In this document: positions 1-64,000 of the stretch, piece by piece
How the letters are laid out: each line of letters begins with the position of its first letter
How positions within the stretch are numbered: position 1 is the stretch's first letter
NCBI GenBank assembly: GCA_044892505.1
Contig: CM097882.1
Coordinates: 126,046,001 to 126,110,000 of the forward strand
Source: Schmidtea nova
Lineage: Eukaryota
Direction: 5' to 3'
DNA: 64,000 nt
Program-made: the position numbers and the translations under genes
The notes under the pieces: generated by a model
The model's database searches: none
The model's input: the letters and a program-made list of their open reading frames with translations, nothing else
Told to the model about the DNA's origin: nothing

Positions 1-620
1 GTCTCTGGTTTCCATTTACACACTTCTACGAATATACCAAATTCTTTTAAAAACGTTTCTAACTTGCTGGCATCTCCTTGAATGGTTCTCCAGTAAATTT
101 ATCTTTAATTTCTTCTTTATGCTCGTTCATTTCGATTCCGCTGTCTTGTGTCGTTTTACTCTCGTTTCCTCTTGTTTCACTAGTATGCTCGTTATTCGTT
201 TCGTTTGAATTATTATCAATTTCTGCTTCTACTTCTTCTGTGTTTATTGACTCGTTATCTGGTACTTCCGTATTATTATAATTATCGTAGGTTTCACTTG
301 AACTTTCTTCTGTTTCACTTTCGTTAGTTTTTGTTAATTTACTGTTTTCGATTTTTGACTTTTCTACTATTACTCTTCTTGATTTACTTCCTTTAGGATT
401 TGTTTTCTTTGTAACACTGGTTGCTCTTTGTTTCGATTTACTTCTCTGGGAGTTATCAACTTTTTCGATTGTAGCACTAACTGCTCTTGATCTCAATTTA
501 TTTCTTTGTGAATTATTAACTTCTTGGTTTTTAACTGTTCTTGATCTCGGTTTACTTTTCTTTAATTTATCAATTTTTCTGTTTCTCTGTTATCGTATTC
601 TGATTGATTGGTTGGTTAGT
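1..620 (-). pseudogene. Ty3/gypsy-like gag N-terminal region, frameshifted, runs off left edge
   Basis: ORF 59-496 (basic RSKSRSR-type repeats then acidic stretch) ends KFTGEPFK. After a 1-nt shift the reading continues (G)DASKLETFLKEFGIFVEVCKWKPE, matching the P-F-x-G...F...F......W start of retrotransposon capsid domains. It lies downstream of an LTR and PBS on the same strand. Confidence 0.55.
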
Positions 621-1175
621 TTGACTTGTTCTGTTCCGTATATCTAAATTAAAAAGTCACTTCAACGATACATCATTGTTATCGTTGCGCTTTTATTCCT
701 CATTATTGGGTTTCCATTGTTTCCCCATTCCCGGTTTCCCCTTTATTTAAGTCTATTTAAATTATCTATTCACTGGTAACAATTATCTATATGGTCGTAA
801 TAATTATCTATCGTTATCAAATAAATTCATTACTTTTCCCTCAGTCTCCCAATTAAATTTGTCGCTCAAACGCTTTAATTCCCTTGAGTTCTCCTGACTC
901 AATTATCATTTTACCACTATTTACTATATCATCGTTACTCATTATTCCCACTATTGGTCATCTCTAATTTCTCATCATTACTCACTATTCTTACTAATTC
1001 TGGTCAACTCCAATTTCTCCTATTTTTATTTCCACTTGTATGCATACTGTATCTCTAGTTTACTTAATCATCTTTACTCATATTAATCAAATTCTAATGC
1101 TCACTATTCTTACTTCGTCGACGACTACAACTCTAGGTTCCTATTCCTTTCGTTGTCATTTAATTTCACACAATT

Positions 1176-2017
1176 GCAAACCTGGGTTCAAATTCCTTAG
1201 GTTGCTAAATTTACTAAATCTCAACAATTACAACCATAGGTTCATATTCCTTATGTTGTTATCCACAATGCAATCAAAGGTTCATATTCCTTCTGTTGCT
1301 ATCACTATTGCAATCATAGGTTCACATTCCTTATGCTGCCAACAATCATGAGTTCATATTCTCATGTTACTATTATTCACTGCAATCATAGGTTCAAATT
1401 CTTATGTTGCCTACAATCATGAGTTCATATTCTCATGTTGCTATTATTCACTGCAATCATAGGTTCAAATTCTTATGTTGCCTACAATCATGAGTTCATA
1501 TTCTCATGTTGCTATTATTCACTGCAATCATAGGTTCAAATTCTTATGTTGCCTACAATCATGAGTTCATATTCTCATGTTGCTATTATTCACTGCAATC
1601 ATAGGTTCAAATTCTTATGTTGCCTACAATCATGAGTTCATATTCTCATGTTGCTATTATTCACTGCAATCATAGGTTCAAATTCTTATGTTGCCTACAA
1701 TCATGAGTTCATATTCTCATGTTGCTATTATTCACTGCAATCATAGGTTCAAATTCTTATGTTGCCTACAATCATGAGTTCATATTCTCATGTTGCTATT
1801 ATTCACTGCAATCATAGGTTCAAATTCTTATGTTGCCTACAATCATGAGTTCATATTCTCATGTTGCTATTATTCACTGCAATCATAGGTTCAAATTCTT
1901 ATGTTGCCTACAATCATGAGTTCATATTCTCATGTTGCTATTATTCACTGCAATCATAGGTTCAAATTCTTATGTTGCCTACAATCATGAGTTCATATTC
2001 TCATGTTGCTATTATTC
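1176..2017. repeat. Tandem array of hairpin units: 9 near-identical 71-bp units (starts 1381, 1452 ... 1949) preceded by diverged units
   Basis: Unit TGCAATCATAGGTTCAAATTCTTATGTTGCCTACAATCATGAGTTCATATTCTCATGTTGCTATTATTCAC; period 71 counted directly. Each unit is a dimer of a stem-loop subunit. Confidence 0.95.
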
Positions 2018-2365
2018 TTTGTTATCATATTAACTTTTATTCTCGTTATTTCTTACTGATCAGTTTTCTGTTCTCTCTTTTTATTTATATTTTCTACGCG
2101 CACTTAAACCTCATTAGATTGTCCCTACCTTTCACCCCAACCAAAACATACAAAAAGATCGCATTGGTCTACTAATGCAAGATGTGGTGATCAGTCACAT
2201 CACAAAAGCTTTCCAATTTCCGCGATGGGCCCCTTTCTATACATCTCGGGTAAGTTGATCAGTTGGTTCCTCCCAATGGGTGCTTAACGGACTACTCGTG
2301 AGCAGCTCAAAAATTATTTATAAATATCAATTGTTATTATGATTTCTGTCATTGCCATTATCAAC

Positions 2366-2540
2366 TCTCATTTTAAATTCTCATTATTAATTCTCATTAT
2401 CAAGTATCGTATTAATTCTCATTATAAATTCTCATATTAATTCTCATTATGAATTATCATATTAATTCCCATCAGGAATTACCACATTAATTCCCATTAC
2501 GAATTCTCATATTAATTCTCATTATTAATTCTCATATTTT
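2366..2540. repeat. Degenerate short tandem repeat (AATTCTCATT-like)
   Basis: Repeated ttaattctcat(att) motifs visible directly. Confidence 0.7.
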
Positions 2541-2580
2541 ATTCATTACGAGTAATATTACTAAATTCATCATTTATTTA

Positions 2581-3042
2581 TTACAAATACACAGTAATTC
2601 TTTCGTCTATTTCGAGATTGCACATCGGGCATTTGTCGCAATTGGCTGCACAGATTCTACAAAACCGGAAATGTCCACATGGTAAAAACATGATTTTATT
2701 CTCTCTTTCTCGACATATGTAACAGAGTTTAAATTTCTTAGCTGTCTCAGTTCCTTGTATCGTCCACTTGTGGTATGTTGGAGTTAATTGTTGTTCTAGC
2801 TGTCTGCATTTTATGTTTACATCAGCATTTTCTAATCTCGTTCGGTACCACTTGTATCTAGTTGTTATATCTATTTTGTCTACTCTTTCCAATATTTTTA
2901 TCAGCTCTGTTGTCTCTTCAGTTTGTGTCATGGGTTCTTTGAATCCGGATTCTCTTATTCGACTTATTTTCTCGCATAATTCATCGTATGTTTTGTTTTC
3001 CGTGTTTAAGAATTCTTCTATTTCTTTTAATTTGTCGTTCAT
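2581..3042 (-). CDS. Coiled-coil + C-terminal C3HC4 RING protein (IAP/MDM2-type RING, putative E3 ligase), no BIR domain
   Basis: Intact 153-aa ORF with CYIC...FLPCGHFRFCRICAANCDKCPMC and a terminal ITVYL tail typical of C-terminal IAP-type RINGs. Intronless; an acceptor-like TTTAG lies 2 nt before the ATG. Confidence 0.85.
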   Translation of the reverse strand: MNDKLKEIEEFLNTENKTYDELCEKISRIRESGFKEPMTQTEETTELIKILERVDKIDITTRYKWYRTRLENADVNIKCRQLEQQLTPTYHKWTIQGTETAKKFKLCYICRERENKIMFLPCGHFRFCRICAANCDKCPMCNLEIDERITVYL

Positions 3043-3344
3043 TGCTAAATAGTTGATATTATTAATATATTTGCTGTTTTATTTGGTATATAAAAAAATA
3101 AAGTTTTCAATATCTTGTTTCTCTGTTTGTTTGATTTGTGTCGGTCAAAAGTAGTGGTACATTTCGTTTTCTGATGTTAAACCTCTCCCTGCTTCATCAA
3201 ATTGTCGTCCCGACATATTTATTTATGTTTATTTATTTTATTTTAAATATCAATTATTAGTCGTCTGTTGTTATATTTATTCAATCATTGTTTTTCAAGA
3301 TTCTCTGTTGATATTGTTTTCACTTTTATACAAAATCAATTACA

Positions 3345-3500
3345 TTTTCGGCTGAGGGGCACTTTAAAACTCCTGGTTATTATTGGATTCAATTTTCCGC
3401 ACAAAAACCAATTTAATCCCGGCTGAGTGGCACTTTAAAACTCCCTGTTATTGTTGGATTCAATTTTTCGCACAAAAACTAATTTCATCCCGGCTGAGCC
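3345..3500. repeat. 71-bp tandem duplication containing degenerate PBS copies
   Basis: CGGCTGAG recurs at 3349, 3420 and 3491; the intervening GGCACTTTAAAACTCC...TTGGATTCAATTTT-CGCACAAAAAC sequences align. Confidence 0.9.
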
Positions 3501-3504
3501 CCCA
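3487..3504 (-). promoter_or_regulatory. Primer-binding site complementary to the tRNA-Pro 3' end
   Basis: Minus strand TGGGGGCTCAGCCGGGAT versus the classical tRNA-Pro PBS TGGGGGCTCGTCCGGGAT (16/18), a few nt after the LTR-terminal CA. Confidence 0.85.
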
Positions 3505-3599
3505 AATTTATGTTGTTGGTCTCTGGATTGGGTTAAAACAAAAATAGTAAATTAAACTAATAATTATTTTTAAACGCTCTAGGGATTCCTCCATCCAAA

Positions 3600-3790
3600 A
3601 CCTCACATAAAATGCTTGCATATCACACGAGCACCCTCGATCATTTCCCTGTGATAATCGAGTTGGAAATGTGCAAGGTGTTTGAACAATGATGGGCAGG
3701 TGAGCTCTATTGCTAAAACTACTCCCCATTTATGTTCACGGGTTCGTCTCGCTGCCGATAGAAGGACTTACGCTTTTACTTTAATCTATC
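3600..3790 (-). other. Highly conserved non-coding U5 block (block A)
   Basis: Near-identical to ~16065-16250 while flanks diverge; diverged copy at ~29440-29615; contains stem CTCGATTAT...ATGATCGAG. Confidence 0.8.
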
Positions 3791-4118
3791 CGCATCCATT
3801 ATGTTTCATTTCAATGTGTCTTTAGCCCCCTTTCTTTACAATATATTTCAACTTTCAACTTTTCTTTCAGCCCCCTTCTTTACAATATCAACAAGTAATC
3901 TTTAGTCAATTACAATATATTATCTCTTTAATGTTTCTATTGTTTATTAGATTTATGTTAATCTTATTGTTAATTCTAATGTATAGTTAATTTAATCCAT
4001 TTTTTCCTTTAAATTATTTTAAATTTTTAATAAATCACTCTATTTCATATACTTTACGATAAAATAAATACAAAACAAAAATTATTTAATACGCGAAAAT
4101 AACTACATCACAGAATTC

Positions 4119-4712
4119 CTATTCAAAGTATTTGGTAATGTCTTCATCTGATATTGCAAAGTTCATAGTTAGATCAATTTCGGGAATTTCTGTTGATTGT
4201 TGTGCCAATTGCTGAAGAACTTGTTTCTTCCAGCGACGCTGGCGCGCTCCCATCTTGCTCTTCTTCTTCCTTTTACCATCTGGATTTGTCGTGTTCTTTG
4301 GTGTACTTGCTGCTATTGTTATTGCGCGAACCTGAGATGGTTCCTCGGTGTTCGTTCCTTTTGTGCATCCTGCTTTCTCGTCAGCCCAATGCTGATAAGT
4401 GATTGGACGAATGAGCTGGCTGAGCTCTTGAGTTAAATACGACGCCGTTACAGATTTTAGACATTTCTTTAGTTCCATCTTCGTCGCGTCCAATTCCATT
4501 TGGATCTCTTCGTTTGCTCGCTGTGAGCGTTGATTTTTTATAATTTGTGTTTTCATCTGCTCCGGACTGAACCAGCTTTTCTTCAGGTTTGAGATTATGC
4601 CATCGGCTTCTTTTATTTTTTCAGATTTCCGTAACATTTCTTTTTCGAGGCTGCGGATTATCCTCCATGCTTTATCCAATTCGGCTTGATTAGTTGCTGT
4701 ATTGGCTGACAT
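4119..4712 (-). CDS. LTR-encoded 197-aa protein: N-terminal coiled coil, Arg/Lys-rich motif KRKKKSKMGARQRRWKKQ, acidic/hydrophobic C-terminus; function unknown
   Basis: Intact ORF with a paralog at 16537-17127 (roughly 70% aa identity by eye). ELDKAWRIIRSLEKE shows 9 of 15 codons with synonymous differences and no replacements. Confidence 0.9.
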   Translation of the reverse strand: MSANTATNQAELDKAWRIIRSLEKEMLRKSEKIKEADGIISNLKKSWFSPEQMKTQIIKNQRSQRANEEIQMELDATKMELKKCLKSVTASYLTQELSQLIRPITYQHWADEKAGCTKGTNTEEPSQVRAITIAASTPKNTTNPDGKRKKKSKMGARQRRWKKQVLQQLAQQSTEIPEIDLTMNFAISDEDITKYFE

Positions 4713-4840
4713 TCTCTAAAATTCAAGATGATTTATTAACATGAAATTGGTAGTCTTGATTCGAACGATTCTCATACTTTTGACGGTTATCGATTGCTAA
4801 TTCAGGAAAAGAAAATGATTTACCTATTACACTTTCAACA

Positions 4841-4976
4841 CTGTCGCTATGTACAGCGATCAGATACATTTATTTCATAATACGTTTTATTTATTCACGC
4901 CTGTGCTATATACAGCAATCAGGTTACCAAATTATTTAAATAAACTAAGATCCACTGCCCTATGTACAGGGTTCAG
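4841..4976 (-). other. Three conserved stem-loops (class II) with sense-strand UGUA(C/U)AUA
   Basis: Plus strand CTGTCGCT-ATGTAC-AGCGATCAG (4841), CTGTGCT-ATATAC-AGCAATCAG (4901), CTGCCCT-ATGTAC-AGGGTTCAG (4955). Conserved at 17253, 17313 and 17369 with diverged spacers. Confidence 0.85.
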
Positions 4977-5357
4977 GATAAGCAATTATATTTAATTATT
5001 TATGTGGAATGTTTGATCCTATAGCCTATTGCTGCTATGTTACTTGCGTAGTAGATCACTACGCTATTAGAGTTATCGATTTTTGATAATGTTATTAAAA
5101 ATATGTTTTGTACAAATTCTTAACCGTATATCTGCCGCTCTATGCCCACAAACCCCAGATGTGACAATCGAAAAATATAGGTGAATACTCGGTGAATCTC
5201 AAGGTAAAATCAGATTACTAAAATCGCAGTTACATCTGTATCCAACTAAAATCAAACTCAACTCAACTATAAACTTAAAAAATCAATTCGGTTATAAAAT
5301 AAAAACTTCAACTGGCTATACTCCAGTGAAAAATAAGGTTAGAAATCAAAAAATAAA

Positions 5358-5478
5358 AATTCCTACCCTCTTCACGGCGCTTTACACCGGTCGGACGGCC
5401 CAACTGTACGGAGCAGTCATTCTACTCGGCACAGTATGCCTCCATTTCACCGATTGCACGGTGATCGGAGCCCCTTAA
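5358..5478 (-). other. Conserved GC-rich structured block (block B)
   Basis: Aligns with ~17768-17888; compensatory CACCG/CGGTG to CATCG/CGATG stem change; GGCA-CAGTA-TGCC hairpin. Confidence 0.7.
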
Positions 5479-5533
5479 ATCATACGTAATTTTCTACTAT
5501 AACTACGGTATATAAATAATATATATTCGCCTC

Positions 5534-5726
5534 CTTCCACTGATTTCACAGTGGAAGAAGCTCGACCCAAAAATTTATTCATAAAAGAATTTATACTTAT
5601 ACGTATTTGTTAGCATTCTACCATAAGATTATCTCCTTCCACTGATTTCACAGTGGAGGAAGCTTAATAAAATATAAATAGGTATATAGATATCTTTGCC
5701 TCCTTCCACCGATTTCACGGTGGAAG
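5534..5726 (-). other. Three conserved stem-loops (class I), CTTCCAC(T/C)G-ATTTCA-C(A/G)GTGGAAG
   Basis: Copies at 5534, 5636 and 5703 with unrelated AT-rich spacers; compensatory T-A to C-G change in the third; two copies at ~17940 and ~18020. Confidence 0.9.
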
Positions 5727-5857
5727 AAGCTTGAATATTTCTAAATTCAAAGAAAAGAATAAATCCTAGATAACATTTCATAAAGTTTATTGATAATCAC
5801 ATAATGGCTAACAGAAATCATAAAACAATAGTAACAAAATTATCAAAAATCAAAAAT

Positions 5858-6058
5858 CCATACCTGTTAGTTTTTTCAATAAATTCGTCTCACAAAAGTT
5901 GTAAATAACAAAATGTTGAAAATTATCATACATATATATTTAACTGAATCTGGATCAGTATTTATACTGACCAGATCAGATGCTGAACCAATCAGCGTGA
6001 AGCTGATGTTCAGATCGCTACAAATAATAAATTTCATTAATAATCAAATCGATTGGTT
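5858..6058 (-). promoter_or_regulatory. LTR promoter (two CCAAT boxes, TATAAATA at 5966-5959) and first 5' splice site (CAG|GTATGG, GT at 5863-5862)
   Basis: TATA-like (TATATATA ~18265), AACCAATCAG (~18291) and TAG|GTATGG (18158) are conserved in LTR2 despite divergent flanks. Confidence 0.6.
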
Positions 6059-6351
6059 TGCTTTAAATCGCTAACAATTTGTTGTTTTTGATTTTTAATA
6101 TTCTGTAATTCTTTTTCTTTATTATTTCTTTATTTTGCCTTAAATATAATTAAATATCATTGTTTCTTTAACACTTTTACATTTTCTATTTACTTTCTTC
6201 TAAATTTTGATAGAAAATTAATATTCTTTATTACATTTTAATTCGTTTTTTACTGATATTTCTCGTAATTATATTCATTTAATTTGTTCCTATTTATTTC
6301 TTATTATTATTATTTTTTATGTTAAATGTGGATCAAATGGTGGATCCAACA

Positions 6352-6985
6352 AAATTTAACCATGATACTTGCACTTTTTAAAATTTTAAAAAATTATTTA
6401 AATTTGAAATTAATCATCGATGACGTCATAGATTTGAAATTTGAAATGAGTCATCGAGGAGTCATCAATTTAAATTTTTAAAATTTTAAAAAATCTAAAA
6501 AATAACTTTGAAAAAAATAGCTGAGTGATCGATAACTCCGAAAAACAAAAAAAATTTGAGAAATAATCAAAATTGAGAAAGTTCAAAAAAAAATTGCTTA
6601 TTTTTCGATGAGTCATAAAAGTTTTGGATGAGTCATCCATTAGTAAGCGATTGGTCCAATAAAATTTTTTTTTTAAACAGAAAATTTTTCGAAAATATAA
6701 GATAACAGAAAAAAGTAAAAAAAGTAAATAAAAAAATGTTTTTTAAAAACAGAAAATATTTCAAAAAAAAGGTAAAAAAAATAAAGGTAAAAAAAAAGTA
6801 AAAAAAAAGTTTTTAAAAAACAGAAATTTTTTCGAAAAAAAGGTAAAAAAAGATAGAAAAAAATTTTAAAAATTTTTTTGACTCCCCTCGCACACGCAAA
6901 AAAATTGCCGCCCCCTACCCCCCAAGGGGCTTGGTAACTAATATGTCTTTGTTTGAATTTTTACGCCCACGCATTTCTACCTACT
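6352..6985. repeat. Dispersed repeat, truncated copy (family unassigned)
   Basis: Aligns with ~22018-22690 (AAATTT(A/G)ACCATGATAC...GATGAGTCATC...CCCTACCCC...TTACGCCCACGC); cut on the left by LTR1. Confidence 0.8.
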
Positions 6986-6989
6986 CAAT

Positions 6990-9725
6990 AAATATTGCAA
7001 AAAACATATAATAATATTATAATAAAGAAGTACAACACAAAAGTAATCTTAAAATTATATAAAACTGCCACATTTCTAACAAATCACAGAAAATAGACAA
7101 TATAAAATAATTTTCATTTAAAACAATTATAGAAAATAAAAAAATAGAGAAAAATCACATTTAGATGAATATATTCCACAAATAAAAAAATCATCAATGT
7201 GATGGCTGCTGATTTTTTACATTGCATAAACTTTCGATTCTGGGAGCTATATTTGTTATAGATAGGCGTAAAGCTGGGCTAATTTCCAAATTATTTCTTT
7301 GCTTGATTTTTATGAGCGTCATTGCGGAGAATGCAGATTCACACAAATATGTTGTTGAAAATGGTAGCAACACTCTCATTGATTTTGTATGTAAATCTGC
7401 ATACTCATTTTTAACTTGAATCCAAAATTGAATTTTATCTTTCGAGCTGAATTGTAATTTTAATGAAGAGTCGCAACTTAACTCTACTAATTTTTCCTCT
7501 TCCGAATCAGACAAGTCCACATATTTCCCTTTCGCATATTTCATGTTTCTGTAAAAAGTAGTCTTCGAACGCGTAAGAAATCCCTGCTAGATGTTCAGAA
7601 ATAATATTTGATAAAGACTCGGTATTCACATTCACTGTATTTAATAATTCTTCGAAAGAGTGGAACACTCTGCAGTTTTTTTCTTCAATACGCTTGCGCC
7701 ATAATTCTCTTTTTTTTGAATGCATCGATTTTATACCATAAATTAAAAATAGTAATGCTATTTTCTTGAAGACTTAAATTTAAATCGTTGAATAATGAAA
7801 ATATGTCCGACAAATATGCCAAATTTGCCATCCATTCGTCGTTGCGGAAAAAAGGCTAATTCTGAATTCTTTGTATTTAAAAAGGATTTAACTTCAAAAA
7901 GAGTCTTTGTAATATTCTTCCCCTCGACAGCCATCGTACTTCTGCATGAAGTAATAAATTTTCATGCCCAGATCCAATTTCATTACATAAAGTAGAAAAT
8001 AATCTTGAATTTAATGCGTTACTCTTGATATAATTTATGATTCGTATAGATTGAGAAAGTACGCAGTTCAGGTCTGGAGACATTTTTTCCCCACATAAAT
8101 GCTGTCGGTGTATGAAGCAATGAGTAAATATCATTCCAACTGCATCTACCTTTAAAATTTTTGCTGCGACTCCCGAATGTTTCTCTGTCATGCTTGCCGC
8201 ACCATCAGTACATAAACCAATACAATTTTTCCAATTTATTGATTTATTTTCGATGTATGTGTTGAGAGCTTTAAATATTTCTAAGTTAGTTGTGTGACTA
8301 GGAAGTTCAAGACAACAAAGTATTTCTTCTTTACTCTCGTTTATTTCGTGATCAATATAACGAACGTAACATAAAAGTATTGCTTTGTTAGACATATCAG
8401 TGGATTCGTCCATCTGAATAGCAAACAATGATTTGTTTACTTTTTGAATGAGTTGATCTTCAACATCAGTTGCTAATTCAACGATTCTTCGTTGAATTGT
8501 ATCATTGAAAAAAGGCAAACTTTTCATTTTACCTCCGGCTGTGGGGCCCAGTAATTCAGAGCATACGTTTATCAAACAAGGTTTGATTAAATTTTCGGCG
8601 ATAGAGTATGGCTTCTTGCATTTTGCGATTCTTAAGGCCACTAAATATGAAGACTTTACTAGATACTTGTCGACTAAAAAGCATTTTTTAAAAGATGTTT
8701 GATGTTTAAAGTCAAGGCTTTGGCTTTCAAAATAATTCAGGGGCTTATTTTGTAAGGTTGGATGTTTGGTTTTTAAGTGTCGTAGTAAGTTTGCTGGTTT
8801 CATACATTCATTTGATTAAACGTCCTTACAAATAACACATTGTAGCTTAGGTAATTTTTCTTCCGATTTTTGCCAAAGAATTAAACCAAATTTTAAATAA
8901 TCATTATTGTATTGACGAACAAAAATACATTTTCGTTTTGCCTGTGGTGAATCATTTTGGTAATTATTAATAATTTCACTTGTATTCGAAGTATTGAGCA
9001 TGTTTTTTGAAAAAGATTTTCAATTTTTCTTGGTATTCTCTTATTACTCATTTTTAAAAATACTAAAAATAAATTAATAATTAATAATTTTGATCATAAA
9101 TTATTTAAATTCAATGCTCAATACCTATTTAATTTAAAAGAATTAAGTTATAACGTTTTATATGCATAAAAAATAATGAATTGTTTAATAATCATATATC
9201 ATATATAAACAATAATAATTTCAGCAAATATACTTTTTTCCATCCACACGCTGTCAAATCGCACACTAAAATAATAAAATTTAACGGAAATGTAGTAACA
9301 ACTGCGTACCGAAACTTTTCCCTTCCCCTTCTTTGCAAACTCGTCTAGTTTGCATTTGACTCAACCGATCGCTCGTTGCATTTCGACCTTTTGCGCTCGG
9401 CCTCAGAGTGTTTTATAGTCACACGTAAATTAAATTTTATTTACTGGATGTACTGTGAAGATCAAATTATGTAGTAACTACATTGTAGTTGATAATGAAC
9501 TGATGTTATGAAGTAACACATAATATTTATTTTATGAAATTAAAAAAGTCATTTAATTATTTAGTTAAAAGTTTTTGTTAGCAAAAGTATAATAATTATT
9601 AAAAAGTTTCGTTATCATCACTTGAAATTTTCCGAATTTCAGTGAGAACCCTAAAACTTTCGCGGACCCGTAGAACTTTCCTGCGGACTGGTGCCTGTCC
9701 GCGGACCGGCTGTTGAGAAACACTG
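6990..9725 (-). mobile_element. hAT (Buster/Charlie-like) DNA transposon, one end missing
   Basis: Right terminus GTTGAGAAACACTG (rc CAGTGTTTCTCAAC) ends at 9725; no matching left TIR found; encloses transposase fragments. Confidence 0.75.
7194..9001 (-). pseudogene. Buster/ZBED5/SCAND3-like hAT transposase, frameshifted
   Basis: BED finger fragment (CVICKDV...MKPANLLRHLKTKH), FAIQMDESTD, CTDGAASM, CFIHRQHL, HAEVRWLSRG, LLPFSTTYLCESAFS split over 4-5 ORFs. Confidence 0.92.
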
Positions 9726-9931
9726 GTATAGATTATAGTATATTTTCCAAATCTATCTATAGATTGTTGAGGTTTTTTATCCGAAACTTCATTTTGGAAA
9801 TAATTCTCTGTGATACTCTAGTCTTGTAATTAATATTAATTAACATTTCTAAAAGTTTTGATTCTTACATTTAAATATATAATTGTTTAGATGTTATAAA
9901 CAAAATTAAAACAAATAATCAAATTTATAAT

Positions 9932-10075
9932 ATGGAATTAAGAAATGATACAATATATCAAATTGTTGGTCCTAGTGCTAGTGGATAAAGATTATTTGTT
10001 TTTAAATTACTAAAGTCAAAATTATTCTAATCAAAATTTAGCAATATTTTCTGGCGTTGTGGAGTAGGTGAATAA
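9932..10075 (+). pseudogene. Polinton-type packaging ATPase N-terminal relic
   Basis: ATG 9932: MELRNDTIYQIVGPSASG*RLFVFKLLKSKLF (Walker A GPSxSGK with K to TAA), then IFWRCG after a frameshift, like the IxWCYG motif of Polinton ATPases. Confidence 0.6.
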
Positions 10076-10129
10076 CATGAATTTAACACAATCGAATTTT
10101 TATAATTTATGGTGAGTTATTGGTTATAC

Positions 10130-10460
10130 GTGAAAACTAATTACCGTGGCTCTACTTCTAATAACCTTGCATATAAATATTGAATAGCCATCTTGTTGTT
10201 CGCTACAGTGTAACGTTGAAACTGCAACAAATCCGTGGACAGTCGCAAAAGAATATATTTGATTTCAAATTTGCAAATATTGAACTTCCATCAATTATAA
10301 TAACAGCACATGTTGGAATGAAGATAAATTTGTGCATGAATATTTGACCCGGAATTGTTCTCTGTTTTCGATATTTAAAATATAATCCAAAGTGTGTAGG
10401 CACATTTTCAAGTAGAAATATTGTTATTTTAGGTATAAAAAAGTCTAGATTATCAAATAT
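10130..10460 (+). pseudogene. TATA-binding-protein-like gene relic
   Basis: Reconstructed across frameshifts: NYRG..., ELPSIIITAHVGMKINL, FDPELFSV-RYLKYNPKCVGTFSSRNIVILGIK versus the TBP repeat YEPELFPGLIYR...IFxSGKxVxTGxK. Confidence 0.55.
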
Positions 10461-11445
10461 ATGTTGATGAATTACTTTCTCATATAAAAAGTTTATTGTT
10501 ATGATGAAATTTTATAAATGCTAGTGTCAAATAATTTTGATTAATTTATAAAAATTTGAAATATGGTATATTATTTATTCGATATTTATTATTACATTTA
10601 TTTTTAGATGATTTACCGGAGATTTTGTTAAATAAATTAGATGAGTTTTATTCAACTGTTAAATGTATGTTAAAATATCAAGCACCTGAAGTTTGCATTT
10701 GTAAAATAAAAGAAATAGTTGGAATTAATATTGAAGTCTTGATGAACAAGTATAATACGTGTAACAAGTAATGTAATAAGTATAACAAGTATAATATAAG
10801 AAACAAAAAATCTCAGCAGTATATTAAAAATGTGTTATTGGTGTACTAAAAATGAATAAAATCGTTATTATATAGTAGACTAATAAGGTAGAAAAAATCA
10901 TTAACCACAGTAGGAGGACGTGTCCGGTCTGTATCCGTATGAGTTATCGCGCGTTTTTTGGCGCCATTTTTAAAGTGTGTTTTGTTTAAATGTTTAAATG
11001 TTTAGAATTTATTATTTTTATTATTAAATTATTTTGTTTTATTATTATTTTTTTTATTTAAACTATGTTTTGTTTATTAATTAATTTTTCTTTTTTAATT
11101 AGTTATTTATTTTTTTTTAACTTATATTTATTAATATTTTTTTAATTAGTTATTTTTTTTGTTAGTATTATTTATTATCGTTATTATAATTTTTGAACCA
11201 CTTCAATGATACATGTTCAACGAAAACATTCATAAACATATTATAAACATTCAACAAAATGAGACAATTCTGCACAACATAAAATTACATGGTCAAATAC
11301 AATAAATATTAAACTATTATTATTTTATTATTAATATTACTATTATTTCTATGACATAACCATAGTTTCTAAAAATTATTACCCAAATTATTAAAACAGG
11401 CTGAAACTAATCTGTACAATATATAACAAAGTTTTTCAACAAAAT

Positions 11446-14400
11446 TTATTTAAATAAAACTGTTTCTTCTTCAGTTTGATCTTGGAATTGCTGATCTGGA
11501 TTGATTCTTGGATCGATATGTTGAAATATAACCAAGTCACTTTCCATATAATGGCCATATGCCAAGCTTTTATTTTTCGCAATCCATTTCTTTTTATCAT
11601 CTGCGTTTGTCAGTGCAGTCTTTTCATTTTTATAGTGTAAAAAGTTGATGATTTTTACTTGTGATTCTGGTTTGGGGAAAAAAAATATTTGGGTATTATT
11701 AAAACAGTTTAAGTACGACTGATGTTTTATGTCAGTACCCGCCAATGTTGCCCCTTTAGCTTTATTAGTTTCCTCGTCATCTAAAAGACTATAACATTTA
11801 GGTCTATGAAACACCCACTCCTGGTACTTAAGCCCTTTATTCTCGTCTTTGAACTTGCCAATGACAGAATCAAGGTTCCTACTGTATAATGGGTGATTCG
11901 GATTATAATTAGAAGTGTCAAGTAAGTTATCTCTTATCATGGCCGGTAAAAGAACATCAAGCTTACAATTTCTAATCTCAAGAAAAAATGAATCGGTGTC
12001 ACCAGCAACGATGTTGATTTCGCAGTTGAATTCGTTACGATATTTTTGTAACTCTTCATACTGCAGCTGGTACATTCTAAGTTTAGATAGATCCAGTACA
12101 GTTTAACCAATGTACCTGGGTCTATCCAAACACACAGATTTCTTATTCAGCAAGACGGCAACCAAATCATCGTCAATTTCGAAAGTCCTTTAAGTCTGGT
12201 ATTGGTGTCGATGTAATCCTTAAAAATTTATGCTTGTTTGAATTTAATTGCCCTATGGACATGAGTTATTTTTACTCCAAGAGAAAAAAAAATTTGAGAA
12301 GTCGTAAAATTTTTTTGTGAGAAGTCGTAATGCGTAAGCATCAACTTCTCAGCCTTTGAGCCAGGTGGACACATCTTTTCAGCGGCAACCTGCAAATCAT
12401 CCAGCTTGTCGTGAATCGAATCAGGAATTTCTAAATCGACTTCGATTGTAAACCCAAATGTTAATACTTCTAAATCAGCAGATTCACAGTAATAAATTAT
12501 TTTATTTTATTTTTTCCTATCATTTACCCATTTAAATTCTTTATACGGTAGTTTTTGGCTTAAAGCCCACCCATATAAATTATTTATATCTATATAAAGA
12601 AGCTCAGTGTCGTCAGAAGATACTACATGATGTTTGTTAACAAATGTTATCCCACCCCGGATCCCCCTTTCGAAAAAATTATATATCTCCATATCTTGAA
12701 GCAACTGGATAGGAGATTTTAAAGTCATCAAAGAAGAACTCCATGACATGCCTGGAATTCCCAAGAAACTAAGAGGCTCAAGTCGATTATGTGCAATGGA
12801 TTTTGCCCTAAACTGCTGAAAAAGTCGGCAAGTAAGAAAACATCCAATTTCAGATATATCATCATATAATCAAACAATGTTTCACAATTAAATTCATCCC
12901 ATATATGTTGAGCCTTTTCATACTCGTCGATATTAACTACCTTCCAAATTGGTGGCAACTCGTATGTATTTTGTAAAACCTCTAAAGAAGTTGCAAAATT
13001 ATATGGGAATATGCCTTTGGAAGTAATACTAGTCCCTATAAATTCGGATGAAGTAAGAGGAAAATCTGTTAAAGTCTTTACAGCATCGTTTAAGCTACAG
13101 CTTACAAATTGGCAAGAATCGATAAATTTAATAGTTAAACTATCGACTCTTGCATATAAAGTCAAAAACTTTTCACTTGTAGTAGGAATACAACTTATAT
13201 CCCATTTAACGAATTTATTTAAACCATACTTGAGGATATGATGCAAATCATATCCGCGTAAATTATGAAATATGACTGGCATGATGAATCTTATTTGTCG
13301 AGAAAAATTGCATTTAGAGCAAGCCGCACCCAAATATTTACCTGTATAATGGTCATGATCTTTAACCGGATTTCTCAAAGGTTTATTACACAAATAACAA
13401 ATTGTAGAACTACGAAATGATCTTATTTGTGAAGGGGAAAGATATTCCATTTTCTTTTTGGAATTATTTATAAAGTAAGGCAAAACTACTTTTTTTCCTA
13501 TATCGTTGATTTCAGTCAAAACCTCTTCTACGCAGTTAAGACCATAAGAGCTTTTATACGATTTTTCGCCAGTAAAGTTATTAATAAGCAACAAACCAGT
13601 GGAAATAGGTAAGTGACGTTTAAAATACTTATCGTCCTTGGGTAAAACAGCCTCAAAATCGGCATATACAACGAAAGGAGGGGTAACAATTTTTGACCAA
13701 TCTTTTAATTCCAAGTTCTTATCTGAAGGCAAAGTGTACAAAGTTGTACCTAACTGGTTTTTTGTACATAAAGCCTGATGTTTCTCAAAAGCTTCAGTCT
13801 TTCTAAATCCATTCAAGCAACGCTCGCACCAATTACATCTTATCCTAACATGCGTAACAGAAAGAGTGTCACAGTTCAAAAGCCTGTCAAGATTGGTAAC
13901 TCCTATATAGGGAAAAGAGTCACTTTCCTCTAACAAAATCAAATTAATTAGAGTGTCACCTACATTTGACCTATGAATAATATGAATAATATACGAATAA
14001 TACCTATGAATAATAATACCTATGAATAATATCTACAAATGAATGTTTCATGACTTCATCCTCCTCATTAATATTATTTAAATCATACTCATAATAGCCA
14101 GCCCAAAGTTTTTTTGCTTCAAATTTGGGTATATTACATAATTTCATTGGAAAATCAGAAGGATCGAAAACAGGGTCTGAGGGATTATAATTAGATGCTC
14201 TATTTCTATAATGACTGTTAACCTCATCATATTTTAAAATAGCCAAAATGCTATATATAAAGCACAAGTTATCAGTATTCTTTACATTGACAGTGCAATG
14301 TTTTGCATTTAATGATGGTGGAGTTTAACAAGAACCTTTACCGCTCAATCTACTTATTTGCGAATATTTTTTAAGTTTAAAGCTTATTTCTTTAATTTTA

Positions 14401-14570
14401 TTTATTGACCAATTGCTGCCATTTTCACAGACTTTAGTCATTTTTTCACTTAATAGAGCAATACCTTCATCACTCATTGGCTTTGCGGAATTTAATATTA
14501 TAAGAGATTGAAATTCCCCAGTTTTTTCAAATTCTATATCAATGCAAAATTGTACTTTTATATATCCCAT
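11446..14570 (-). pseudogene. Protein-primed family B DNA polymerase (Polinton/Maverick type) with endonuclease-VII-like Zn motif; copy 1
   Basis: GSNW, CFIYSILA, PPFVVYADFE, KDHDHYTGKYLGAACSKCN, VIFHNLRGYDLH, KFIDS, KLDVFLLAD, LYIDINNLYGWA, AGDTDS, GKFKDE, RPKCY, DDKK. Several frameshifts; motif B (KxxxNxxYG) region deleted near 12190. Confidence 0.92.
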
Positions 14571-14621
14571 TTTGGAAATAACTGAATTAAATTTATTTAA
14601 TAAAGGCGAATGAATAATTAA

Positions 14622-15002
14622 TTAATTTAAATTTAAAGAATTCACATCCATTTTAACAATGGCATGAGATTTTTTCAAATTATATTTAACCAAAGGTTCA
14701 ACAGAACCGCCATATTGGACAACATGCAAATTAGGAATAACTAAAACATTGTCATTTGATGAATGAACATCTTCATCATCGGATAATACAATTATTTTAG
14801 CAGGTTTAGGACAAACAGAAACATTTCGTCGTTTACTTTTATTAATTAATGCGAAAAGACTTTTCTTAGTGCATGATAATTGATTTAAATGGAGATAATG
14901 TTGGAAATAAAAATCAATGTAATTTATATGTTGGGCGCTCTTACATGTGGGACATAAATAGAAGGTGACTTGGTTATTTATAATACGATAGTATCGCTCC
15001 AT
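14622..15002 (-). CDS. Hypothetical protein with CxxC/His Zn-binding-like motif upstream of pPolB
   Basis: 126-aa ATG-initiated ORF (CPTC...HYLH; QYGG), same strand and directly upstream of the polymerase. Confidence 0.4.
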   Translation of the reverse strand: MERYYRIINNQVTFYLCPTCKSAQHINYIDFYFQHYLHLNQLSCTKKSLFALINKSKRRNVSVCPKPAKIIVLSDDEDVHSSNDNVLVIPNLHVVQYGGSVEPLVKYNLKKSHAIVKMDVNSLNLN

Positions 15003-15984
15003 TAACTTGTGGCAGTTGTTATGATTTGACGACTTACAATAATTCGCATAAAATTTACCTTAATATGAAATATCTTTAAATTTATCAAAAGATCATTAAA
15101 AATAAATTAATAAAAATATGAATTATTAGAAAATAAATATGAAATTTAAGATAAATATGATTTAAATATAATAATTACTAAAATAATTTAAATTTAATAT
15201 AAAACTTATTACTAAATAATATTAAAGGAATTTGTTTAAATTAACTGTTTACGTAAAGTAAAGATTATTTAAATTATTACAAAATATTACCAAAAATATA
15301 TATTTACAAATATTTTACTAAAGTTATTTACTAAATTGATTAAAATAATTATCAAAATATAATTAAATTAATTAAAATTAATCAATACTTACATTGAACA
15401 TTCAGTACCACATCAGGTATAACTCCATTATTCATTATATTCTCATTATTAACAATCTCAGCTTGTACGGTAGTTTGTTCAGTCATATTTACATCACCTA
15501 AAGTAAAAGTTAAATAATTTACTAACTTAATGATTAAGTACCATTTTCTTCACCATTTTCTAAAATCGATTTCCCAATTGAATAATTGATATTACCTAAA
15601 TTAATACTAAATGATAATAAATTAAAAACGGGTTTTCCACGGGTTTTCGTTCATAAAACTTGTTATAATGTTCATTTTAAATGTTTATTATTTGTTAAAG
15701 TGAATAATGAATGAAAAAGTATTGTTTATATATCAAAGTTATTACACACACATAACCTTTGACCAATAAAAATCGAGTAAGGGGTAGGAAATTTATTCTT
15801 ATTAGCCAATCAGAATCGACTAAGAGGCAGAAAAGCTATTATTATCATCAAATCAAGTTCAAGAAAATGATAGAGAATTATGACTTAATATATATTGCGT
15901 TGCAGTATTTTAAAAAACTAGAAAAGTTATTTCAACAAATTATAATACACATCAAAGTTATAAAATATTTCAATGAAATGCATG

Positions 15985-18657
15985 TGTTGGGCGTGTTGGA
16001 TGGGTTAAAACAAAAAGATAAAATAATTGAACGCTCTAGGGATGCCTCCATCCAAGACCAAACATAAAATGCTTACGTATCACACGAGCACCCTCGATCA
16101 TTTCCCTGTAATAATCGAGTTGGAAATGTGCAAGGTGTTTGAACAATGATGGGCAGGTGAGCTCTATTGCTAAAACTAATCCCCATTTATGTTCACGGGT
16201 TCGTCTCGCTGCCGATAGAAGGACTTACGCTTTACCTTTACTTTAATCTATCCGCATTCATTATCTTTTAATTCAATTTTTTCCTCTGCCCCCTTCTTTA
16301 CAATATCAACAGATAATTCCAATTAATTACAATATGTTATCTCTTTAATGCTCCTATTGTTTATTATATTTATGTCAATCCTATTGTCAATTATAATCTA
16401 CATTTAATTTAATTTTAAATTTTTAATAAAATACTTTATTTCCAATACTTTATAATAAAATAAATACAAAAACAAAAAAATATAATTAAGCTAAATTTTT
16501 ATACACAATTCAATAATACTAAAAATTCTCAAGTCGTCATTCAAAATATTTGATAATATCTTCATCAGTTACTACGAAATCCATAGTTAAGTCGATTTCC
16601 GGTATTTCTTTTGAATGATGTATCAATTGTTGTAGGACTTGCTTTTTCCAACGACGCTGACGTGCGCCCATCTTACTCTTCTTCTTCTTTTTAATCTCTG
16701 GATTTCCTACGCTTTTTGGTGTAGTTTGCATTGGGATTTCTCGAACCTGAGATGGTTCATCCGTATTTGTTCCTTTTGAACAGCTTGACTTCTCTTCAGC
16801 CCAATGCTGATATGTAATTGGACGGATGAGTTGTTTCAACTCTTGATTGAGGTAAGAAGCCGTTACCGATTTCAAGCATTTCCTTAATTCTATTTTAGTT
16901 GCTTCCAGCTCCATTTTATATTCATCATTCGCTCGTTGAGAGCGTTGATTCTTGAGAAGTTGGGCCTTCATTTGGTCTGGGCTAAACCAGCTCTTTTTTA
17001 ACTTTGCTATGGTGATGTCGGCTTCTTTTATTCTTTCCGATTTATTGGATATCTCCTTCTCAAGGCTGCGGATAATACGCCAAGCCTTGTCCAATTCTGA
17101 TTGAAGAGTTGCTGATGTGATTGACATTTTTCTAGAATTCAAGATGGTTTATCAATATGAACTTGGTTTTTTTTTGGTTTGAATAACTCTCATAATTTCT
17201 ACGACTATTAACTTCCAATTCAGGAAAAGAAATAATATACATCCTTTCAACACTGTCGCTATGTACAGCGATCAGATACATTCATTTGATAATTCATTTC
17301 ATTTATTCACACCTGTGCTATATACAGCAACCAGGATAATAAATTATTAAAAATAAAACTAAGATCTACTGCCCTATGTACAGGGTTCAGGATAATATAT
17401 TACATTTCCTTATGAATTATCTGTGTTGAATATTTGATCCGTTGATGATGCTCTATTTGTGTGGTAGATCACTGAACTACGCTATTAAAGTTATCGATTT
17501 CTTACATTCTTTCATTTAAAGGTGTATGCTACACTTATTCCTAAGCTTTATATCAGCCGCTTTATGTCAACAAACCCCAGATGTGACAATCGTAAAAATA
17601 GGGTACTATTCTGTTAATCCAAATAGGAAATCAGATCAATAATAATCACATCTATTATTATCTCAAAAATAAAATCAATCTATGATTATCTCAAAATTAA
17701 AATTAAACTCAAACTCAAACTGGTTATACTATCCAGTGATAAAAAGTGTTAGCATTTATGGTTAGTAAAATCCTACCCTCCGAGTGGCACTTTATACCAG
17801 TCGGACGGCCTAACTGTACGGAGCAATCTTTTACTCGGCACAGTATGCCTCCTTTCATCGATTTCACGATGTTCAGGAGCCCCCTTGCATAATAATACAT
17901 ATCTATACTTAAATACAATATATAATATAAATTCGCCTCCTTCCACCGATTACACAGTGGAAGAAGCTCGACCAAAATATAATCCTGAATAATATAAATA
18001 ATCTAATACCCTTGTCTCCTTCCACCGATTACACAGTGGAAGAAGCTTGAACAAATAAAAAGTATAACTAAAATTATTCATAAAACTTTTAATTGTTAAT
18101 GACAATAATGACAGAAATCATACAAATATTAACAAAAATAAAAATCAATAACCCATACCTAGTATCTATCTGGATTGAAATAGAAAGTTTCAGTAAAATC
18201 TAACTAGATCAATACTTGCAAAAAGCTTGAAAAAATCATTGAACTCATCTGAATCTGCATCAGTATATATACTGATCAGATCAATTTTTGAACCAATCAG
18301 CTTGAAGCTGATTATCAGACCAATACAAGTTCATTAAAATAATAAATTTTTATTAAAACTAAAATCGATTTATTTTTGTTTTAAATAACTAAATTTTCTT
18401 GTTTTGATTTCTAATTTAACCTAAAATAATTATATTTTCCACTCTAATCTTTCATTTTTCCTGTTACGTTTCCACATATCTTATTTATTTTTTAATCTTT
18501 TTATTCCATTAATTATTCCATTAATTATTTTATTTTTATTTATTCTACTACTTTACATTTAAATCTTTATGATAATATTATCCTAATTTAACATATTTAT
18601 TTTATTCTATTATTATTGTTTATTTAATTAAATGTTGGTCATTTGGTGGACCCAACA
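15985..18657 (-). mobile_element. Solo LTR (2673 bp, LTR2), paralog of LTR1
   Basis: TGTTGG...CCAACA ends with 4-bp TSD CATG (15981-15984 and 18658-18661); collinear with LTR1. Confidence 0.92.
16537..17127 (-). CDS. LTR-encoded 196-aa coiled-coil/Arg-rich protein, paralog of 4119-4712
   Basis: Intact ORF; ATG at 17127 aligns with the LTR1 ATG (the track's 17142 start is a TTG extension). Confidence 0.9.
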   Translation of the reverse strand: MSITSATLQSELDKAWRIIRSLEKEISNKSERIKEADITIAKLKKSWFSPDQMKAQLLKNQRSQRANDEYKMELEATKIELRKCLKSVTASYLNQELKQLIRPITYQHWAEEKSSCSKGTNTDEPSQVREIPMQTTPKSVGNPEIKKKKKSKMGARQRRWKKQVLQQLIHHSKEIPEIDLTMDFVVTDEDIIKYFE

Positions 18658-18711
18658 CATGCATGTCATATGATTAAAATATATTAGATTAAATATTTCA
18701 GTGAATTACAT

Positions 18712-18815
18712 CTAAATTATATTACATTTCAATAATTACGTTTCAATAATTTACGTTACATTTCAATAATTTACGTTACATTTCAATAATTATATTACAT
18801 TTCAATAATTACGTC
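18712..18815. repeat. Short tandem repeat, ~21-bp unit (ATTTCAATAATTTACGTTAC-like)
   Basis: About 5 copies visible directly. Confidence 0.75.
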
Positions 18816-19392
18816 AGTTATAAAAAATATTTTAATTAATTTTGATAAAATACATTAGAATTGTCAATAACACACACAAAACTTTTATAATTTTCATTAG
18901 TATATGATAGAAAATTAAATTATATTTACACATGATTACAATTCGATAAATCTATGCTAAATAGCCGAAAAATCCAGTACTTTATTACAAAACATGTGTG
19001 CATCACAAACATATCGATATTCCTAATTTTTAATAAAGTTATTTTGTAGAAAATTAAATTTTACTTTTTCTTCTTTTGCGATTTTTATTTATTTTATTTG
19101 ATAAGTATACAAGTTAAATTTATCGATTAATAGTTACAATAATTTTCAAAGTAATTCTTTCTTTTATTTTCCTTTCGTTTTTCTTCATTTTTTTTCTTGA
19201 ATAAATAGTAAAATTTTGATTGCAACGTGTAGAGTAGATGTTTTCAAATCGAAGAAGCTGTAAATATTTTGAATCCAAAGAAACCAGTGACAAATCAAGA
19301 AATAAAAACAAGGTTTGGGGTGGTTCAAATTTATTTTAGAGGAATAATAGGGGGTCTGGATGGGTACTTTGGGGGTCTTTAATAAAATATTT

Positions 19393-19698
19393 GGCGACGC
19401 TCTAGTATAGTGGGGCAATATAAATATAAATAAAATATTATTTATATTTGGTGTTAATTAATTAAAATAATTTAATTAATTTAATTAATTATTTAATTAA
19501 AAAATTTTAAAAAAATTTAAATAATTAAAAAAATTAATTATTTAATTATTTAATAAAAAATTATTTATATTTGGTGTTAATTAAACGAATAATTTATTTA
19601 ATTTATTTATTTTAATTAATTTAATTGATTAATTAAACGATTAATTAATTAATAAATTAATTTTTTATTTATATTGCCCCCTATACTAGAGCGTTGCC
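19393..19698. mobile_element. MITE-like element with ~38-bp TIRs and AT-rich core
   Basis: GGCGACGCTCTAGTATAG(T)GGGGCAATATAAATA is inverted at the right end; both ends are flanked by AAATATTT (possible 8-bp TSD, self-complementary). Confidence 0.6.
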
Positions 19699-20590
19699 AA
19701 ATATTTATGTGGTTTATAATAGAATTTCACCTTTTAGGGTGTCTATCACTCAGGAGGAGATTAGGCCCATCGGGCTCACATACCACTTCTAACTATGCAT
19801 AAATTGATAAAAAATTAAAATTATTTTTTCATTAACTCTACATAGTCGCTAACATGATTTGAAGGAAAATTAAAGAGCGATAAAACAGAAAACTGCCTTT
19901 AATCCATGTTATATAATCTGTAGCAAAACTTTACTTTCTTTGGAATTGTTGTTTTTTTAATAACTTAAAATAATTTTTAACAGAAGAATATAAAAATCAT
20001 TAATATCATTTGAACGGAATTCCTTTTGTTTTGTTATTTCGAAAAACTGCAATCATTTGAGATTTATTTGTTTCATAATATTATATTTCTAGTTCCAATT
20101 GAACATTTTAAAATGGTTTCAGTTTTATTTTGACCGTCAAAACAAAATTGTATGAAATAAGGTTCGAAAACTAATTTGTTCATCCAAATATTGAATTGAT
20201 TTGAGGTATAAATCCATTTAAAAATTCCAAATATTTTGCATTATTTAATTATTTTCATTAATTTTATTATGAAATGGTTAAAATAATATATCGATTTAAA
20301 TAATAAATCTAATTTCTTTTAAAATGTGTAATCAAATAGATAATATGTATATTTTTGGATTATTAATAATTTGTCGGTACATAACACTGACTCTTCGTGC
20401 TCTTTATACAAAATAAAAACTAATTACAATAAGATTTATTTTCAAATAATATTCATAACTCTTTGGTACACAACAGTCGAGTTTTCTTTGATAAATTTAT
20501 AGTAGGTGGAAGTGTGGATTCCGCAACAAAGGCAATTAAATAATCGATGGGTCATAATCAATGGAAATCTGTGGTTAAATATAGATTTTT

Positions 20591-21085
20591 ATGAAATTTG
20601 TACTAGGCCATACTGACAGTCTTAAAAACTTTTCGCAATCGCGTAAACAAAATTATGATGTCAGCGAAGAAAGAATATTCCCGACTGAAGTACAACCTGT
20701 CCAGACGTATTACGATAGCAGAATTTATTTTTTGGTTGAAGAAATACCGTTTTGCTTGGCTTTTCCAGTAAAATTAACAAAGTCATTGTATGATAGTTTA
20801 GCTGTAAGTATTGATAAAGAAGATTTTATGGCACTAAATAAAATATTTTCTAAAATAAATGCCAATTTAATTTGTAAAGAAACGATGTATATTAACAACA
20901 GAAAAACTCGTTTCCATGATGCTTTTCAAACTATCGAATTCAAGGATCAAGAACACTGGTTCGTTACGATAATTATTCAAGGATATAAGATCGATAAAAA
21001 GGAAGTGATTACTCCAATTTGGAGAGTTGACAATGCACGATATGCATACTTGTTATTTATTAAATTTTACTATGAACACTTTTAG
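20591..21085 (+). CDS. Hypothetical 164-aa protein, possibly OB-fold/SSB-like
   Basis: Intact intronless ORF in an otherwise ORF-poor region; the C-terminal WFVTIIIQGYKI...ITPIWRV strand pattern is only suggestive. Confidence 0.5.
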   Translation: MKFVLGHTDSLKNFSQSRKQNYDVSEERIFPTEVQPVQTYYDSRIYFLVEEIPFCLAFPVKLTKSLYDSLAVSIDKEDFMALNKIFSKINANLICKETMYINNRKTRFHDAFQTIEFKDQEHWFVTIIIQGYKIDKKEVITPIWRVDNARYAYLLFIKFYYEHF

Positions 21086-21119
21086 TTTTTATTTATAATA
21101 GTTTTTGTATTTTTTTTTA

Positions 21120-21662
21120 ATGAAACTAATTATAATCATATTATTATGTGTACACACTACCGAAGGAGAACAAGCTTTTTCAGCTTGCCAATCAACCCAT
21201 CCGTTTAGAAGAGAAGATATCACTTGTGCGAGTTACAATGATATATGTGTTCACTTAAACATTGAATGCATCCAAATACGATTACAATGTGATCAGTGTC
21301 CTTCGAAAAGTGATTTGATTAATAATGAAATGGAAAAAATGATTAGCAAAATCTATGAAAGAGTGAAATGTCCGAATCAAACATTTATTAAAAAACAATA
21401 TGAACAAGTGAGATGTCAAAATCTAACAGTTGAAATTGAAAACGAAAAAACGGCATTAGTATTACATTATATAAGTTTATTGATATTAATCATGATCATT
21501 ATATTATCAACTTCGATAAGGTTAGAGAAAATATCGAATATTCCTAAGAATAGTATTCCTATAAATAATATTCCTGTAAATAATATTCCTATGAATAATT
21601 TTGATATGAATAATATTGATTCGAAATTTTGTACACGTACCCAACGTTATATTTATAAATAA
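21120..21662 (+). CDS. Hypothetical type I membrane protein (signal peptide, Cys-rich ectodomain, TM helix)
   Basis: ATG 21120: MKLIIIILLCVHTTEG; Cys-rich segment after the signal peptide; LVLHYISLLILIMIIILS; N(N)IP repeats in the tail. Confidence 0.55.
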   Translation: MKLIIIILLCVHTTEGEQAFSACQSTHPFRREDITCASYNDICVHLNIECIQIRLQCDQCPSKSDLINNEMEKMISKIYERVKCPNQTFIKKQYEQVRCQNLTVEIENEKTALVLHYISLLILIMIIILSTSIRLEKISNIPKNSIPINNIPVNNIPMNNFDMNNIDSKFCTRTQRYIYK

Positions 21663-21739
21663 ATTTAATTTTTTAGTCTTTGTATTTATTAATAATGTCT
21701 TTGTTAACTTGCATCTGCATTGCAATGTAAACTATGTCG

Positions 21740-22695
21740 TTGTTTAAATATTATGACCATGAAAAGATATTTTCAATTAGATATATAATTTGTTTGAAAT
21801 TTTTGTTTCAAAATTTTATTTTTACATCACACACCTTCAAAGATAATACCGTCGTGTGTATCTCGCGAAGGGCTTTCGAACGATACCAATATTTACCGAG
21901 GTACTTTAAATTTTTAAAATTTTAAATTTGTGATACAAATTTTTATTTTTTTCGATCAGACACCTTCAAAAATCATACCATCATGTGCATCACTGAAATG
22001 CTTTTCTAGCGATACCAAATTTGACCATGATACCTGCACTTTTAAAAATTTTTAAAAATTATTTAAATTTGAAATTAATCATTGATGACGTCATATAACT
22101 CAAATTTTAAATGATTCATCGATGCCTCATCGGATGAGTCATCGATGAGACATGTCGATGAGTCATCAATTAAAAATTTTAAAAACTTTTTTAAAAATTT
22201 AAAAAATAACTTCTGAAAAAATAGCTGAGTCATCAAAAACCCCGAAAAACAAAAAAAATCAAAATTGAGAAAGTTCAAAAAAAATTTGCTTATTTTTCGA
22301 TGAGTCATAAAAATTTTTGATGAGTCATCGATTTATAAGCGATAGGAAATTTTTCGAAAATAAAAGATAAAAGTAAAAAAAGATAAATAAAGTAAATAAA
22401 ATTTTTTTTTTTTAAAACAGAATATATTTCAAAAAAGGTAAAAAAGTTTTTAAAAAAAAAGTTTTAAAAAACAGAAAATATTTCAAAAAAAAGGTAAAAA
22501 AAACTAAAAAAAAGTTTTAAAAAAAAGAAAATTTTTCGAAAAAAGGTAAAAAAATAGAAAAAAATTTTTTTAACCCCCTCGCCCAAGCAAATTTTTTTGC
22601 CCCCTACCCCCATATGGCTCAGTAACTAATATGTATTTGTTTGAATTTTTACGCCCACGCTTCTCTTTGTGTTTGATTCCATACATCTACCTACT
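21740..22695. repeat. Dispersed repeat, longer copy of 6352-6985, with internal duplication
   Basis: ACACCTTCAAA...CGATACCAA segment occurs twice (~21830 and ~21960); the right part aligns to 6352-6985. Confidence 0.75.
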
Positions 22696-22729
22696 AATTA
22701 TGTCTAAGTATACATATACTAGCCACAGG

Positions 22730-25453
22730 CAAAATAACCCATAAACTCATATTTGCAAATTACTACATCCTTTTAGCTCATTATCATCATCTACATCTAA
22801 TACCAGACACGAAAATATATTCATCTATAAATACATTTAAATTATATTGTTTCACTCATTAACATCCCATATACAGCATGCTGCATCCTGAAAATCTATA
22901 CAAAAATCTATTCATCAACACCCATAATATCTAATTCACTAATCGTAAAAGTAAAAATATAAAACCCTTTTGCAGCAAAGAGAATCATCGTTTCATCCAA
23001 TAACACCCGATATATCCAAAACGAATGCATTCCTTCACCAACATCTATCAACTAAGGTTGTCACTTAAAACTTACATTTCATTCAACACAATTCAATAAA
23101 ATCAATCACACCACAAGTAGAAAAAAGAAATGTTTTTCTCAGCAACATACACCTACAGTCAGCTACCACTCTAAAAATCCACTATTAAATCTATTACAAA
23201 TTTATGTAGTTAATTTGCAGTTCACAACATCCGATAGCATATATTGCTCGCAGCTCACAACATCCAATAATATTATATTGCTTTAATTGCAGTACATAAC
23301 ATCACATACACAAATTATCTTACAACTCATAACATCATATACTCAACTTACTTGCAAATATTTACACCCTATCACGGTAACTAGTTCACAAATTTATAAT
23401 ATCTGATAATTAATTATTTTATTTGCAGTTGATAAGATCCTATAGCATAAATTATTTTGTTTGCAACTGATAGCACCATACTGCGCTAAACATTTTCTTG
23501 TAATTCACGTCATCTTGTAGTATTAATTAGTTTTATTTTGCAATTTACAACCCCTTATAGTATTAGTTTATCTTGTTTGTATTCATTAACACCCTAATCA
23601 ATGGTTAGCTTGCATTTCATAACACCTACTGTCATCAAATTATCTTATTACCATTTACTACTAACCTATAGGACATGCTATTATACGTGGAAAATAAATA
23701 AAGCTATAAAACTCTATAAGATTACCATTTACTCAGAAATGTTATGTGATTAGCATCTAATATTGTAGGAAAGGTACCACTATGACCCAAATTTACTGAA
23801 TACGGCATAACTCGGAACATGTGTGGTGTGGATTGTTGTTTTCCAAAAAATAGTATCAAAAATAGGATAGTAGCCACGCTCACGCAAATATCCGAACTAA
23901 ATGAAATATTTTCCTTGATCGGAAACCTTGCTATTAGATTCATTTATTTTTAAAGAAAAAAACAATTAAAATAACCTAAGAAAAAGATTAAGAAAAAAAT
24001 TTATTTTTCATAATAACAAGTGAATGCAGAAACGAATATCACGATAAAGTAAATCATAAAATTCCATTGAGAAAATCGATAAATCTTCAATTCTAAGCTA
24101 GAAATATAAATTAGAAATATAACTTGAAATTTTAATTCGCTTACCATCTTGTTCGTTGAATGGACCTTGCCGAGAGCTTCTTTCAAATAGCCAGGCTGAT
24201 TCTAGTACTTAATCCATAAATTAAACCTTTTTAAAAGGTAAAAAATTAAGTTATCTTACCGGCAGATTCTTGTGAATTAGTGAGCAATCTTCCTTCTAAA
24301 GAAAGCTACCTGAAATCAATAATTATGATATGGGATTTGAATCCCCATAATATAAATTGACCAATAATCTCTTTATTTTTGGATACTCGCCTATATAGAT
24401 CTGTATAGCTGAAATTTACCCATTTCAATGGATAAGGGAACGGGGGAAGTTTTAACCCATAATATAAAATTAAAAATAGCAAAACCTCACATTTAGTTAA
24501 CAAGGAAACATTAAGGTCAGGTAAATTCGGGTTTTTTGGTAATAAAACCGTTGCTGTTACCAAGGCCTCGCTACGAATTAAAAATTTTAATTTTAATTTA
24601 ATTTAAATTTAATGATAAAAATAAGTTTACTGTTTCTTTTCAGAGAAATCCGTATCTAATTAAAAAATTTTCTACTGAATTAAAATATATCTCAAATCCT
24701 AACAACTTATTATTGATAAAAAGAGATGATAAATAGCGAGTATTTTCAGTGGTGATGAACCGAATTGAATTGTGATAATACGTTTGAGTATAATTTTGTG
24801 AATGAAACGAATACATGGCCGATGTTTTGCGTATGTGTGATATAACGCATACCAATTGAATGGCATATTTGATTTGTTTTGTATTTCAATTGTTAAGATT
24901 GAGTGGAATATTTAATTTTTAGACATTACAAAGCGATTTATTCGACATCAAACTCGATTTTGAGACGAACAACATCGAAAGCAGGAAAATCTTGCTGGAA
25001 CCTTTCAAAACCTTAACATTTTCCGAGAATGTTCAAACTAATTTAATTTTGTCTGTGGATAGTATATGTGTACTTAGATATAATTCTGGATTGATGTTCT
25101 TATTTGGATGTTTATGATGATTGATTTAATAGTAATAAATTCTCATTGATGTTAATATTTTTTCAAAATGCCGGTTTAAAATCGTATTGATTATTTATAG
25201 ATTAATTGATGTATGAGGGACTCAAATGGGCAATGGACCTTCTATCGGAAGCCCTTGGACCCACTGTGATGTTTGGTCAATCATATCTTCGATTTTTTGA
25301 CGCTCACTGTATGCGGACATCCATCCATTTGTTGCAGAACCAACGTAACTTTGTGATGGGCAACAAGATGGTTTAAAATAATGTTTTATGTGTTGAGTTG
25401 TTAATGTTAGCCATAGCAACGTCAAGGTCATATTGGCGGTCAACAACCCACCG
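22730..25453 (+). mobile_element. LTR-like unit W, inverted homolog of element V (30781-33420); left end not found
   Basis: 25222-25453 is the reverse complement homolog of 30781-31010 and ends CCCACCG (V: CCCACCA). C/A-rich block 22730-23650 matches rc of 32640-33400. CCAAT ~24360, TATA-like ~24391, donor CAG|GTAAAT ~24521. Confidence 0.6.
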
Positions 25454-25970
25454 ATTTGGAAAACATCTGCGAATATGTGTGAAAAAATTTTTATATCTTT
25501 AAATTCATTCATATTTAATTCGTCTTCAAGGGCATTTTTAAGCCATTAAAATTGATATAATAAATATTTACTAAAAGTCTAAATTTTACGAATATATTGA
25601 TGGGTCGTCTCATATGACCTTGATGCTGATGTGGCTATATCTAGATCAAGCCAAATATCTCAGGAAAGGTACCCTTTCCATAATTTTTTTTGGTGAACGC
25701 CCCCAATTTTTTTGCATAACCCCCCTAAAATTATTTTTTAATTAAGTAATTTTGGCGTGTACGATACGTAATTTTTTATAAAAATAAAAAAATTACATAA
25801 TTGTCCATTTTTATTGCGTAATTTCACATAAAAATACATAAATTACAAAAGATTTTTTTAAATTTATATATCTATGATCTAATATTAATATAAATATATT
25901 ATGGAATACTGTATATCGATTCATGCAGTTGTTATGTAAAACAACAAATTGCACTATATAGTTTTTATGT

Positions 25971-25974
<4 letters not shown>

Positions 25975-26022
<48 letters not shown>
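25975..26022. repeat. (TA)n microsatellite (others at ~39309-39385, ~47978-48031, ~50283-50308)
   Basis: Direct inspection. Confidence 0.95.
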
Positions 26023-26024
<2 letters not shown>

Positions 26025-26376
26025 ATTTCTTAACAAGACATTATGGAGAAGCCATTCGATCGTGAGATAGTCTTCCGTAAACTGAATTTGATTTTGCTAA
26101 AATTTCTTTCAATTAGGTTAAGAAATGAGCTATATGGTAAATTATCAACCATATATCGAAACATTATTATGTAAAAATGGTACCCTGTACCATCAAATTT
26201 GGACGTTAATTCATAAATGAAAACTTGGTAGGTATCCTTTTGTGATGTACTGGCTATTTTAAACCAATCGCAAGAGCCAGTATATATTTGGACACATGTT
26301 ATTTCGTAGTGTCTGATAAATTCTGTCACCTTTCTTCCTTCCCAGATTCTAGCCTGACTATGAATTAAATCCACAC

Positions 26377-28584
26377 TAGAGCATCTAAACCGGTTAAAAC
26401 CGAAACCGGTTAACTGGTTAACCGGAGGTTTTTAAAAAAACCGTAAACCGGGTTATTTTACACGGTTAACCGGTTTTCCAAATATTTAATTAAATATAAA
26501 GAACTGAAACACGATTTTCTATTATCGTAGATGAATGGACAAATATAAAATGTAAACGTTTTTTAAATTTGACTTTGCATGACACTAAAAATGAATATAA
26601 ATTAGGTTTAATGTATGTTAAGGGTACGTGCGATGCTTTTATGCGATGACCTTATTTAATTGTATATAAAGAACTGGAACACGATTTTCTATTACCGTAG
26701 ATGAATGGACAAATATAAAATGTAAACGTTTTTTAAATTTGACTTTTCATTACACTAAAAATGAATATAAATTAGGTTTAATGTATGTTAAGGGTACGTG
26801 CGATGCTTTTACTTTAAAACAAAAAATTACGGAAAAATAAAATGAATTTGATCTTAATTTAACGAGAGATATTATAGCATCCACTCACGACGCTGCAGCA
26901 GTGATGAAAAAATACGGGAATTTAATTGGCATTGAAAGTCAACTTTGCTATAATCACGCAATACATTTAGCTGTAATGGAATTATTTTATAAAAATATTG
27001 ATTAACGTGTACTTCCTCAAAATGACACTGAAAGTGATAATGAATCTGATGAATCTGATGAAATTGATTATTTTAGTTTTAATGCAGATAAATCTGATAA
27101 TAATCCGTGTATACACGCTTTGCTAAAAAGCGTTCGTAAAATTATCCGATGTTTTAAATATTCTAGTGTAAGAAATTCTATTTTACAAAAATACGTTTTA
27201 GAACAAGAAAATAAGGAATTAGTTTTATTATTAGATTGTAAAACGCGGTGGAACTCCTTGATACCGATGATTGAAAAGTTTATTAAAATTAAGGAGTGTG
27301 TACGTAAATCTCTTAAAGATATTAACCAGGAGTTTTTATAAAATTAAATTAATTTTAATATATTAGAAAATATTGTTCATGTTCTGAAACCATTAGAAAT
27401 TAGCATTAAAGAATAAAGAAAAAATTGATGCAACAATTTTAACGGCGGAAGTGGTATTTCAATTTTTATTTGAGCAGTTAAAAAATGAATCTCCTTTTAG
27501 TTCTGAAATGAGAAATTTATTAACTAAAAGAATATTAGAAAGACGCAATCAAAATTTAGTCACTTTGTTACCTTATTTACAAACTACAGTGATTCCTAAA
27601 ACNNNNNNNNNNNNNNNNNNNNNNNNNNNNNNNNNNNNNNNNNNNNNNNNNNNNNNNNNNNNNNNNNNNNNNNNNNNNNNNNNNNNNNNNNNNNNNNNNN
27701 NNNNNNNNNNNNNNNNNNNNNNNNNNNNNNNNNNNNNNNNNNNNNNNNNNNNNNNCATACGCAAAAGATATTATAGGAAGGCTTTTCCCAACAAAACCTG
27801 ATATAACAGGAACAGGCGAATCATCCGATGTACTTGTAAATAGTGACACTCACACAATTTCCTCAACTGTCATAACGGATCCTTTATTTATAGAATTGCA
27901 AACAAAACATATCTTCCATTATGACAGTTCCATGCCCGAAAGACATTTCCAAGGAATCATTGCAGTTAAATAAAGATTTCAAATCATTTGAATCTACCAA
28001 AGAACGTACGCCAAATCTAGAAAAATTATATAAAGCATTATTAACGATTAAACCCACTTCAACTGCAAGTGAACGTGTATTTAGTGTTGCTAATAATTTT
28101 TGCACCAAAATTAGAAATTCATGCATCACAATACACTTGATGCGATAGTTTGCTTAAAATATTATTTTTTAAATAATAAATAAAAAAATGTGTGTGTGTG
28201 TGTGTGTTATTTTATTGTATAAGTAATAAGTATGGTAAATTTCTATTTTCCCTACATTTTGATATTTTTGTTCATTATGATGAATTTTGTTGTATATATT
28301 TTACAATGTACCTATAACTTCTCTTGTTCACTGCCTTTGAAAACAAAAATAAATGAATTATTTCCTCTTTACGTGTTTCATTACCTATTTATATTTATTT
28401 ATTATATCTATTTTTAAACAATCAAATTATTAACATATAATTTTAACTAATGTTTACATTTTTTAAATTTTGCAAATTACGTACTTGATTTTCTGAGGAC
28501 GGTTTTAACCGGTTAACCGGTTTTTGATACGTAAAATACCCGAAAACCGGTTTGTGCTTTTTCTCCGGTTATTTAGATGCCCTA
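26377..28584 (+). mobile_element. Degenerate hAT transposon with 9-bp TSD
   Basis: TIR TAGAGCATCTAAA / TTTAGATGCCCTA; AACCGG subterminal repeats; AATCCACAC at 26368-26376 and 28585-28593. Transposase fragments VDEWT, CYNHAIHLAV, CKTRWNSL, PTSTASERVFS; ~170-bp internal tandem duplication (~26494 and ~26664); one N gap. Confidence 0.9.
27603..27755. other. Assembly gap (others 41171-41310, 42967-43164, 52155-52308)
   Basis: Runs of N. Confidence 1.
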
Positions 28585-30780
28585 AATCCACACTTTTCGA
28601 TATAAATAAGATTTTTATCTTGTCATGCTTCATCTAAGAACGAGTGACATTCGGTCTTATCTTTTTTAATGTGATTAGATTCCTGTTCAAAAACATAAAA
28701 ATTGTCACTCTTGTTACGTTGCAATTTAGGTGGTTGAGGAATTTGTTGTCTACAAAATCTAACAACTTATTTCCTGTTTCTTCTGAAATTCATGGCTTAC
28801 TACCCCATTTTCTGTTTTTTGCTAAATGGCCATATTTTTCATATTGATTAATTATTTTTCTTATCGAATTTTTTGATAGCCCAAGTACTTCCCAAATGAA
28901 AGTAGTCTTGTTTATTTTCCATTGGATATATTATTCTTGTTTTGTCGATATCTGAAATCTTATAAAAATCTTTTAACTTTTTAAATATGTATTATTTCAA
29001 CTTACGATTTTCGAGCATTTGTTCGGGTATTGAACGTAGTGTAGTTAGTCGAGGTTCCTAGAATATCTGAATGGCTAGGAACATAGTAAATATTATAATA
29101 AATATAAATAAGTGATACAATATTCCAACTTCATCTTCACAAAAAGAAATCGTTTCTAGTGAATTTTATGAAATTCTGTGAAAATATAAATTTTTTATAA
29201 TTTAAAATATAATACTAATTTTGATATTTCATTTTTTTCACGAAAACTCAAAGTAGATTCCTCAGATTCATTTATAGAAATTTTATCTGTCATTTTAATT
29301 TTCAATATTTCTGATGATTAAAATTTATATGTTGAGTATATTGAATGAAACAGTTAATGCATCTGAAAGTTGTTGGGAGGTATGGGTGTTGTTATAAGAA
29401 ATTATTTAAGATTTCTAGGAATTGATACAACCCATACCGCAACATAAATATTAAACTACCTCACTCGTGTACCCATAGTTATTCCCTAAGTAACTATGTT
29501 GATACTGTACATGGTGGCGAAAATCAAGTGAGCAGGTGAGCTTCGTTGCCAAAACTTCTCCTCATTATATTCTCTCTTTCAGGTTCCTGCTGCCAATAGA
29601 AGGACTTAAGCTTCTGCTTACTTTTCGGTCCTATCACATGATTGCATCTTAATTATCTATTAACCCCTATTATCACATATCTACCTTGATTCATCCTCAA
29701 AAAATGAAATATCAATTAATAAAATGTTTTACCAAAATGATTAATGTCTATTTGTAATCCATTTTCTCCCACCCAAATTTGGTTTGGAGTCGCCGCACCA
29801 GGACAATTCCTAAAAGAGTCACGACCGAGAGGCTTTTCGCCCCGGGGTCTACAACCACCGAGGCAAACCTTATGTATTTTTCACCGAATATTATGAGGGC
29901 TTAACCGAAAATAAATGTAATAAACATAAACAAATCAAATATCTATTGTTCCCAATTAAAAATCAAAACATTTTACCATCAACTAAAAAGAAACAAAAAA
30001 AACTTACGCGCTCGACTGGCTGGCGAAATACGAAATGGTACTCACTGCAAATTAATGCGAAGTAAGTTTAGATTGTGATTTTTCAACGTCTATTTATACT
30101 AAATCTACTGACTCTCACATATGTTATTATTTAATTAATGATTTAACGATTTAAACTTACATATTAGTTTTAATAAATGGCTATTTATTTTTTTTTGTAA
30201 ATTTAATTTTATAATTCGATTTATTTATTTTCTAAAATATTTGTTTTTACTTTCGTTATATGATGTATGTATCAATTGTTTTTTGTGCAATAATTGATTG
30301 ATTAAAACAATCAAATTTAATTTAATTCTATTTTCATTCTTATCTCCGTTATTTTTATGATATTTCAATGGGGATTATTTTCTATTATTTTTAATAAATT
30401 ATTTTCTTTATCCTGATACCAATTTTATTCCTTTGCTGGGAAGCATGGGTGCTGTTATAAAAATTATTAACGATTTTTAGGGATCATGCAACCATTCCAA
30501 TCTTTGTGGTTTTTACGATATTTTAATGGGTATTTTTTCTTTTTTTTTAATAGATTATTCTCTTTATTCTCATACTAATTTTACTTTTCTATCATGCTTT
30601 TTACTAACAGTGGTCTTCCCCATTCAATTCTCGTGCGGTCTTTCTTTTGAAAATATGACCTGCACTCAAATTCTATGCTCTCTTTTGAGATGCCTCTTGT
30701 TGTATCGCTTTCCCCTAACTCGATAGGCTTATGAAAAGTGGTTTGTATGACTACTATTTATGTTTTAATATCTTATATTT

Positions 30781-33700
30781 TGGTGGGTTGTTGACCGTCA
30801 ACATGACCTTGACGTTGTTATGACTCACATCAACAACTCAACATACAAAACATTAGTTTAACCATCTTGTTGCCCGTCACAATGTAACGTTGGTAATGTG
30901 GATGGATGTCCGCAAACAGTGAGCGTTGAAAAAATTCGAAACTATGAATGACCGAACATCTCCTGGGTTCAAGGGCTACCGATAGAATGTTTAATGCCCA
31001 TTTTTGTCCCTTAACAGAATTTATTGTTATTTATTTCGATTAAACGTAGGTGAAAATTATTATTGGAGTTCCGTGTTAAGTACTCATATTATATTCATTT
31101 ATTACCATTAACGACTTTTATTATAATAATTGATAATAAAGAAAAACAATTTATATGTGGGAAAAGTATAATTTGGAATAAATTTAATGAAATTACAAAT
31201 TACCAGTTAAATTACACGAAAAGAAAATAACAAAACTAAATCACAATGTTACGAGTCAAGTATTGTTAAATTAATGGATTCCATAGATGTCTTGTGAATC
31301 TGCCCGAGTACACGGGCTTTTTGTTTTCGTTTTCGCCGTGCCCTGACTCCTTTGATGGGCTTCCAGCTTTTCGGCTTTTCTGGTTTTGGGAATGACAGGT
31401 GGTTTCTCTTCTGCCCGTACCAGAAATAATTTGAGTGCTGGAAGGGTCATTTTGGGTAGGATTTGCAGTTTTGCGATTACAGTGTCATTTTTTCGGACCA
31501 TCATCCTACATCCCCTTAACTGTACAGCGTCTTCGTCGGCCTGCTGCTGTAATATTTGATTTTGTATTTTTAATTTATTTACATTCTCCTTGCTAGTCCA
31601 TGTCGAGTCCATTGCGCGACAGCGGGACCAAAATTTCTCCATTCTTATTGTCATTATGTTCAATGTCTCTGCATTCACCTGTTTTTCCGCCTCCAGGTAG
31701 GCGAGACGGACGTCGACGCGCCAATTGTACCGTGCGGTTTCGGTGGCCCTTCGCAATAGTTTGTTAATTTTCTGTTCCATTTACTAAAATTATCAAAAAT
31801 AAAACATTCAAAACTCATCTGTTCAAGCATTACATCAATCTGGGACATTCAACCAAAGTTTAGTTCTATCATGCAAACAATTTCAACTTTTTTTTTATCA
31901 TATTCAGTACATCTTCACCACTCAATTCTGGATTCAAATATTCGTTTTGAAACGTATATACTCAGGGATATTAAGTCGCTATTATCTCAGTATACATAAT
32001 TATTATGTTCATGCTTTTTGAATTGTTATAATTTTAATATATACATTTAATTGAACTCCGCTTATGTCCTTTTTCCTAGTGTCGCTTTTGCTTTATTAAA
32101 ATATTTACAATTTTATTGAAATTGAACATTTTAACTTTTAAAAATTTGCCGAGGCCCTGTCAACTGGTAATGACTAAATTTTCCCAAATTTTTGTTTATT
32201 TGTTCTATGAATTTATTTAAGATTTTTACGAATATTATTTTTAATTTTTGATTTTTATTATATTTTAATTTAGTAAATCGAGTTCCGATCGCTTCCCCGT
32301 CAGAATTACCTGCGATCCCCCGATAAAAAGAAACTCTATATACATGAACATGCAAAAAATCACTCATTGTGATTGGTCAATTTATAATATGGAATTTCAA
32401 ATTCCATAATATAATTATTGATTTGGGATTTCTATTTATAAGAACATATTTCCCATTAGTTTAAATTTTTCGATGGTAATTTATATTCATTTTTTCATGG
32501 TTTTATGCTTATCATTTGTTCTTTTTAGTTTCCCAAGATATTTTCGTCCAATTCTCAACTTTGGAATTTACATTCCGGACAACGATTATATTAACTCCGC
32601 CATTGCACAGTATGGATTCTACAAGACAATTCAGAGATTTTAATTTATGGTATGTGATGAAGTGAATAAGTTGAGGTTGGCTGAGTGGATCTTAGCATTT
32701 TTAAGTAGCATGTCTGATCTTAGGGATGCTTGTGAATGGATTAATTCGTCATGGGTAAATGGTACGTTGTAAATATGAAACCAGAAAATTAACGCTACGA
32801 GATTTTGAGAGTAAAATGACTATTTTGATTATATTTAATGATGAATAGACACATGTAGATTTTCTGGATGTAGTATGATGTGGGGTGACGTTAATGAATG
32901 AGGCAATGAAATTTGAATGGATGTATGAATAAATAAATTCTCATGTATAGTATTAGGCGTGGATGCTGATTGCTGACTAATGATTAGATTAATTTGTGAA
33001 TAGGGATGTTGTGAGATGCAAAGGAATTGTGTTCATGGAATGTTGTAATTTGCAATGAATTTGTGACATAGGAGGTTGTAACTGCAAGTTTATAATTATA
33101 AATACTTTTATAAGTTTAATAACAAAGTTTTCAGTGTGGAGATTGCATGCAAGAGATGAGATCAGATGAAACGGTTAGTTTATCGATGGATGTGATTGAG
33201 TGAGTTCATGTGTAGATTTTCTGGATGTAGAATGCCGATGGGGTTAATTAATGAAATGATGTAGTCTGTGTGTATTGGCAAATGAATAGATTGTCTTTTG
33301 TGGTATAAGATATAGATAATGTTAATGAGTGATATGGATGTATTGATTTGCAGAGTGTTTTATGGATTATTTCTAGTTTTAGGTGGGGTAATTTATGAAA
33401 AGATGAATGTATATATAAAATAATTTTTCCAATTTTATGAAATTGTAAATCGGTTTTTAACCTTTATAAATTTCCTAAATAAATCAAAAATAGATTAAAG
33501 TTGGAATTTTAAAAATTCACTTTACAATAAAATATTTTAGCTATAATTTTCTAATGTAAATTAGGAAACAAATAAATTTAAATTTTTATGAAATTTATAA
33601 AATAATAATATTTTAGATATAATAATTTTTTATATATCCTAATTTAAATTTTCTAAATAAATTGAAAATAAATAAAATTCAGAATAATAGAAAATTTACA

Positions 33701-35790
33701 ATAAAATTTCTAATTTCTAATTTTCCCACAAAAATCTGGATATATTTAACATAATTTTATAAAATTTACCAAATGATGGAAGTTTTAGATTCAGAATTTT
33801 TACACAATTATAATTTAAATTCAATTTTTGCAACATAGTGTTTTGAATAATAGTTTTTGAAAATTTTAGCTTCGATCGTTTGTGAATTTTCCAAGCAAAG
33901 TGTACACAAATTTTTCGAGACACTTCACTTGAAAACTTTAGATATCCGAAATTATAGTTGAAATTAAATAATTTTTATGAATAACATTTTGATTAAAATG
34001 AGGTTCAACTAGATGAAATCAATCTTTGAGCTGAACCTTTGAATATTTTCATAAATTCGATTTTCAAATGACTTTATAATTTATTTCGTGATGAGATGGT
34101 AAAGATGTAAATGTCAGTGAATGCGAGTTACAAATTGGATGTATTTTTGTCGACGATTTTTATTATAATGAAGGTATGTAGATCGGTTTCAATTGATAAT
34201 TGAACATCACATTTCGTTGAATTAATAGTTTTCATGTCCGAATAGTAAATAAAATATGTGTTGTGAGATATAATCTAGATAAAAATACACTATTATAAAT
34301 CAATTATCATTAGTATAACAACCTTGCCCTTGGCCTAGCCACTGTTCCCCAACATCAGTATGTGGGATGACGTGATCATGTATGTGTGGGCTTCACCTAT
34401 AGTAGAAATATCGCCTGGCCTCTTGACTGTCCTCAACTAAACAGCGATCCACCTAGGATACTTCCACCACTACAGCTTAAGGCCGGATTGACTTAAGAAT
34501 GTATAAAGAAAAAATTATTTAGATATAATAATCATGTAATCAATAGTTCGGTAAAATATTAGGTGGCATGTTTTCATGTAACAGGGTTTAATAATAAAAA
34601 ATGAAAAAAAATATTTTTACAATGATAAATAAGTTAACCTAAAATAAAATCAATAATTAAAAATGGTATAAATTGAAATATCTATACTTTTATGTAAATC
34701 GAAATAAGATGAGGTACATATGAATTATAACATACAAAATAAAGTAAAATGCAACTAAATGAAAAATAAAACAAAATAACCAGCTTGGTGCTAGTGGAAC
34801 ATTATCAGTAACCATGCGTTAAAATCACTAAATTTACCTCAAATGTTCGGAGATTCTCGTTTTTAAAACGGAAATGGCTCTCGTTGGATTCCCTCGACAA
34901 GAAACTGGAGTGTCAATGAGTTGGTTTGGACTCGTGTAAAATTGGTCCGTTTGTTTGGAATTGAGAATGCGGGTTAAACTGATTTCGTTTTTGTTGTTTT
35001 AGGCTGTTATCTCAAAATCTCTGTCTTCGAGTCCGGTTTCAGATACTTCAAGATCGATTTTGGTTTTCGAATTTCAGTGGTAAATCTTCTGATACGTAGG
35101 ATTGACTTTTGAAAATCTTTCAGGGCTCCGCCTAATAGGTTTGCACCAGTTGGTAGTTAAAAATTTCTTTTAAAATGTTCTTAGCAAAAATTTTTGAGAA
35201 ATTTTTTAGCAAAATTCTGGCGACTTCGATTTTGATTGCGGTATATATAGGGTGTTCTGTGTGTTGTTTTCATTGATGCATTAAAACAAATTGTTCTAGA
35301 AGGAATTTTCAATTTTTTCAAAAATTAATTTTAACAATTTTAAGCAAGATTAAATTATTATTTTTGCATAAAATTTTAATAAAATTTTAAATAATATATT
35401 TTAATCCAAAATTTTACTTCTGAATTAAAGTTTTTTTTCTAATTTAGTTTAATTTGCTAAATTTTTAACTAAAACAATTTTCTTTCATACTTAATGAGTT
35501 TTTAAGATAAAAATCCAAATTTTGCTTCTAGAAATATGTTAATTTTTCCTAGTTTGTAATTGTATTACATAATTGATGTTTTTATGTTATAAATGTGTTT
35601 TTCACGTGTATATTTGGTGCGTTTTTGTTCATTTAAAATTTTTAAACGTGTTTTTTATTTATTTCAGTGTTTTGTAATTATTGTGTTTTACTTGGTGTTT
35701 TAGCTGATAGAATTTTAAATTTACTTTTTGCGCTCTCTCTACGTGCTGTGTTACCGCTTCATTCAAACAATTCTCAGTTTTTGCCCAACA
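30781..35790 (-). mobile_element. LTR-like unit V (~5.0 kb, possibly composite), inserted in X
   Basis: TGGTGGG...GCCCAACA; TSD ATTT (30777-30780 and 35791-35794). The left boundary coincides with the end of homology to W. Confidence 0.65.
31271..31780 (-). CDS. Hypothetical 169-aa helical/basic protein inside LTR unit V
   Basis: Intact ORF with GC content above its flanks; TTTTAG 4 nt before the ATG; same position relative to the U5 motif as the LTR1/2 ORF but no visible sequence similarity. Confidence 0.65.
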   Translation of the reverse strand: MEQKINKLLRRATETARYNWRVDVRLAYLEAEKQVNAETLNIMTIRMEKFWSRCRAMDSTWTSKENVNKLKIQNQILQQQADEDAVQLRGCRMMVRKNDTVIAKLQILPKMTLPALKLFLVRAEEKPPVIPKTRKAEKLEAHQRSQGTAKTKTKSPCTRADSQDIYGIH

Positions 35791-37349
35791 ATTTTTCCAT
35801 GCAATTTTCCAGTTTAATTTTCTTATGTGTTATTGTGTGATTTTAATTTTATTTGAACTATTAAGACAACGATTGAACCCAACTTCCACCAGCCCAACAC
35901 CTTGATCGTGCTTTTCGTATTAACTATACAAGTAATGATCTTCCCATTCAATTCTCGTGCGGTACTTCGCGTGTAAATCCGACCTGCACTAAAAGTGTGT
36001 GATCTCTTTTGATATCCTTTTTCTATCGTTTCACCCTATTTCAACCGACTTATGGAATGCGATTCGTATAACTACAATTTGTAATTCAATGTTCTAAAAT
36101 CTATTATGTCCTTTTACTACCTAATGCTTTATCGTGAGTTTTTAAACTTGTTCCATTTTGTATATATTTAACTTTTGATAAATTTAAACAAGATTTATTT
36201 TTTGATTTCATAGGCCCAACAAAGTTAACATCTGTTTTTTCTATGTTTCATATTTGTGTGTGCTTATTTATTTTCTACGACATAATTAATGAGTTTATTT
36301 AGTAAAACAACAATGGATAAGGTGCAGGTAGGTGTCCATTTTTCTATAGGAAATCTTATTGATTATTATAGATGAGCCTACTGAGTGAAACACGGTGGAT
36401 TGACGATTCTCAAAGCAAGATATACTGTAATTTTTACACGGTTTCAAGTGCAACAGTACTTTACATAAAAATACACCTTTCTACACCAGGTAATGTAATT
36501 TTATAAGATTAAACCATTTTATTTAACTACAAAATTTAAATATCTATAGAAAGTGTGATTATTTTTCTGTTTTATAGAAAAACATTATAATAAGTACAGT
36601 TAGTGAAGGTGAAAGAAAATGATATCGCATAACAACTAATATTACAATTAATAAAATAAATAATAGATAAAACAAAAACTTTCTTGCAATTAATTTAAAA
36701 AAACAAGTCAAAAAAATTGATTAAGAAAAATTTTATTTTACTGATATAGGATTGAAACTGAAATAACAGACTACTTCCAATAAATCGTACAATATACTTT
36801 ATCTTAAAATTCAAATTATTTAAAATTAAAGTAATTTTACCTTTAAATAATTAAACTTGAAAGATTTAAAATTATATAATATTTATTAAAAAACAAAGAC
36901 AGTAAAGTTTTGAAAAATTAAAGTACAATTAAAATAAGAAAAACATTTTTTAAGCATGTGCCAGAACATAAAATATGACTAAATATCTAATTGGTCCTGT
37001 TAAATATGTCAAAATTCCGATTCGTTGTTTTTTTCTCTCTGTCTATTTTCAGACAACACGTGACAATTTTAATAATTTTATTCGTAACTCGTGATAGGAT
37101 ATATTGCTTAAGCAGATAAATTAAGTATTGATTTAAATCAAGTAAGTATTTTTACTCAAAATTTATAAATATTTATTGCCAAAAGTAATATTTATTAATA
37201 AAAGTTTCTTAAAAATGTTTATGAATGTTTGAAAAATTTGAAATAGCATTACTGTACTGCTAATTTTAACCTGAAGTTAAATATATTTATAAGGCCTAAC
37301 TATTTATTTATACTAATAGTAAATAATCGTAATTTGCAACATATTTTAG

Positions 37350-37586
37350 ACAAATGATAACCAACGATTGCGATATTTTAAATGTCGAAATGGGAAGTAT
37401 ACCGAAAGAAATCAACGGATCTCAGCGACAATATATAACAGCGAGAAGAAGAAGTTTATCAGGAAGTGCAGTTGCAGTGAAAGCAGCTAGTCATAAATTT
37501 CATTTTGCTTTTAAAAATGAAAAACACAAATATAAAGTAAATGGACAGTCAAGTAACATGAAATTGAAAAACAGTACTTTTGACAG
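37350..37586 (+). CDS. Possible host-gene exon (phase 2-2)
   Basis: TTTTAG|...open frame (ARRRSLSGSAV)...AG|GTAAGA; product unidentified. Confidence 0.4.
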
Positions 37587-38694
37587 GTAAGATTTAATAG
37601 AAACATTCAATAATTAATTTAAATGTCGTCAAGCAAATATTTTACTCTAGATATTTTGTGTAAATTTTAGATAAATATCATTTTTAAAAATATATTTAAA
37701 TTGTATTTATCTAAAGTCCCAAGTATATATTTTTGTTTTATTCTCATTTTTATTACAAAAAAATTGGAAATAATGTATTTTTCACTTCTTCTAAAAGGTG
37801 TTTTTTCGACCTTAATTTTAAAATTAAAAAACAATATTTATAAATTTTAAGTTCGAAATAAAATTAAATAATAGATATCTATATTTTTTAATAGATTTAT
37901 AAAATTTTTAAAATCGTCATAATCATAATTATCTTTCCATATTCATTCGATAAGATGTTCTTCGAGTGATAAAACACTTAAGTCCATCATTTTTTAAAAT
38001 TTATTCCAGAATCAATATCTTATGTGTGGACACAAGTGACGGATTCACAAAATTAAAACCATGATTTATTGACTGTAAAGCCTATATTAGATAATTTATA
38101 TAGACATGCCATTCATCACTCTATTATAGTGCTTTTTCTATTTATCTTACCAATAATGTTATAATGTTACATAATATTTAGCATGATTGCAGGAAATGCC
38201 AGTTATACCGAATCTCTATCGTTCCTTTTGTAGGTAATTGACTACATGATATTTTTTTGTATTTTATTCATCGATATGACAAATGACAGCATCGCCTCCC
38301 AATCGGATAAAATTGTTTTCAAAAAATATTTTACAATGATAACACAATTCAAGTTGTAATTTAAGAATCGCGCTTTTATTGGTATTATAATCGATTGCTA
38401 TTGTTTCTAAAATTTCATTATAAAACCACTTATAGGCTATGATTAAAATTTTGCTTAATTCTATATTAAAATCATCGAATATAATATGCTTTAATATCGA
38501 TTTATAAGATTTGAATTATTAAATCGAACTTTATAACATCTAAAAGCATAATTATCCCTGTTTCTAGAATATTTAACCGGTATTGGTGGATATGTGTAAA
38601 ATATCAGAAAAATAAAAATAAGCAATATTTATTAAACAAAACACGTGTGGAGATCTGGATAAGCGACATATATATTTTTTATACCATAACATAG

Positions 38695-38780
38695 AGAATT
38701 AAATTCTACTCATCAGTTATCACACACAAAATGTAACCGGAATGGTTCAACGTATCGAAAAAAGCATATGACAATTTATA
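38695..38780 (+). CDS. Possible host-gene exon (phase 2-1)
   Basis: CATAG|A GAA TTA...open frame ELNSTHQLSHTKCNRNGSTYRKKHMTIY...|GTAAGT; phase-compatible with 37350-37586. Confidence 0.3.
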
Positions 38781-39304
38781 GTAAGTAGAAGTGTTAGATG
38801 GGGTAAGTAACCTCCCGCACTTGTGTTAATGGATGAATTTATCTGTGACAATTCGATATGCATATCAGGGAATAATTTTTATCAAAAAATCTAATTACAA
38901 CAAACTTAATATATTTTATATTATATTAAAATAGAAATACATTTATTAAATTAAAACTATAAATTTCATTTAAACAAAATATTTAATTTATTTAAACAAA
39001 AATTCATATTTTTTTAAAGATGATGTGATAATGTATGCTACGTAAAACCCGAGAGTTTTAATTTAATATTGAATGATATAGAAAATTCGATGGTTATGTA
39101 AGTATTGTGTGTTATGTGAAACCCGGGATTATGTAATACACATAATGGGGCTAGTGGCAGGGCCAGTTCTGGCGGGGGCGAATATTTCTAGAGGTGGCCG
39201 ATTCAACAAAATTTCTATTTCCAATAACAATTTAGCCTGGCTCGGAATACTGTCTGAATTTGTAAAGCAAACGAGCCATTAAGTGTTTTCTAAATGTATG
39301 CTGA

Positions 39305-39387
<83 letters not shown>

Positions 39388-42300
39388 CAAAGAGAAGCCG
39401 ATATTAGATAAGAGTGATAGAGATAATTTTTACGGTAAAATTTTCATCTACTTTTTATGACGGTTAAGTCCCACATAACATGAATATTTTTGTATTTTTC
39501 CAAAAAAATATTTCAACGAAATAAGTGGGTGGCTAAAAATTGGCTAGTACACGGGCTGTGAGGTACAGAGGACCAACCCTGGATAATGGTTCAGATTTGA
39601 CATTTCCCACTAAGTGTAAAATATCAGTTTCAAAATTAAAATTCATATTATTTAGGGTAAGACAAGATTAATTTTTACTATATAAATACATTTTATATAT
39701 GATTACATTAATAATAAATTACTATTTTTACCCAAGGAAGAAAAAAACACAAGTTCAAAAAAATTAAGCAAATGATATTTTGGCAAACTTAGTCACAGAG
39801 GACTAAGAACATTCTGCCATCATATGACAACAGCAACGGGGCTAAGTGCATAAGATTGATAAATAATACGATTTTTTTTATTAGAAATCACAAACTTATT
39901 TTTATTTTACACTAAAATTCATTAAATATAGTGAAAATTTATTTATTATAATAAAATATTTTGAATATTTAATCTCAAAAATTAAATAGTAAAGATCCAT
40001 TTTTTGCAATTTCTTGATTGGAATAATTCGTCGGCGAGACTAAATAAACTTTTAATTTTGTTGAATCATATAATAGCAGTGAGACTTTATTAAAATTTGA
40101 TATTAATTTCTTTTTATTTTCACCTTTCATCTGTGATTTATGATTTCGTTTATTTTCATTCTTTCATACTGGAACAAAGTCAAAATAATTTAACATAAAT
40201 TTTTGACATTAACTTTTTTTAACTGTTAAATTAAAGAGTTTGATCTGTGGTTTGAAATAAATTGAAAAATAAAGAAAGACTAATGTTAAAATTATTAATA
40301 AATAATACTTTTGAAAAAATGACTTTGCTATATTTTAAAATTTGTACTAGAATAAAAAAAATAAATAAAAAATAAGAATAAAAAAATTATTACATCATAG
40401 AAAATGTAATACATACTATTTTACACATAAAAAATTAGTAAAAAATTCAAAACCAATGATAAATATTTATTTATATACTAAAATCCATCACAAACTAAAA
40501 AAGACGAAGAACGACAATTACTGTAACTAAGTCTGAATATTATATATCGCATAGGTACTCCATATATCATCCAGGCTAGATCAAATACATTTCAGAAATG
40601 TATATGGTTATTTTTATGTTTATTTTTTCCAATATTAATTGTGTGATGTTTGTATAGGTCATGAAGTTTATTGTTATTTGCTGAAAAATTGACACTATTA
40701 ATGTCAAACCTTTGAATATTGTGAAATTTGTGGTAAGAGTCTGACACGTTAAAAATCTAAATAAATCAATTATTTATCAAAAACCTAAAATAAAGAAATA
40801 TTAAGTTTATAATATCCACCATAGAGTGCAGATATAAGAAAAATAAGAAAATTTTAGAAAAACCATTTGGAGCTAATAAACAACCAAAAACAAAAATATT
40901 TGTCCTATTAGTGTATCATGATAAAGTAAATATTAAACGTTTTATATGTGAATTCATTGTAAAACTTTGTTCATAAATTTATGCAGCCATTAAGAAAGGG
41001 ATTAATAAATCTTTATCGGATTAAACGGTTTAATTTATTTTATTGGAATCCAAAGAGAATTGGCTAGTTTGCGATATTTAATAGTTAACTTTGTATTATT
41101 TTGTGTTCAATTTATTTTCGAAATAAATTTATTCCTATATAGTAAACGGTATCATTTACTATATTACGTTNNNNNNNNNNNNNNNNNNNNNNNNNNNNNN
41201 NNNNNNNNNNNNNNNNNNNNNNNNNNNNNNNNNNNNNNNNNNNNNNNNNNNNNNNNNNNNNNNNNNNNNNNNNNNNNNNNNNNNNNNNNNNNNNNNNNNN
41301 NNNNNNNNNNTACTTTGAGTTTTGTAATTTTGATAGTTTTACATTTTTAAATTAAATATATTATATATAAAACAGAAGAACATATCGATATTTTTATTTA
41401 GTCTGACGTTCGATCTTTACTAATCGGGTGGGTTGTGAAATGTTTTCACTCTTAAAAGTGTCTCCCAGTAGCCATTACTACAAAACAAAGTCTAATAGCT
41501 ATCATAGTAATCAATATTATAAGTTTTTCAAATTAATTTATAAAAGAAAAACTATCTGTCCATTATTTTTAAACAGTTTTAAAAATAAAGTTTTATTCAT
41601 TTTTAATTGTTAGTAAAATATTTTAGTTTTGATCTATAAGTATCATAAATATTTTAAAATTTTAATTTCAGGCTAGATCAGTATTTATAATTAATACGAA
41701 TTTGCGGTACAACTTTTTCTCAAGTGTTAAAAATGTGTTAAATTAAAAAAATATTGACCTCTAGTCTGAATCGAATACTTTATTGAATAAATAATTATCA
41801 AAGTAATATTTTTATTGATATTTACAAAAAAATACAAATTGAACTTATAAATTTATTTATCGCGAAATATTATTAAAATAATTTTTAAGGAAATTTACAT
41901 ATTTATACTCAGCAAAGATTTCAGTCATTTATTCAACAAAACATACTTTGTTTATTATTTTTTATTAATTTTTTAATTATTAAAATATTTTTAAAATTTA
42001 ATAACATAATTAGTTCCTTTTCACGGATAGATCATTATTAATAAATATAATTTGAATGGTTTAAATCTAATATTTAAACTAATATATTAAAAAAATATAT
42101 TCAAACATAAATTCAAATAAAAATTTTCAATTTTTTCAATTTTAATTATCTTAACTCTTTGGATGTTGTACTACTCAGTGTATTTAACTAGTGACGTAAC
42201 AACGGCTTGGCATTTGGGCAGTTGCCATGGGCACCGGCCCGCGCCAGTTCAAAAGAACGCCACAAGGGCGTCGAAAAATCTCTAATAAAATTTTAATTTA

Positions 42301-44841
42301 AATAGATTTTTCACTTTTATCCTCGATAAAAATAAAGTTAAATATTAATTATATTTCATTTAAACCAAAATTAAAAAGCTAGTTACGCCTCTGGTCATAA
42401 ATAAATAAGAGAAATTCAATTATTTATTTCTAAAAATTGAAAAGCTAAATTTGTAAATTTGTCAAGGGCGTCAAAAACCTCTATATTTAACAATGTTAAT
42501 CGTATTTAATATACAACTTTTTCCATACACAACTTTTATATACTTTATTTTCATATCAAAGTTCACTCTACATGACCAAACATCCGCCGCGAAATATTTG
42601 ATGCATATTTCAAAGCAACATGATTAGAATATAAAATATAAACTAAATAAATACAAAATTTTTTTATGTATTTTCAAATTAATAATATCTTAACCAATTA
42701 GAATTTCTAGAGTTAATTACAATAAAATATGATTATTTATATTTTACTAATTGACGAAAACTCACATGGTAACATTATTTTTAATATAGACCATATATAT
42801 TATTTATACGACTTAAAAATTTATTTAAATACAAGATTATTTGTCTTATTTTAATTGTAAAAATAGAAGAATATAAGTTACATAGATTATTTTTAATTTT
42901 AATTTTCCATCTAAATATCAGAGAAATACAGTTTTATACTAATAGCAATAACATATTGCTAATGGGNNNNNNNNNNNNNNNNNNNNNNNNNNNNNNNNNN
43001 NNNNNNNNNNNNNNNNNNNNNNNNNNNNNNNNNNNNNNNNNNNNNNNNNNNNNNNNNNNNNNNNNNNNNNNNNNNNNNNNNNNNNNNNNNNNNNNNNNNN
43101 NNNNNNNNNNNNNNNNNNNNNNNNNNNNNNNNNNNNNNNNNNNNNNNNNNNNNNNNNNNNNNNNATATTTGTAGCCAATGTCTAAAATTAATCAAAATAA
43201 AATTTTAAATAGATATATTTCTTATGTGTAGGCGAATTATTTATGTTTAATTTAAATAAAAAAATTTGTCAAATAAAATTTACATAACAACGAATTCTGA
43301 AGATCAACGCATTAATTTTATTCTTCTCTAAATTCCTAAAAGAAGATAACGTGACTTTTTAATTTGATTTCTAATGAACGTATTCTTAAATATTTATTGA
43401 CTAGTTAACCGAATGGGAAATGTAATTGTGACACTTAATTATATCTTGAATACGGTTGTATTTTTATCATTCCTACATTTATTTAAAAAAGAAAAGCTTC
43501 TACTGAAAAGTTTTCCAGAGGCCGTAGAATATCTTGTTTTTCTCTAAGACAAATTGTAATAGATTTAAAGTTTCCTCTGTAAGTATAAACTAAAACAAAA
43601 AATCGTGATTTTTCGTTTATTTTTTTTTCTATGAATTACAAAAAATAAATTGTCAACATTTTCAAATTTATTTGTTAATTTTTTTCATTATTTATAAATA
43701 TTTTCATCAAATTTAAAAATGAGTATACATAGAGGCCGTAACATTCTTGCAAGAATTCAATACTTTCAGTTTGGAGCTGTATTAAAAAATCATGAAAGTC
43801 AACTCAACTTTGGTTTGTGTATTATCTAGACACTGATGCCTCCACTCGAGCGAAATAACCGGCATCGAGGAACAAAGTCGTATAAAGCCGATTTTTTTAT
43901 AGAATAGAACTCTGAGACGAAAATTATTTCGAGTCATTTTTGAACTGAATTTAAATTTTCTGGTTTACAGAATCTAAATGTTTTTTCTGTAAATTAAAAA
44001 AATTTTTTTTTTCAAATACCTCCAATATAACATTAACGTATCAATATGATAATATATAATATATAAAAGATATTAAATATACAATAATATAATATAATAA
44101 ATATAATATGATAATTATATTTAAGATCTCGAATAATTAATATTTGTCTGATTCAGCAGTGATTTAGAATTTTTGTTTCATTTTTTTCGCATCATGTGAA
44201 ACCAAACTGATGTTCATTTTATGTTATTCTGAACATAATGTCAATTAAGGCCATTTGTAGCATGATATTACATTTCTAATTTACATTCTGACAATATTAC
44301 TCATTCTTTAAAAGTTCATCTTTATTATATTAGTGAAAGACAAGTCCATGTAAAATTCATGATTGTATTTGTGAAAAAAATCACGATTTCCTATTTTTAA
44401 TCAAGATACTGTATAAGAAATGGAACATAATTTTAATGGATTATAGGTGCCTAAATTATCATTTTCACATTAAATATTAATTCCATTGAAAAACATATTT
44501 CCTTTGTCATATTTTTGTCACATTGACATTAATTCTAAGTGTTTTTAATTTAATTATTATCATTTTTATTTTCATCATTGATATTTTATATTTTACACTT
44601 TAATTTTAGAATATTTTTTTCATTTTTTTAAAGTGAAATATTTATTTTATTTATTAAATATTTATTTAACTATTGCGTCTATCGATACATTTATTGAAGC
44701 TGATGAATTATTTTATCAAATGTATAGAAATTTCACATTTACTATGCGAATTAATTTAAATTCGTATATCTCTTTTAGCTGCTGAAATAATATAAGATAA
44801 GACAATAAAATAGCTAAACATTTTTATTTAAATTCCAATGT

Positions 44842-45641
44842 AATTGTTGATTGATTATTTCGCTTTTAAATTGTTGATTGAATATTTGCTTTTGAAATTG
44901 GTGATTGAATATTTCGCTTTTGAAATTGTTGATTGATTAATACGCTTTTGAAATTGTTGATTTAATATTTCGCTTTTGAAATTGTTGGTTGAATATTTCG
45001 CTTTTAAAATTGTTGATTGATTAATACGCTTTTGAAATTTTTGAATGATTATTTCGCTTTTGAATTGAGGAGTGATTATTTCGCTTTTGAAATTGTTGAT
45101 TGATTAATACGCTTTTGAAATTGTTGATTTAATATTTCGCTTTTGAAATTGTTGATTGAATATTTCGCTTTTGAAATTGTTGATTGAATATTTCGCTTTT
45201 GAAATTGTTGATTGATTAATACGCTTTTGAAATTGTTGATTTAATATTTCGCTTTTGAAATTGTTGATTGAATATTTCGCTTTTGAAATTGTTGATTGAT
45301 TAATACGCTTTTGAAATTGTTGATTTAATATTTCGCTTTTGAAATTGTTGATTGAATATTTCGCTTTTGAAATTGTTGATTGATTAATACGCTTTTGAAA
45401 TTGTTGATTTAATATTTCACTTTTGAAATTGTTGATTGAATATTTCGCTTTTGAAATTGTTGATTGATTAATACGCTTTTGAAATTGTTGATTGATTATT
45501 TCGCTTTTGAAATTGTTGATTGATTATTTTGCTTTTGAAATTGTTGATTGATTAATACGCTTTTGAAATTGTTGATTGATTATTTCGCTTTTGAAATTGT
45601 TGATTGATTATTTTGCTTTTGAAATTGTTGAGTGATTATTT
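44842..45641. repeat. 28-bp minisatellite, ~28 copies, with a partial 84-bp higher-order pattern
   Basis: Unit TTTCGCTTTTGAAATTGTTGATTGAATA with three variants recurring in order. Confidence 0.95.
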
Positions 45642-46915
45642 CTTCTTGCTTGTATTTTTTAAATCCTGAGAAAAAGACAGTCTTTTGGTGATTTAAACAA
45701 TTTAGTTTATTTTTGTATATAAATTAATATTTGATTTTAATATATAAATATAATGATATAATATTTAATTAAATTACTGTATATAAAAATATTGTACTAA
45801 TATATAAATAACGGAGGCACTACATCTCTCATAGAATAATGCTTACTTTATAAGTAACTAAGAATTAATAAAATTTCAATTGCAACAAATGTTAGATAAG
45901 AAATATAAATTAATTATTCATACAAACGTATAGCTTCTGGTAAAGAAAGGGTTTTTAATATCATTATATCATAATCAATTTCCTAAGTCATCTTAAAAAT
46001 ATTGTAAAAACTTATCAAAATAACATTGAAATAGGAAAGATAATATAAAGATCCATCATAATAATATAAGAGGTCATTTTAAATAATTTCATTTAACAAC
46101 AAATAGTGCATGACAGGCATTGTTTACTTTTTTACTTTTTCAGGCAGAATAATGCTGATGCTTGAAGGTTAAAATTAAATTTACATTTATATTACTGTTT
46201 TTAACGACAAAGCGAATTTTCATGGAATAAACAAGTTTTATTGTGTTTTCTTTTTGTACCAAATTTGTTGTTATCAATATTCGTAGTAAAGAATAAATTT
46301 TTACAAAAAATTTATATTTAAAAAATAATTTTCATTTAAAGACAATTTTCCATGTGATTCTAATTTGTTCTCAATTCAACTTTAATTGTTATTACTAATT
46401 GAATTATTACTTTGAAAATTACAAATAATCTAAAATAAATCCATTTCATAATTGTTTTCTTTTTTTGTAAACGATATTGTCAGAATGAAATATTAGCTTT
46501 TCCATTTAAATAACTTTTTTTCTTGCTAAAAATATTTAGATGTTCTTTAAATGAAAAAATTTTAATTGATTTTAGTTTAACAATTTCACTGGTTTGCAGT
46601 GAAAATAAATTTGAACATTATTTCGGATGAATAAGTGTTATATTGATTTTCATTGAAATTTTTGTGACACCAAATTTGCTGGTTTTTAGACATTTTCTTT
46701 TTATAAGTGTTAATAATTATTTATTTTTAATTAGTTTTAAAAACTGTTGAAAATAATTATTTCTAAATAAATTTATTGTCATTATTAAGAGTTAACATAG
46801 GTATAAAAAGAGCGCCTCGTGAATAATGAAGAAAAAAATTTTTCTAACCAAATGTATTCAGTCGCAAGAACATAATCTTTGAATGTTACATTTTAAGACT
46901 CGAGATTTCTTAGAC

Positions 46916-47257
46916 CAGTGTTGTCCAAACCTTTTTTCTTAGTGACGCACTTGTGAAAAAACGACTTTCACGATAATTTTCAAATTTCTTTCCGGTCAAC
47001 GGTAAAACATTTGTGCAATGTTTTATAATTTATATATATATATACACATTACCATATGATAAATTTTGAAATTTTTCTGACGGATTTTTATATTAAAATA
47101 ATTTTTGAATCTACTTTTTGAATAATAACCACTTCATGGAATTTAAAATTTTTAATATTTAAAATATCAATATTAAATATTAAGTTGCATAAATTATATA
47201 CATTTATTTTCGTGACACACTCAAAATCTTTCGCGTCAAATAGTTTGAACACTACTG
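46916..47257. mobile_element. hAT MITE
   Basis: CAGTGTTGTCCAAAC / GTTTGAACACTACTG ends; TSD TCTTAGAC / CCTTAGAC (7/8). Confidence 0.75.
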
Positions 47258-47966
47258 CCTTAGACTAATGTAGAAATAATAGATCAAGAAAGCCAATTTT
47301 TTATTTGAAATCAGACTAGAGTTCCGATATAAACAATATAATAAGAAAAAAAGTAAATATAAAAAAACATAAACATAAACAAAAACATAAACAATACCTA
47401 AATCATACTAAATCAGAGGTCTCCAAACTTTTTTGATTGTCGAACCCTTTAAGAATTTCTCAACTTTTTATCGAACCATACTTTACTTATACATAATTAC
47501 GATAAGACTAAAAGATAACTAAAAATTATATCTAATGAGATGCATTACAATAAAATTTTTATTAAGTTAGGGGATTAACTGACGTTGTCAATCTGGTGAA
47601 TGTGCGCGGTGGCTCTTGACAAGATGAACAATGTTTGGTTCAAGATTAGTGAGTTTTAGTCTTACTTTTTTTCCATCGACCTCTGCTTTTTCAGTGTTAT
47701 TTCAAACACTTTAAAGAACTCTTATATAAAGAAGGATAACTAAAATTTCAAAAAGAACTAAAGAATCTACATTTTTCAAGTTTTTAAATAATCTGAAATT
47801 AAAGACATTTTAAGAATTTATGATATAAAACTCATTAAATTCCAAAACTTACTACTGTGCACTGCACAGTGTGCAGGCATTATAAATCATAAGATGTGAC
47901 AGATTTTTATATTCATAAAATAAATTTTTTTATTACGAAATCATTTTTTTATTGCGAAAGTTAATA

Positions 47967-48033
<67 letters not shown>

Positions 48034-50346
48034 CTTAAAGTTATTAAAATTATTTATAATTGGAATAAGAAGTAAATTTATGACCACCTGTATTGCTAGT
48101 TAACAAAATATTATTTGTGTTGGGTTGATTAAAACAATTAATAAATGAAAATATCAATTAATTTAAATGAATAAAACATCAAAAACAATTGTTTTATGGA
48201 TACATGAGCATAGAGTGAGGGTTTAGATGCATCATACAAATAAATTTAATTAATTCAAAATATTGCTGTAAGGAACTATTAGTCTTAACATTGATGATTA
48301 TGCAATAGATTAACCATGTAATTCACTGGTAAATTAATGATTAAAATTATTTCTAACATGTCAAAATGTATTTTGAAAATTGTGTAATAATCTAAGAAAA
48401 GAGATAAATTGAATCTAAAAAAGCCTTTTTCAAAGCACAATAAACATTGCGTTCCAAAGGTTCTATAAACAATTCTGATTTGTTATGGTTGCAGTGTGAA
48501 GCGCATTCTTTTATGTCGTAAAATTCCTGATATTTAGAATTGTGAATATAATTTTGCAACTGAATGCTTTTTTAATTAGTCAAAGATTTATAATAGTTTT
48601 GTTATTAAGGCAAAAATTAAAAAATATTTTTAAACTTTCATAATATAAATTATTTTTAAATATTTGTCTTTAATAGACAATCGGTTGTAAACATTTGAAT
48701 TAATTTTACATCCAAATTAATATATAATATAAATGAAATTAAAAAATTAACATTTTGGCGGAAAATAATAATTTAGCAACAAATAAAATTTAAAACCGAT
48801 TTTTAGCTAGTTCCTGTTTTGATTCTTTTTCATTTTCTGTTAACAATGTCAAGTGCTATAAAATGTAACAAATTATTTTTATTATGTTAGTGTAAAATAG
48901 CAATTCGTAGGATAAATCGAATTCTTCACTTGCTTCAATGCTTTTTTACAAATGCAATTTCTTCAGTGATTTGTTAAACTACTTAAAAAATTTCGCTAGT
49001 CTCATTTGAGTTGGGTTATTTACATATTTAAATAAATATTTTTAAATTGTATGGTATAGAAGTTGATATTATTGAGTTGTAGGAATCGTGGTTTTTGTTC
49101 AATATATTAGAAGTGAATCACAAGTTGAATTGATAAATTGAGCAAAGAATAAGCTGCTATGTTAAGTTCAGAGGGTACCGCGTTGTCTGATTTTCCGCGT
49201 AAAAATATACATCGTTTCATTCATCTATCTATGAGCAACCAGCGGCCCATTTCATTCTTTTTGCGGTCCACCGAGGCTTTTATTTGCCTTACAATAACAT
49301 TTTTTTGAAACGAAATTTCAAAAAATCCTCAAATTTCAAAAAAGCTCTAATTATTTTATGAATTTTAAAGACTCTGAAATTCATAAATTGTAAAATGGTC
49401 AATTTTTTAATAAAAAATAATAAATTTATGCTCTTTTTTCGACATTTTTTTAAATGTGACCCGCGCGCGAAATTTTTGTTAAAAAAAGGTTGATCATCCC
49501 TGTTTTACAGCTTTACCAAAATTTTTTTTCAAAATTTAAAAAATAAAATCAAATTTAAAATCAAAGCCATCTTTAAGATTTTGGGGCCCGCTGAAAAGAT
49601 GGAGAGCGACACCAGCAAATAAAGAAATGAATAAATGAAATCTTAAGAAAATTTTCAATACTAAAAAATAATAAAAAATAAAACGTTTATTCTTATGTTA
49701 ATTCTTATGTTATTCTTATTTATAATAATGTCGCCTTTAATTTTGAGGCCTCCTAAAAATATATAATTCAGTTCAGTAAAAAAATGAATCATTAAGAAAT
49801 AATATATTATGCAATTTTTAATACAAAAAATAATCAAATAACACTTGATCATATTATACTTATTATTCTTATATCAATTATTAACCAATAAGACATTATT
49901 ATTAACAATAAAGAAAAGCCAAATTATTAAAACTTTTGGATTTTTGATGAGGATTTTCTGGTAAAATACCAAAGTGATCAGGTCCTGTAGCTGATTTTGA
50001 AAACGCAAGATCATCTACTAATTGCTTCACCTTTTGAATAAGAATAGTAATACTGTAAGGGATGTTGTAAAGGAGTCGCTGCTATATCAATGATGTTGTT
50101 AGTTTTAATGCCACGTTCCTCTCTTGGATCATTCTCAATAATAAAGTTTTTATATGTATTGTCAATCTGAAAGTATGTGTCTAATTTCCCAATGTCCAGA
50201 TAAGAGGTTGCTCCTGTGCCACACCTATTGAATCACTGACTTTATTGTCTTCATCTTCCGATGACTTACAGGTTTATTCATGAATATATATATATATATA
50301 TATATATACACTTGAATTTATTTACTACATATAATAAAACCCCACA

Positions 50347-51378
50347 ATGGAAAACGACAACGAGACCAGGAGACGCAAACCGCGAACGACAATCACTGTA
50401 AAAGATCTCGAAACAATTTATGCGATGCGTAATGATGGCGATTCATTTGTAAAAATCGCCAGGAATCTAAATCTATCTACCATAACTGTCCAGAAACGAT
50501 TTGTGGAGATTGATAGATGTAAGTTTGAAAACATTAATTTATCGACTTTGGTCAAGAAGAAAGGCAGAGCCGTTGTAAACGATGGCAACATATTATTGCA
50601 GTTGCAGAGAATTATCCAAGACGACCCACTTTTTACGCAAAGAGGAATGAGGAATAAATTGGAAGCAAATAATATTCTGACATCTCAGCCAACGATCTCG
50701 CGGAAATTGAAAGATGTAGAGATAACAAGGAAAAGGGTAAAGAGAGTATACGAAAAAGTGAGGGATTTGCGAATAATTAATGAACGAAAGGCCTTTTCGA
50801 TAAAATATAGGAATACTCCGAACTCCAAATTATTGTATCTCGATGAAACAGGACTTAATCACCACACAATGATGAATTATGGATATTCACCGAAGAATAC
50901 GCCGGTAAATGTTCTTGTAAAACCAAGAGGAATGAATGTCAGCTGCATGGTTTTGATTTCTAATGAACATATATTAAAATATAAATTAATAGACGGAGCT
51001 AATAATGCGTGTAGTTTTCAAGATTTCATGAATGAGGCAGTGGAAGAAGGTATTGATTTTAGAAATCGAATTGTCTTGATGAACAATGTAAGATTTCACA
51101 AAACTGCTTCGATGAGAGAGTTTTTTAACTTAAAAAACATTGCTTTTGATTTTATTCCCCCATATTCCCCTGCATTAAATCCAATTGAAGAATGCTTCAG
51201 TGTTTTCAAGGCAAGATATTTCAATAAAAGACCGCTACCACAGAATAATTCGGATATTAAACAGTTGGTTGCGGAAGTTTTTGGTGAAATGAATGAAGAT
51301 ATTGGTCTTGACATGAATGCATTCTACGTATATATGAGGGAGTTCATGGAGTTGGCCTACACGGGTGCCTTTTTTTAA
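50347..51378 (+). CDS. IS630/Tc1-mariner transposase (D34E spacing), second catalytic Asp replaced by Asn
   Basis: 343-aa intact ORF: HTH, LYLDETG, IVLMNNVRFH, IPPYSPALNPIEE; 34 residues between N and E. No TIRs found. Confidence 0.9.
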   Translation: MENDNETRRRKPRTTITVKDLETIYAMRNDGDSFVKIARNLNLSTITVQKRFVEIDRCKFENINLSTLVKKKGRAVVNDGNILLQLQRIIQDDPLFTQRGMRNKLEANNILTSQPTISRKLKDVEITRKRVKRVYEKVRDLRIINERKAFSIKYRNTPNSKLLYLDETGLNHHTMMNYGYSPKNTPVNVLVKPRGMNVSCMVLISNEHILKYKLIDGANNACSFQDFMNEAVEEGIDFRNRIVLMNNVRFHKTASMREFFNLKNIAFDFIPPYSPALNPIEECFSVFKARYFNKRPLPQNNSDIKQLVAEVFGEMNEDIGLDMNAFYVYMREFMELAYTGAFF

Positions 51379-51507
51379 ATAAAATTTTGGAGTGTTAAAA
51401 ACTTTAAAAAAATGTGGCATCGGTATATTCCAAGTTTTAAATGTTTATTCGTGTTTCTTATTGGTTTCTTATGCATATTTTTTAATTTTTTAATAAATGG
51501 ATTAGAC

Positions 51508-51990
51508 CAGAGGTTCCCAAACTTCTTTGGCTCTGGACCCACTTGGAAATATTTTTGACATCTCGGGACCCACTGAATAAAATTAAGCATCGAGTACTCA
51601 GTAATATCTCATAAATTGGGTTAAAATATTCCGATTTACAGACAGCGTTTAGAAACTTTAGAAATTAGCACATTTAAAACATAAAAATGAAACTTAGGAA
51701 AACAGTAAAAAATTTATTACAATGCAAATATTTGGTTCATATATAATAGCAGATGTTTTTTATAATCCTGCCTTGCTAAGTTCGTGCACTATTTACTGTT
51801 CATATACACTCACAAGTAGAAGCTAGTTATAGCCCAATCATAGTCAAATGTTGTTGTTCCGCTAGTTATACCGGAATAAAGTATGGAATTTGCGGGTTAC
51901 TGAAATAAAAGACGAAAAAAGTTATGTTTTCCTAAAAACTTTCGTGACCCACTTGCCAGAGCTTGGTGACCCACAGTTTGGGAACCTCTG
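51508..51990. mobile_element. hAT (Buster-type) MITE
   Basis: Perfect 15-bp TIR CAGAGGTTCCCAAAC; 8-bp TSD GATTAGAC. Confidence 0.92.
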
Positions 51991-52309
51991 GATTAGACTG
52001 TGTATTTTTAGTATCCTTAGATACATATATAACAATATTTATTGTTGAATAAGCATCCAAAAAAACCTAGGCGTGTATTTTATAGGTACAATTCAACTTT
52101 GGTCATGTAATATAATACGCAATAATGCTTACGTAATAATGTAACTTAAACAATNNNNNNNNNNNNNNNNNNNNNNNNNNNNNNNNNNNNNNNNNNNNNN
52201 NNNNNNNNNNNNNNNNNNNNNNNNNNNNNNNNNNNNNNNNNNNNNNNNNNNNNNNNNNNNNNNNNNNNNNNNNNNNNNNNNNNNNNNNNNNNNNNNNNNN
52301 NNNNNNNNT

Positions 52310-52810
52310 TAATTAGTTAATTCTTACTGATATTGGTCTAGATATGCTTCGATGTCTTCTTCCTTCATAACTTAGATACCATCTCCACCAATTTGTTTAG
52401 CACTCTCAATTAGTTCACGTACTTCTACTATTGATGTAAAGCCATCAAAAATCCTTGACAGCAGCACTCCAAACTGGTTTCCAGCATAAAATGATTGACT
52501 TATAGGAAACTTTTCCAAATTTTCTAAACAGTTGACGAGACCATTTATAGCATATGCTGCAGAGAACCTTTGCCATGCTTGCACGATATTGGCTTGTGAA
52601 TCAGCATCCCGTCATAATCCCCATCCACTGCTGTCGACAATAATTTAATAATGAGTTCATCGGGTAAAATTATACCCTGAAAAAACGCAGGTAGTTTTAT
52701 GTTTCTAGGATGGAAATAGAGAAAATTTATCAAATATTTTCAAGATGAAAACATTATATGGTTTGTAATACATTTTATTCAGTTGTGGTGGATATCCCCT
52801 ATATTGATTA
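52310..52810 (-). pseudogene. pogo/Tigger-like transposase C-terminal relic
   Basis: FQGII...DSQANIVQAWQRFSAAYAI...SAKQIGGDGI*VMKEEDIEAYL...*ELTN resembles Tigger C-termini; stops and frameshifts; abuts an N gap. Confidence 0.55.
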
Positions 52811-54677
52811 GAAACGATTGAATATCACTAAATACTAAATTACGTATTACATAGAAAAAAAATGTTTGTAACTTACAGTTTTTAACAACAAAAATTTAAG
52901 GAAATGAAATTTATGTTAGAATAACTGAAGTCACCTCAATAAAATATTTTGGGTGCGCCATTATTTATAAGTGTATGTATTTATTATAAAAATAAGCCCT
53001 TAGAAAGGTGTTAATTTTTAAATTTTCAATATTTATAAAGTGAATAGCTCATTTCAATATGAATGCATATGAAAGCATACGACATCAACTCTTAACTCTT
53101 TGAAGCATAGGACTTTTTTTGGAAAAAATATATACCCAAGTTGCACGGAAAAAGCGCAAGACACTCAATTCCCTACTGGCGTAATTATAATGTATACACC
53201 GAGGCTGAGTTACCCCATCACCTAATTATTAAACTAGAGAGATAATTTTCTATACCCTTATTGAATTTAATTTATCATACTTTATTATGACCTGTTGGGC
53301 ATTTTCCAATAAAATACATTGAAATATCATTATTTTTCATTACTGCTTTTAAGTTTCGTGTCTAATTTCGATTCTGGTTTTGACATTATTTTCTTAAATT
53401 AAAATTACGGTTGATAAATAATTGTCAATATGAATTCATTTCAACATTATCAACAATAAATATTAAAATAAGAATGTCTAAAAATAACATTTGAAACACA
53501 CGGATTTAGATTTAGATTTGCAATCTTTTGCTCTTTGAATGCAGACTGTGTTAATATACTTCAAACGCGCATTTTCAAAAGAAATTCTGTCGTCTACTGT
53601 TTGATACTGTGTTTGATATTGCTATGAACAATTGTCCCTAAAATCTAATTTTTGAATAGTGTTACTGCAACTAATTCTTTTTCTATTTAGTGTTTATAAT
53701 TATGTAATTTAAAGCCACAACTTAATATTTGTTATTATATAATTTGTTATTTTGTTATTTTTTCTGCCTATATAGAACTTATCTTAAGATAAAAAAACCC
53801 AATGGAAAATATTAAATTTTCTGAAGGTAATAAGCTTTGAAAACCATAGGGTTCGGAATTATTTTACAATTCTTATATCAAATATTTCACTAAGATAAAT
53901 TTGAAACATGGAATCTGTTATCAAATAACCAAAGTTGGAATAATTAATGTTTAGGTGTAAATTTTGACTCATAGAAAACTATTTAAATGAAAAAATATAG
54001 TAAATCATTTTAAGTCCTTTGAAATAATTTACTATATTTTAAGGAACAAGAAAATTCAGAATATTTATCTATCAATTTTATCTCTGGGCTAAATTTACGT
54101 ACTATCTTAACCAACCTTGAGATGAATAAAAAATTTGTAAAAAATAAACTCTTTTTACATCTATACTTTTAGTGGTTTTATAATGGCTACATTCTTTAAT
54201 AGCAAAGTTAAAATATATAAATTTCTATTCATTTGGTGGTGTTCATATATTTTAATGTAATTTAGATAGAATTTTTGTCTTAAGACCGAATATTCAAAAG
54301 CTGGACACCATTTTTTAAAAACGTCACACAAGTTTTATATTTCACATATGAAACTTATCTTTGCTGATTTAAAAAAAAATAATTAACTAATATTTAATTT
54401 AATTTTTATTTTGATGCCATTATTTTTCTGCTGATTAATATTTATCAAGTTTAGAAAGTTTTCTTAATAATAACTAAAAGAATTCGCCATAAACATTTTT
54501 TTGACAAAAACTAACATTTCCTTGCTTTTCTATAATTTTAAAAATTTGCTTTCACGAACTCATGGTTTTTATTTCTTCGCATTTCAATAGTGAAAAATAA
54601 AATGGCCTAAAAAATTTATAAATTACTTTAAATCAAACTGAAAGTGGAAGATAACCATAATTTGTACAATTATTTAG

Positions 54678-54877
54678 TACGGACTGTATTCATTCAGACG
54701 TTGAGAATTCTCGATTTAGTGTCGATTCATGCACCATATCAATTGGACCAAATTCATCTGGTGATTATCATAAATCAAATTCATTACTATTTACCAATTC
54801 GCATCATCGCACTAGTGTTTCAGCTAAAACCAAGATTAAACACTTTCTTGCTGAACACATTGTAAAAATTCATCCTT
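54678..54877 (+). CDS. Possible host-gene exon (phase 2-1)
   Basis: TTTAG|T ACG GAC...66 open codons (TDCIHSDVENSRFS...KHFLAEHIVKIHP)...T|GTAAGT; this frame differs from the ORF-track call. Confidence 0.45.
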
Positions 54878-56596
54878 GTAAGTATTTTATTTTAATGTTA
54901 AATTTTTCTAAAACTTAATCATTTTCTTTATAAACTAATAATTTAAAAATTCGTGTTGCGGGGGTTTCAATTTTTTACTGAAAATATTTGGTTACTCAAT
55001 TCAAAGTGAATTAATTATATATATTTTTCATCATTATCTTTTGGTATTTTTATTTTTATTTATGATGAACATCTCTTATTTTCATCATTGATCTTTTCGT
55101 TTCTGTTTCAGAATCCATGTTGTTAAAAGAAAATGAAATTACGGAAATTGTTGATTTTTCATTTTAAATAAGTTAGCAGGTCAAAAGCATGCTAACTTTG
55201 AAAATTATTATTTTTTATTCTTAATTAGTGTTTTTGGTTAGTTGATAGTTTGTTGAAGTTTTATTGTTATGAAACACTTCTGCATAGTTATTTATATATT
55301 TAATCCAAATTATACCTTATTTTCGCATATATAGTCTAACTAAAAGCTTAGCTGCTCTGATACTTTTAATAGATTTTTTACTTTTAGCATGTAACGTTAC
55401 TATTGAGCAATCTTTTCTTGCCCATTCTTGACATTTTATATTTTTTGACAATAACAACTTGAAATCTTAATGTAACACATGTATCAATATTTTTAAATTT
55501 GGAAGTTACATTTATATTAAGTTTAATTTTTTATAATATGTACCTAGTTAGATTAACAGTGCGATTTTTTTAATTTAAAAATATTTAAAATATCTGAATT
55601 AGACTTTCAATATCATTTATTTTTCTATTTATCAGTTTTTTTATAAATTGCATTAAATATGGTTATTTAGGTCACCATCCAGAATATCATTTCCATAAAA
55701 AGGCTAGTGACATCAGTAAGTTCATATTATTTTTTAATTGTTTAAATATCTCAAGTAAATTTAAATTGGTTTTATACTGGATAATAAAAATCTAATATGT
55801 TATGTAATTTATTTCTGATAATAAAGTCCAAATTTAGTTTTCTTGCAATTAGATGAAAAAATGCCCAAAATAAATCCAAAATAAATAATTTTATTTTAGT
55901 AGGGGATTGTGAGTGGTCTAGCACAAGTCATTTATTCCTAAACTGTATTCCTAAACGCAATAATTATATAGTTTACCCCCAATTACATAATACTTTATGC
56001 ATTATGTAATACTTCATATAATAAGTAACACTTTGCAAGTAACGTAATCATTTTATAATCATTACATAATACTTAATATACTCCATAATCATTACGAAAT
56101 GCTTATGTATTCTGCAATACCTTATATACTATGTAATCATTACTTAATATTTTATTTACTACGTAACTTTATAAAAAACTTTAAAAATTATATACTCACT
56201 TATTTGTTACGCAATTGCTGACGTTACACTGATATTTATTAATTTTTATTTATTTTTTCATAATTTTTACAAAAAATATTAAATAAATAAATTTTTTCAA
56301 CATTTTTTCCAAAACTTTCAAAAATGCTCCGATTTAAATAATTTTTATACCAATCTACTGAGAATTATTTGGCGAAAAAAAGGGTTAAACAGTAAAAACA
56401 TGAAAAATTGGTCTTCTCCGATAAATTTTACATGAAAAAACCTTACTTGGTTAAAAATGTTTAGAATTCAAGTACTTTACATATAAATAATCAGAATTTA
56501 ACGCTCAACAATAAAAAAGTAATATTAACTAGAAAAACAACAAAAAACAAAGTATTTTAAAAAAATAAAACTTTATTTAAATAAATCTTCTCATCT

Positions 56597-59150
56597 TTAG
56601 GCAAATTGTTCAGCAGCCTCTTCACGCACCCCCATGACCACATCAATTCCCTTATAATGTTCATAAGCCAGACTAACATTTTTTCCCACCCAAAGTTTTT
56701 TATCGTCAAGATTAGTCTAGGCAATCTTCGAAGATTTATTAGTAAAGAGTTGACGATTCTTACTAACAATTCTCGACTGATCAACAGAAACTATTCAATT
56801 ATTATTATAACAATCCAGATACGACTGATGATTCAGTTTAGTATCCTTCAATGTTATACCCTTAGCCTTAATGCACTCTTCATCACCTAAAAGACTGTAA
56901 CACTTTGGCCTAAGAAACACCCACTCATCATATTTTAATCCTTTATTTTCGTCTTTGAATTTACCAATGATGGAATCTAGGTTTTTCGAGTACAAGGTAT
57001 GATTTGGGTCATAATTCGAAGTATCTAATAACCTATCCCTAACTATAGCAAACAAAAGAATATCCAACTTACAATTCTTAACTTCCAAGAAGAAAGAATC
57101 TGTATCACCAGCGACTATACCAATCTCACAGTTGAAAAAAAATCGCTAACTACAATAACTGTAAAAGATCTCGAAACAATTTATGCGATGCGTAATGATG
57201 GCGATTCATTTGTAAAAATCGCCAGGAATCTAAATCTATCTACCATAACTGTCCAGAAACGATTTGTGGAGATTGATAGATGTAAGTTTGAAAACATTAA
57301 TTTATCGACTTTGGTCAAGAAGAAAGGCAGAGCCGTTGTAAACGATGTCAACATATACATCCTAAGTTTAGATAAATCCAGTACAGTTTGACCAATGTAG
57401 CTGGGTCTATCTAAACACAGAGTCCTTATTAAGCAAGACAGAAACTAGGTCATCGTCAATCCTATAAGTTTTTCTAAAGGTAGGTTTTGAAGTATATGTA
57501 ATCAGTTTTGATGCTGAATTACATAGTCGTAAAAAATTGAGTAGTTTCTTAAGATTTTCAACCGTTTTTCCATAAAGAATATTATCTAAAAGTTTGTAAT
57601 GGTTTTTATCTAAAGCCGTAGAAGATGCTGTCCTAAGTTCAGTGTTCGTATCTATATATTTTTTAAAGATAGGTTTCTGTTTGTACTGAACAGCTCGATG
57701 AACTCGTGTTATTTTAACACCCAAAGAAAGAAAAAGCTTGAGAAGTCTCCAATGAACAACATAGTTGAACTTTGGATAATGCGTAAGCATTAACTTCTCA
57801 ACATTTGAACCCGGAACACACATTTTCTCTGCTGCAACTGGAAAATCATTTAATTTATCGTGAATTTCTGAAGGGATTTCAAGATCCACTTCAAAAGTCA
57901 CGTCATAAGTTAAAATAGCCAAATCAGCATCCATTAATTTAATTAATTAATTAAATTTATTTTGATCTGTGATCCAACTAAATTCACTAAAAGGTAATTT
58001 TTGACTTAAAGCCCACCCGTATAAATTATTTATGTCAATGTATAAAAGTTCAGTCGTTTCGGAGGATACTACATGATGCTTGAAAAAATTATAAATCTCC
58101 ATATCCTTGAGCAACTCTATAGGTTCATCCAAGGTAATAAGCGCAGAATCCCACGACATACCTAGAATACCCAAGAAATTCAAAGGCTCAAGTCTATTGT
58201 GAGCTATAGATTTAGCCTTAAACTGTTGAAAGAAACCAGCAAGAAGAAAAACATCCAGTTTAAGGTAGACCATCATATAGTCACACAGAGTTTGACACTG
58301 GGATTCCCTCCAAATCACCAATGCCTTGCCATATTCGTCTTGTTTAACACCTTCCAATTTTGGTGGCAACTCATAAGTGTTGTTAAGGATTTCTAAAGAT
58401 GTTGCAAAATCATAAGGAAAAATACCCTTACAATCAACAATAGTCCCGGTGAATTCAGATCTAGTCAAAGGCAAACAAGTAAGAGTCTTAACGGCGTCAT
58501 TTAAACTAGAATTTACAAACTGACAAGAATCGATGAATTTAATGGTTAAATCACCAACCCTTGCAGATAAAGTTAAGAATTTTTCACGGGTTGTAGGAAT
58601 GCAAGAAATTTAAGAATATGGTGCAAATCATAGCCCTTTAAATTATGAAAAATAACGGGTAAAAACTTGTATAAACGACGGGATTGATTACAAGAATTAC
58701 AAGCAGCTCCCAAAAATTCACCAGTGTAGTGATCATGGTTTCTGACTGGTTGTACTAAAGTTTTCCTACAAAGATAACAAATAGTAGCAGAAGCAACAGA
58801 TTGTTGATTAGCTACTGTCATTAGAAGAGGTTTATTGTAATTATTTTTATAAAAAGGATAAACAATAGTTTCAGAAATATCACTAATTTCAGTAAGAAAA
58901 TTAGTCACACAATCAAAACCTAAGAAACTTTTGTAATTTTTTTTCGCCAGTAAAATTATTTACAAGTAAAAGACTGGCAGGTATTGGGACATGTCTTGAA
59001 AATATTTTTCATCATTAGGTAAGATTGCCTCAAAATCGGCGTAAACAACAAAAGGTGGGGTAATTGTTTTGCCCCAATTACTAAATTTCAAGTTTTTATT
59101 TCTAGGCAGAGTATAAAGAGTTGTGCCTAATTGATTTTAACACACAACTG
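56597..59150 (-). pseudogene. Polinton-type pPolB, copy 2, 5'-truncated and frameshifted
   Basis: PPFVVYADFE, RNHDHYTGEFLGAACNSCN, KLDVFLL, YIDINNLYGWA, KLLDNILYGKT, AGDTDS, GKFKDE, RPKCY; diverged paralog of copy 1. Confidence 0.9.
57158..57356 (+). other. 199-bp near-identical copy of IS630 transposase 50395-50593 embedded in pPolB copy 2
   Basis: Constant offset 6763; one mismatch seen; CAACATAT shared at the right junction. Confidence 0.9.
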
Positions 59151-60169
59151 TTGATGACAATCGAATGCTTCCTGTTAACTGTATAATTATTATGTAATAT
59201 AAACAGTCTAGGGATAAATGGCTTGTGCTAGACCGCTCACTAGCCCCTAATTATTTTCTTATAAAAGTGAAATAGCATTCTTAAGTACAGTTGAATAAAA
59301 GTTTATAAAAAATATTTGAATATAAATTTTAATCATTGTTTACATCATTTTTTTTGCTTTTACATCCAAATTAACTTTGAAATTTTCTTTTATAAAATTC
59401 ATTCCGAACAGATAAAAATATTTTAACATTTATGACCAAGTGTTCATATTGTTAACTTTTTCAAAATAAAACACTTAGTTTCAAATTCTTCATTTTTATT
59501 TCCTCTTCATTATAATTGTTTCATTAATATTTTTATCAAAGTTATATTAATGCTTTCTTTTATTTGACCGACATTCCCAGCAAAATTTAACAATATAAAT
59601 CCAGCTCCTTTCTGAAGGAATTAGTTGAGAAATAATTTTCAAAGCCATTGACGTAAATCTAATAACAATCTTTATATTGATATCAATAAACATTTGTATA
59701 TCCCATATATCTCTTGTGATACAAACGATGTAATTTTTATACATATGGAATATACAGTTAAAGTAAAATGTATGCGACCATTTAGTTTTTAAAATTAAAC
59801 TTTTTAAAAATAATACTGTTTAATTATGTGAATTCTCTCTCTCACACACACACATAACGCAAAGTTATTGTTATATACAATATTACATACATAATATTTC
59901 TGCATATGATAAATTTAAAAATATAATAATTTTTAACCACTATCAAATATTAATTTATTTTGACTCTACATCAAAAAGTCAAATAATTCAATTCAATATT
60001 TAGTCCACAAGCCTTTAGAACGTATGACATTATCAATTCTTTTTGTAATTAATTCAATTAATTTATTACAATAATCAAGGGTAATAGAATTCCACTATTT
60101 TACAATAATTTCTGGTAAATTTTTAATGTTTAAATATATTCTTTATAAATTTCTATTTTAAGACAAAAT

Positions 60170-60420
60170 CGTAGGTTTTCAATTGGATTCAGATCTGGAC
60201 TTTGAGCTAACCATGTACGCACTTCTATTTTTTACCAGTATGATTTGGATAGTTATCCTGTTGAAATATGAAGTTTTCCCAATTAATACAGATGGTACCA
60301 TATTGTTTGAAAGGATACTTAAATACTTAGCAGATTTAAGAGTATCATTAATAATGTGAAAATCACCAATTACATTGCTATTTAAAGAACCCCAAATCAT
60401 AACGGACTTATCATATTTGA
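60170..60420 (-). pseudogene. Tc1-like transposase relic
   Basis: VMIWGS...KYLSIL...FIFQQDNYPNHT...WLAQSPDLNPIENL across frameshifts. Confidence 0.8.
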
Positions 60421-60652
60421 TGGTCTTGATGAGAAACTGTAATGTTAAGTATAGAAAATTTACCTTTATTATATTAAGTAATAGTAGTTTAAGGTTAAAT
60501 AATAATGTGATCAAAATATTATCGAACTATGGGTATGCTTGTCGTATGTTTGCACTGTTCAGAAAATTTGTATTTAGAAACTTCTTAACGGTTGGATTAA
60601 TTATTTCTTATCTGTATAATAACACACTTATGACAAACTCGATCTTCTAGTA

Positions 60653-62750
60653 TAGCGACCACGCCAGGACCAACAACAATTCAATATATGAATACATTTA
60701 TTCCAACTCCAAAATTTTTTAATTTTTACGATAATATGGAATAATAAGAAAAAATTAATAGATTTTTTGAATTGACACAGATTCAAGAACAACTTAGAAC
60801 TACAATTCTAAATACATTTCTTTCAGTAGATGCAGTAAAAATCTACGAAACAGTGGAAAAATCAATTGAAAGCTTTGAAGAAAGATTCAAGAAAGCATTT
60901 AAAAATCCACTGCATTTTCTTGCAGATATAACCAAGGATGTTGAGTCGGAGTCGGAGTCGGAGTCGGAGTCGGAGTCGGAGTCGGAGTCGGAGTCGGAGT
61001 CGGAGTCGGAGTCGAGAAGTCGAGGAGTCGAAGGTTTTTCGAGGAGTCGATGTCGGAGTCAGAGTAGATAGAAATTAGTCGACTCTTCGACTCCCTTTCC
61101 ACTTCGGAAAAAATTAATTAAACTTCTCTCTATTTTACGCACGCATGTTAAATTTACGAAAAATATGAATGCTAATCAAATAAAATGCACACCAGATCCC
61201 AGATTAGCGGTCTAAAAAACGAACAATGCATGGATACAGAGCGAGGGATAGTTTTATTATTCAAGAACCCAAAAGAGATAAGAAATAATGTGTCTAGAGA
61301 AAAATTTATTCAAAATTTATTCATCTGTTTAATGTATTCCATTCTAAAATGAAACAGTTGGTTAAACTTAAATACAGTGAAATAATTGTAGTAAAAATAA
61401 TTAATTACCAACGAGTTTTAGAAAATTTATTTTTATAACATCAACTGCCTATTTAAACAATTGAAATTAAATTAAACACAATAATTAAATTAAGCACAAT
61501 AATTAATAATTTAAAGTATAAAATAAAACGAAATAAATAATAACGACAAAAAAAGAAAGTTTAAACTATATATTTCATTGCTCTCTCGTAATTAATAAGA
61601 AAGTTATTAATTCCGTCTTTAATTAATAAACTTTGATAACTAGTTTTAACCATTGTTTTTATGGTAAAATTACGAAAAGGTAGGACCTGGGACTCTGAAT
61701 CGGAAACGGGAATCAGATATTTTTCAGGAATCGGAATTAGTAATATTTCCACGATTCCTGAACTTTTTTAATGCCTATGGTAATGTTAAAAAAAATATTC
61801 TAAAATCCATATCTCCGGTAATATTTATCATATAACAATAAGATTAACACTTCTAAATTGCTGGTAGCTTTCTCTATTGATTCAATGAAATACACCATTC
61901 TCAAAATAATATTTAATAGTGACAACTTATTTCAAAGTTCGACCATTTTCCCGTGATAAAATTTCTTTAGCTGGATTTCGAAATTTGTAACTTCATTCAT
62001 ACTTATCTTATATATAAGATTAATATTTTTGAATTTCCTGTAGCTTCTTTTATCGTCGTAACGTAAAACAACGATCTAAAAAAGTATCTTATAGTGACAA
62101 CCAAATTTCAATGGTAAACAATTTTTTCAGTAATTAATTTTCGAAATCTTGTGGTGCCTTAATGAAACTGAAAGGAGTCGGGAGTCGATCGTTTTCCAAT
62201 TGACTCCCCATCCCTGGATATAATATAACAGCAATGCTTGACTTCAAACGAGGATCAGAATCAGTCCAAATGTTTTTCAATAAAGTTGACAAAATAGTTA
62301 ATCGAGTTCTGAAACATGAGTTGACTAAGGAGAAATCAACCAAATTTATATTACAGAATGCGACAGAAGATACCGAAATTCGAAAAGAAATCAAATTGAG
62401 GAATGTTACAAAGATAGAAGAAGTTAAAAAGAAATGGAAGCTGAAAATCCGATTGACGTAATAAAATAACAGAAACAAACTTATGCAAGCATAACAAGAA
62501 GTTAATGAAATATCGAAATTTGATAATTTAAGCTGAGGTATGAAGATGAATTGAGATTACATGAAAATTGCCGAAGAAAATCAGTATATCACCAGACAAA
62601 CAATCAAATAATTGATAATAAACTATCAAAAGAAATCCTGGACTTGCTGCATCCCAAGATACTTATGACATCAATGTCCAAATTTAAAGTGTGTAAGATG
62701 TCATAAAAATTGACATTAGCTCAACAATGTTTTGAGGGTAAATCAAATGT
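60653..62750 (+). pseudogene. Ty3/gypsy gag relic with upstream PBS-like motif, interrupted by a MITE
   Basis: TAGCGACCACGCCAGGAC (60653-60670) resembles tRNA-Arg-type PBSs. SFEERFKKAF, FKRGSESVQMFF, and a decayed knuckle CVRCHKN*H-AQQC at 62690-62731. Confidence 0.6.
60933..62216. mobile_element. hAT-like non-autonomous element with (GAGTCG)n subterminal array
   Basis: CAAGGATG / CATCCCTG ends; flanks GATATAAC / GATATAAT; about 12 GAGTCG copies at 60943-61014. Confidence 0.7.
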
Positions 62751-63195
62751 AGAATTTAAACAGTACCAAACAAAAAAGAAATTGGGTAATCAAGATCAGA
62801 CAGAGAATCAAATGAACCAAAAGTGATATCAACAACCAAGACATTATCAGTTCCCGCAGCGCATGGCCGCAGTTAGCAATTAATGCGACAGTGACAATGA
62901 TCAAATCTCCGAAGACCGAAATACAAGTGCTCCGTTACACGACGAAAAAATAGGAACGTAGCAATAAAGAAAATTAATATTATGTGCAATGAATGGAGTG
63001 TATTATGTATGAATGATAATACTAGTTTATATAATAATTTTGAATTGTATGTAAACGTGACATCATATGTCATTGATATTAATTACGATGATGTATGTAA
63101 TACAAGTGTTCTCCTTCGCTTAAAGATTTGGAAATGCACCAGCCGTTTTGCTAATGAAACGACATTTCTACCAATTTTTCAACTACAAAAAATTA

Positions 63196-64000
63196 TCAAA
63201 AATTATATTGTTGGTTTCCTCGACTTGTTAATTGAGTGAATACTAGCATAAAGAAATGCAAACATGGAAATGAAACCATTTTAAAAGCTAATTTTCTCAA
63301 ATCAGCATTCAATTGACCAGGGAATCTCAAACATGTTGTCATCCCACTCATTATAGCTCTTACTAATTGATTCAAATTCTCGTAAGTTGGAGTTGTCAAT
63401 TTCAAACTTCTAAAGCAAATATCGCATAAAGCTTCATTGTCAATACAGAATGTTTCATAAGTATTTTCAACTAACTGATGGACTGATAAAGTAGCATTGT
63501 AGGGTTCAACAAAGGTGTCTGACACTTTGGGTGATAGCACAACCGAGAATGTGTTCATAATTCTGTCTTGATATACTTTTATGATTTTAGAGATTAGTAG
63601 GGTTCCCATACCAGAACTTGTTCCACCTACCAATGAGTGAGTCAATTGAAAACATCGCAAACAGTCACAAGATTCAGCTTCTTTTCGTACAAGATCTAAA
63701 ACAGAGTTGAGTAATTCTGCCCCTTCGGTGTAATGTCCTTTGGCCCAGTTATTACCAGCTCCACTTTGTCTGAAAACAAAGTTGTCTGGTCTGAATAATT
63801 GACCAAATAGTCCAGCTCTCACAGAATCCATAGTTCCCGGTTGCAAATCAATCAGAATTGCTCGGTGAACATACTTTCCACCAGTAGCTTCATTCTAGTT
63901 GCAAATTGGAATCTCCGTGGTATGTATCAGTTGGATCAATACCATGCTCATCAGAAATAACTTCCCAAAACTTGGCACCAATTTGGTTATCACAATGACC
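63196..64000 (-). pseudogene. TUBB: Beta-tubulin pseudogene (intronless over this stretch, 3'-truncated)
   Basis: [56 protein letters not shown] 20-nt deletion gives TGA at 63892-63890; GGGTGSG became VGGTSSG; stop after QQYNF. Confidence 0.92.

Follow-up and report, generated by a model that had tools for sequence, protein, structure and literature searches.

A spliced gene for a predicted coiled-coil protein inside the LTR of a Burro-like retrotransposon of Schmidtea nova: a possible Rev-like regulator

Introduction

Can a retrotransposon LTR contain a complete spliced gene, and does the product of such a gene act on the RNA of its own element? Known LTR coding sequences are pieces of U3 expressed via upstream splicing. 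The question is raised by a 64,000-nucleotide stretch of Schmidtea nova DNA (the window; contig CM097882.1, positions 126,046,001 to 126,110,000), in which an earlier note described an LTR gene for an Arg-rich protein together with RNA hairpins that the protein would bind. Precedents exist for Rev-like proteins in gypsy elements (CERV) and for ORFs in LTRs (MMTV). Coordinates are those of the window, and all features given with coordinates lie on its minus strand.

Results

The LTR belongs to a Burro-like gypsy element

The LTR under study (LTR1; 2841 bp, 3511..6351) is the 5' LTR of a ~25-kb Burro-like gypsy retrotransposon. It has TG...CA ends and a 4-bp target duplication (TSD), ATTT; its partner, located 22 kb away and beyond the window, is 99.6% identical. 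A PBS-like 18-mer, which we take to be tRNA-Pro-like, is present 6 nt past the LTR (3487..3504). The element thus displays the paired LTRs with TG...CA ends, TSD, and PBS of Ty3/gypsy elements. Pfam matches comprised CCHC, Monjiviricetes fusion, protease, ankyrin, and TRAF/MATH domains. RT, RNase H, and integrase are absent from this copy owing to a 3037-nt gap relative to copies that carry them; in an autonomous relative, the three domains are found inside this gap, directly after the protease, in the order PR-RT-RH-IN. A 153-aa RING ORF (2581..3042; zf-C3HC4_3, E 8.5e-12) is located past the PBS and is preceded by an acceptor-like T-rich TAG, and a T-rich TAG is present 2–3 nt upstream from the ATG of four internal accessory ORFs. 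Together with its RT-bearing relatives, the element shares the organization of the planarian Burro/GYPSM1 elements, which are ~28 kb long and encode a single polyprotein of ~5000 aa (CCHC gag, an in-frame mononegavirus-like fusion protein between gag and PR, PR-RT-RH-IN, and ankyrin repeats) in addition to RING and TRAF/MATH accessory ORFs (PMC6431247). The window's copy, which lacks RT-RH-IN, was likened to Burro by this published description.

A second LTR with the same layout (LTR2; 15985..18657, TSD CATG) contains a 196-aa ORF (17127-16537) that is 75% identical to that of LTR1. The earlier note had compared the two LTRs, and the order of features is indeed the same in both; LTR2, which has no PBS, is however a solo LTR from another subfamily of family 1 rather than the partner of LTR1. 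Three paralogous families of LTR genes were found, with identity down to ~24%; a TATA-like box and a donor-like site were kept in all of them, as was an acceptor directly preceding the ATG, and an identical or nearly identical PBS-like motif follows the 5' LTRs of families 2 and 3. The ORF is not a separate nested insertion, as it occupies the same position in both LTRs of 10 of the 10 two-LTR elements examined and in the three families. A second LTR ORF, located behind its own acceptor, is present in sister families 2 and 3. No remnant of it was detected in the intron of the window's LTR (best E 0.10), and it had no Pfam match above the cut-off, a best Z of 3.6, no viral fold, and an Atlas score of 0.78.

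Promoter, exon, intron, and ORF are contained in a single LTR

The CCAAT and TATA boxes, splice donor, ~1.15-kb intron, TAG, 197-aa ORF, AATAAA, and conserved 3' segment are all located on the minus strand as the earlier note had described. The putative U3 (5946..6351) contains a CCAAT box (6056-6052), a second one that reads ATTGG on the sense strand (5992-5988), and the TATA box TATAAATA (5966-5959), set within a conserved inverted repeat. The TATA motif was kept in 55 of 60 family-1 loci, and a similar box is found in families 2 and 3. In 51 of these 55 loci, a TCAG is located at +19 to +22 after the TATA box, with identical spacing in family 3. This conserved position suggests that transcription starts at the A of TCAG, near 5945, rather than at ~5935 as previously proposed, which would place the U3/R boundary at this point.

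The non-coding exon 1 (5864..5945) ends at the major donor AG|GTATGG (5864/5863), which is kept although exon 1 diverges. A donor was present 94–132 nt downstream from the TATA box in all 55 of the 60 family-1 loci that keep the TATA motif, versus 2.6% of shuffles; the pattern included two rare variants added after inspection, AG|GTAY accounting for 53 of the 55. A YAG was found 0–4 nt upstream from the ATG in 59/60, 25/26, and 29/30 loci of families 1, 2, and 3, respectively, versus 154 of 1459 other ATGs of the window. For both counts, the loci are related by descent and hence are not independent. These sites delimit a GT-AG intron of 1148 nt (4716..5863) with a TAG acceptor 3 nt upstream from the ATG.

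Two solo LTRs, L233 and L234, lack the equivalent of this intron at its predicted ends, and the nearest relatives of L233 break precisely at AG|GT and YAG|. Both copies were found by the distance separating the TATA box from the ORF. Since these LTRs have lost exactly the intron, the intron was spliced and the resulting RNA reverse-transcribed; on this indirect evidence from DNA, the spliced gene that had been proposed to reside within the LTR is real. No further intron-less LTR was found, whereas the ORF motif occurs in up to 881 copies. Two junction probes specific to the window's subfamily had 5 and 4 matches, all of them outside this LTR family. Four sequencing runs were uninformative on splicing: coverage of the intron and its flanks was DNA-like, and the splice junction was not among the 15 joints listed of 52.

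The ORF is under purifying selection and encodes a predicted coiled-coil dimer

The 197-aa ORF (4119..4712) had a dN/dS of 0.08 in comparison with LTR2 and family medians of 0.097, 0.129, and 0.07, ratios that are rough because dS is close to saturation (dS was near 1 where dN/dS was about 0.1). The ratio for the basic block was 0.03–0.10, the value of 0.03 in family 1 being the lowest of all blocks. Internal stops were absent from 142 of the 150 best ORF matches, a set biased toward intact copies. These results indicate that the ORF is under purifying selection, which is strongest on the basic helix.

The AlphaFold2 model (mean pLDDT 73, pTM 0.30) comprises helices 3–45 and 50–100 around a WFxP kink, a short helix, a disordered linker, a basic helix, and an acidic-hydrophobic tail. 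The coiled coil noticed earlier was predicted here also: a parallel homodimer model scored 0.55, versus 0.15 for the best control, with runs sharing at least 89% of contacts at a pLDDT of at least 80. Of solved microbial homodimers, 21 of 30 attained the mark used for this comparison, as against 0 of 23 microbial single chains, and in eukaryotes 17 of 29 homodimers did so; long coiled coils, to which the model belongs, are a class not singled out in this calibration. The protein is therefore predicted to dimerize through a parallel coiled coil and to carry a basic helix.

The basic motif (KRKKKSKMGARQRRWKKQ, codons 147–165, 4218..4274) coincides with the block of lowest dN/dS and is kept as a helix across ~24% identity. 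In an alignment of 37 sequences, G155 was invariant and R159 and R160 were conserved in at least 90%. The motif had been described as Arg-rich, which does not hold for the window's copy: it is Lys-rich, with 4 Arg among the 11 K+R of 20 residues. In 35 of the 37 aligned sequences, the 20 residues contained 9–13 K+R, with 2–4 Arg in family 1, 4–6 in family 2, and 8–9 in family 3, where the motif is much more Arg-rich. The C-terminal match to a nuclear export signal (NES) was likewise no better than chance. With classes taken from PMC5358978 and some other patterns, 33 of 35 sequences matched some class, which differed by family; such matches were discarded as evidence since 44–96% of shuffled C-termini also matched. 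A candidate LC8/dynein-light-chain-like motif, CTKGTNTE (codons 116–123, 4344..4367), was identified in the alignment of the families by comparison with the motif described in PMC6607443. It reads VQT in most family 3 sequences, where it is canonical or near-canonical, TNT in family 1, and TDV in family 2, the central Gln being replaced in the latter two. Many peptides bearing the anchor fail to bind LC8 (PMC6607443).

The ORF does not correspond to a known domain. Nothing above the cut-off was obtained in Pfam, and no homologue was found in PDB sequences, Foldseek PDB, metagenome or viral contigs, or in the 5.8-billion set searched among near lengths with the single sequence and an alignment. 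The sole match in the 1.84-billion set, a 7-fold tandem coiled-coil repeat, was rejected; the best ESM Atlas score, 0.88, is a lead only. Searches of Pfam, PDB sequences, Foldseek PDB, and protein collections did not connect the protein, by sequence or by fold, with Rev, Rex, Tat, N, or CERV, short helical proteins being hard to link by such searches.

The intron contains arrays of folded RNA elements

Three class A hairpins (5730-5700, 5663-5633, and 5561-5531) have stems of ~12 bp and the loop U-GNAA-U. For the 16 commonest of their 26 variants, folding energies ranged from −14.8 to −21.2 kcal/mol, in each case better on the sense strand. A branched GC-rich element (5365..5470) includes a fourth, A-like hairpin; the alignment fold of its 28 copies reached −34.8 kcal/mol, with three pairs changed on both sides and none broken. 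Three class B hairpins (4976-4955, 4922-4901, and 4863-4841) consist of a short outer stem, a bulge, 5 bp, and the loop G-UANA-U. All five inner pairs were formed in 417 of 487 pattern matches, with several pair types per position. LTR1 thus contains seven hairpins (three class A, one A-like, and three class B) and LTR2 six. Repeated covarying hairpins are confined to the intron, and the compensatory changes and GNRA-type loops support the earlier proposal that it contains folded RNA elements.

Class B hairpins were found in families 1 and 2 and not in the introns of family 3, which nevertheless keeps the protein; the only family-3 locus with class B matches has them ~1.5 kb downstream from the ORF. 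A neat pairing of protein and hairpins is weakened by this observation and because the folded element of the 3' end is common to all three families.

A conserved folded element follows the poly(A)-signal-like hexamers

The AATAAA at 3948-3943 is present as previously noted. It is one of seven such hexamers past the stop codon and may serve as an alternative poly(A) signal; it is not the best kept. The best-kept hexamers are ATTAAA/AGTAAA (3775..3785): A[ATG]TAAA was present 25–60 nt upstream from the anchor of the 3' element in 100/107, 24/36, and 13/17 copies, versus shuffled fractions of 0.23, 0.34, and 0.12. No poly(A)-tailed copies were found after the 3' element.

The 3' element (~200 nt, 3575..3773), which is likely to be U5, consists of nested helices leading to a GNRA hairpin, a long second hairpin, and a candidate pseudoknot. 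It had been termed ultraconserved, in agreement with a conservation by column of 98–99% over 57 copies. In 35 copies from the three families, 11 of 24 predicted pairs changed on both sides, and further compensatory pairs were found. The helix GGCAG/CUGCC was mismatched in 6 of 123 copies of families 1 and 2, the candidate pseudoknot showed no covariation within these families, and the folding z of the whole element was only −1.68. The search of Rfam identified no family for the element, the only matches, to U2 and ceN65, being at chance level. HDV, pistol, hammerhead, and IGR-IRES identities were considered and not supported.

Separately, recombination mapping revealed dips near the promoter and exon 1 and in the 3' UTR, which fit either the boundaries of R or poor alignment of AT-rich tracts.

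Discussion

The explanation that we favor, with a probability of about 0.45, is that the LTR protein is a Rev/Rex-like regulator of intron-retaining RNA. The splice junction, the purifying selection, and the covarying RNA structures are established; the steps that follow are inferred. Pol II would initiate near 5945. By default, the donor at 5863 would be joined to the LTR ORF and the RNA would end near 3760, generating a ~1-kb mRNA that any LTR, solo LTRs included, could produce; R would be ~2.2 kb long. Alternative ends would be near 3920 or, as in HTLV, past the 3' element. The same donor probably also serves the acceptor-like sites of the four internal accessory ORFs, spliced-leader trans-splicing, which is known in flatworms, being an alternative at these sites. 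The packaged genome must presumably retain the intron, given how rare intron-less LTRs are (two, as against a maximum of 881 ORF-motif copies), although a packaging signal in the intron would explain this rarity equally well. The basic helices of the coiled-coil dimer would bind folded RNA found only in unspliced or read-through transcripts. Once accumulated, the protein would cover the hairpin arrays of the intron or the 3' element, shifting the output to unspliced RNA and allowing full-length genome RNA to escape splicing and nuclear retention, also in trans for RT-less elements such as the window's copy. Against this reading, the Lys-rich motif could be only a nuclear or nucleolar localization signal.

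Known systems resemble the LTR gene in part. As for HIV Rev/RRE, HTLV Rex/RexRE, and MMTV Rem/RmRE, a small protein from a spliced mRNA combines a basic motif and predicted self-association with structured RNA in an intron or LTR, the RRE being located in unspliced and singly spliced RNA (PMC12789967). The genes for Rev, Rex, and Rem are not wholly inside the LTR; no sequence or fold similarity to these proteins was found, and the NES is unsupported. Closer to the host element, the C. elegans gypsy element Cer1 makes a novel accessory protein, CERV, via a spliced mRNA, and CERV is needed for export of unspliced Cer1 genome RNA (PMC10309623). The window's gene differs from CERV in residing entirely within the LTR and in encoding a basic helix together with a predicted coiled coil. 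Coding sequence within the LTR is also known for MMTV sag and HIV nef (PMC12789967), in both cases in U3, whereas here the promoter, exon, intron, ORF, and poly(A)-like signal share one LTR. This arrangement implies an R of ~2.2 kb, retroviral R regions being 15–250 nt long (PMC12789967).

It is less probable that the hairpins serve Gag or host factors in cis, as packaging, dimerization, or CTE-like export signals, and that the protein has a role unrelated to them, most likely countering piRNA or chromatin silencing as a nuclear coiled coil that recruits or titrates LC8. GNRA loops are general RNA–RNA docking motifs and could serve as such here. In family 3, the protein was found without class B hairpins in the intron, and retroviruses select unspliced RNA through structured cis-elements to which Gag binds (PMC5035971). 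The coiled coil is followed by the LC8-like motif, whose form in family 3 is near-canonical, Piwi-guided silencing in Drosophila requires LC8 (PMC7861614), and targets of SMEDWI-2 include Burro elements (PMC8532177). However, families 1 and 2 have another residue in place of the central Gln of the LC8 motif, and the basic helix is under tighter constraint than any other block, beyond the usual need of a plain NLS.

An improbable reading is that the protein acts on nascent RNA in the manner of lambda N or Tat, binding the boxB-like class B hairpins to obtain read-through at the poly(A) site in the 5' LTR and thereby a change from short mRNA to genome RNA. With an R of 2.2 kb, the 5' LTR would hold a complete poly(A) site in need of bypass, and the basic helix and the class B loop G-UANA-U recall lambda N/boxB, the hairpin fitting the GNRNA loop above a U-A pair that N binds and varying at the extruded position (PMC12027372). 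This is a resemblance in a short motif only: the loop is one base too long, the setting is eukaryotic, there is no homology, family 3 introns yielded no class B hairpin, and the poly(A) site is only predicted. Even less probably, the protein would activate the LTR promoter in trans at the DNA level, in the manner of Tax or Tas, the RNA structures being independent from it. The dimeric coiled coil with a basic region corresponds to the general bZIP-like design, and a conserved inverted repeat surrounds the TATA box. On its N-terminal side, the basic helix is nonetheless separated from the coiled coil by ~50 disordered residues, whereas the bZIP basic region abuts it N-terminally, and the second LTR ORF, present in families 2 and 3, is a further candidate for the activator role. 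That the ORF and motifs are functionless hitch-hiking remnants fits the facts that no recorded RNA run contains the stretch and that no homologue was found outside the genome, but it is very improbable, being largely refuted by the dN/dS of about 0.1 at a dS near 1 and the exact intron loss, together with the compensatory RNA changes and the 142 stop-free ORFs among the 150 best matches (again a set biased to intact copies).

On novelty, the earlier note had asked whether the family was already described. The host family apparently is, as Burro-type, and the LTR gene is unmentioned in the parts of the Burro literature covered; the section of PMC6431247 on these elements gives no ORF, intron, or RNA structure for the LTR. 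CERV was the only LTR-encoded or Rev-like gene encountered in the Burro and gypsy literature; outside that set, Grohme 2018, Repbase, and Dfam may annotate the ORF. A complete spliced gene inside an LTR had no precedent in the literature searched, which did not extend to the original Burro paper.

A broader reading, which we regard as possible though doubtful, is that the LTR is a self-contained regulatory mini-genome, a Tax/Rex-like cassette evolved independently by a gypsy lineage, in which one promoter and one donor would provide two proteins by alternative splicing, one of them lost in the window's family. The basic dimer would read the GNRA-type hairpin arrays of its own intron, and hundreds of solo LTRs would supply the protein in trans, setting the activity of full-length and RT-less elements genome-wide.

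The analysis adds two protein families without homologue in the searches made and several covarying RNA structures absent from Rfam. It bears on how giant env-bearing retrotransposons export an intron-containing genome, a question for which CERV is the sole gypsy example found. The planarian host makes the idea directly testable by RNAi and in situ hybridization, and piRNA-pathway knock-down data showing de-repression of Burro already exist. Because the spliced gene is complete inside the LTR, every solo LTR is a potential source of the protein; if the broader reading is true, solo LTRs, usually viewed as inert scars, would control the activity of the elements genome-wide.

Host element and LTR families

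The genome around the window is AT-rich and comprises 1.25 Gb. The 5′ LTR of the window element (6351-3511, minus strand) is 99.6% identical to a 3′ LTR located 22 kb away, and the element is flanked by a 4-bp target duplication (ATTT). The LTR at 18657-15985, named LTR2 in the earlier note, is a solo LTR with its own target duplication. Internal ORFs specify CCHC knuckles, a Monjiviricetes fusion domain, a protease, ankyrin repeats, and TRAF/MATH, and a RING ORF is located after the primer-binding site (PBS). Three of the five larger elements fetched contained an additional 3037 nt 3′ of the protease; in the one scanned, this segment harbored RT, RNase H, and integrase in a single ORF of ~5000 aa. 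The description of Burro/GYPSM1 fits the window element and its larger relatives (PMC6431247), which makes a planarian host probable.

LTR pairs ~22.2 kb apart were numerous among the genome matches, and the elements checked at this spacing, including that of the window, were devoid of RT-RH-IN, which suggests an amplified non-autonomous subfamily. Spacings of 16.7 and 19.4 kb define further deletion classes. The LTR is followed by three PBS-like repeats (3510-3340), and the long leader before gag contains a 71-nt tandem array (1188-2126). The insertion site of the element is a high-copy host repeat (6349-6872), a second copy of which, at ~22.0 kb (22014-22576), provides an empty site with a single ATTT. 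The window also contains two related copies of broken DNA-polymerase-B-like ORFs (11446-15002 and 57407-59138), which we take to be Polinton-like, a tandem satellite of ~1 kb with a 28-bp unit (44779-45785), and, presumably, hAT-like and Tc1/mariner-like transposase ORFs and a β-tubulin-like fragment (7194-8803, 50347-51378, and 63196-63831).

The coordinates assigned to features of the LTR were confirmed on the sequence, including the 197-aa ORF (4712-4119, minus strand) behind a 1148-nt intron. Exact genome matches numbered 858 for a 21-mer of U5 and 881 for an ORF motif. Two paralogous families, 2 and 3, were found via position-sampled LTRs; their proteins share 31-35% and 22-25% identity, respectively, with the window protein (family 1), each family has at least 150 matches in the genome, and the same PBS, RING ORF, and gag followed one 5′ LTR of each. 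The TATA motif was kept in 55 of 60 family-1 loci, and in all 55 the donor lay 94-132 nt past it (2.6% of shuffles); exon 1 is poorly conserved even though the donor is kept. YAG was found 3-4, 1, and 0 nt upstream of the ATG in 59/60, 25/26, and 29/30 loci of families 1, 2, and 3 (background 10.6%), counts that overstate independence because the copies are related, the agreement of three families being the stronger point. In family 3, a CTAAT resembling a branch point is also seen, together with a pyrimidine tract. By sequence comparison, these LTR features are present beyond chance.

(TA)n or (TAA)n microsatellites directly abut the LTR ends at six loci (L233, L234, L114, L119, L110, and L115), hinting at an insertion preference. 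Eleven near-identical LTR copies in two clusters (G000:C2:449.35-449.46 Mb and 455.10-455.55 Mb) suggest segmental or tandem amplification. At L139 and L163, head-to-tail LTRs from different families or subfamilies, the downstream one lacking its 5′ end, suggest recombination between families.

Loss of the intron

The genome was searched for a TATA motif 110-170 nt from the DKAW codons of the ORF. Two matches were obtained (L233 and L234; none in the control), both being complete solo LTRs whose ends are normal and from which the intron is missing. With the L233 junction as query, all 39 other matches fell on one side, those of exon 1 stopping at or before base 148 and those of exon 2 beginning at base 147. 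The six best exon-1 relatives continued with AG|GTAT, and the six exon-2 relatives inspected had TTTTAG| at the same base. In L234, the acceptor spacing equals that of the nearest relative, and the donor relative is only similar, not identical. The proposal that the LTR gene is spliced is thus borne out, the nearest relatives of L233 breaking off exactly at donor and acceptor; reverse-transcribed spliced RNA is the simplest reading of these LTRs. L233 is a mosaic of subfamilies, indicating that recombination was also involved in its origin. Two intron-less copies versus up to 881 indicate that the propagated genome retains the intron.

Proteins encoded by the LTRs

Median Nei-Gojobori dN/dS values, for which dS was near saturation and saturated pairs were left out, were 0.097 in family 1 (46 usable pairs, 15 sequences), 0.129 in family 2 (34 pairs, 9 sequences), and 0.07 in family 3 (11 pairs, 7 sequences). 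Families 1 and 2 had their lowest values in the basic block (0.03 and 0.05), which stood at 0.10 in family 3; values were highest in the linker (0.29-0.51). On these ratios, the main ORF protein is under selection. The description of this protein as Arg-rich fits the basic motif of family 3 and not that of family 1, in which the motif is Lys-rich. NES patterns occurred in 33 of 35 rows yet also in 44-96% of shuffles and so carry no weight.

AlphaFold2 predicted helices at residues 3-45, 50-100, 103-114, 156-174, and 189-196, and left the linker disordered; pTM was low (0.30). Residues 1-125 modelled as a parallel homodimer (0.55 versus 0.15 for the best control; contact agreement at least 89%; pLDDT at least 80), a mark reached by 21/30 solved homodimers and 0/23 single chains in a microbial calibration, and, in a eukaryotic one, by 17/29 homodimers but by just 1/7 of those lacking an older relative. 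An LC8-type motif C-terminal of the coiled coil is close in family 3 to the optimum VSRGTQTE (cited in PMC6607443); in families 1 and 2 its central Gln is absent. No homologue was found in Pfam, PDB sequences, Foldseek PDB, protein collections, the ESM Atlas, or metagenome/viral contigs.

A second ORF, absent from family 1, occupies the corresponding intron interval in families 2 (~164 aa) and 3 (~190 aa), directly preceded by CAG in many copies. Profile comparison makes homology between the two versions probable (E 2.5e-5, probability 75%). The protein modelled as a small α/β domain (pTM 0.67) with no fold match in structure searches. Both LTR ORFs were present in an element with 99.7% identical LTRs. 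The flank of one family-1 LTR contains a distant homologue of this second ORF (L005:212-661, minus strand; E 7.6e-5), which is preceded by an acceptor-like site of its own and may belong to a further element family.

A T-rich TAG also lies 2-3 nt upstream of the ATG in four internal accessory ORFs. Taken with the second LTR ORF, this gives the LTR donor the appearance of the major donor in a splicing programme like that of complex retroviruses, although the internal sites may instead serve trans-splicing of a spliced leader.

RNA structures

The intronic hairpins show the sequence signs of folded RNA, as proposed. Class A folds better on the sense strand and varies at the N of its GNAA loop. 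For class B, 487 pattern matches were obtained, of which 417 form all five inner pairs, and more than one type of pair occurs at a given position; the class is present in families 1 and 2, and none was found in 11 family-3 introns. Apart from one extra base, its loop is similar to the GNRNA loop in lambda boxB (PMC12027372). The three families share a 3′ element of ~200 nt (3575-3773). Over 35 copies, 11 of its 24 predicted pairs vary in both partners; its GNRA hairpin is 100% paired, and two outer helices have compensatory variants in 24/123 and 5/123 copies. Rfam returned no match for the RNA structures. In each of the three families, the best-kept poly(A)-like hexamer lies immediately 5′ of the 3′ element, which would make this element a U5 found only on read-through RNA, or a fold bridging the poly(A) signal and cleavage site, as in HTLV (PMC12789967).

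Novelty and possible function

The LTR gene is a real observation. The host family is already known, as are ORFs located in the U3 of an LTR and a Rev-like protein in a gypsy element. A complete spliced transcription unit for one or two proteins, contained within a single LTR, was not met in literature searches on LTR-encoded or Rev-like genes of Burro or gypsy elements, which did not extend to the original Burro paper, its supplements, Repbase, or Dfam. Retroviral R regions span 15-250 nt (PMC12789967), whereas this LTR would imply an R of ~2.2 kb.

Several functions were weighed. Packaging or CTE-type hairpins, with a protein unrelated to them and perhaps anti-silencing, have a basis in the literature (PMC5035971, PMC8532177, and PMC7861614, each in part) and are an unlikely second choice. 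A role in poly(A) read-through is more doubtful still, activation at the DNA level by the protein is improbable, and an absence of function is barely credible.

We favor, with a probability of about 45%, a Rev/Rex-like regulator. CERV, an accessory protein of the C. elegans gypsy element Cer1, shows that a gypsy element can evolve a Rev-like protein (PMC10309623). In its anatomy, the LTR module would work like a Rev module: a small basic protein is made from spliced RNA in Rev, Rex, and Rem, and here a predicted dimer would be made from the default spliced RNA. Every element transcript would start with a strong donor, and a poly(A) site seems to close the 5′ LTR; the element must nonetheless yield intron-retaining, read-through genome RNA. 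Small, dimeric, basic proteins of this type are the classical solution in retroviruses, and the LTR protein would solve the genome-RNA problem of these elements in the same way.

Follow-up and report, generated by a model that had tools for sequence, protein, structure and literature searches.

Three conserved bulged hairpins with Pumilio-type tips in the long terminal repeat of a Schmidtea nova retroelement

Among the closest described systems are the HSUR1 and HSUR2 RNAs of Herpesvirus saimiri, whose 3' stem-loop has a conserved Pumilio element (PRE) in its loop, to which PUM1/2 bind in cells to the benefit of the virus (PMC13692250). Published data on PUM2 indicate a preference for G at position +1 and freedom among A, C, and U at core position 5 (10.1101/403006). 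On RNA structure, predicted folds of up to ~4 kcal/mol do not lower the PUM2 eCLIP signal in cells (10.1101/403006), and paired PRE bases were harmless to binding in a massively parallel assay (10.1101/2024.05.03.592352). PUM2 in vitro showed no binding to base-paired, stably structured sites (PMC6521599), and another assay is premised on the absence of PUM2 binding to paired sites (10.1101/571588). Motif models are described as over-predicting hairpins around Puf sites (PMC4253089). PREs are near-palindromic; UGUACAUA is a less repressive variant, and G/C-rich flanks weaken repression (10.1101/2024.05.03.592352).

Here, we describe three hairpins at 4841-4976, on the minus strand, of a 64,000-nucleotide stretch of Schmidtea nova DNA (the window, meaning the whole stretch analyzed). 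Common to all three are the core CUGUAYAUAG, a base stem of CUG paired with CAG, and a bulge of 1-2 nt. Going from base to tip, the CUG/CAG stem is followed by the 5'-side bulge, then by 2-3 variable pairs, one C-G pair, and finally the octamer. A second trio lies in a solo long terminal repeat (LTR) further along the window (Table 1). The three strings quoted by the first-pass annotation are present as written within 4841-4976 on the minus strand, and its period of ~57 nt agrees with measured spacings of 54 and 59 nt in LTR1; those in the solo LTR are 56 and 59 nt. The octamers occupy 4961-4968, 4907-4914, and 4848-4855 in LTR1, and 17375-17382, 17319-17326, and 17260-17267 in the solo LTR. 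All six read UGUAYAUA followed by G, lie on the sense strand as assigned from the primer-binding site and the LTR ORF, and are the sole sense-strand PREs in either LTR.

Table 1. Positions of the hairpins, the LTRs, and associated features in the window
Feature	Positions	Strand	Description
Hairpin 1 (h1)	4955-4976 (4976-4955 in transcript order)	-	CUG-AA-CC-C-UGUACAUA-G-GG-CAG; first in transcript; apex UGUACAUA
Hairpin 2 (h2)	4901-4922 (4922-4901)	-	CUG-AU-UG-C-UGUAUAUA-G-CA-CAG; 2-nt bulge; apex UGUAUAUA
Hairpin 3 (h3)	4841-4863 (4863-4841)	-	CUG-A-UCG-C-UGUACAUA-G-CGA-CAG; A bulge; apex UGUACAUA
Second trio, solo LTR	17253-17390	-	h1 17369-17390, h2 17313-17334, h3 17253-17275
LTR1	3511-6351	-	~2.84 kb; TGTTG...CAACA ends; 5' LTR; internal region runs off the left edge of the window
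Solo LTR, diverged subfamily	15985-18657	-	~2.67 kb; target-site duplication of 4 bp, CATG (or TGCA with ends set 2 bp wider); no primer-binding site
Primer-binding site	3487-3504	-	18 nt; starts TGG; 6 nt from LTR1 end
Accessory ORF, element's leader	2581-3042	-	C-terminal C3HC4 RING finger, PF13920, E 9.8e-12
Second hairpin array	5440-5730	-	4 copies (3 in solo LTR, 17848-18045); G-C-closed UGNAAU loops; minus-strand G·U pairs
Structured block	5355-5480	-	Conserved; stems changed but paired; strand-biased fold
LTR ORF	4119-4712	-	197 aa; second copy 16537-17127, 196 aa; intact even in solo LTR
Predicted promoter	5959-5992	-	CCAAT box (ATTGG at 5992) 26 nt upstream of TATA (5966), the sole TATA conserved in both LTRs
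Predicted intron	4716-5863	-	1148 nt; donor AG|GTATGG 5863; acceptor TAG 4718-4716, 3-4 nt before ORF AUG; contains both hairpin arrays
AAUAAA (3948) and AUUAAA (3932)	3927-3948	-	Conserved, after ORF; predicted end of R
AAUAAA	4890-4895	-	In the h2-h3 spacer; present in both LTRs; candidate poly(A) signal, though AT-rich DNA may yield it by chance

By itself, the octamer is a frequent motif, since TGTAHATA occurs 34 times in the window against 22.2 expected. The 10-mer CUGUAYAUAG is found six times on the two strands together, every time inside the two trios. With base composition taken into account, chance would give a trio within 130 nt ~7e-10 times per LTR (bare 8-mer: ~2e-4). In addition, the six trio sites are the six most stable local folds among the 34 (-6.6 to -9.1 kcal/mol; next -4.8). 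The claim that the stems differ and compensate one another is borne out: the upper stems change among the three hairpins in compensatory fashion, with 25/25 cells paired and two of five pairs altered on both sides. This pairing was equaled by 6 of 500 shuffles, for independent hairpin types that number only three. The loops had been called fixed, which is right for the octamer at 6/6 sites and too strong for position 5, where the loop carries C or U.

Both LTRs belong to retroelements. Hallmarks found are the TG...CA termini, the primer-binding site of LTR1, which we take to be of the tRNA-Pro type, and the target-site duplication of the solo LTR. The two are 73.7% identical over 2216 columns. 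We rejected a reading of the pair as ends of one element, given this 74% identity and a second LTR with its own target-site duplication and without a primer-binding site. We also rejected LTR1 as a solo LTR, a reading prompted by 7 bp shared between its flanks; the left flank consists of the primer-binding site rather than of the repeat that makes up the right flank. No gag, protease, RT, RNase H, or integrase domain was detected among the 21 ORFs scanned in the window, which the internal region of the element leaves. The RING ORF of the leader had no relatives at near or longer lengths in protein searches.

Several observations concern the leader, the LTRs, and their surroundings. Just downstream of the primer-binding site, the leader holds two more partial copies of that sequence (3345-3500), and further along it carries tandem arrays of 71 bp and 25 bp, at 1188-2126 and 2360-2559. 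A purine-rich tract ending in a G run (3810-3880) resembles a polypurine tract and lies within the LTR; LTR1 has it twice, the solo LTR once. The most conserved long block of the LTR (212/226 columns; 3570-3790 and 16027-16245) lies at the predicted U5 end, and part of it folds (z -2.9). A conserved island at 5136-5180 (CGATTGTCACATCTGGGGTTTG) has no predicted structure (z +1.0 to +1.6) and is a possible single-stranded or DNA site. In LTR1, the conserved TATA box sits at the center of a long inverted repeat (5935-5980, z -4.7). An unclassified AT-rich repeat of 630 bp with several GAGTCATC motifs is present at 6349-6978 and 22014-22666, and one copy abuts LTR1. Elsewhere in the window there are two broken regions of protein-primed-type family B DNA polymerase (11446-15059 and 56585-59138; PF03175 in both, PF02945 also in the first), presumably Polinton-like; a 217-bp fragment of the DDE_3 (Tc1/mariner-type) transposase ORF at 50347-51378 breaks up the second. 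A decayed hAT-type transposase region (7194-9817) and a degenerate tubulin gene (63196-63894) were also seen.

The hairpins are conserved between the two LTRs at 66 of 67 bases (h1 22/22, h2 21/22, h3 23/23). The near-identity reported by the first-pass annotation therefore stands, with a correction: what it called LTR2 belongs to another subfamily and is a solo LTR rather than the partner of LTR1, and this makes the conservation more telling. The spacers do differ, as it had said, and only moderately (76-84% identity): 31/37 and 26/34 columns are identical, 57/71 in total. Fourfold sites of the LTR ORF differ between the LTRs at 22 of 45 (49%). The bulge of h2 is AU in LTR1, GU in the solo LTR, and AA in a contig loose end in which stem and apex are intact.

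Sequence variants were surveyed in four sequencing runs from one study, possibly including the source sample, with 303-441 contigs per run on 4770-5070. The 39 rows of other letters correspond to 35 variant positions, none of them (0/35) in the 67 hairpin bases; for the 18 variants within 4841-4976, avoidance of the hairpins has a hypergeometric p of 1.4e-6. This table supports constraint rather than measuring it, since it is skewed to conserved parts and misses the known h2 change of the solo LTR. Contig depth was highest on the hairpins and is not suited to ranking the parts. No RNA run was among those listed as containing the sequence, a result that says nothing about expression. In three of the four runs, contigs (4875 to 4845) point tentatively to a subfamily whose spacer is shorter and whose middle hairpin resembles h3. 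The trio is under strong purifying selection across subfamilies, and its pairing is kept through two-sided changes. We regard it as a real and conserved RNA element, very probably functional.

What might read this element? Pumilio is the leading candidate ligand. The match to the Pumilio consensus is real, and slightly better than the first-pass annotation claimed: 6/6 sites read UGUAYAUA and continue with the G that PUM2 prefers. The sole varying core position of the trio is position 5, the one that PUM2 ignores according to the published data, and G at +1 is present in all six. By those data, the six sense-strand sites match the Pumilio 9-mer of highest affinity. Position 5 is only C or U, never A, in three independent hairpins; TGTAAATA makes up 15 of the 28 other sites in the window.

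The hairpins had also been described as displaying the octamer, a picture that predicted folding does not sustain. ViennaRNA pairs U1 with A8 at a probability of 0.95-0.98 and G2 with U7 at ~0.7, and the loop that remains is a UAYA tetraloop. To speak of displaying a Pumilio element is thus an overstatement, since the octamer ends are predicted to be paired and single hairpins are only modestly stable (minus strand z -0.8 to -1.8). The predicted cost of opening the octamer is 2.3 kcal/mol, inside the range tolerated in cells per the published PUM2 data, and that of unzipping a full hairpin is 6.8-9.6 kcal/mol. The fold of the whole trio (171 nt in LTR1) has a z of -1.1 in LTR1 and -2.6 in the solo LTR.

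Folding of the trio alone cannot fix the strand, since the plus strand is equally foldable (z -2.2 to -2.5). That both strands fold about equally is in keeping with a role at the DNA level, in which the trio would be three near-palindromic signals for a transcription factor or for single-stranded DNA, with no role in RNA; repeated factor sites are common in LTRs. A double-stranded site, however, gives no reason for flanks that vary among copies and yet stay complementary, and the neighboring hairpins have minus-strand G·U pairs and strand-biased folding. We regard a purely DNA-level role as hardly likely at all.

The tips are also self-complementary. UGUACA is palindromic in two of the three hairpins, with a wobble version in the third, and the C/U change keeps pairing with G2. 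Retroviral DIS loops start dimerization between two genome copies, and tips of this kind might likewise start kissing or extended duplexes. Predicted homodimers reach -19.3 to -24.9 kcal/mol against -5.3 to -9.0 for each of two monomers; any hairpin, however, would profit from forming an extended duplex. The hexamer duplexes themselves are weak (-4.8, -2.9, and -1.0 kcal/mol vs -7.9 for a GC-richer reference), the first two bases of the palindrome are predicted to be buried, and the trailing UA is left unexplained. Dimerization is accordingly an account to which we give little chance.

The position of the trio within a predicted transcript adds a further layer. We modeled the LTR gene from signals conserved in the two LTR copies, that is, in two sequences only. 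Donor-like sites conserved across the whole LTR number two (5863, with a second candidate at 5366), and a single YAG, out of three downstream of the trio and ahead of the ORF AUG, is conserved. From these signals we infer a transcription start near 5935, a short U3, an R of ~2 kb, and a 1148-nt intron that encloses the trio and the second array. The unspliced leader has 17-18 ATGs, which makes it unlikely that scanning reaches the LTR ORF unless the leader is spliced. Joining 5863 to 4716 would produce a short mRNA for the LTR protein from which the trio is removed; with the trio in the predicted intron, only unspliced RNA, which is the genome and has both R copies, would retain it. Because integrated LTRs still contain the predicted intron, the template that is reverse-transcribed must be unspliced RNA, and an intronic array would thus be well placed to mark genomic RNA. 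Placement of the trio in R is plausible, and its 3' R copy would fall in the 3' UTR of genomic RNA if the predicted boundaries are right. The first-pass annotation proposed this placement, with possible control by Pumilio/Nanos in germ or stem cells, and overlooked the predicted intron.

R could instead end within the trio, at the AAUAAA of 4895, in a stretch (4885-4896) where the sequencing contigs list no substitution. In an account based on polyadenylation control, the UGUA tips would be CFIm25 enhancers around this signal, the hairpins would regulate the poly(A) site, and R would end near 4870. CFIm25 prefers UGUA, two UGUA lie 73 and 19 nt upstream of the AAUAAA, which is conserved in both LTRs, and GU-rich and U-rich tracts come after h3. 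A third UGUA copy, however, lies downstream of the signal, and the invariant AUA and the stems are unexplained, since UGUA suffices for this account. AAUAAA is also common in sequence of 67% AT (the LTR has 7 conserved AATAAA/ATTAAA), and the signals past the ORF, at 3948/3932, form a cleaner pair. We consider polyadenylation control very unlikely.

The LTR ORF is intact in both copies and under purifying selection: 147 of 197 residues are identical, and second codon positions differ at 25 of 197. The protein has long predicted helices of coiled-coil-like character and a basic Lys/Arg-rich helix (149-169) that is invariant over 21 residues. Searches found no relative among 1.84 billion representatives and no homologue by domain or sequence; two matches were set aside as unrelated repetitive proteins, and all hits against the Atlas were under 0.9. 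Foldseek returned no match for a single-sequence model (pLDDT 67, pTM 0.25).

A second hairpin array in the same predicted intron surpasses the trio in stability, with stems of up to 12 bp and z of -4.8 to -7.0 over five folded copies. Its UGNAAU loops correspond to GAAA, GUAA, and GCAA inside U·U, and compensatory changes are present. The structured block at 5355-5480 has z of -3.65 and -5.40 on the minus strand of the two LTRs vs -1.56 on the plus strand; a ribozyme reading of this block was dropped, with no support from Rfam.

These features bear on the possibility that the trio consists of shape-specific sites for a protein of the element. The reader could be the Arg/Lys-rich LTR protein, the alternative named by the first-pass annotation, in Rev/Rex-like export or TAR/boxB-like control, or the Gag nucleocapsid, at a packaging signal; the determinant would be the bulged stem and the UAYA tetraloop, and the Pumilio match would be incidental or secondary. 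The CUG/CAG base, the bulge, and the closing pairs are fixed, and the upper stems are compensated. The trio is set in a predicted intron, flanked by a conserved donor and by the acceptor of a gene whose product has an invariant basic helix and long oligomerization-type helices, with the second array and the structured block for company. In complex retroviruses, Rev-like proteins and structured elements export unspliced RNA (PMC3856414). Set against this, searches detected neither a homologue nor a fold match for the LTR protein, in which no clear leucine-rich export signal is seen by eye. Under this reading, the exact 9-nt match to the Pumilio site of best affinity would have arisen by coincidence (8-mer frequency ~2e-4 per position). 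The stronger UGNAAU hairpins are good candidates as ligand for the LTR protein, at least equal to the trio. On balance, reading by a protein of the element is the main rival account, possible and somewhat unlikely.

Part of the same evidence counts against Pumilio: a PUF protein has no need of shape reading, to which the three bulged stems with their compensation point. Further counterweights are the restriction of position 5 to C/U, the pairing of the octamer ends, the weak-repression variant and its flanks, and chance PRE likeness of the tips, since PREs are near-palindromic and hairpin tips may therefore resemble them more often than random sequence does. Recruitment by Pumilio and shape reading by a protein of the element can coexist.

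We tentatively favor Pumilio recruitment, at chances that fall a little short of even: the element may use the trio to recruit host Pumilio/PUF to its unspliced RNA, for its own benefit. In this mechanism, Pumilio would melt the two weak apical pairs, at a cost of ~2.3 kcal/mol, and load at up to three sites. The stems would block the near-palindromic sites from pairing with one another or with AU-rich neighbors, and a second protein may dock on the bulged CUG/CAG base. Since it is the element itself that conserves the sites, it should also be the one to profit from the effect; plain host-imposed decay would not be conserved. The most likely outcome would be that unspliced RNA is taken off ribosomes into RNP granules for storage or packaging, that it is localized, or that its level is tuned to Pumilio-rich cells.

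Whichever ligand binds the trio, the LTR appears to hold an unrecognized gene with a structured intron. If Pumilio binds, a retrotransposon would actively conserve sites for a core stem-cell and germline regulator, in a structure that in vitro rules deem hindering, and the handling of structured sites by PUF proteins would become testable with 30-nt RNAs. If the element's own protein binds, Rev/RRE-like control would extend to an invertebrate LTR element, via a protein without known relatives. A broader and distinctly unlikely scheme would make the LTR a self-contained unit of the complex-retrovirus kind: a spliced mRNA would encode an orphan Arg-rich regulator, the intron would be its response element, with arrays read by the element protein and by host Pumilio, and the switch between spliced and unspliced RNA would tie mobilization to Pumilio-rich stem or germ cells. 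Under such a switch, many LTR copies might in addition serve as a sink for Pumilio, in the manner of NORAD.

Database searches place the trio apart from catalogued RNAs. No Rfam family reached the gathering threshold in the window, and a U2 match at 5861-6006 (E 0.67), away from the trio, was treated as chance. A pattern of the triple motif had no occurrence in viral contigs and at least 105 stretches in metagenome contigs. Of the 104 metagenome loci screened, none matched either LTR (blastn) or the two ORFs (tblastn); by context, these loci are tandem repeats with almost identical units, and they lack the bulged stem with its CUG/CAG base.

Comparison with known systems reveals partial likenesses at several levels. 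As an element, the closest parallel is Burro, a giant gypsy-like planarian retroelement, which shares a multi-kb LTR, tandem repeats in the leader, a RING-type accessory ORF, many variant copies, and an AT-rich animal genome (PMC6431247). Burro has Gag, RT, integrase, BIR, BCL2, and env regions, the last three as domains of a giant polyprotein, whereas of the internal region of the element here only the RING ORF and the leader repeats lie within the window. The available text on Burro (PMC6431247) makes no mention of an LTR ORF or of hairpins, and searches gave no sequence hit; other published work on Burro concerns PIWI control, not LTR structure, as far as its available text goes (PMC8532177).

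As a regulatory layout, the intron recalls response elements of retroviruses, of which RxRE and RcRE lie in LTRs. Like Rev/RRE, Rex, Rem, and the MPMV CTE, it would present a structured cis-element only in unspliced RNA, beside the spliced gene of a small basic protein, here as predicted (PMC3856414). Unlike these systems, it has no sequence or fold similarity to them, its hairpins are separate and small, and its parent element is not a known retrovirus. In literature surveyed by title and abstract, mostly outside subscription journals, we found no report of Pumilio elements in LTR hairpins. A PRE in a loop and arrays of hairpins in an LTR each have precedent; what appears to be undescribed is their joint occurrence in a predicted intron next to an orphan basic protein.

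As RNA sites, the trio stands between two known kinds. Like HSUR1/2, it places a conserved PRE in a stem-loop of the RNA of a genetic parasite, the benefit to the parasite being shown there and proposed here (PMC13692250). Those RNAs carry one PRE per small Sm-class RNA, whereas three LTR hairpins with octamer ends predicted to be paired are found here, and PUM binding, seen in cells for HSUR1/2, is proposed for the trio. Like the PREs of 3' UTRs and the arrays of NORAD, the trio uses the identical 8-mer with G at +1, in multiple copies per RNA (10.1101/403006, 10.1101/2024.05.03.592352). Canonical PREs perform best in an unstructured, A/U-rich context, whereas those of the trio tip conserved G/C-rich stems ~57 nt apart in a predicted LTR intron.
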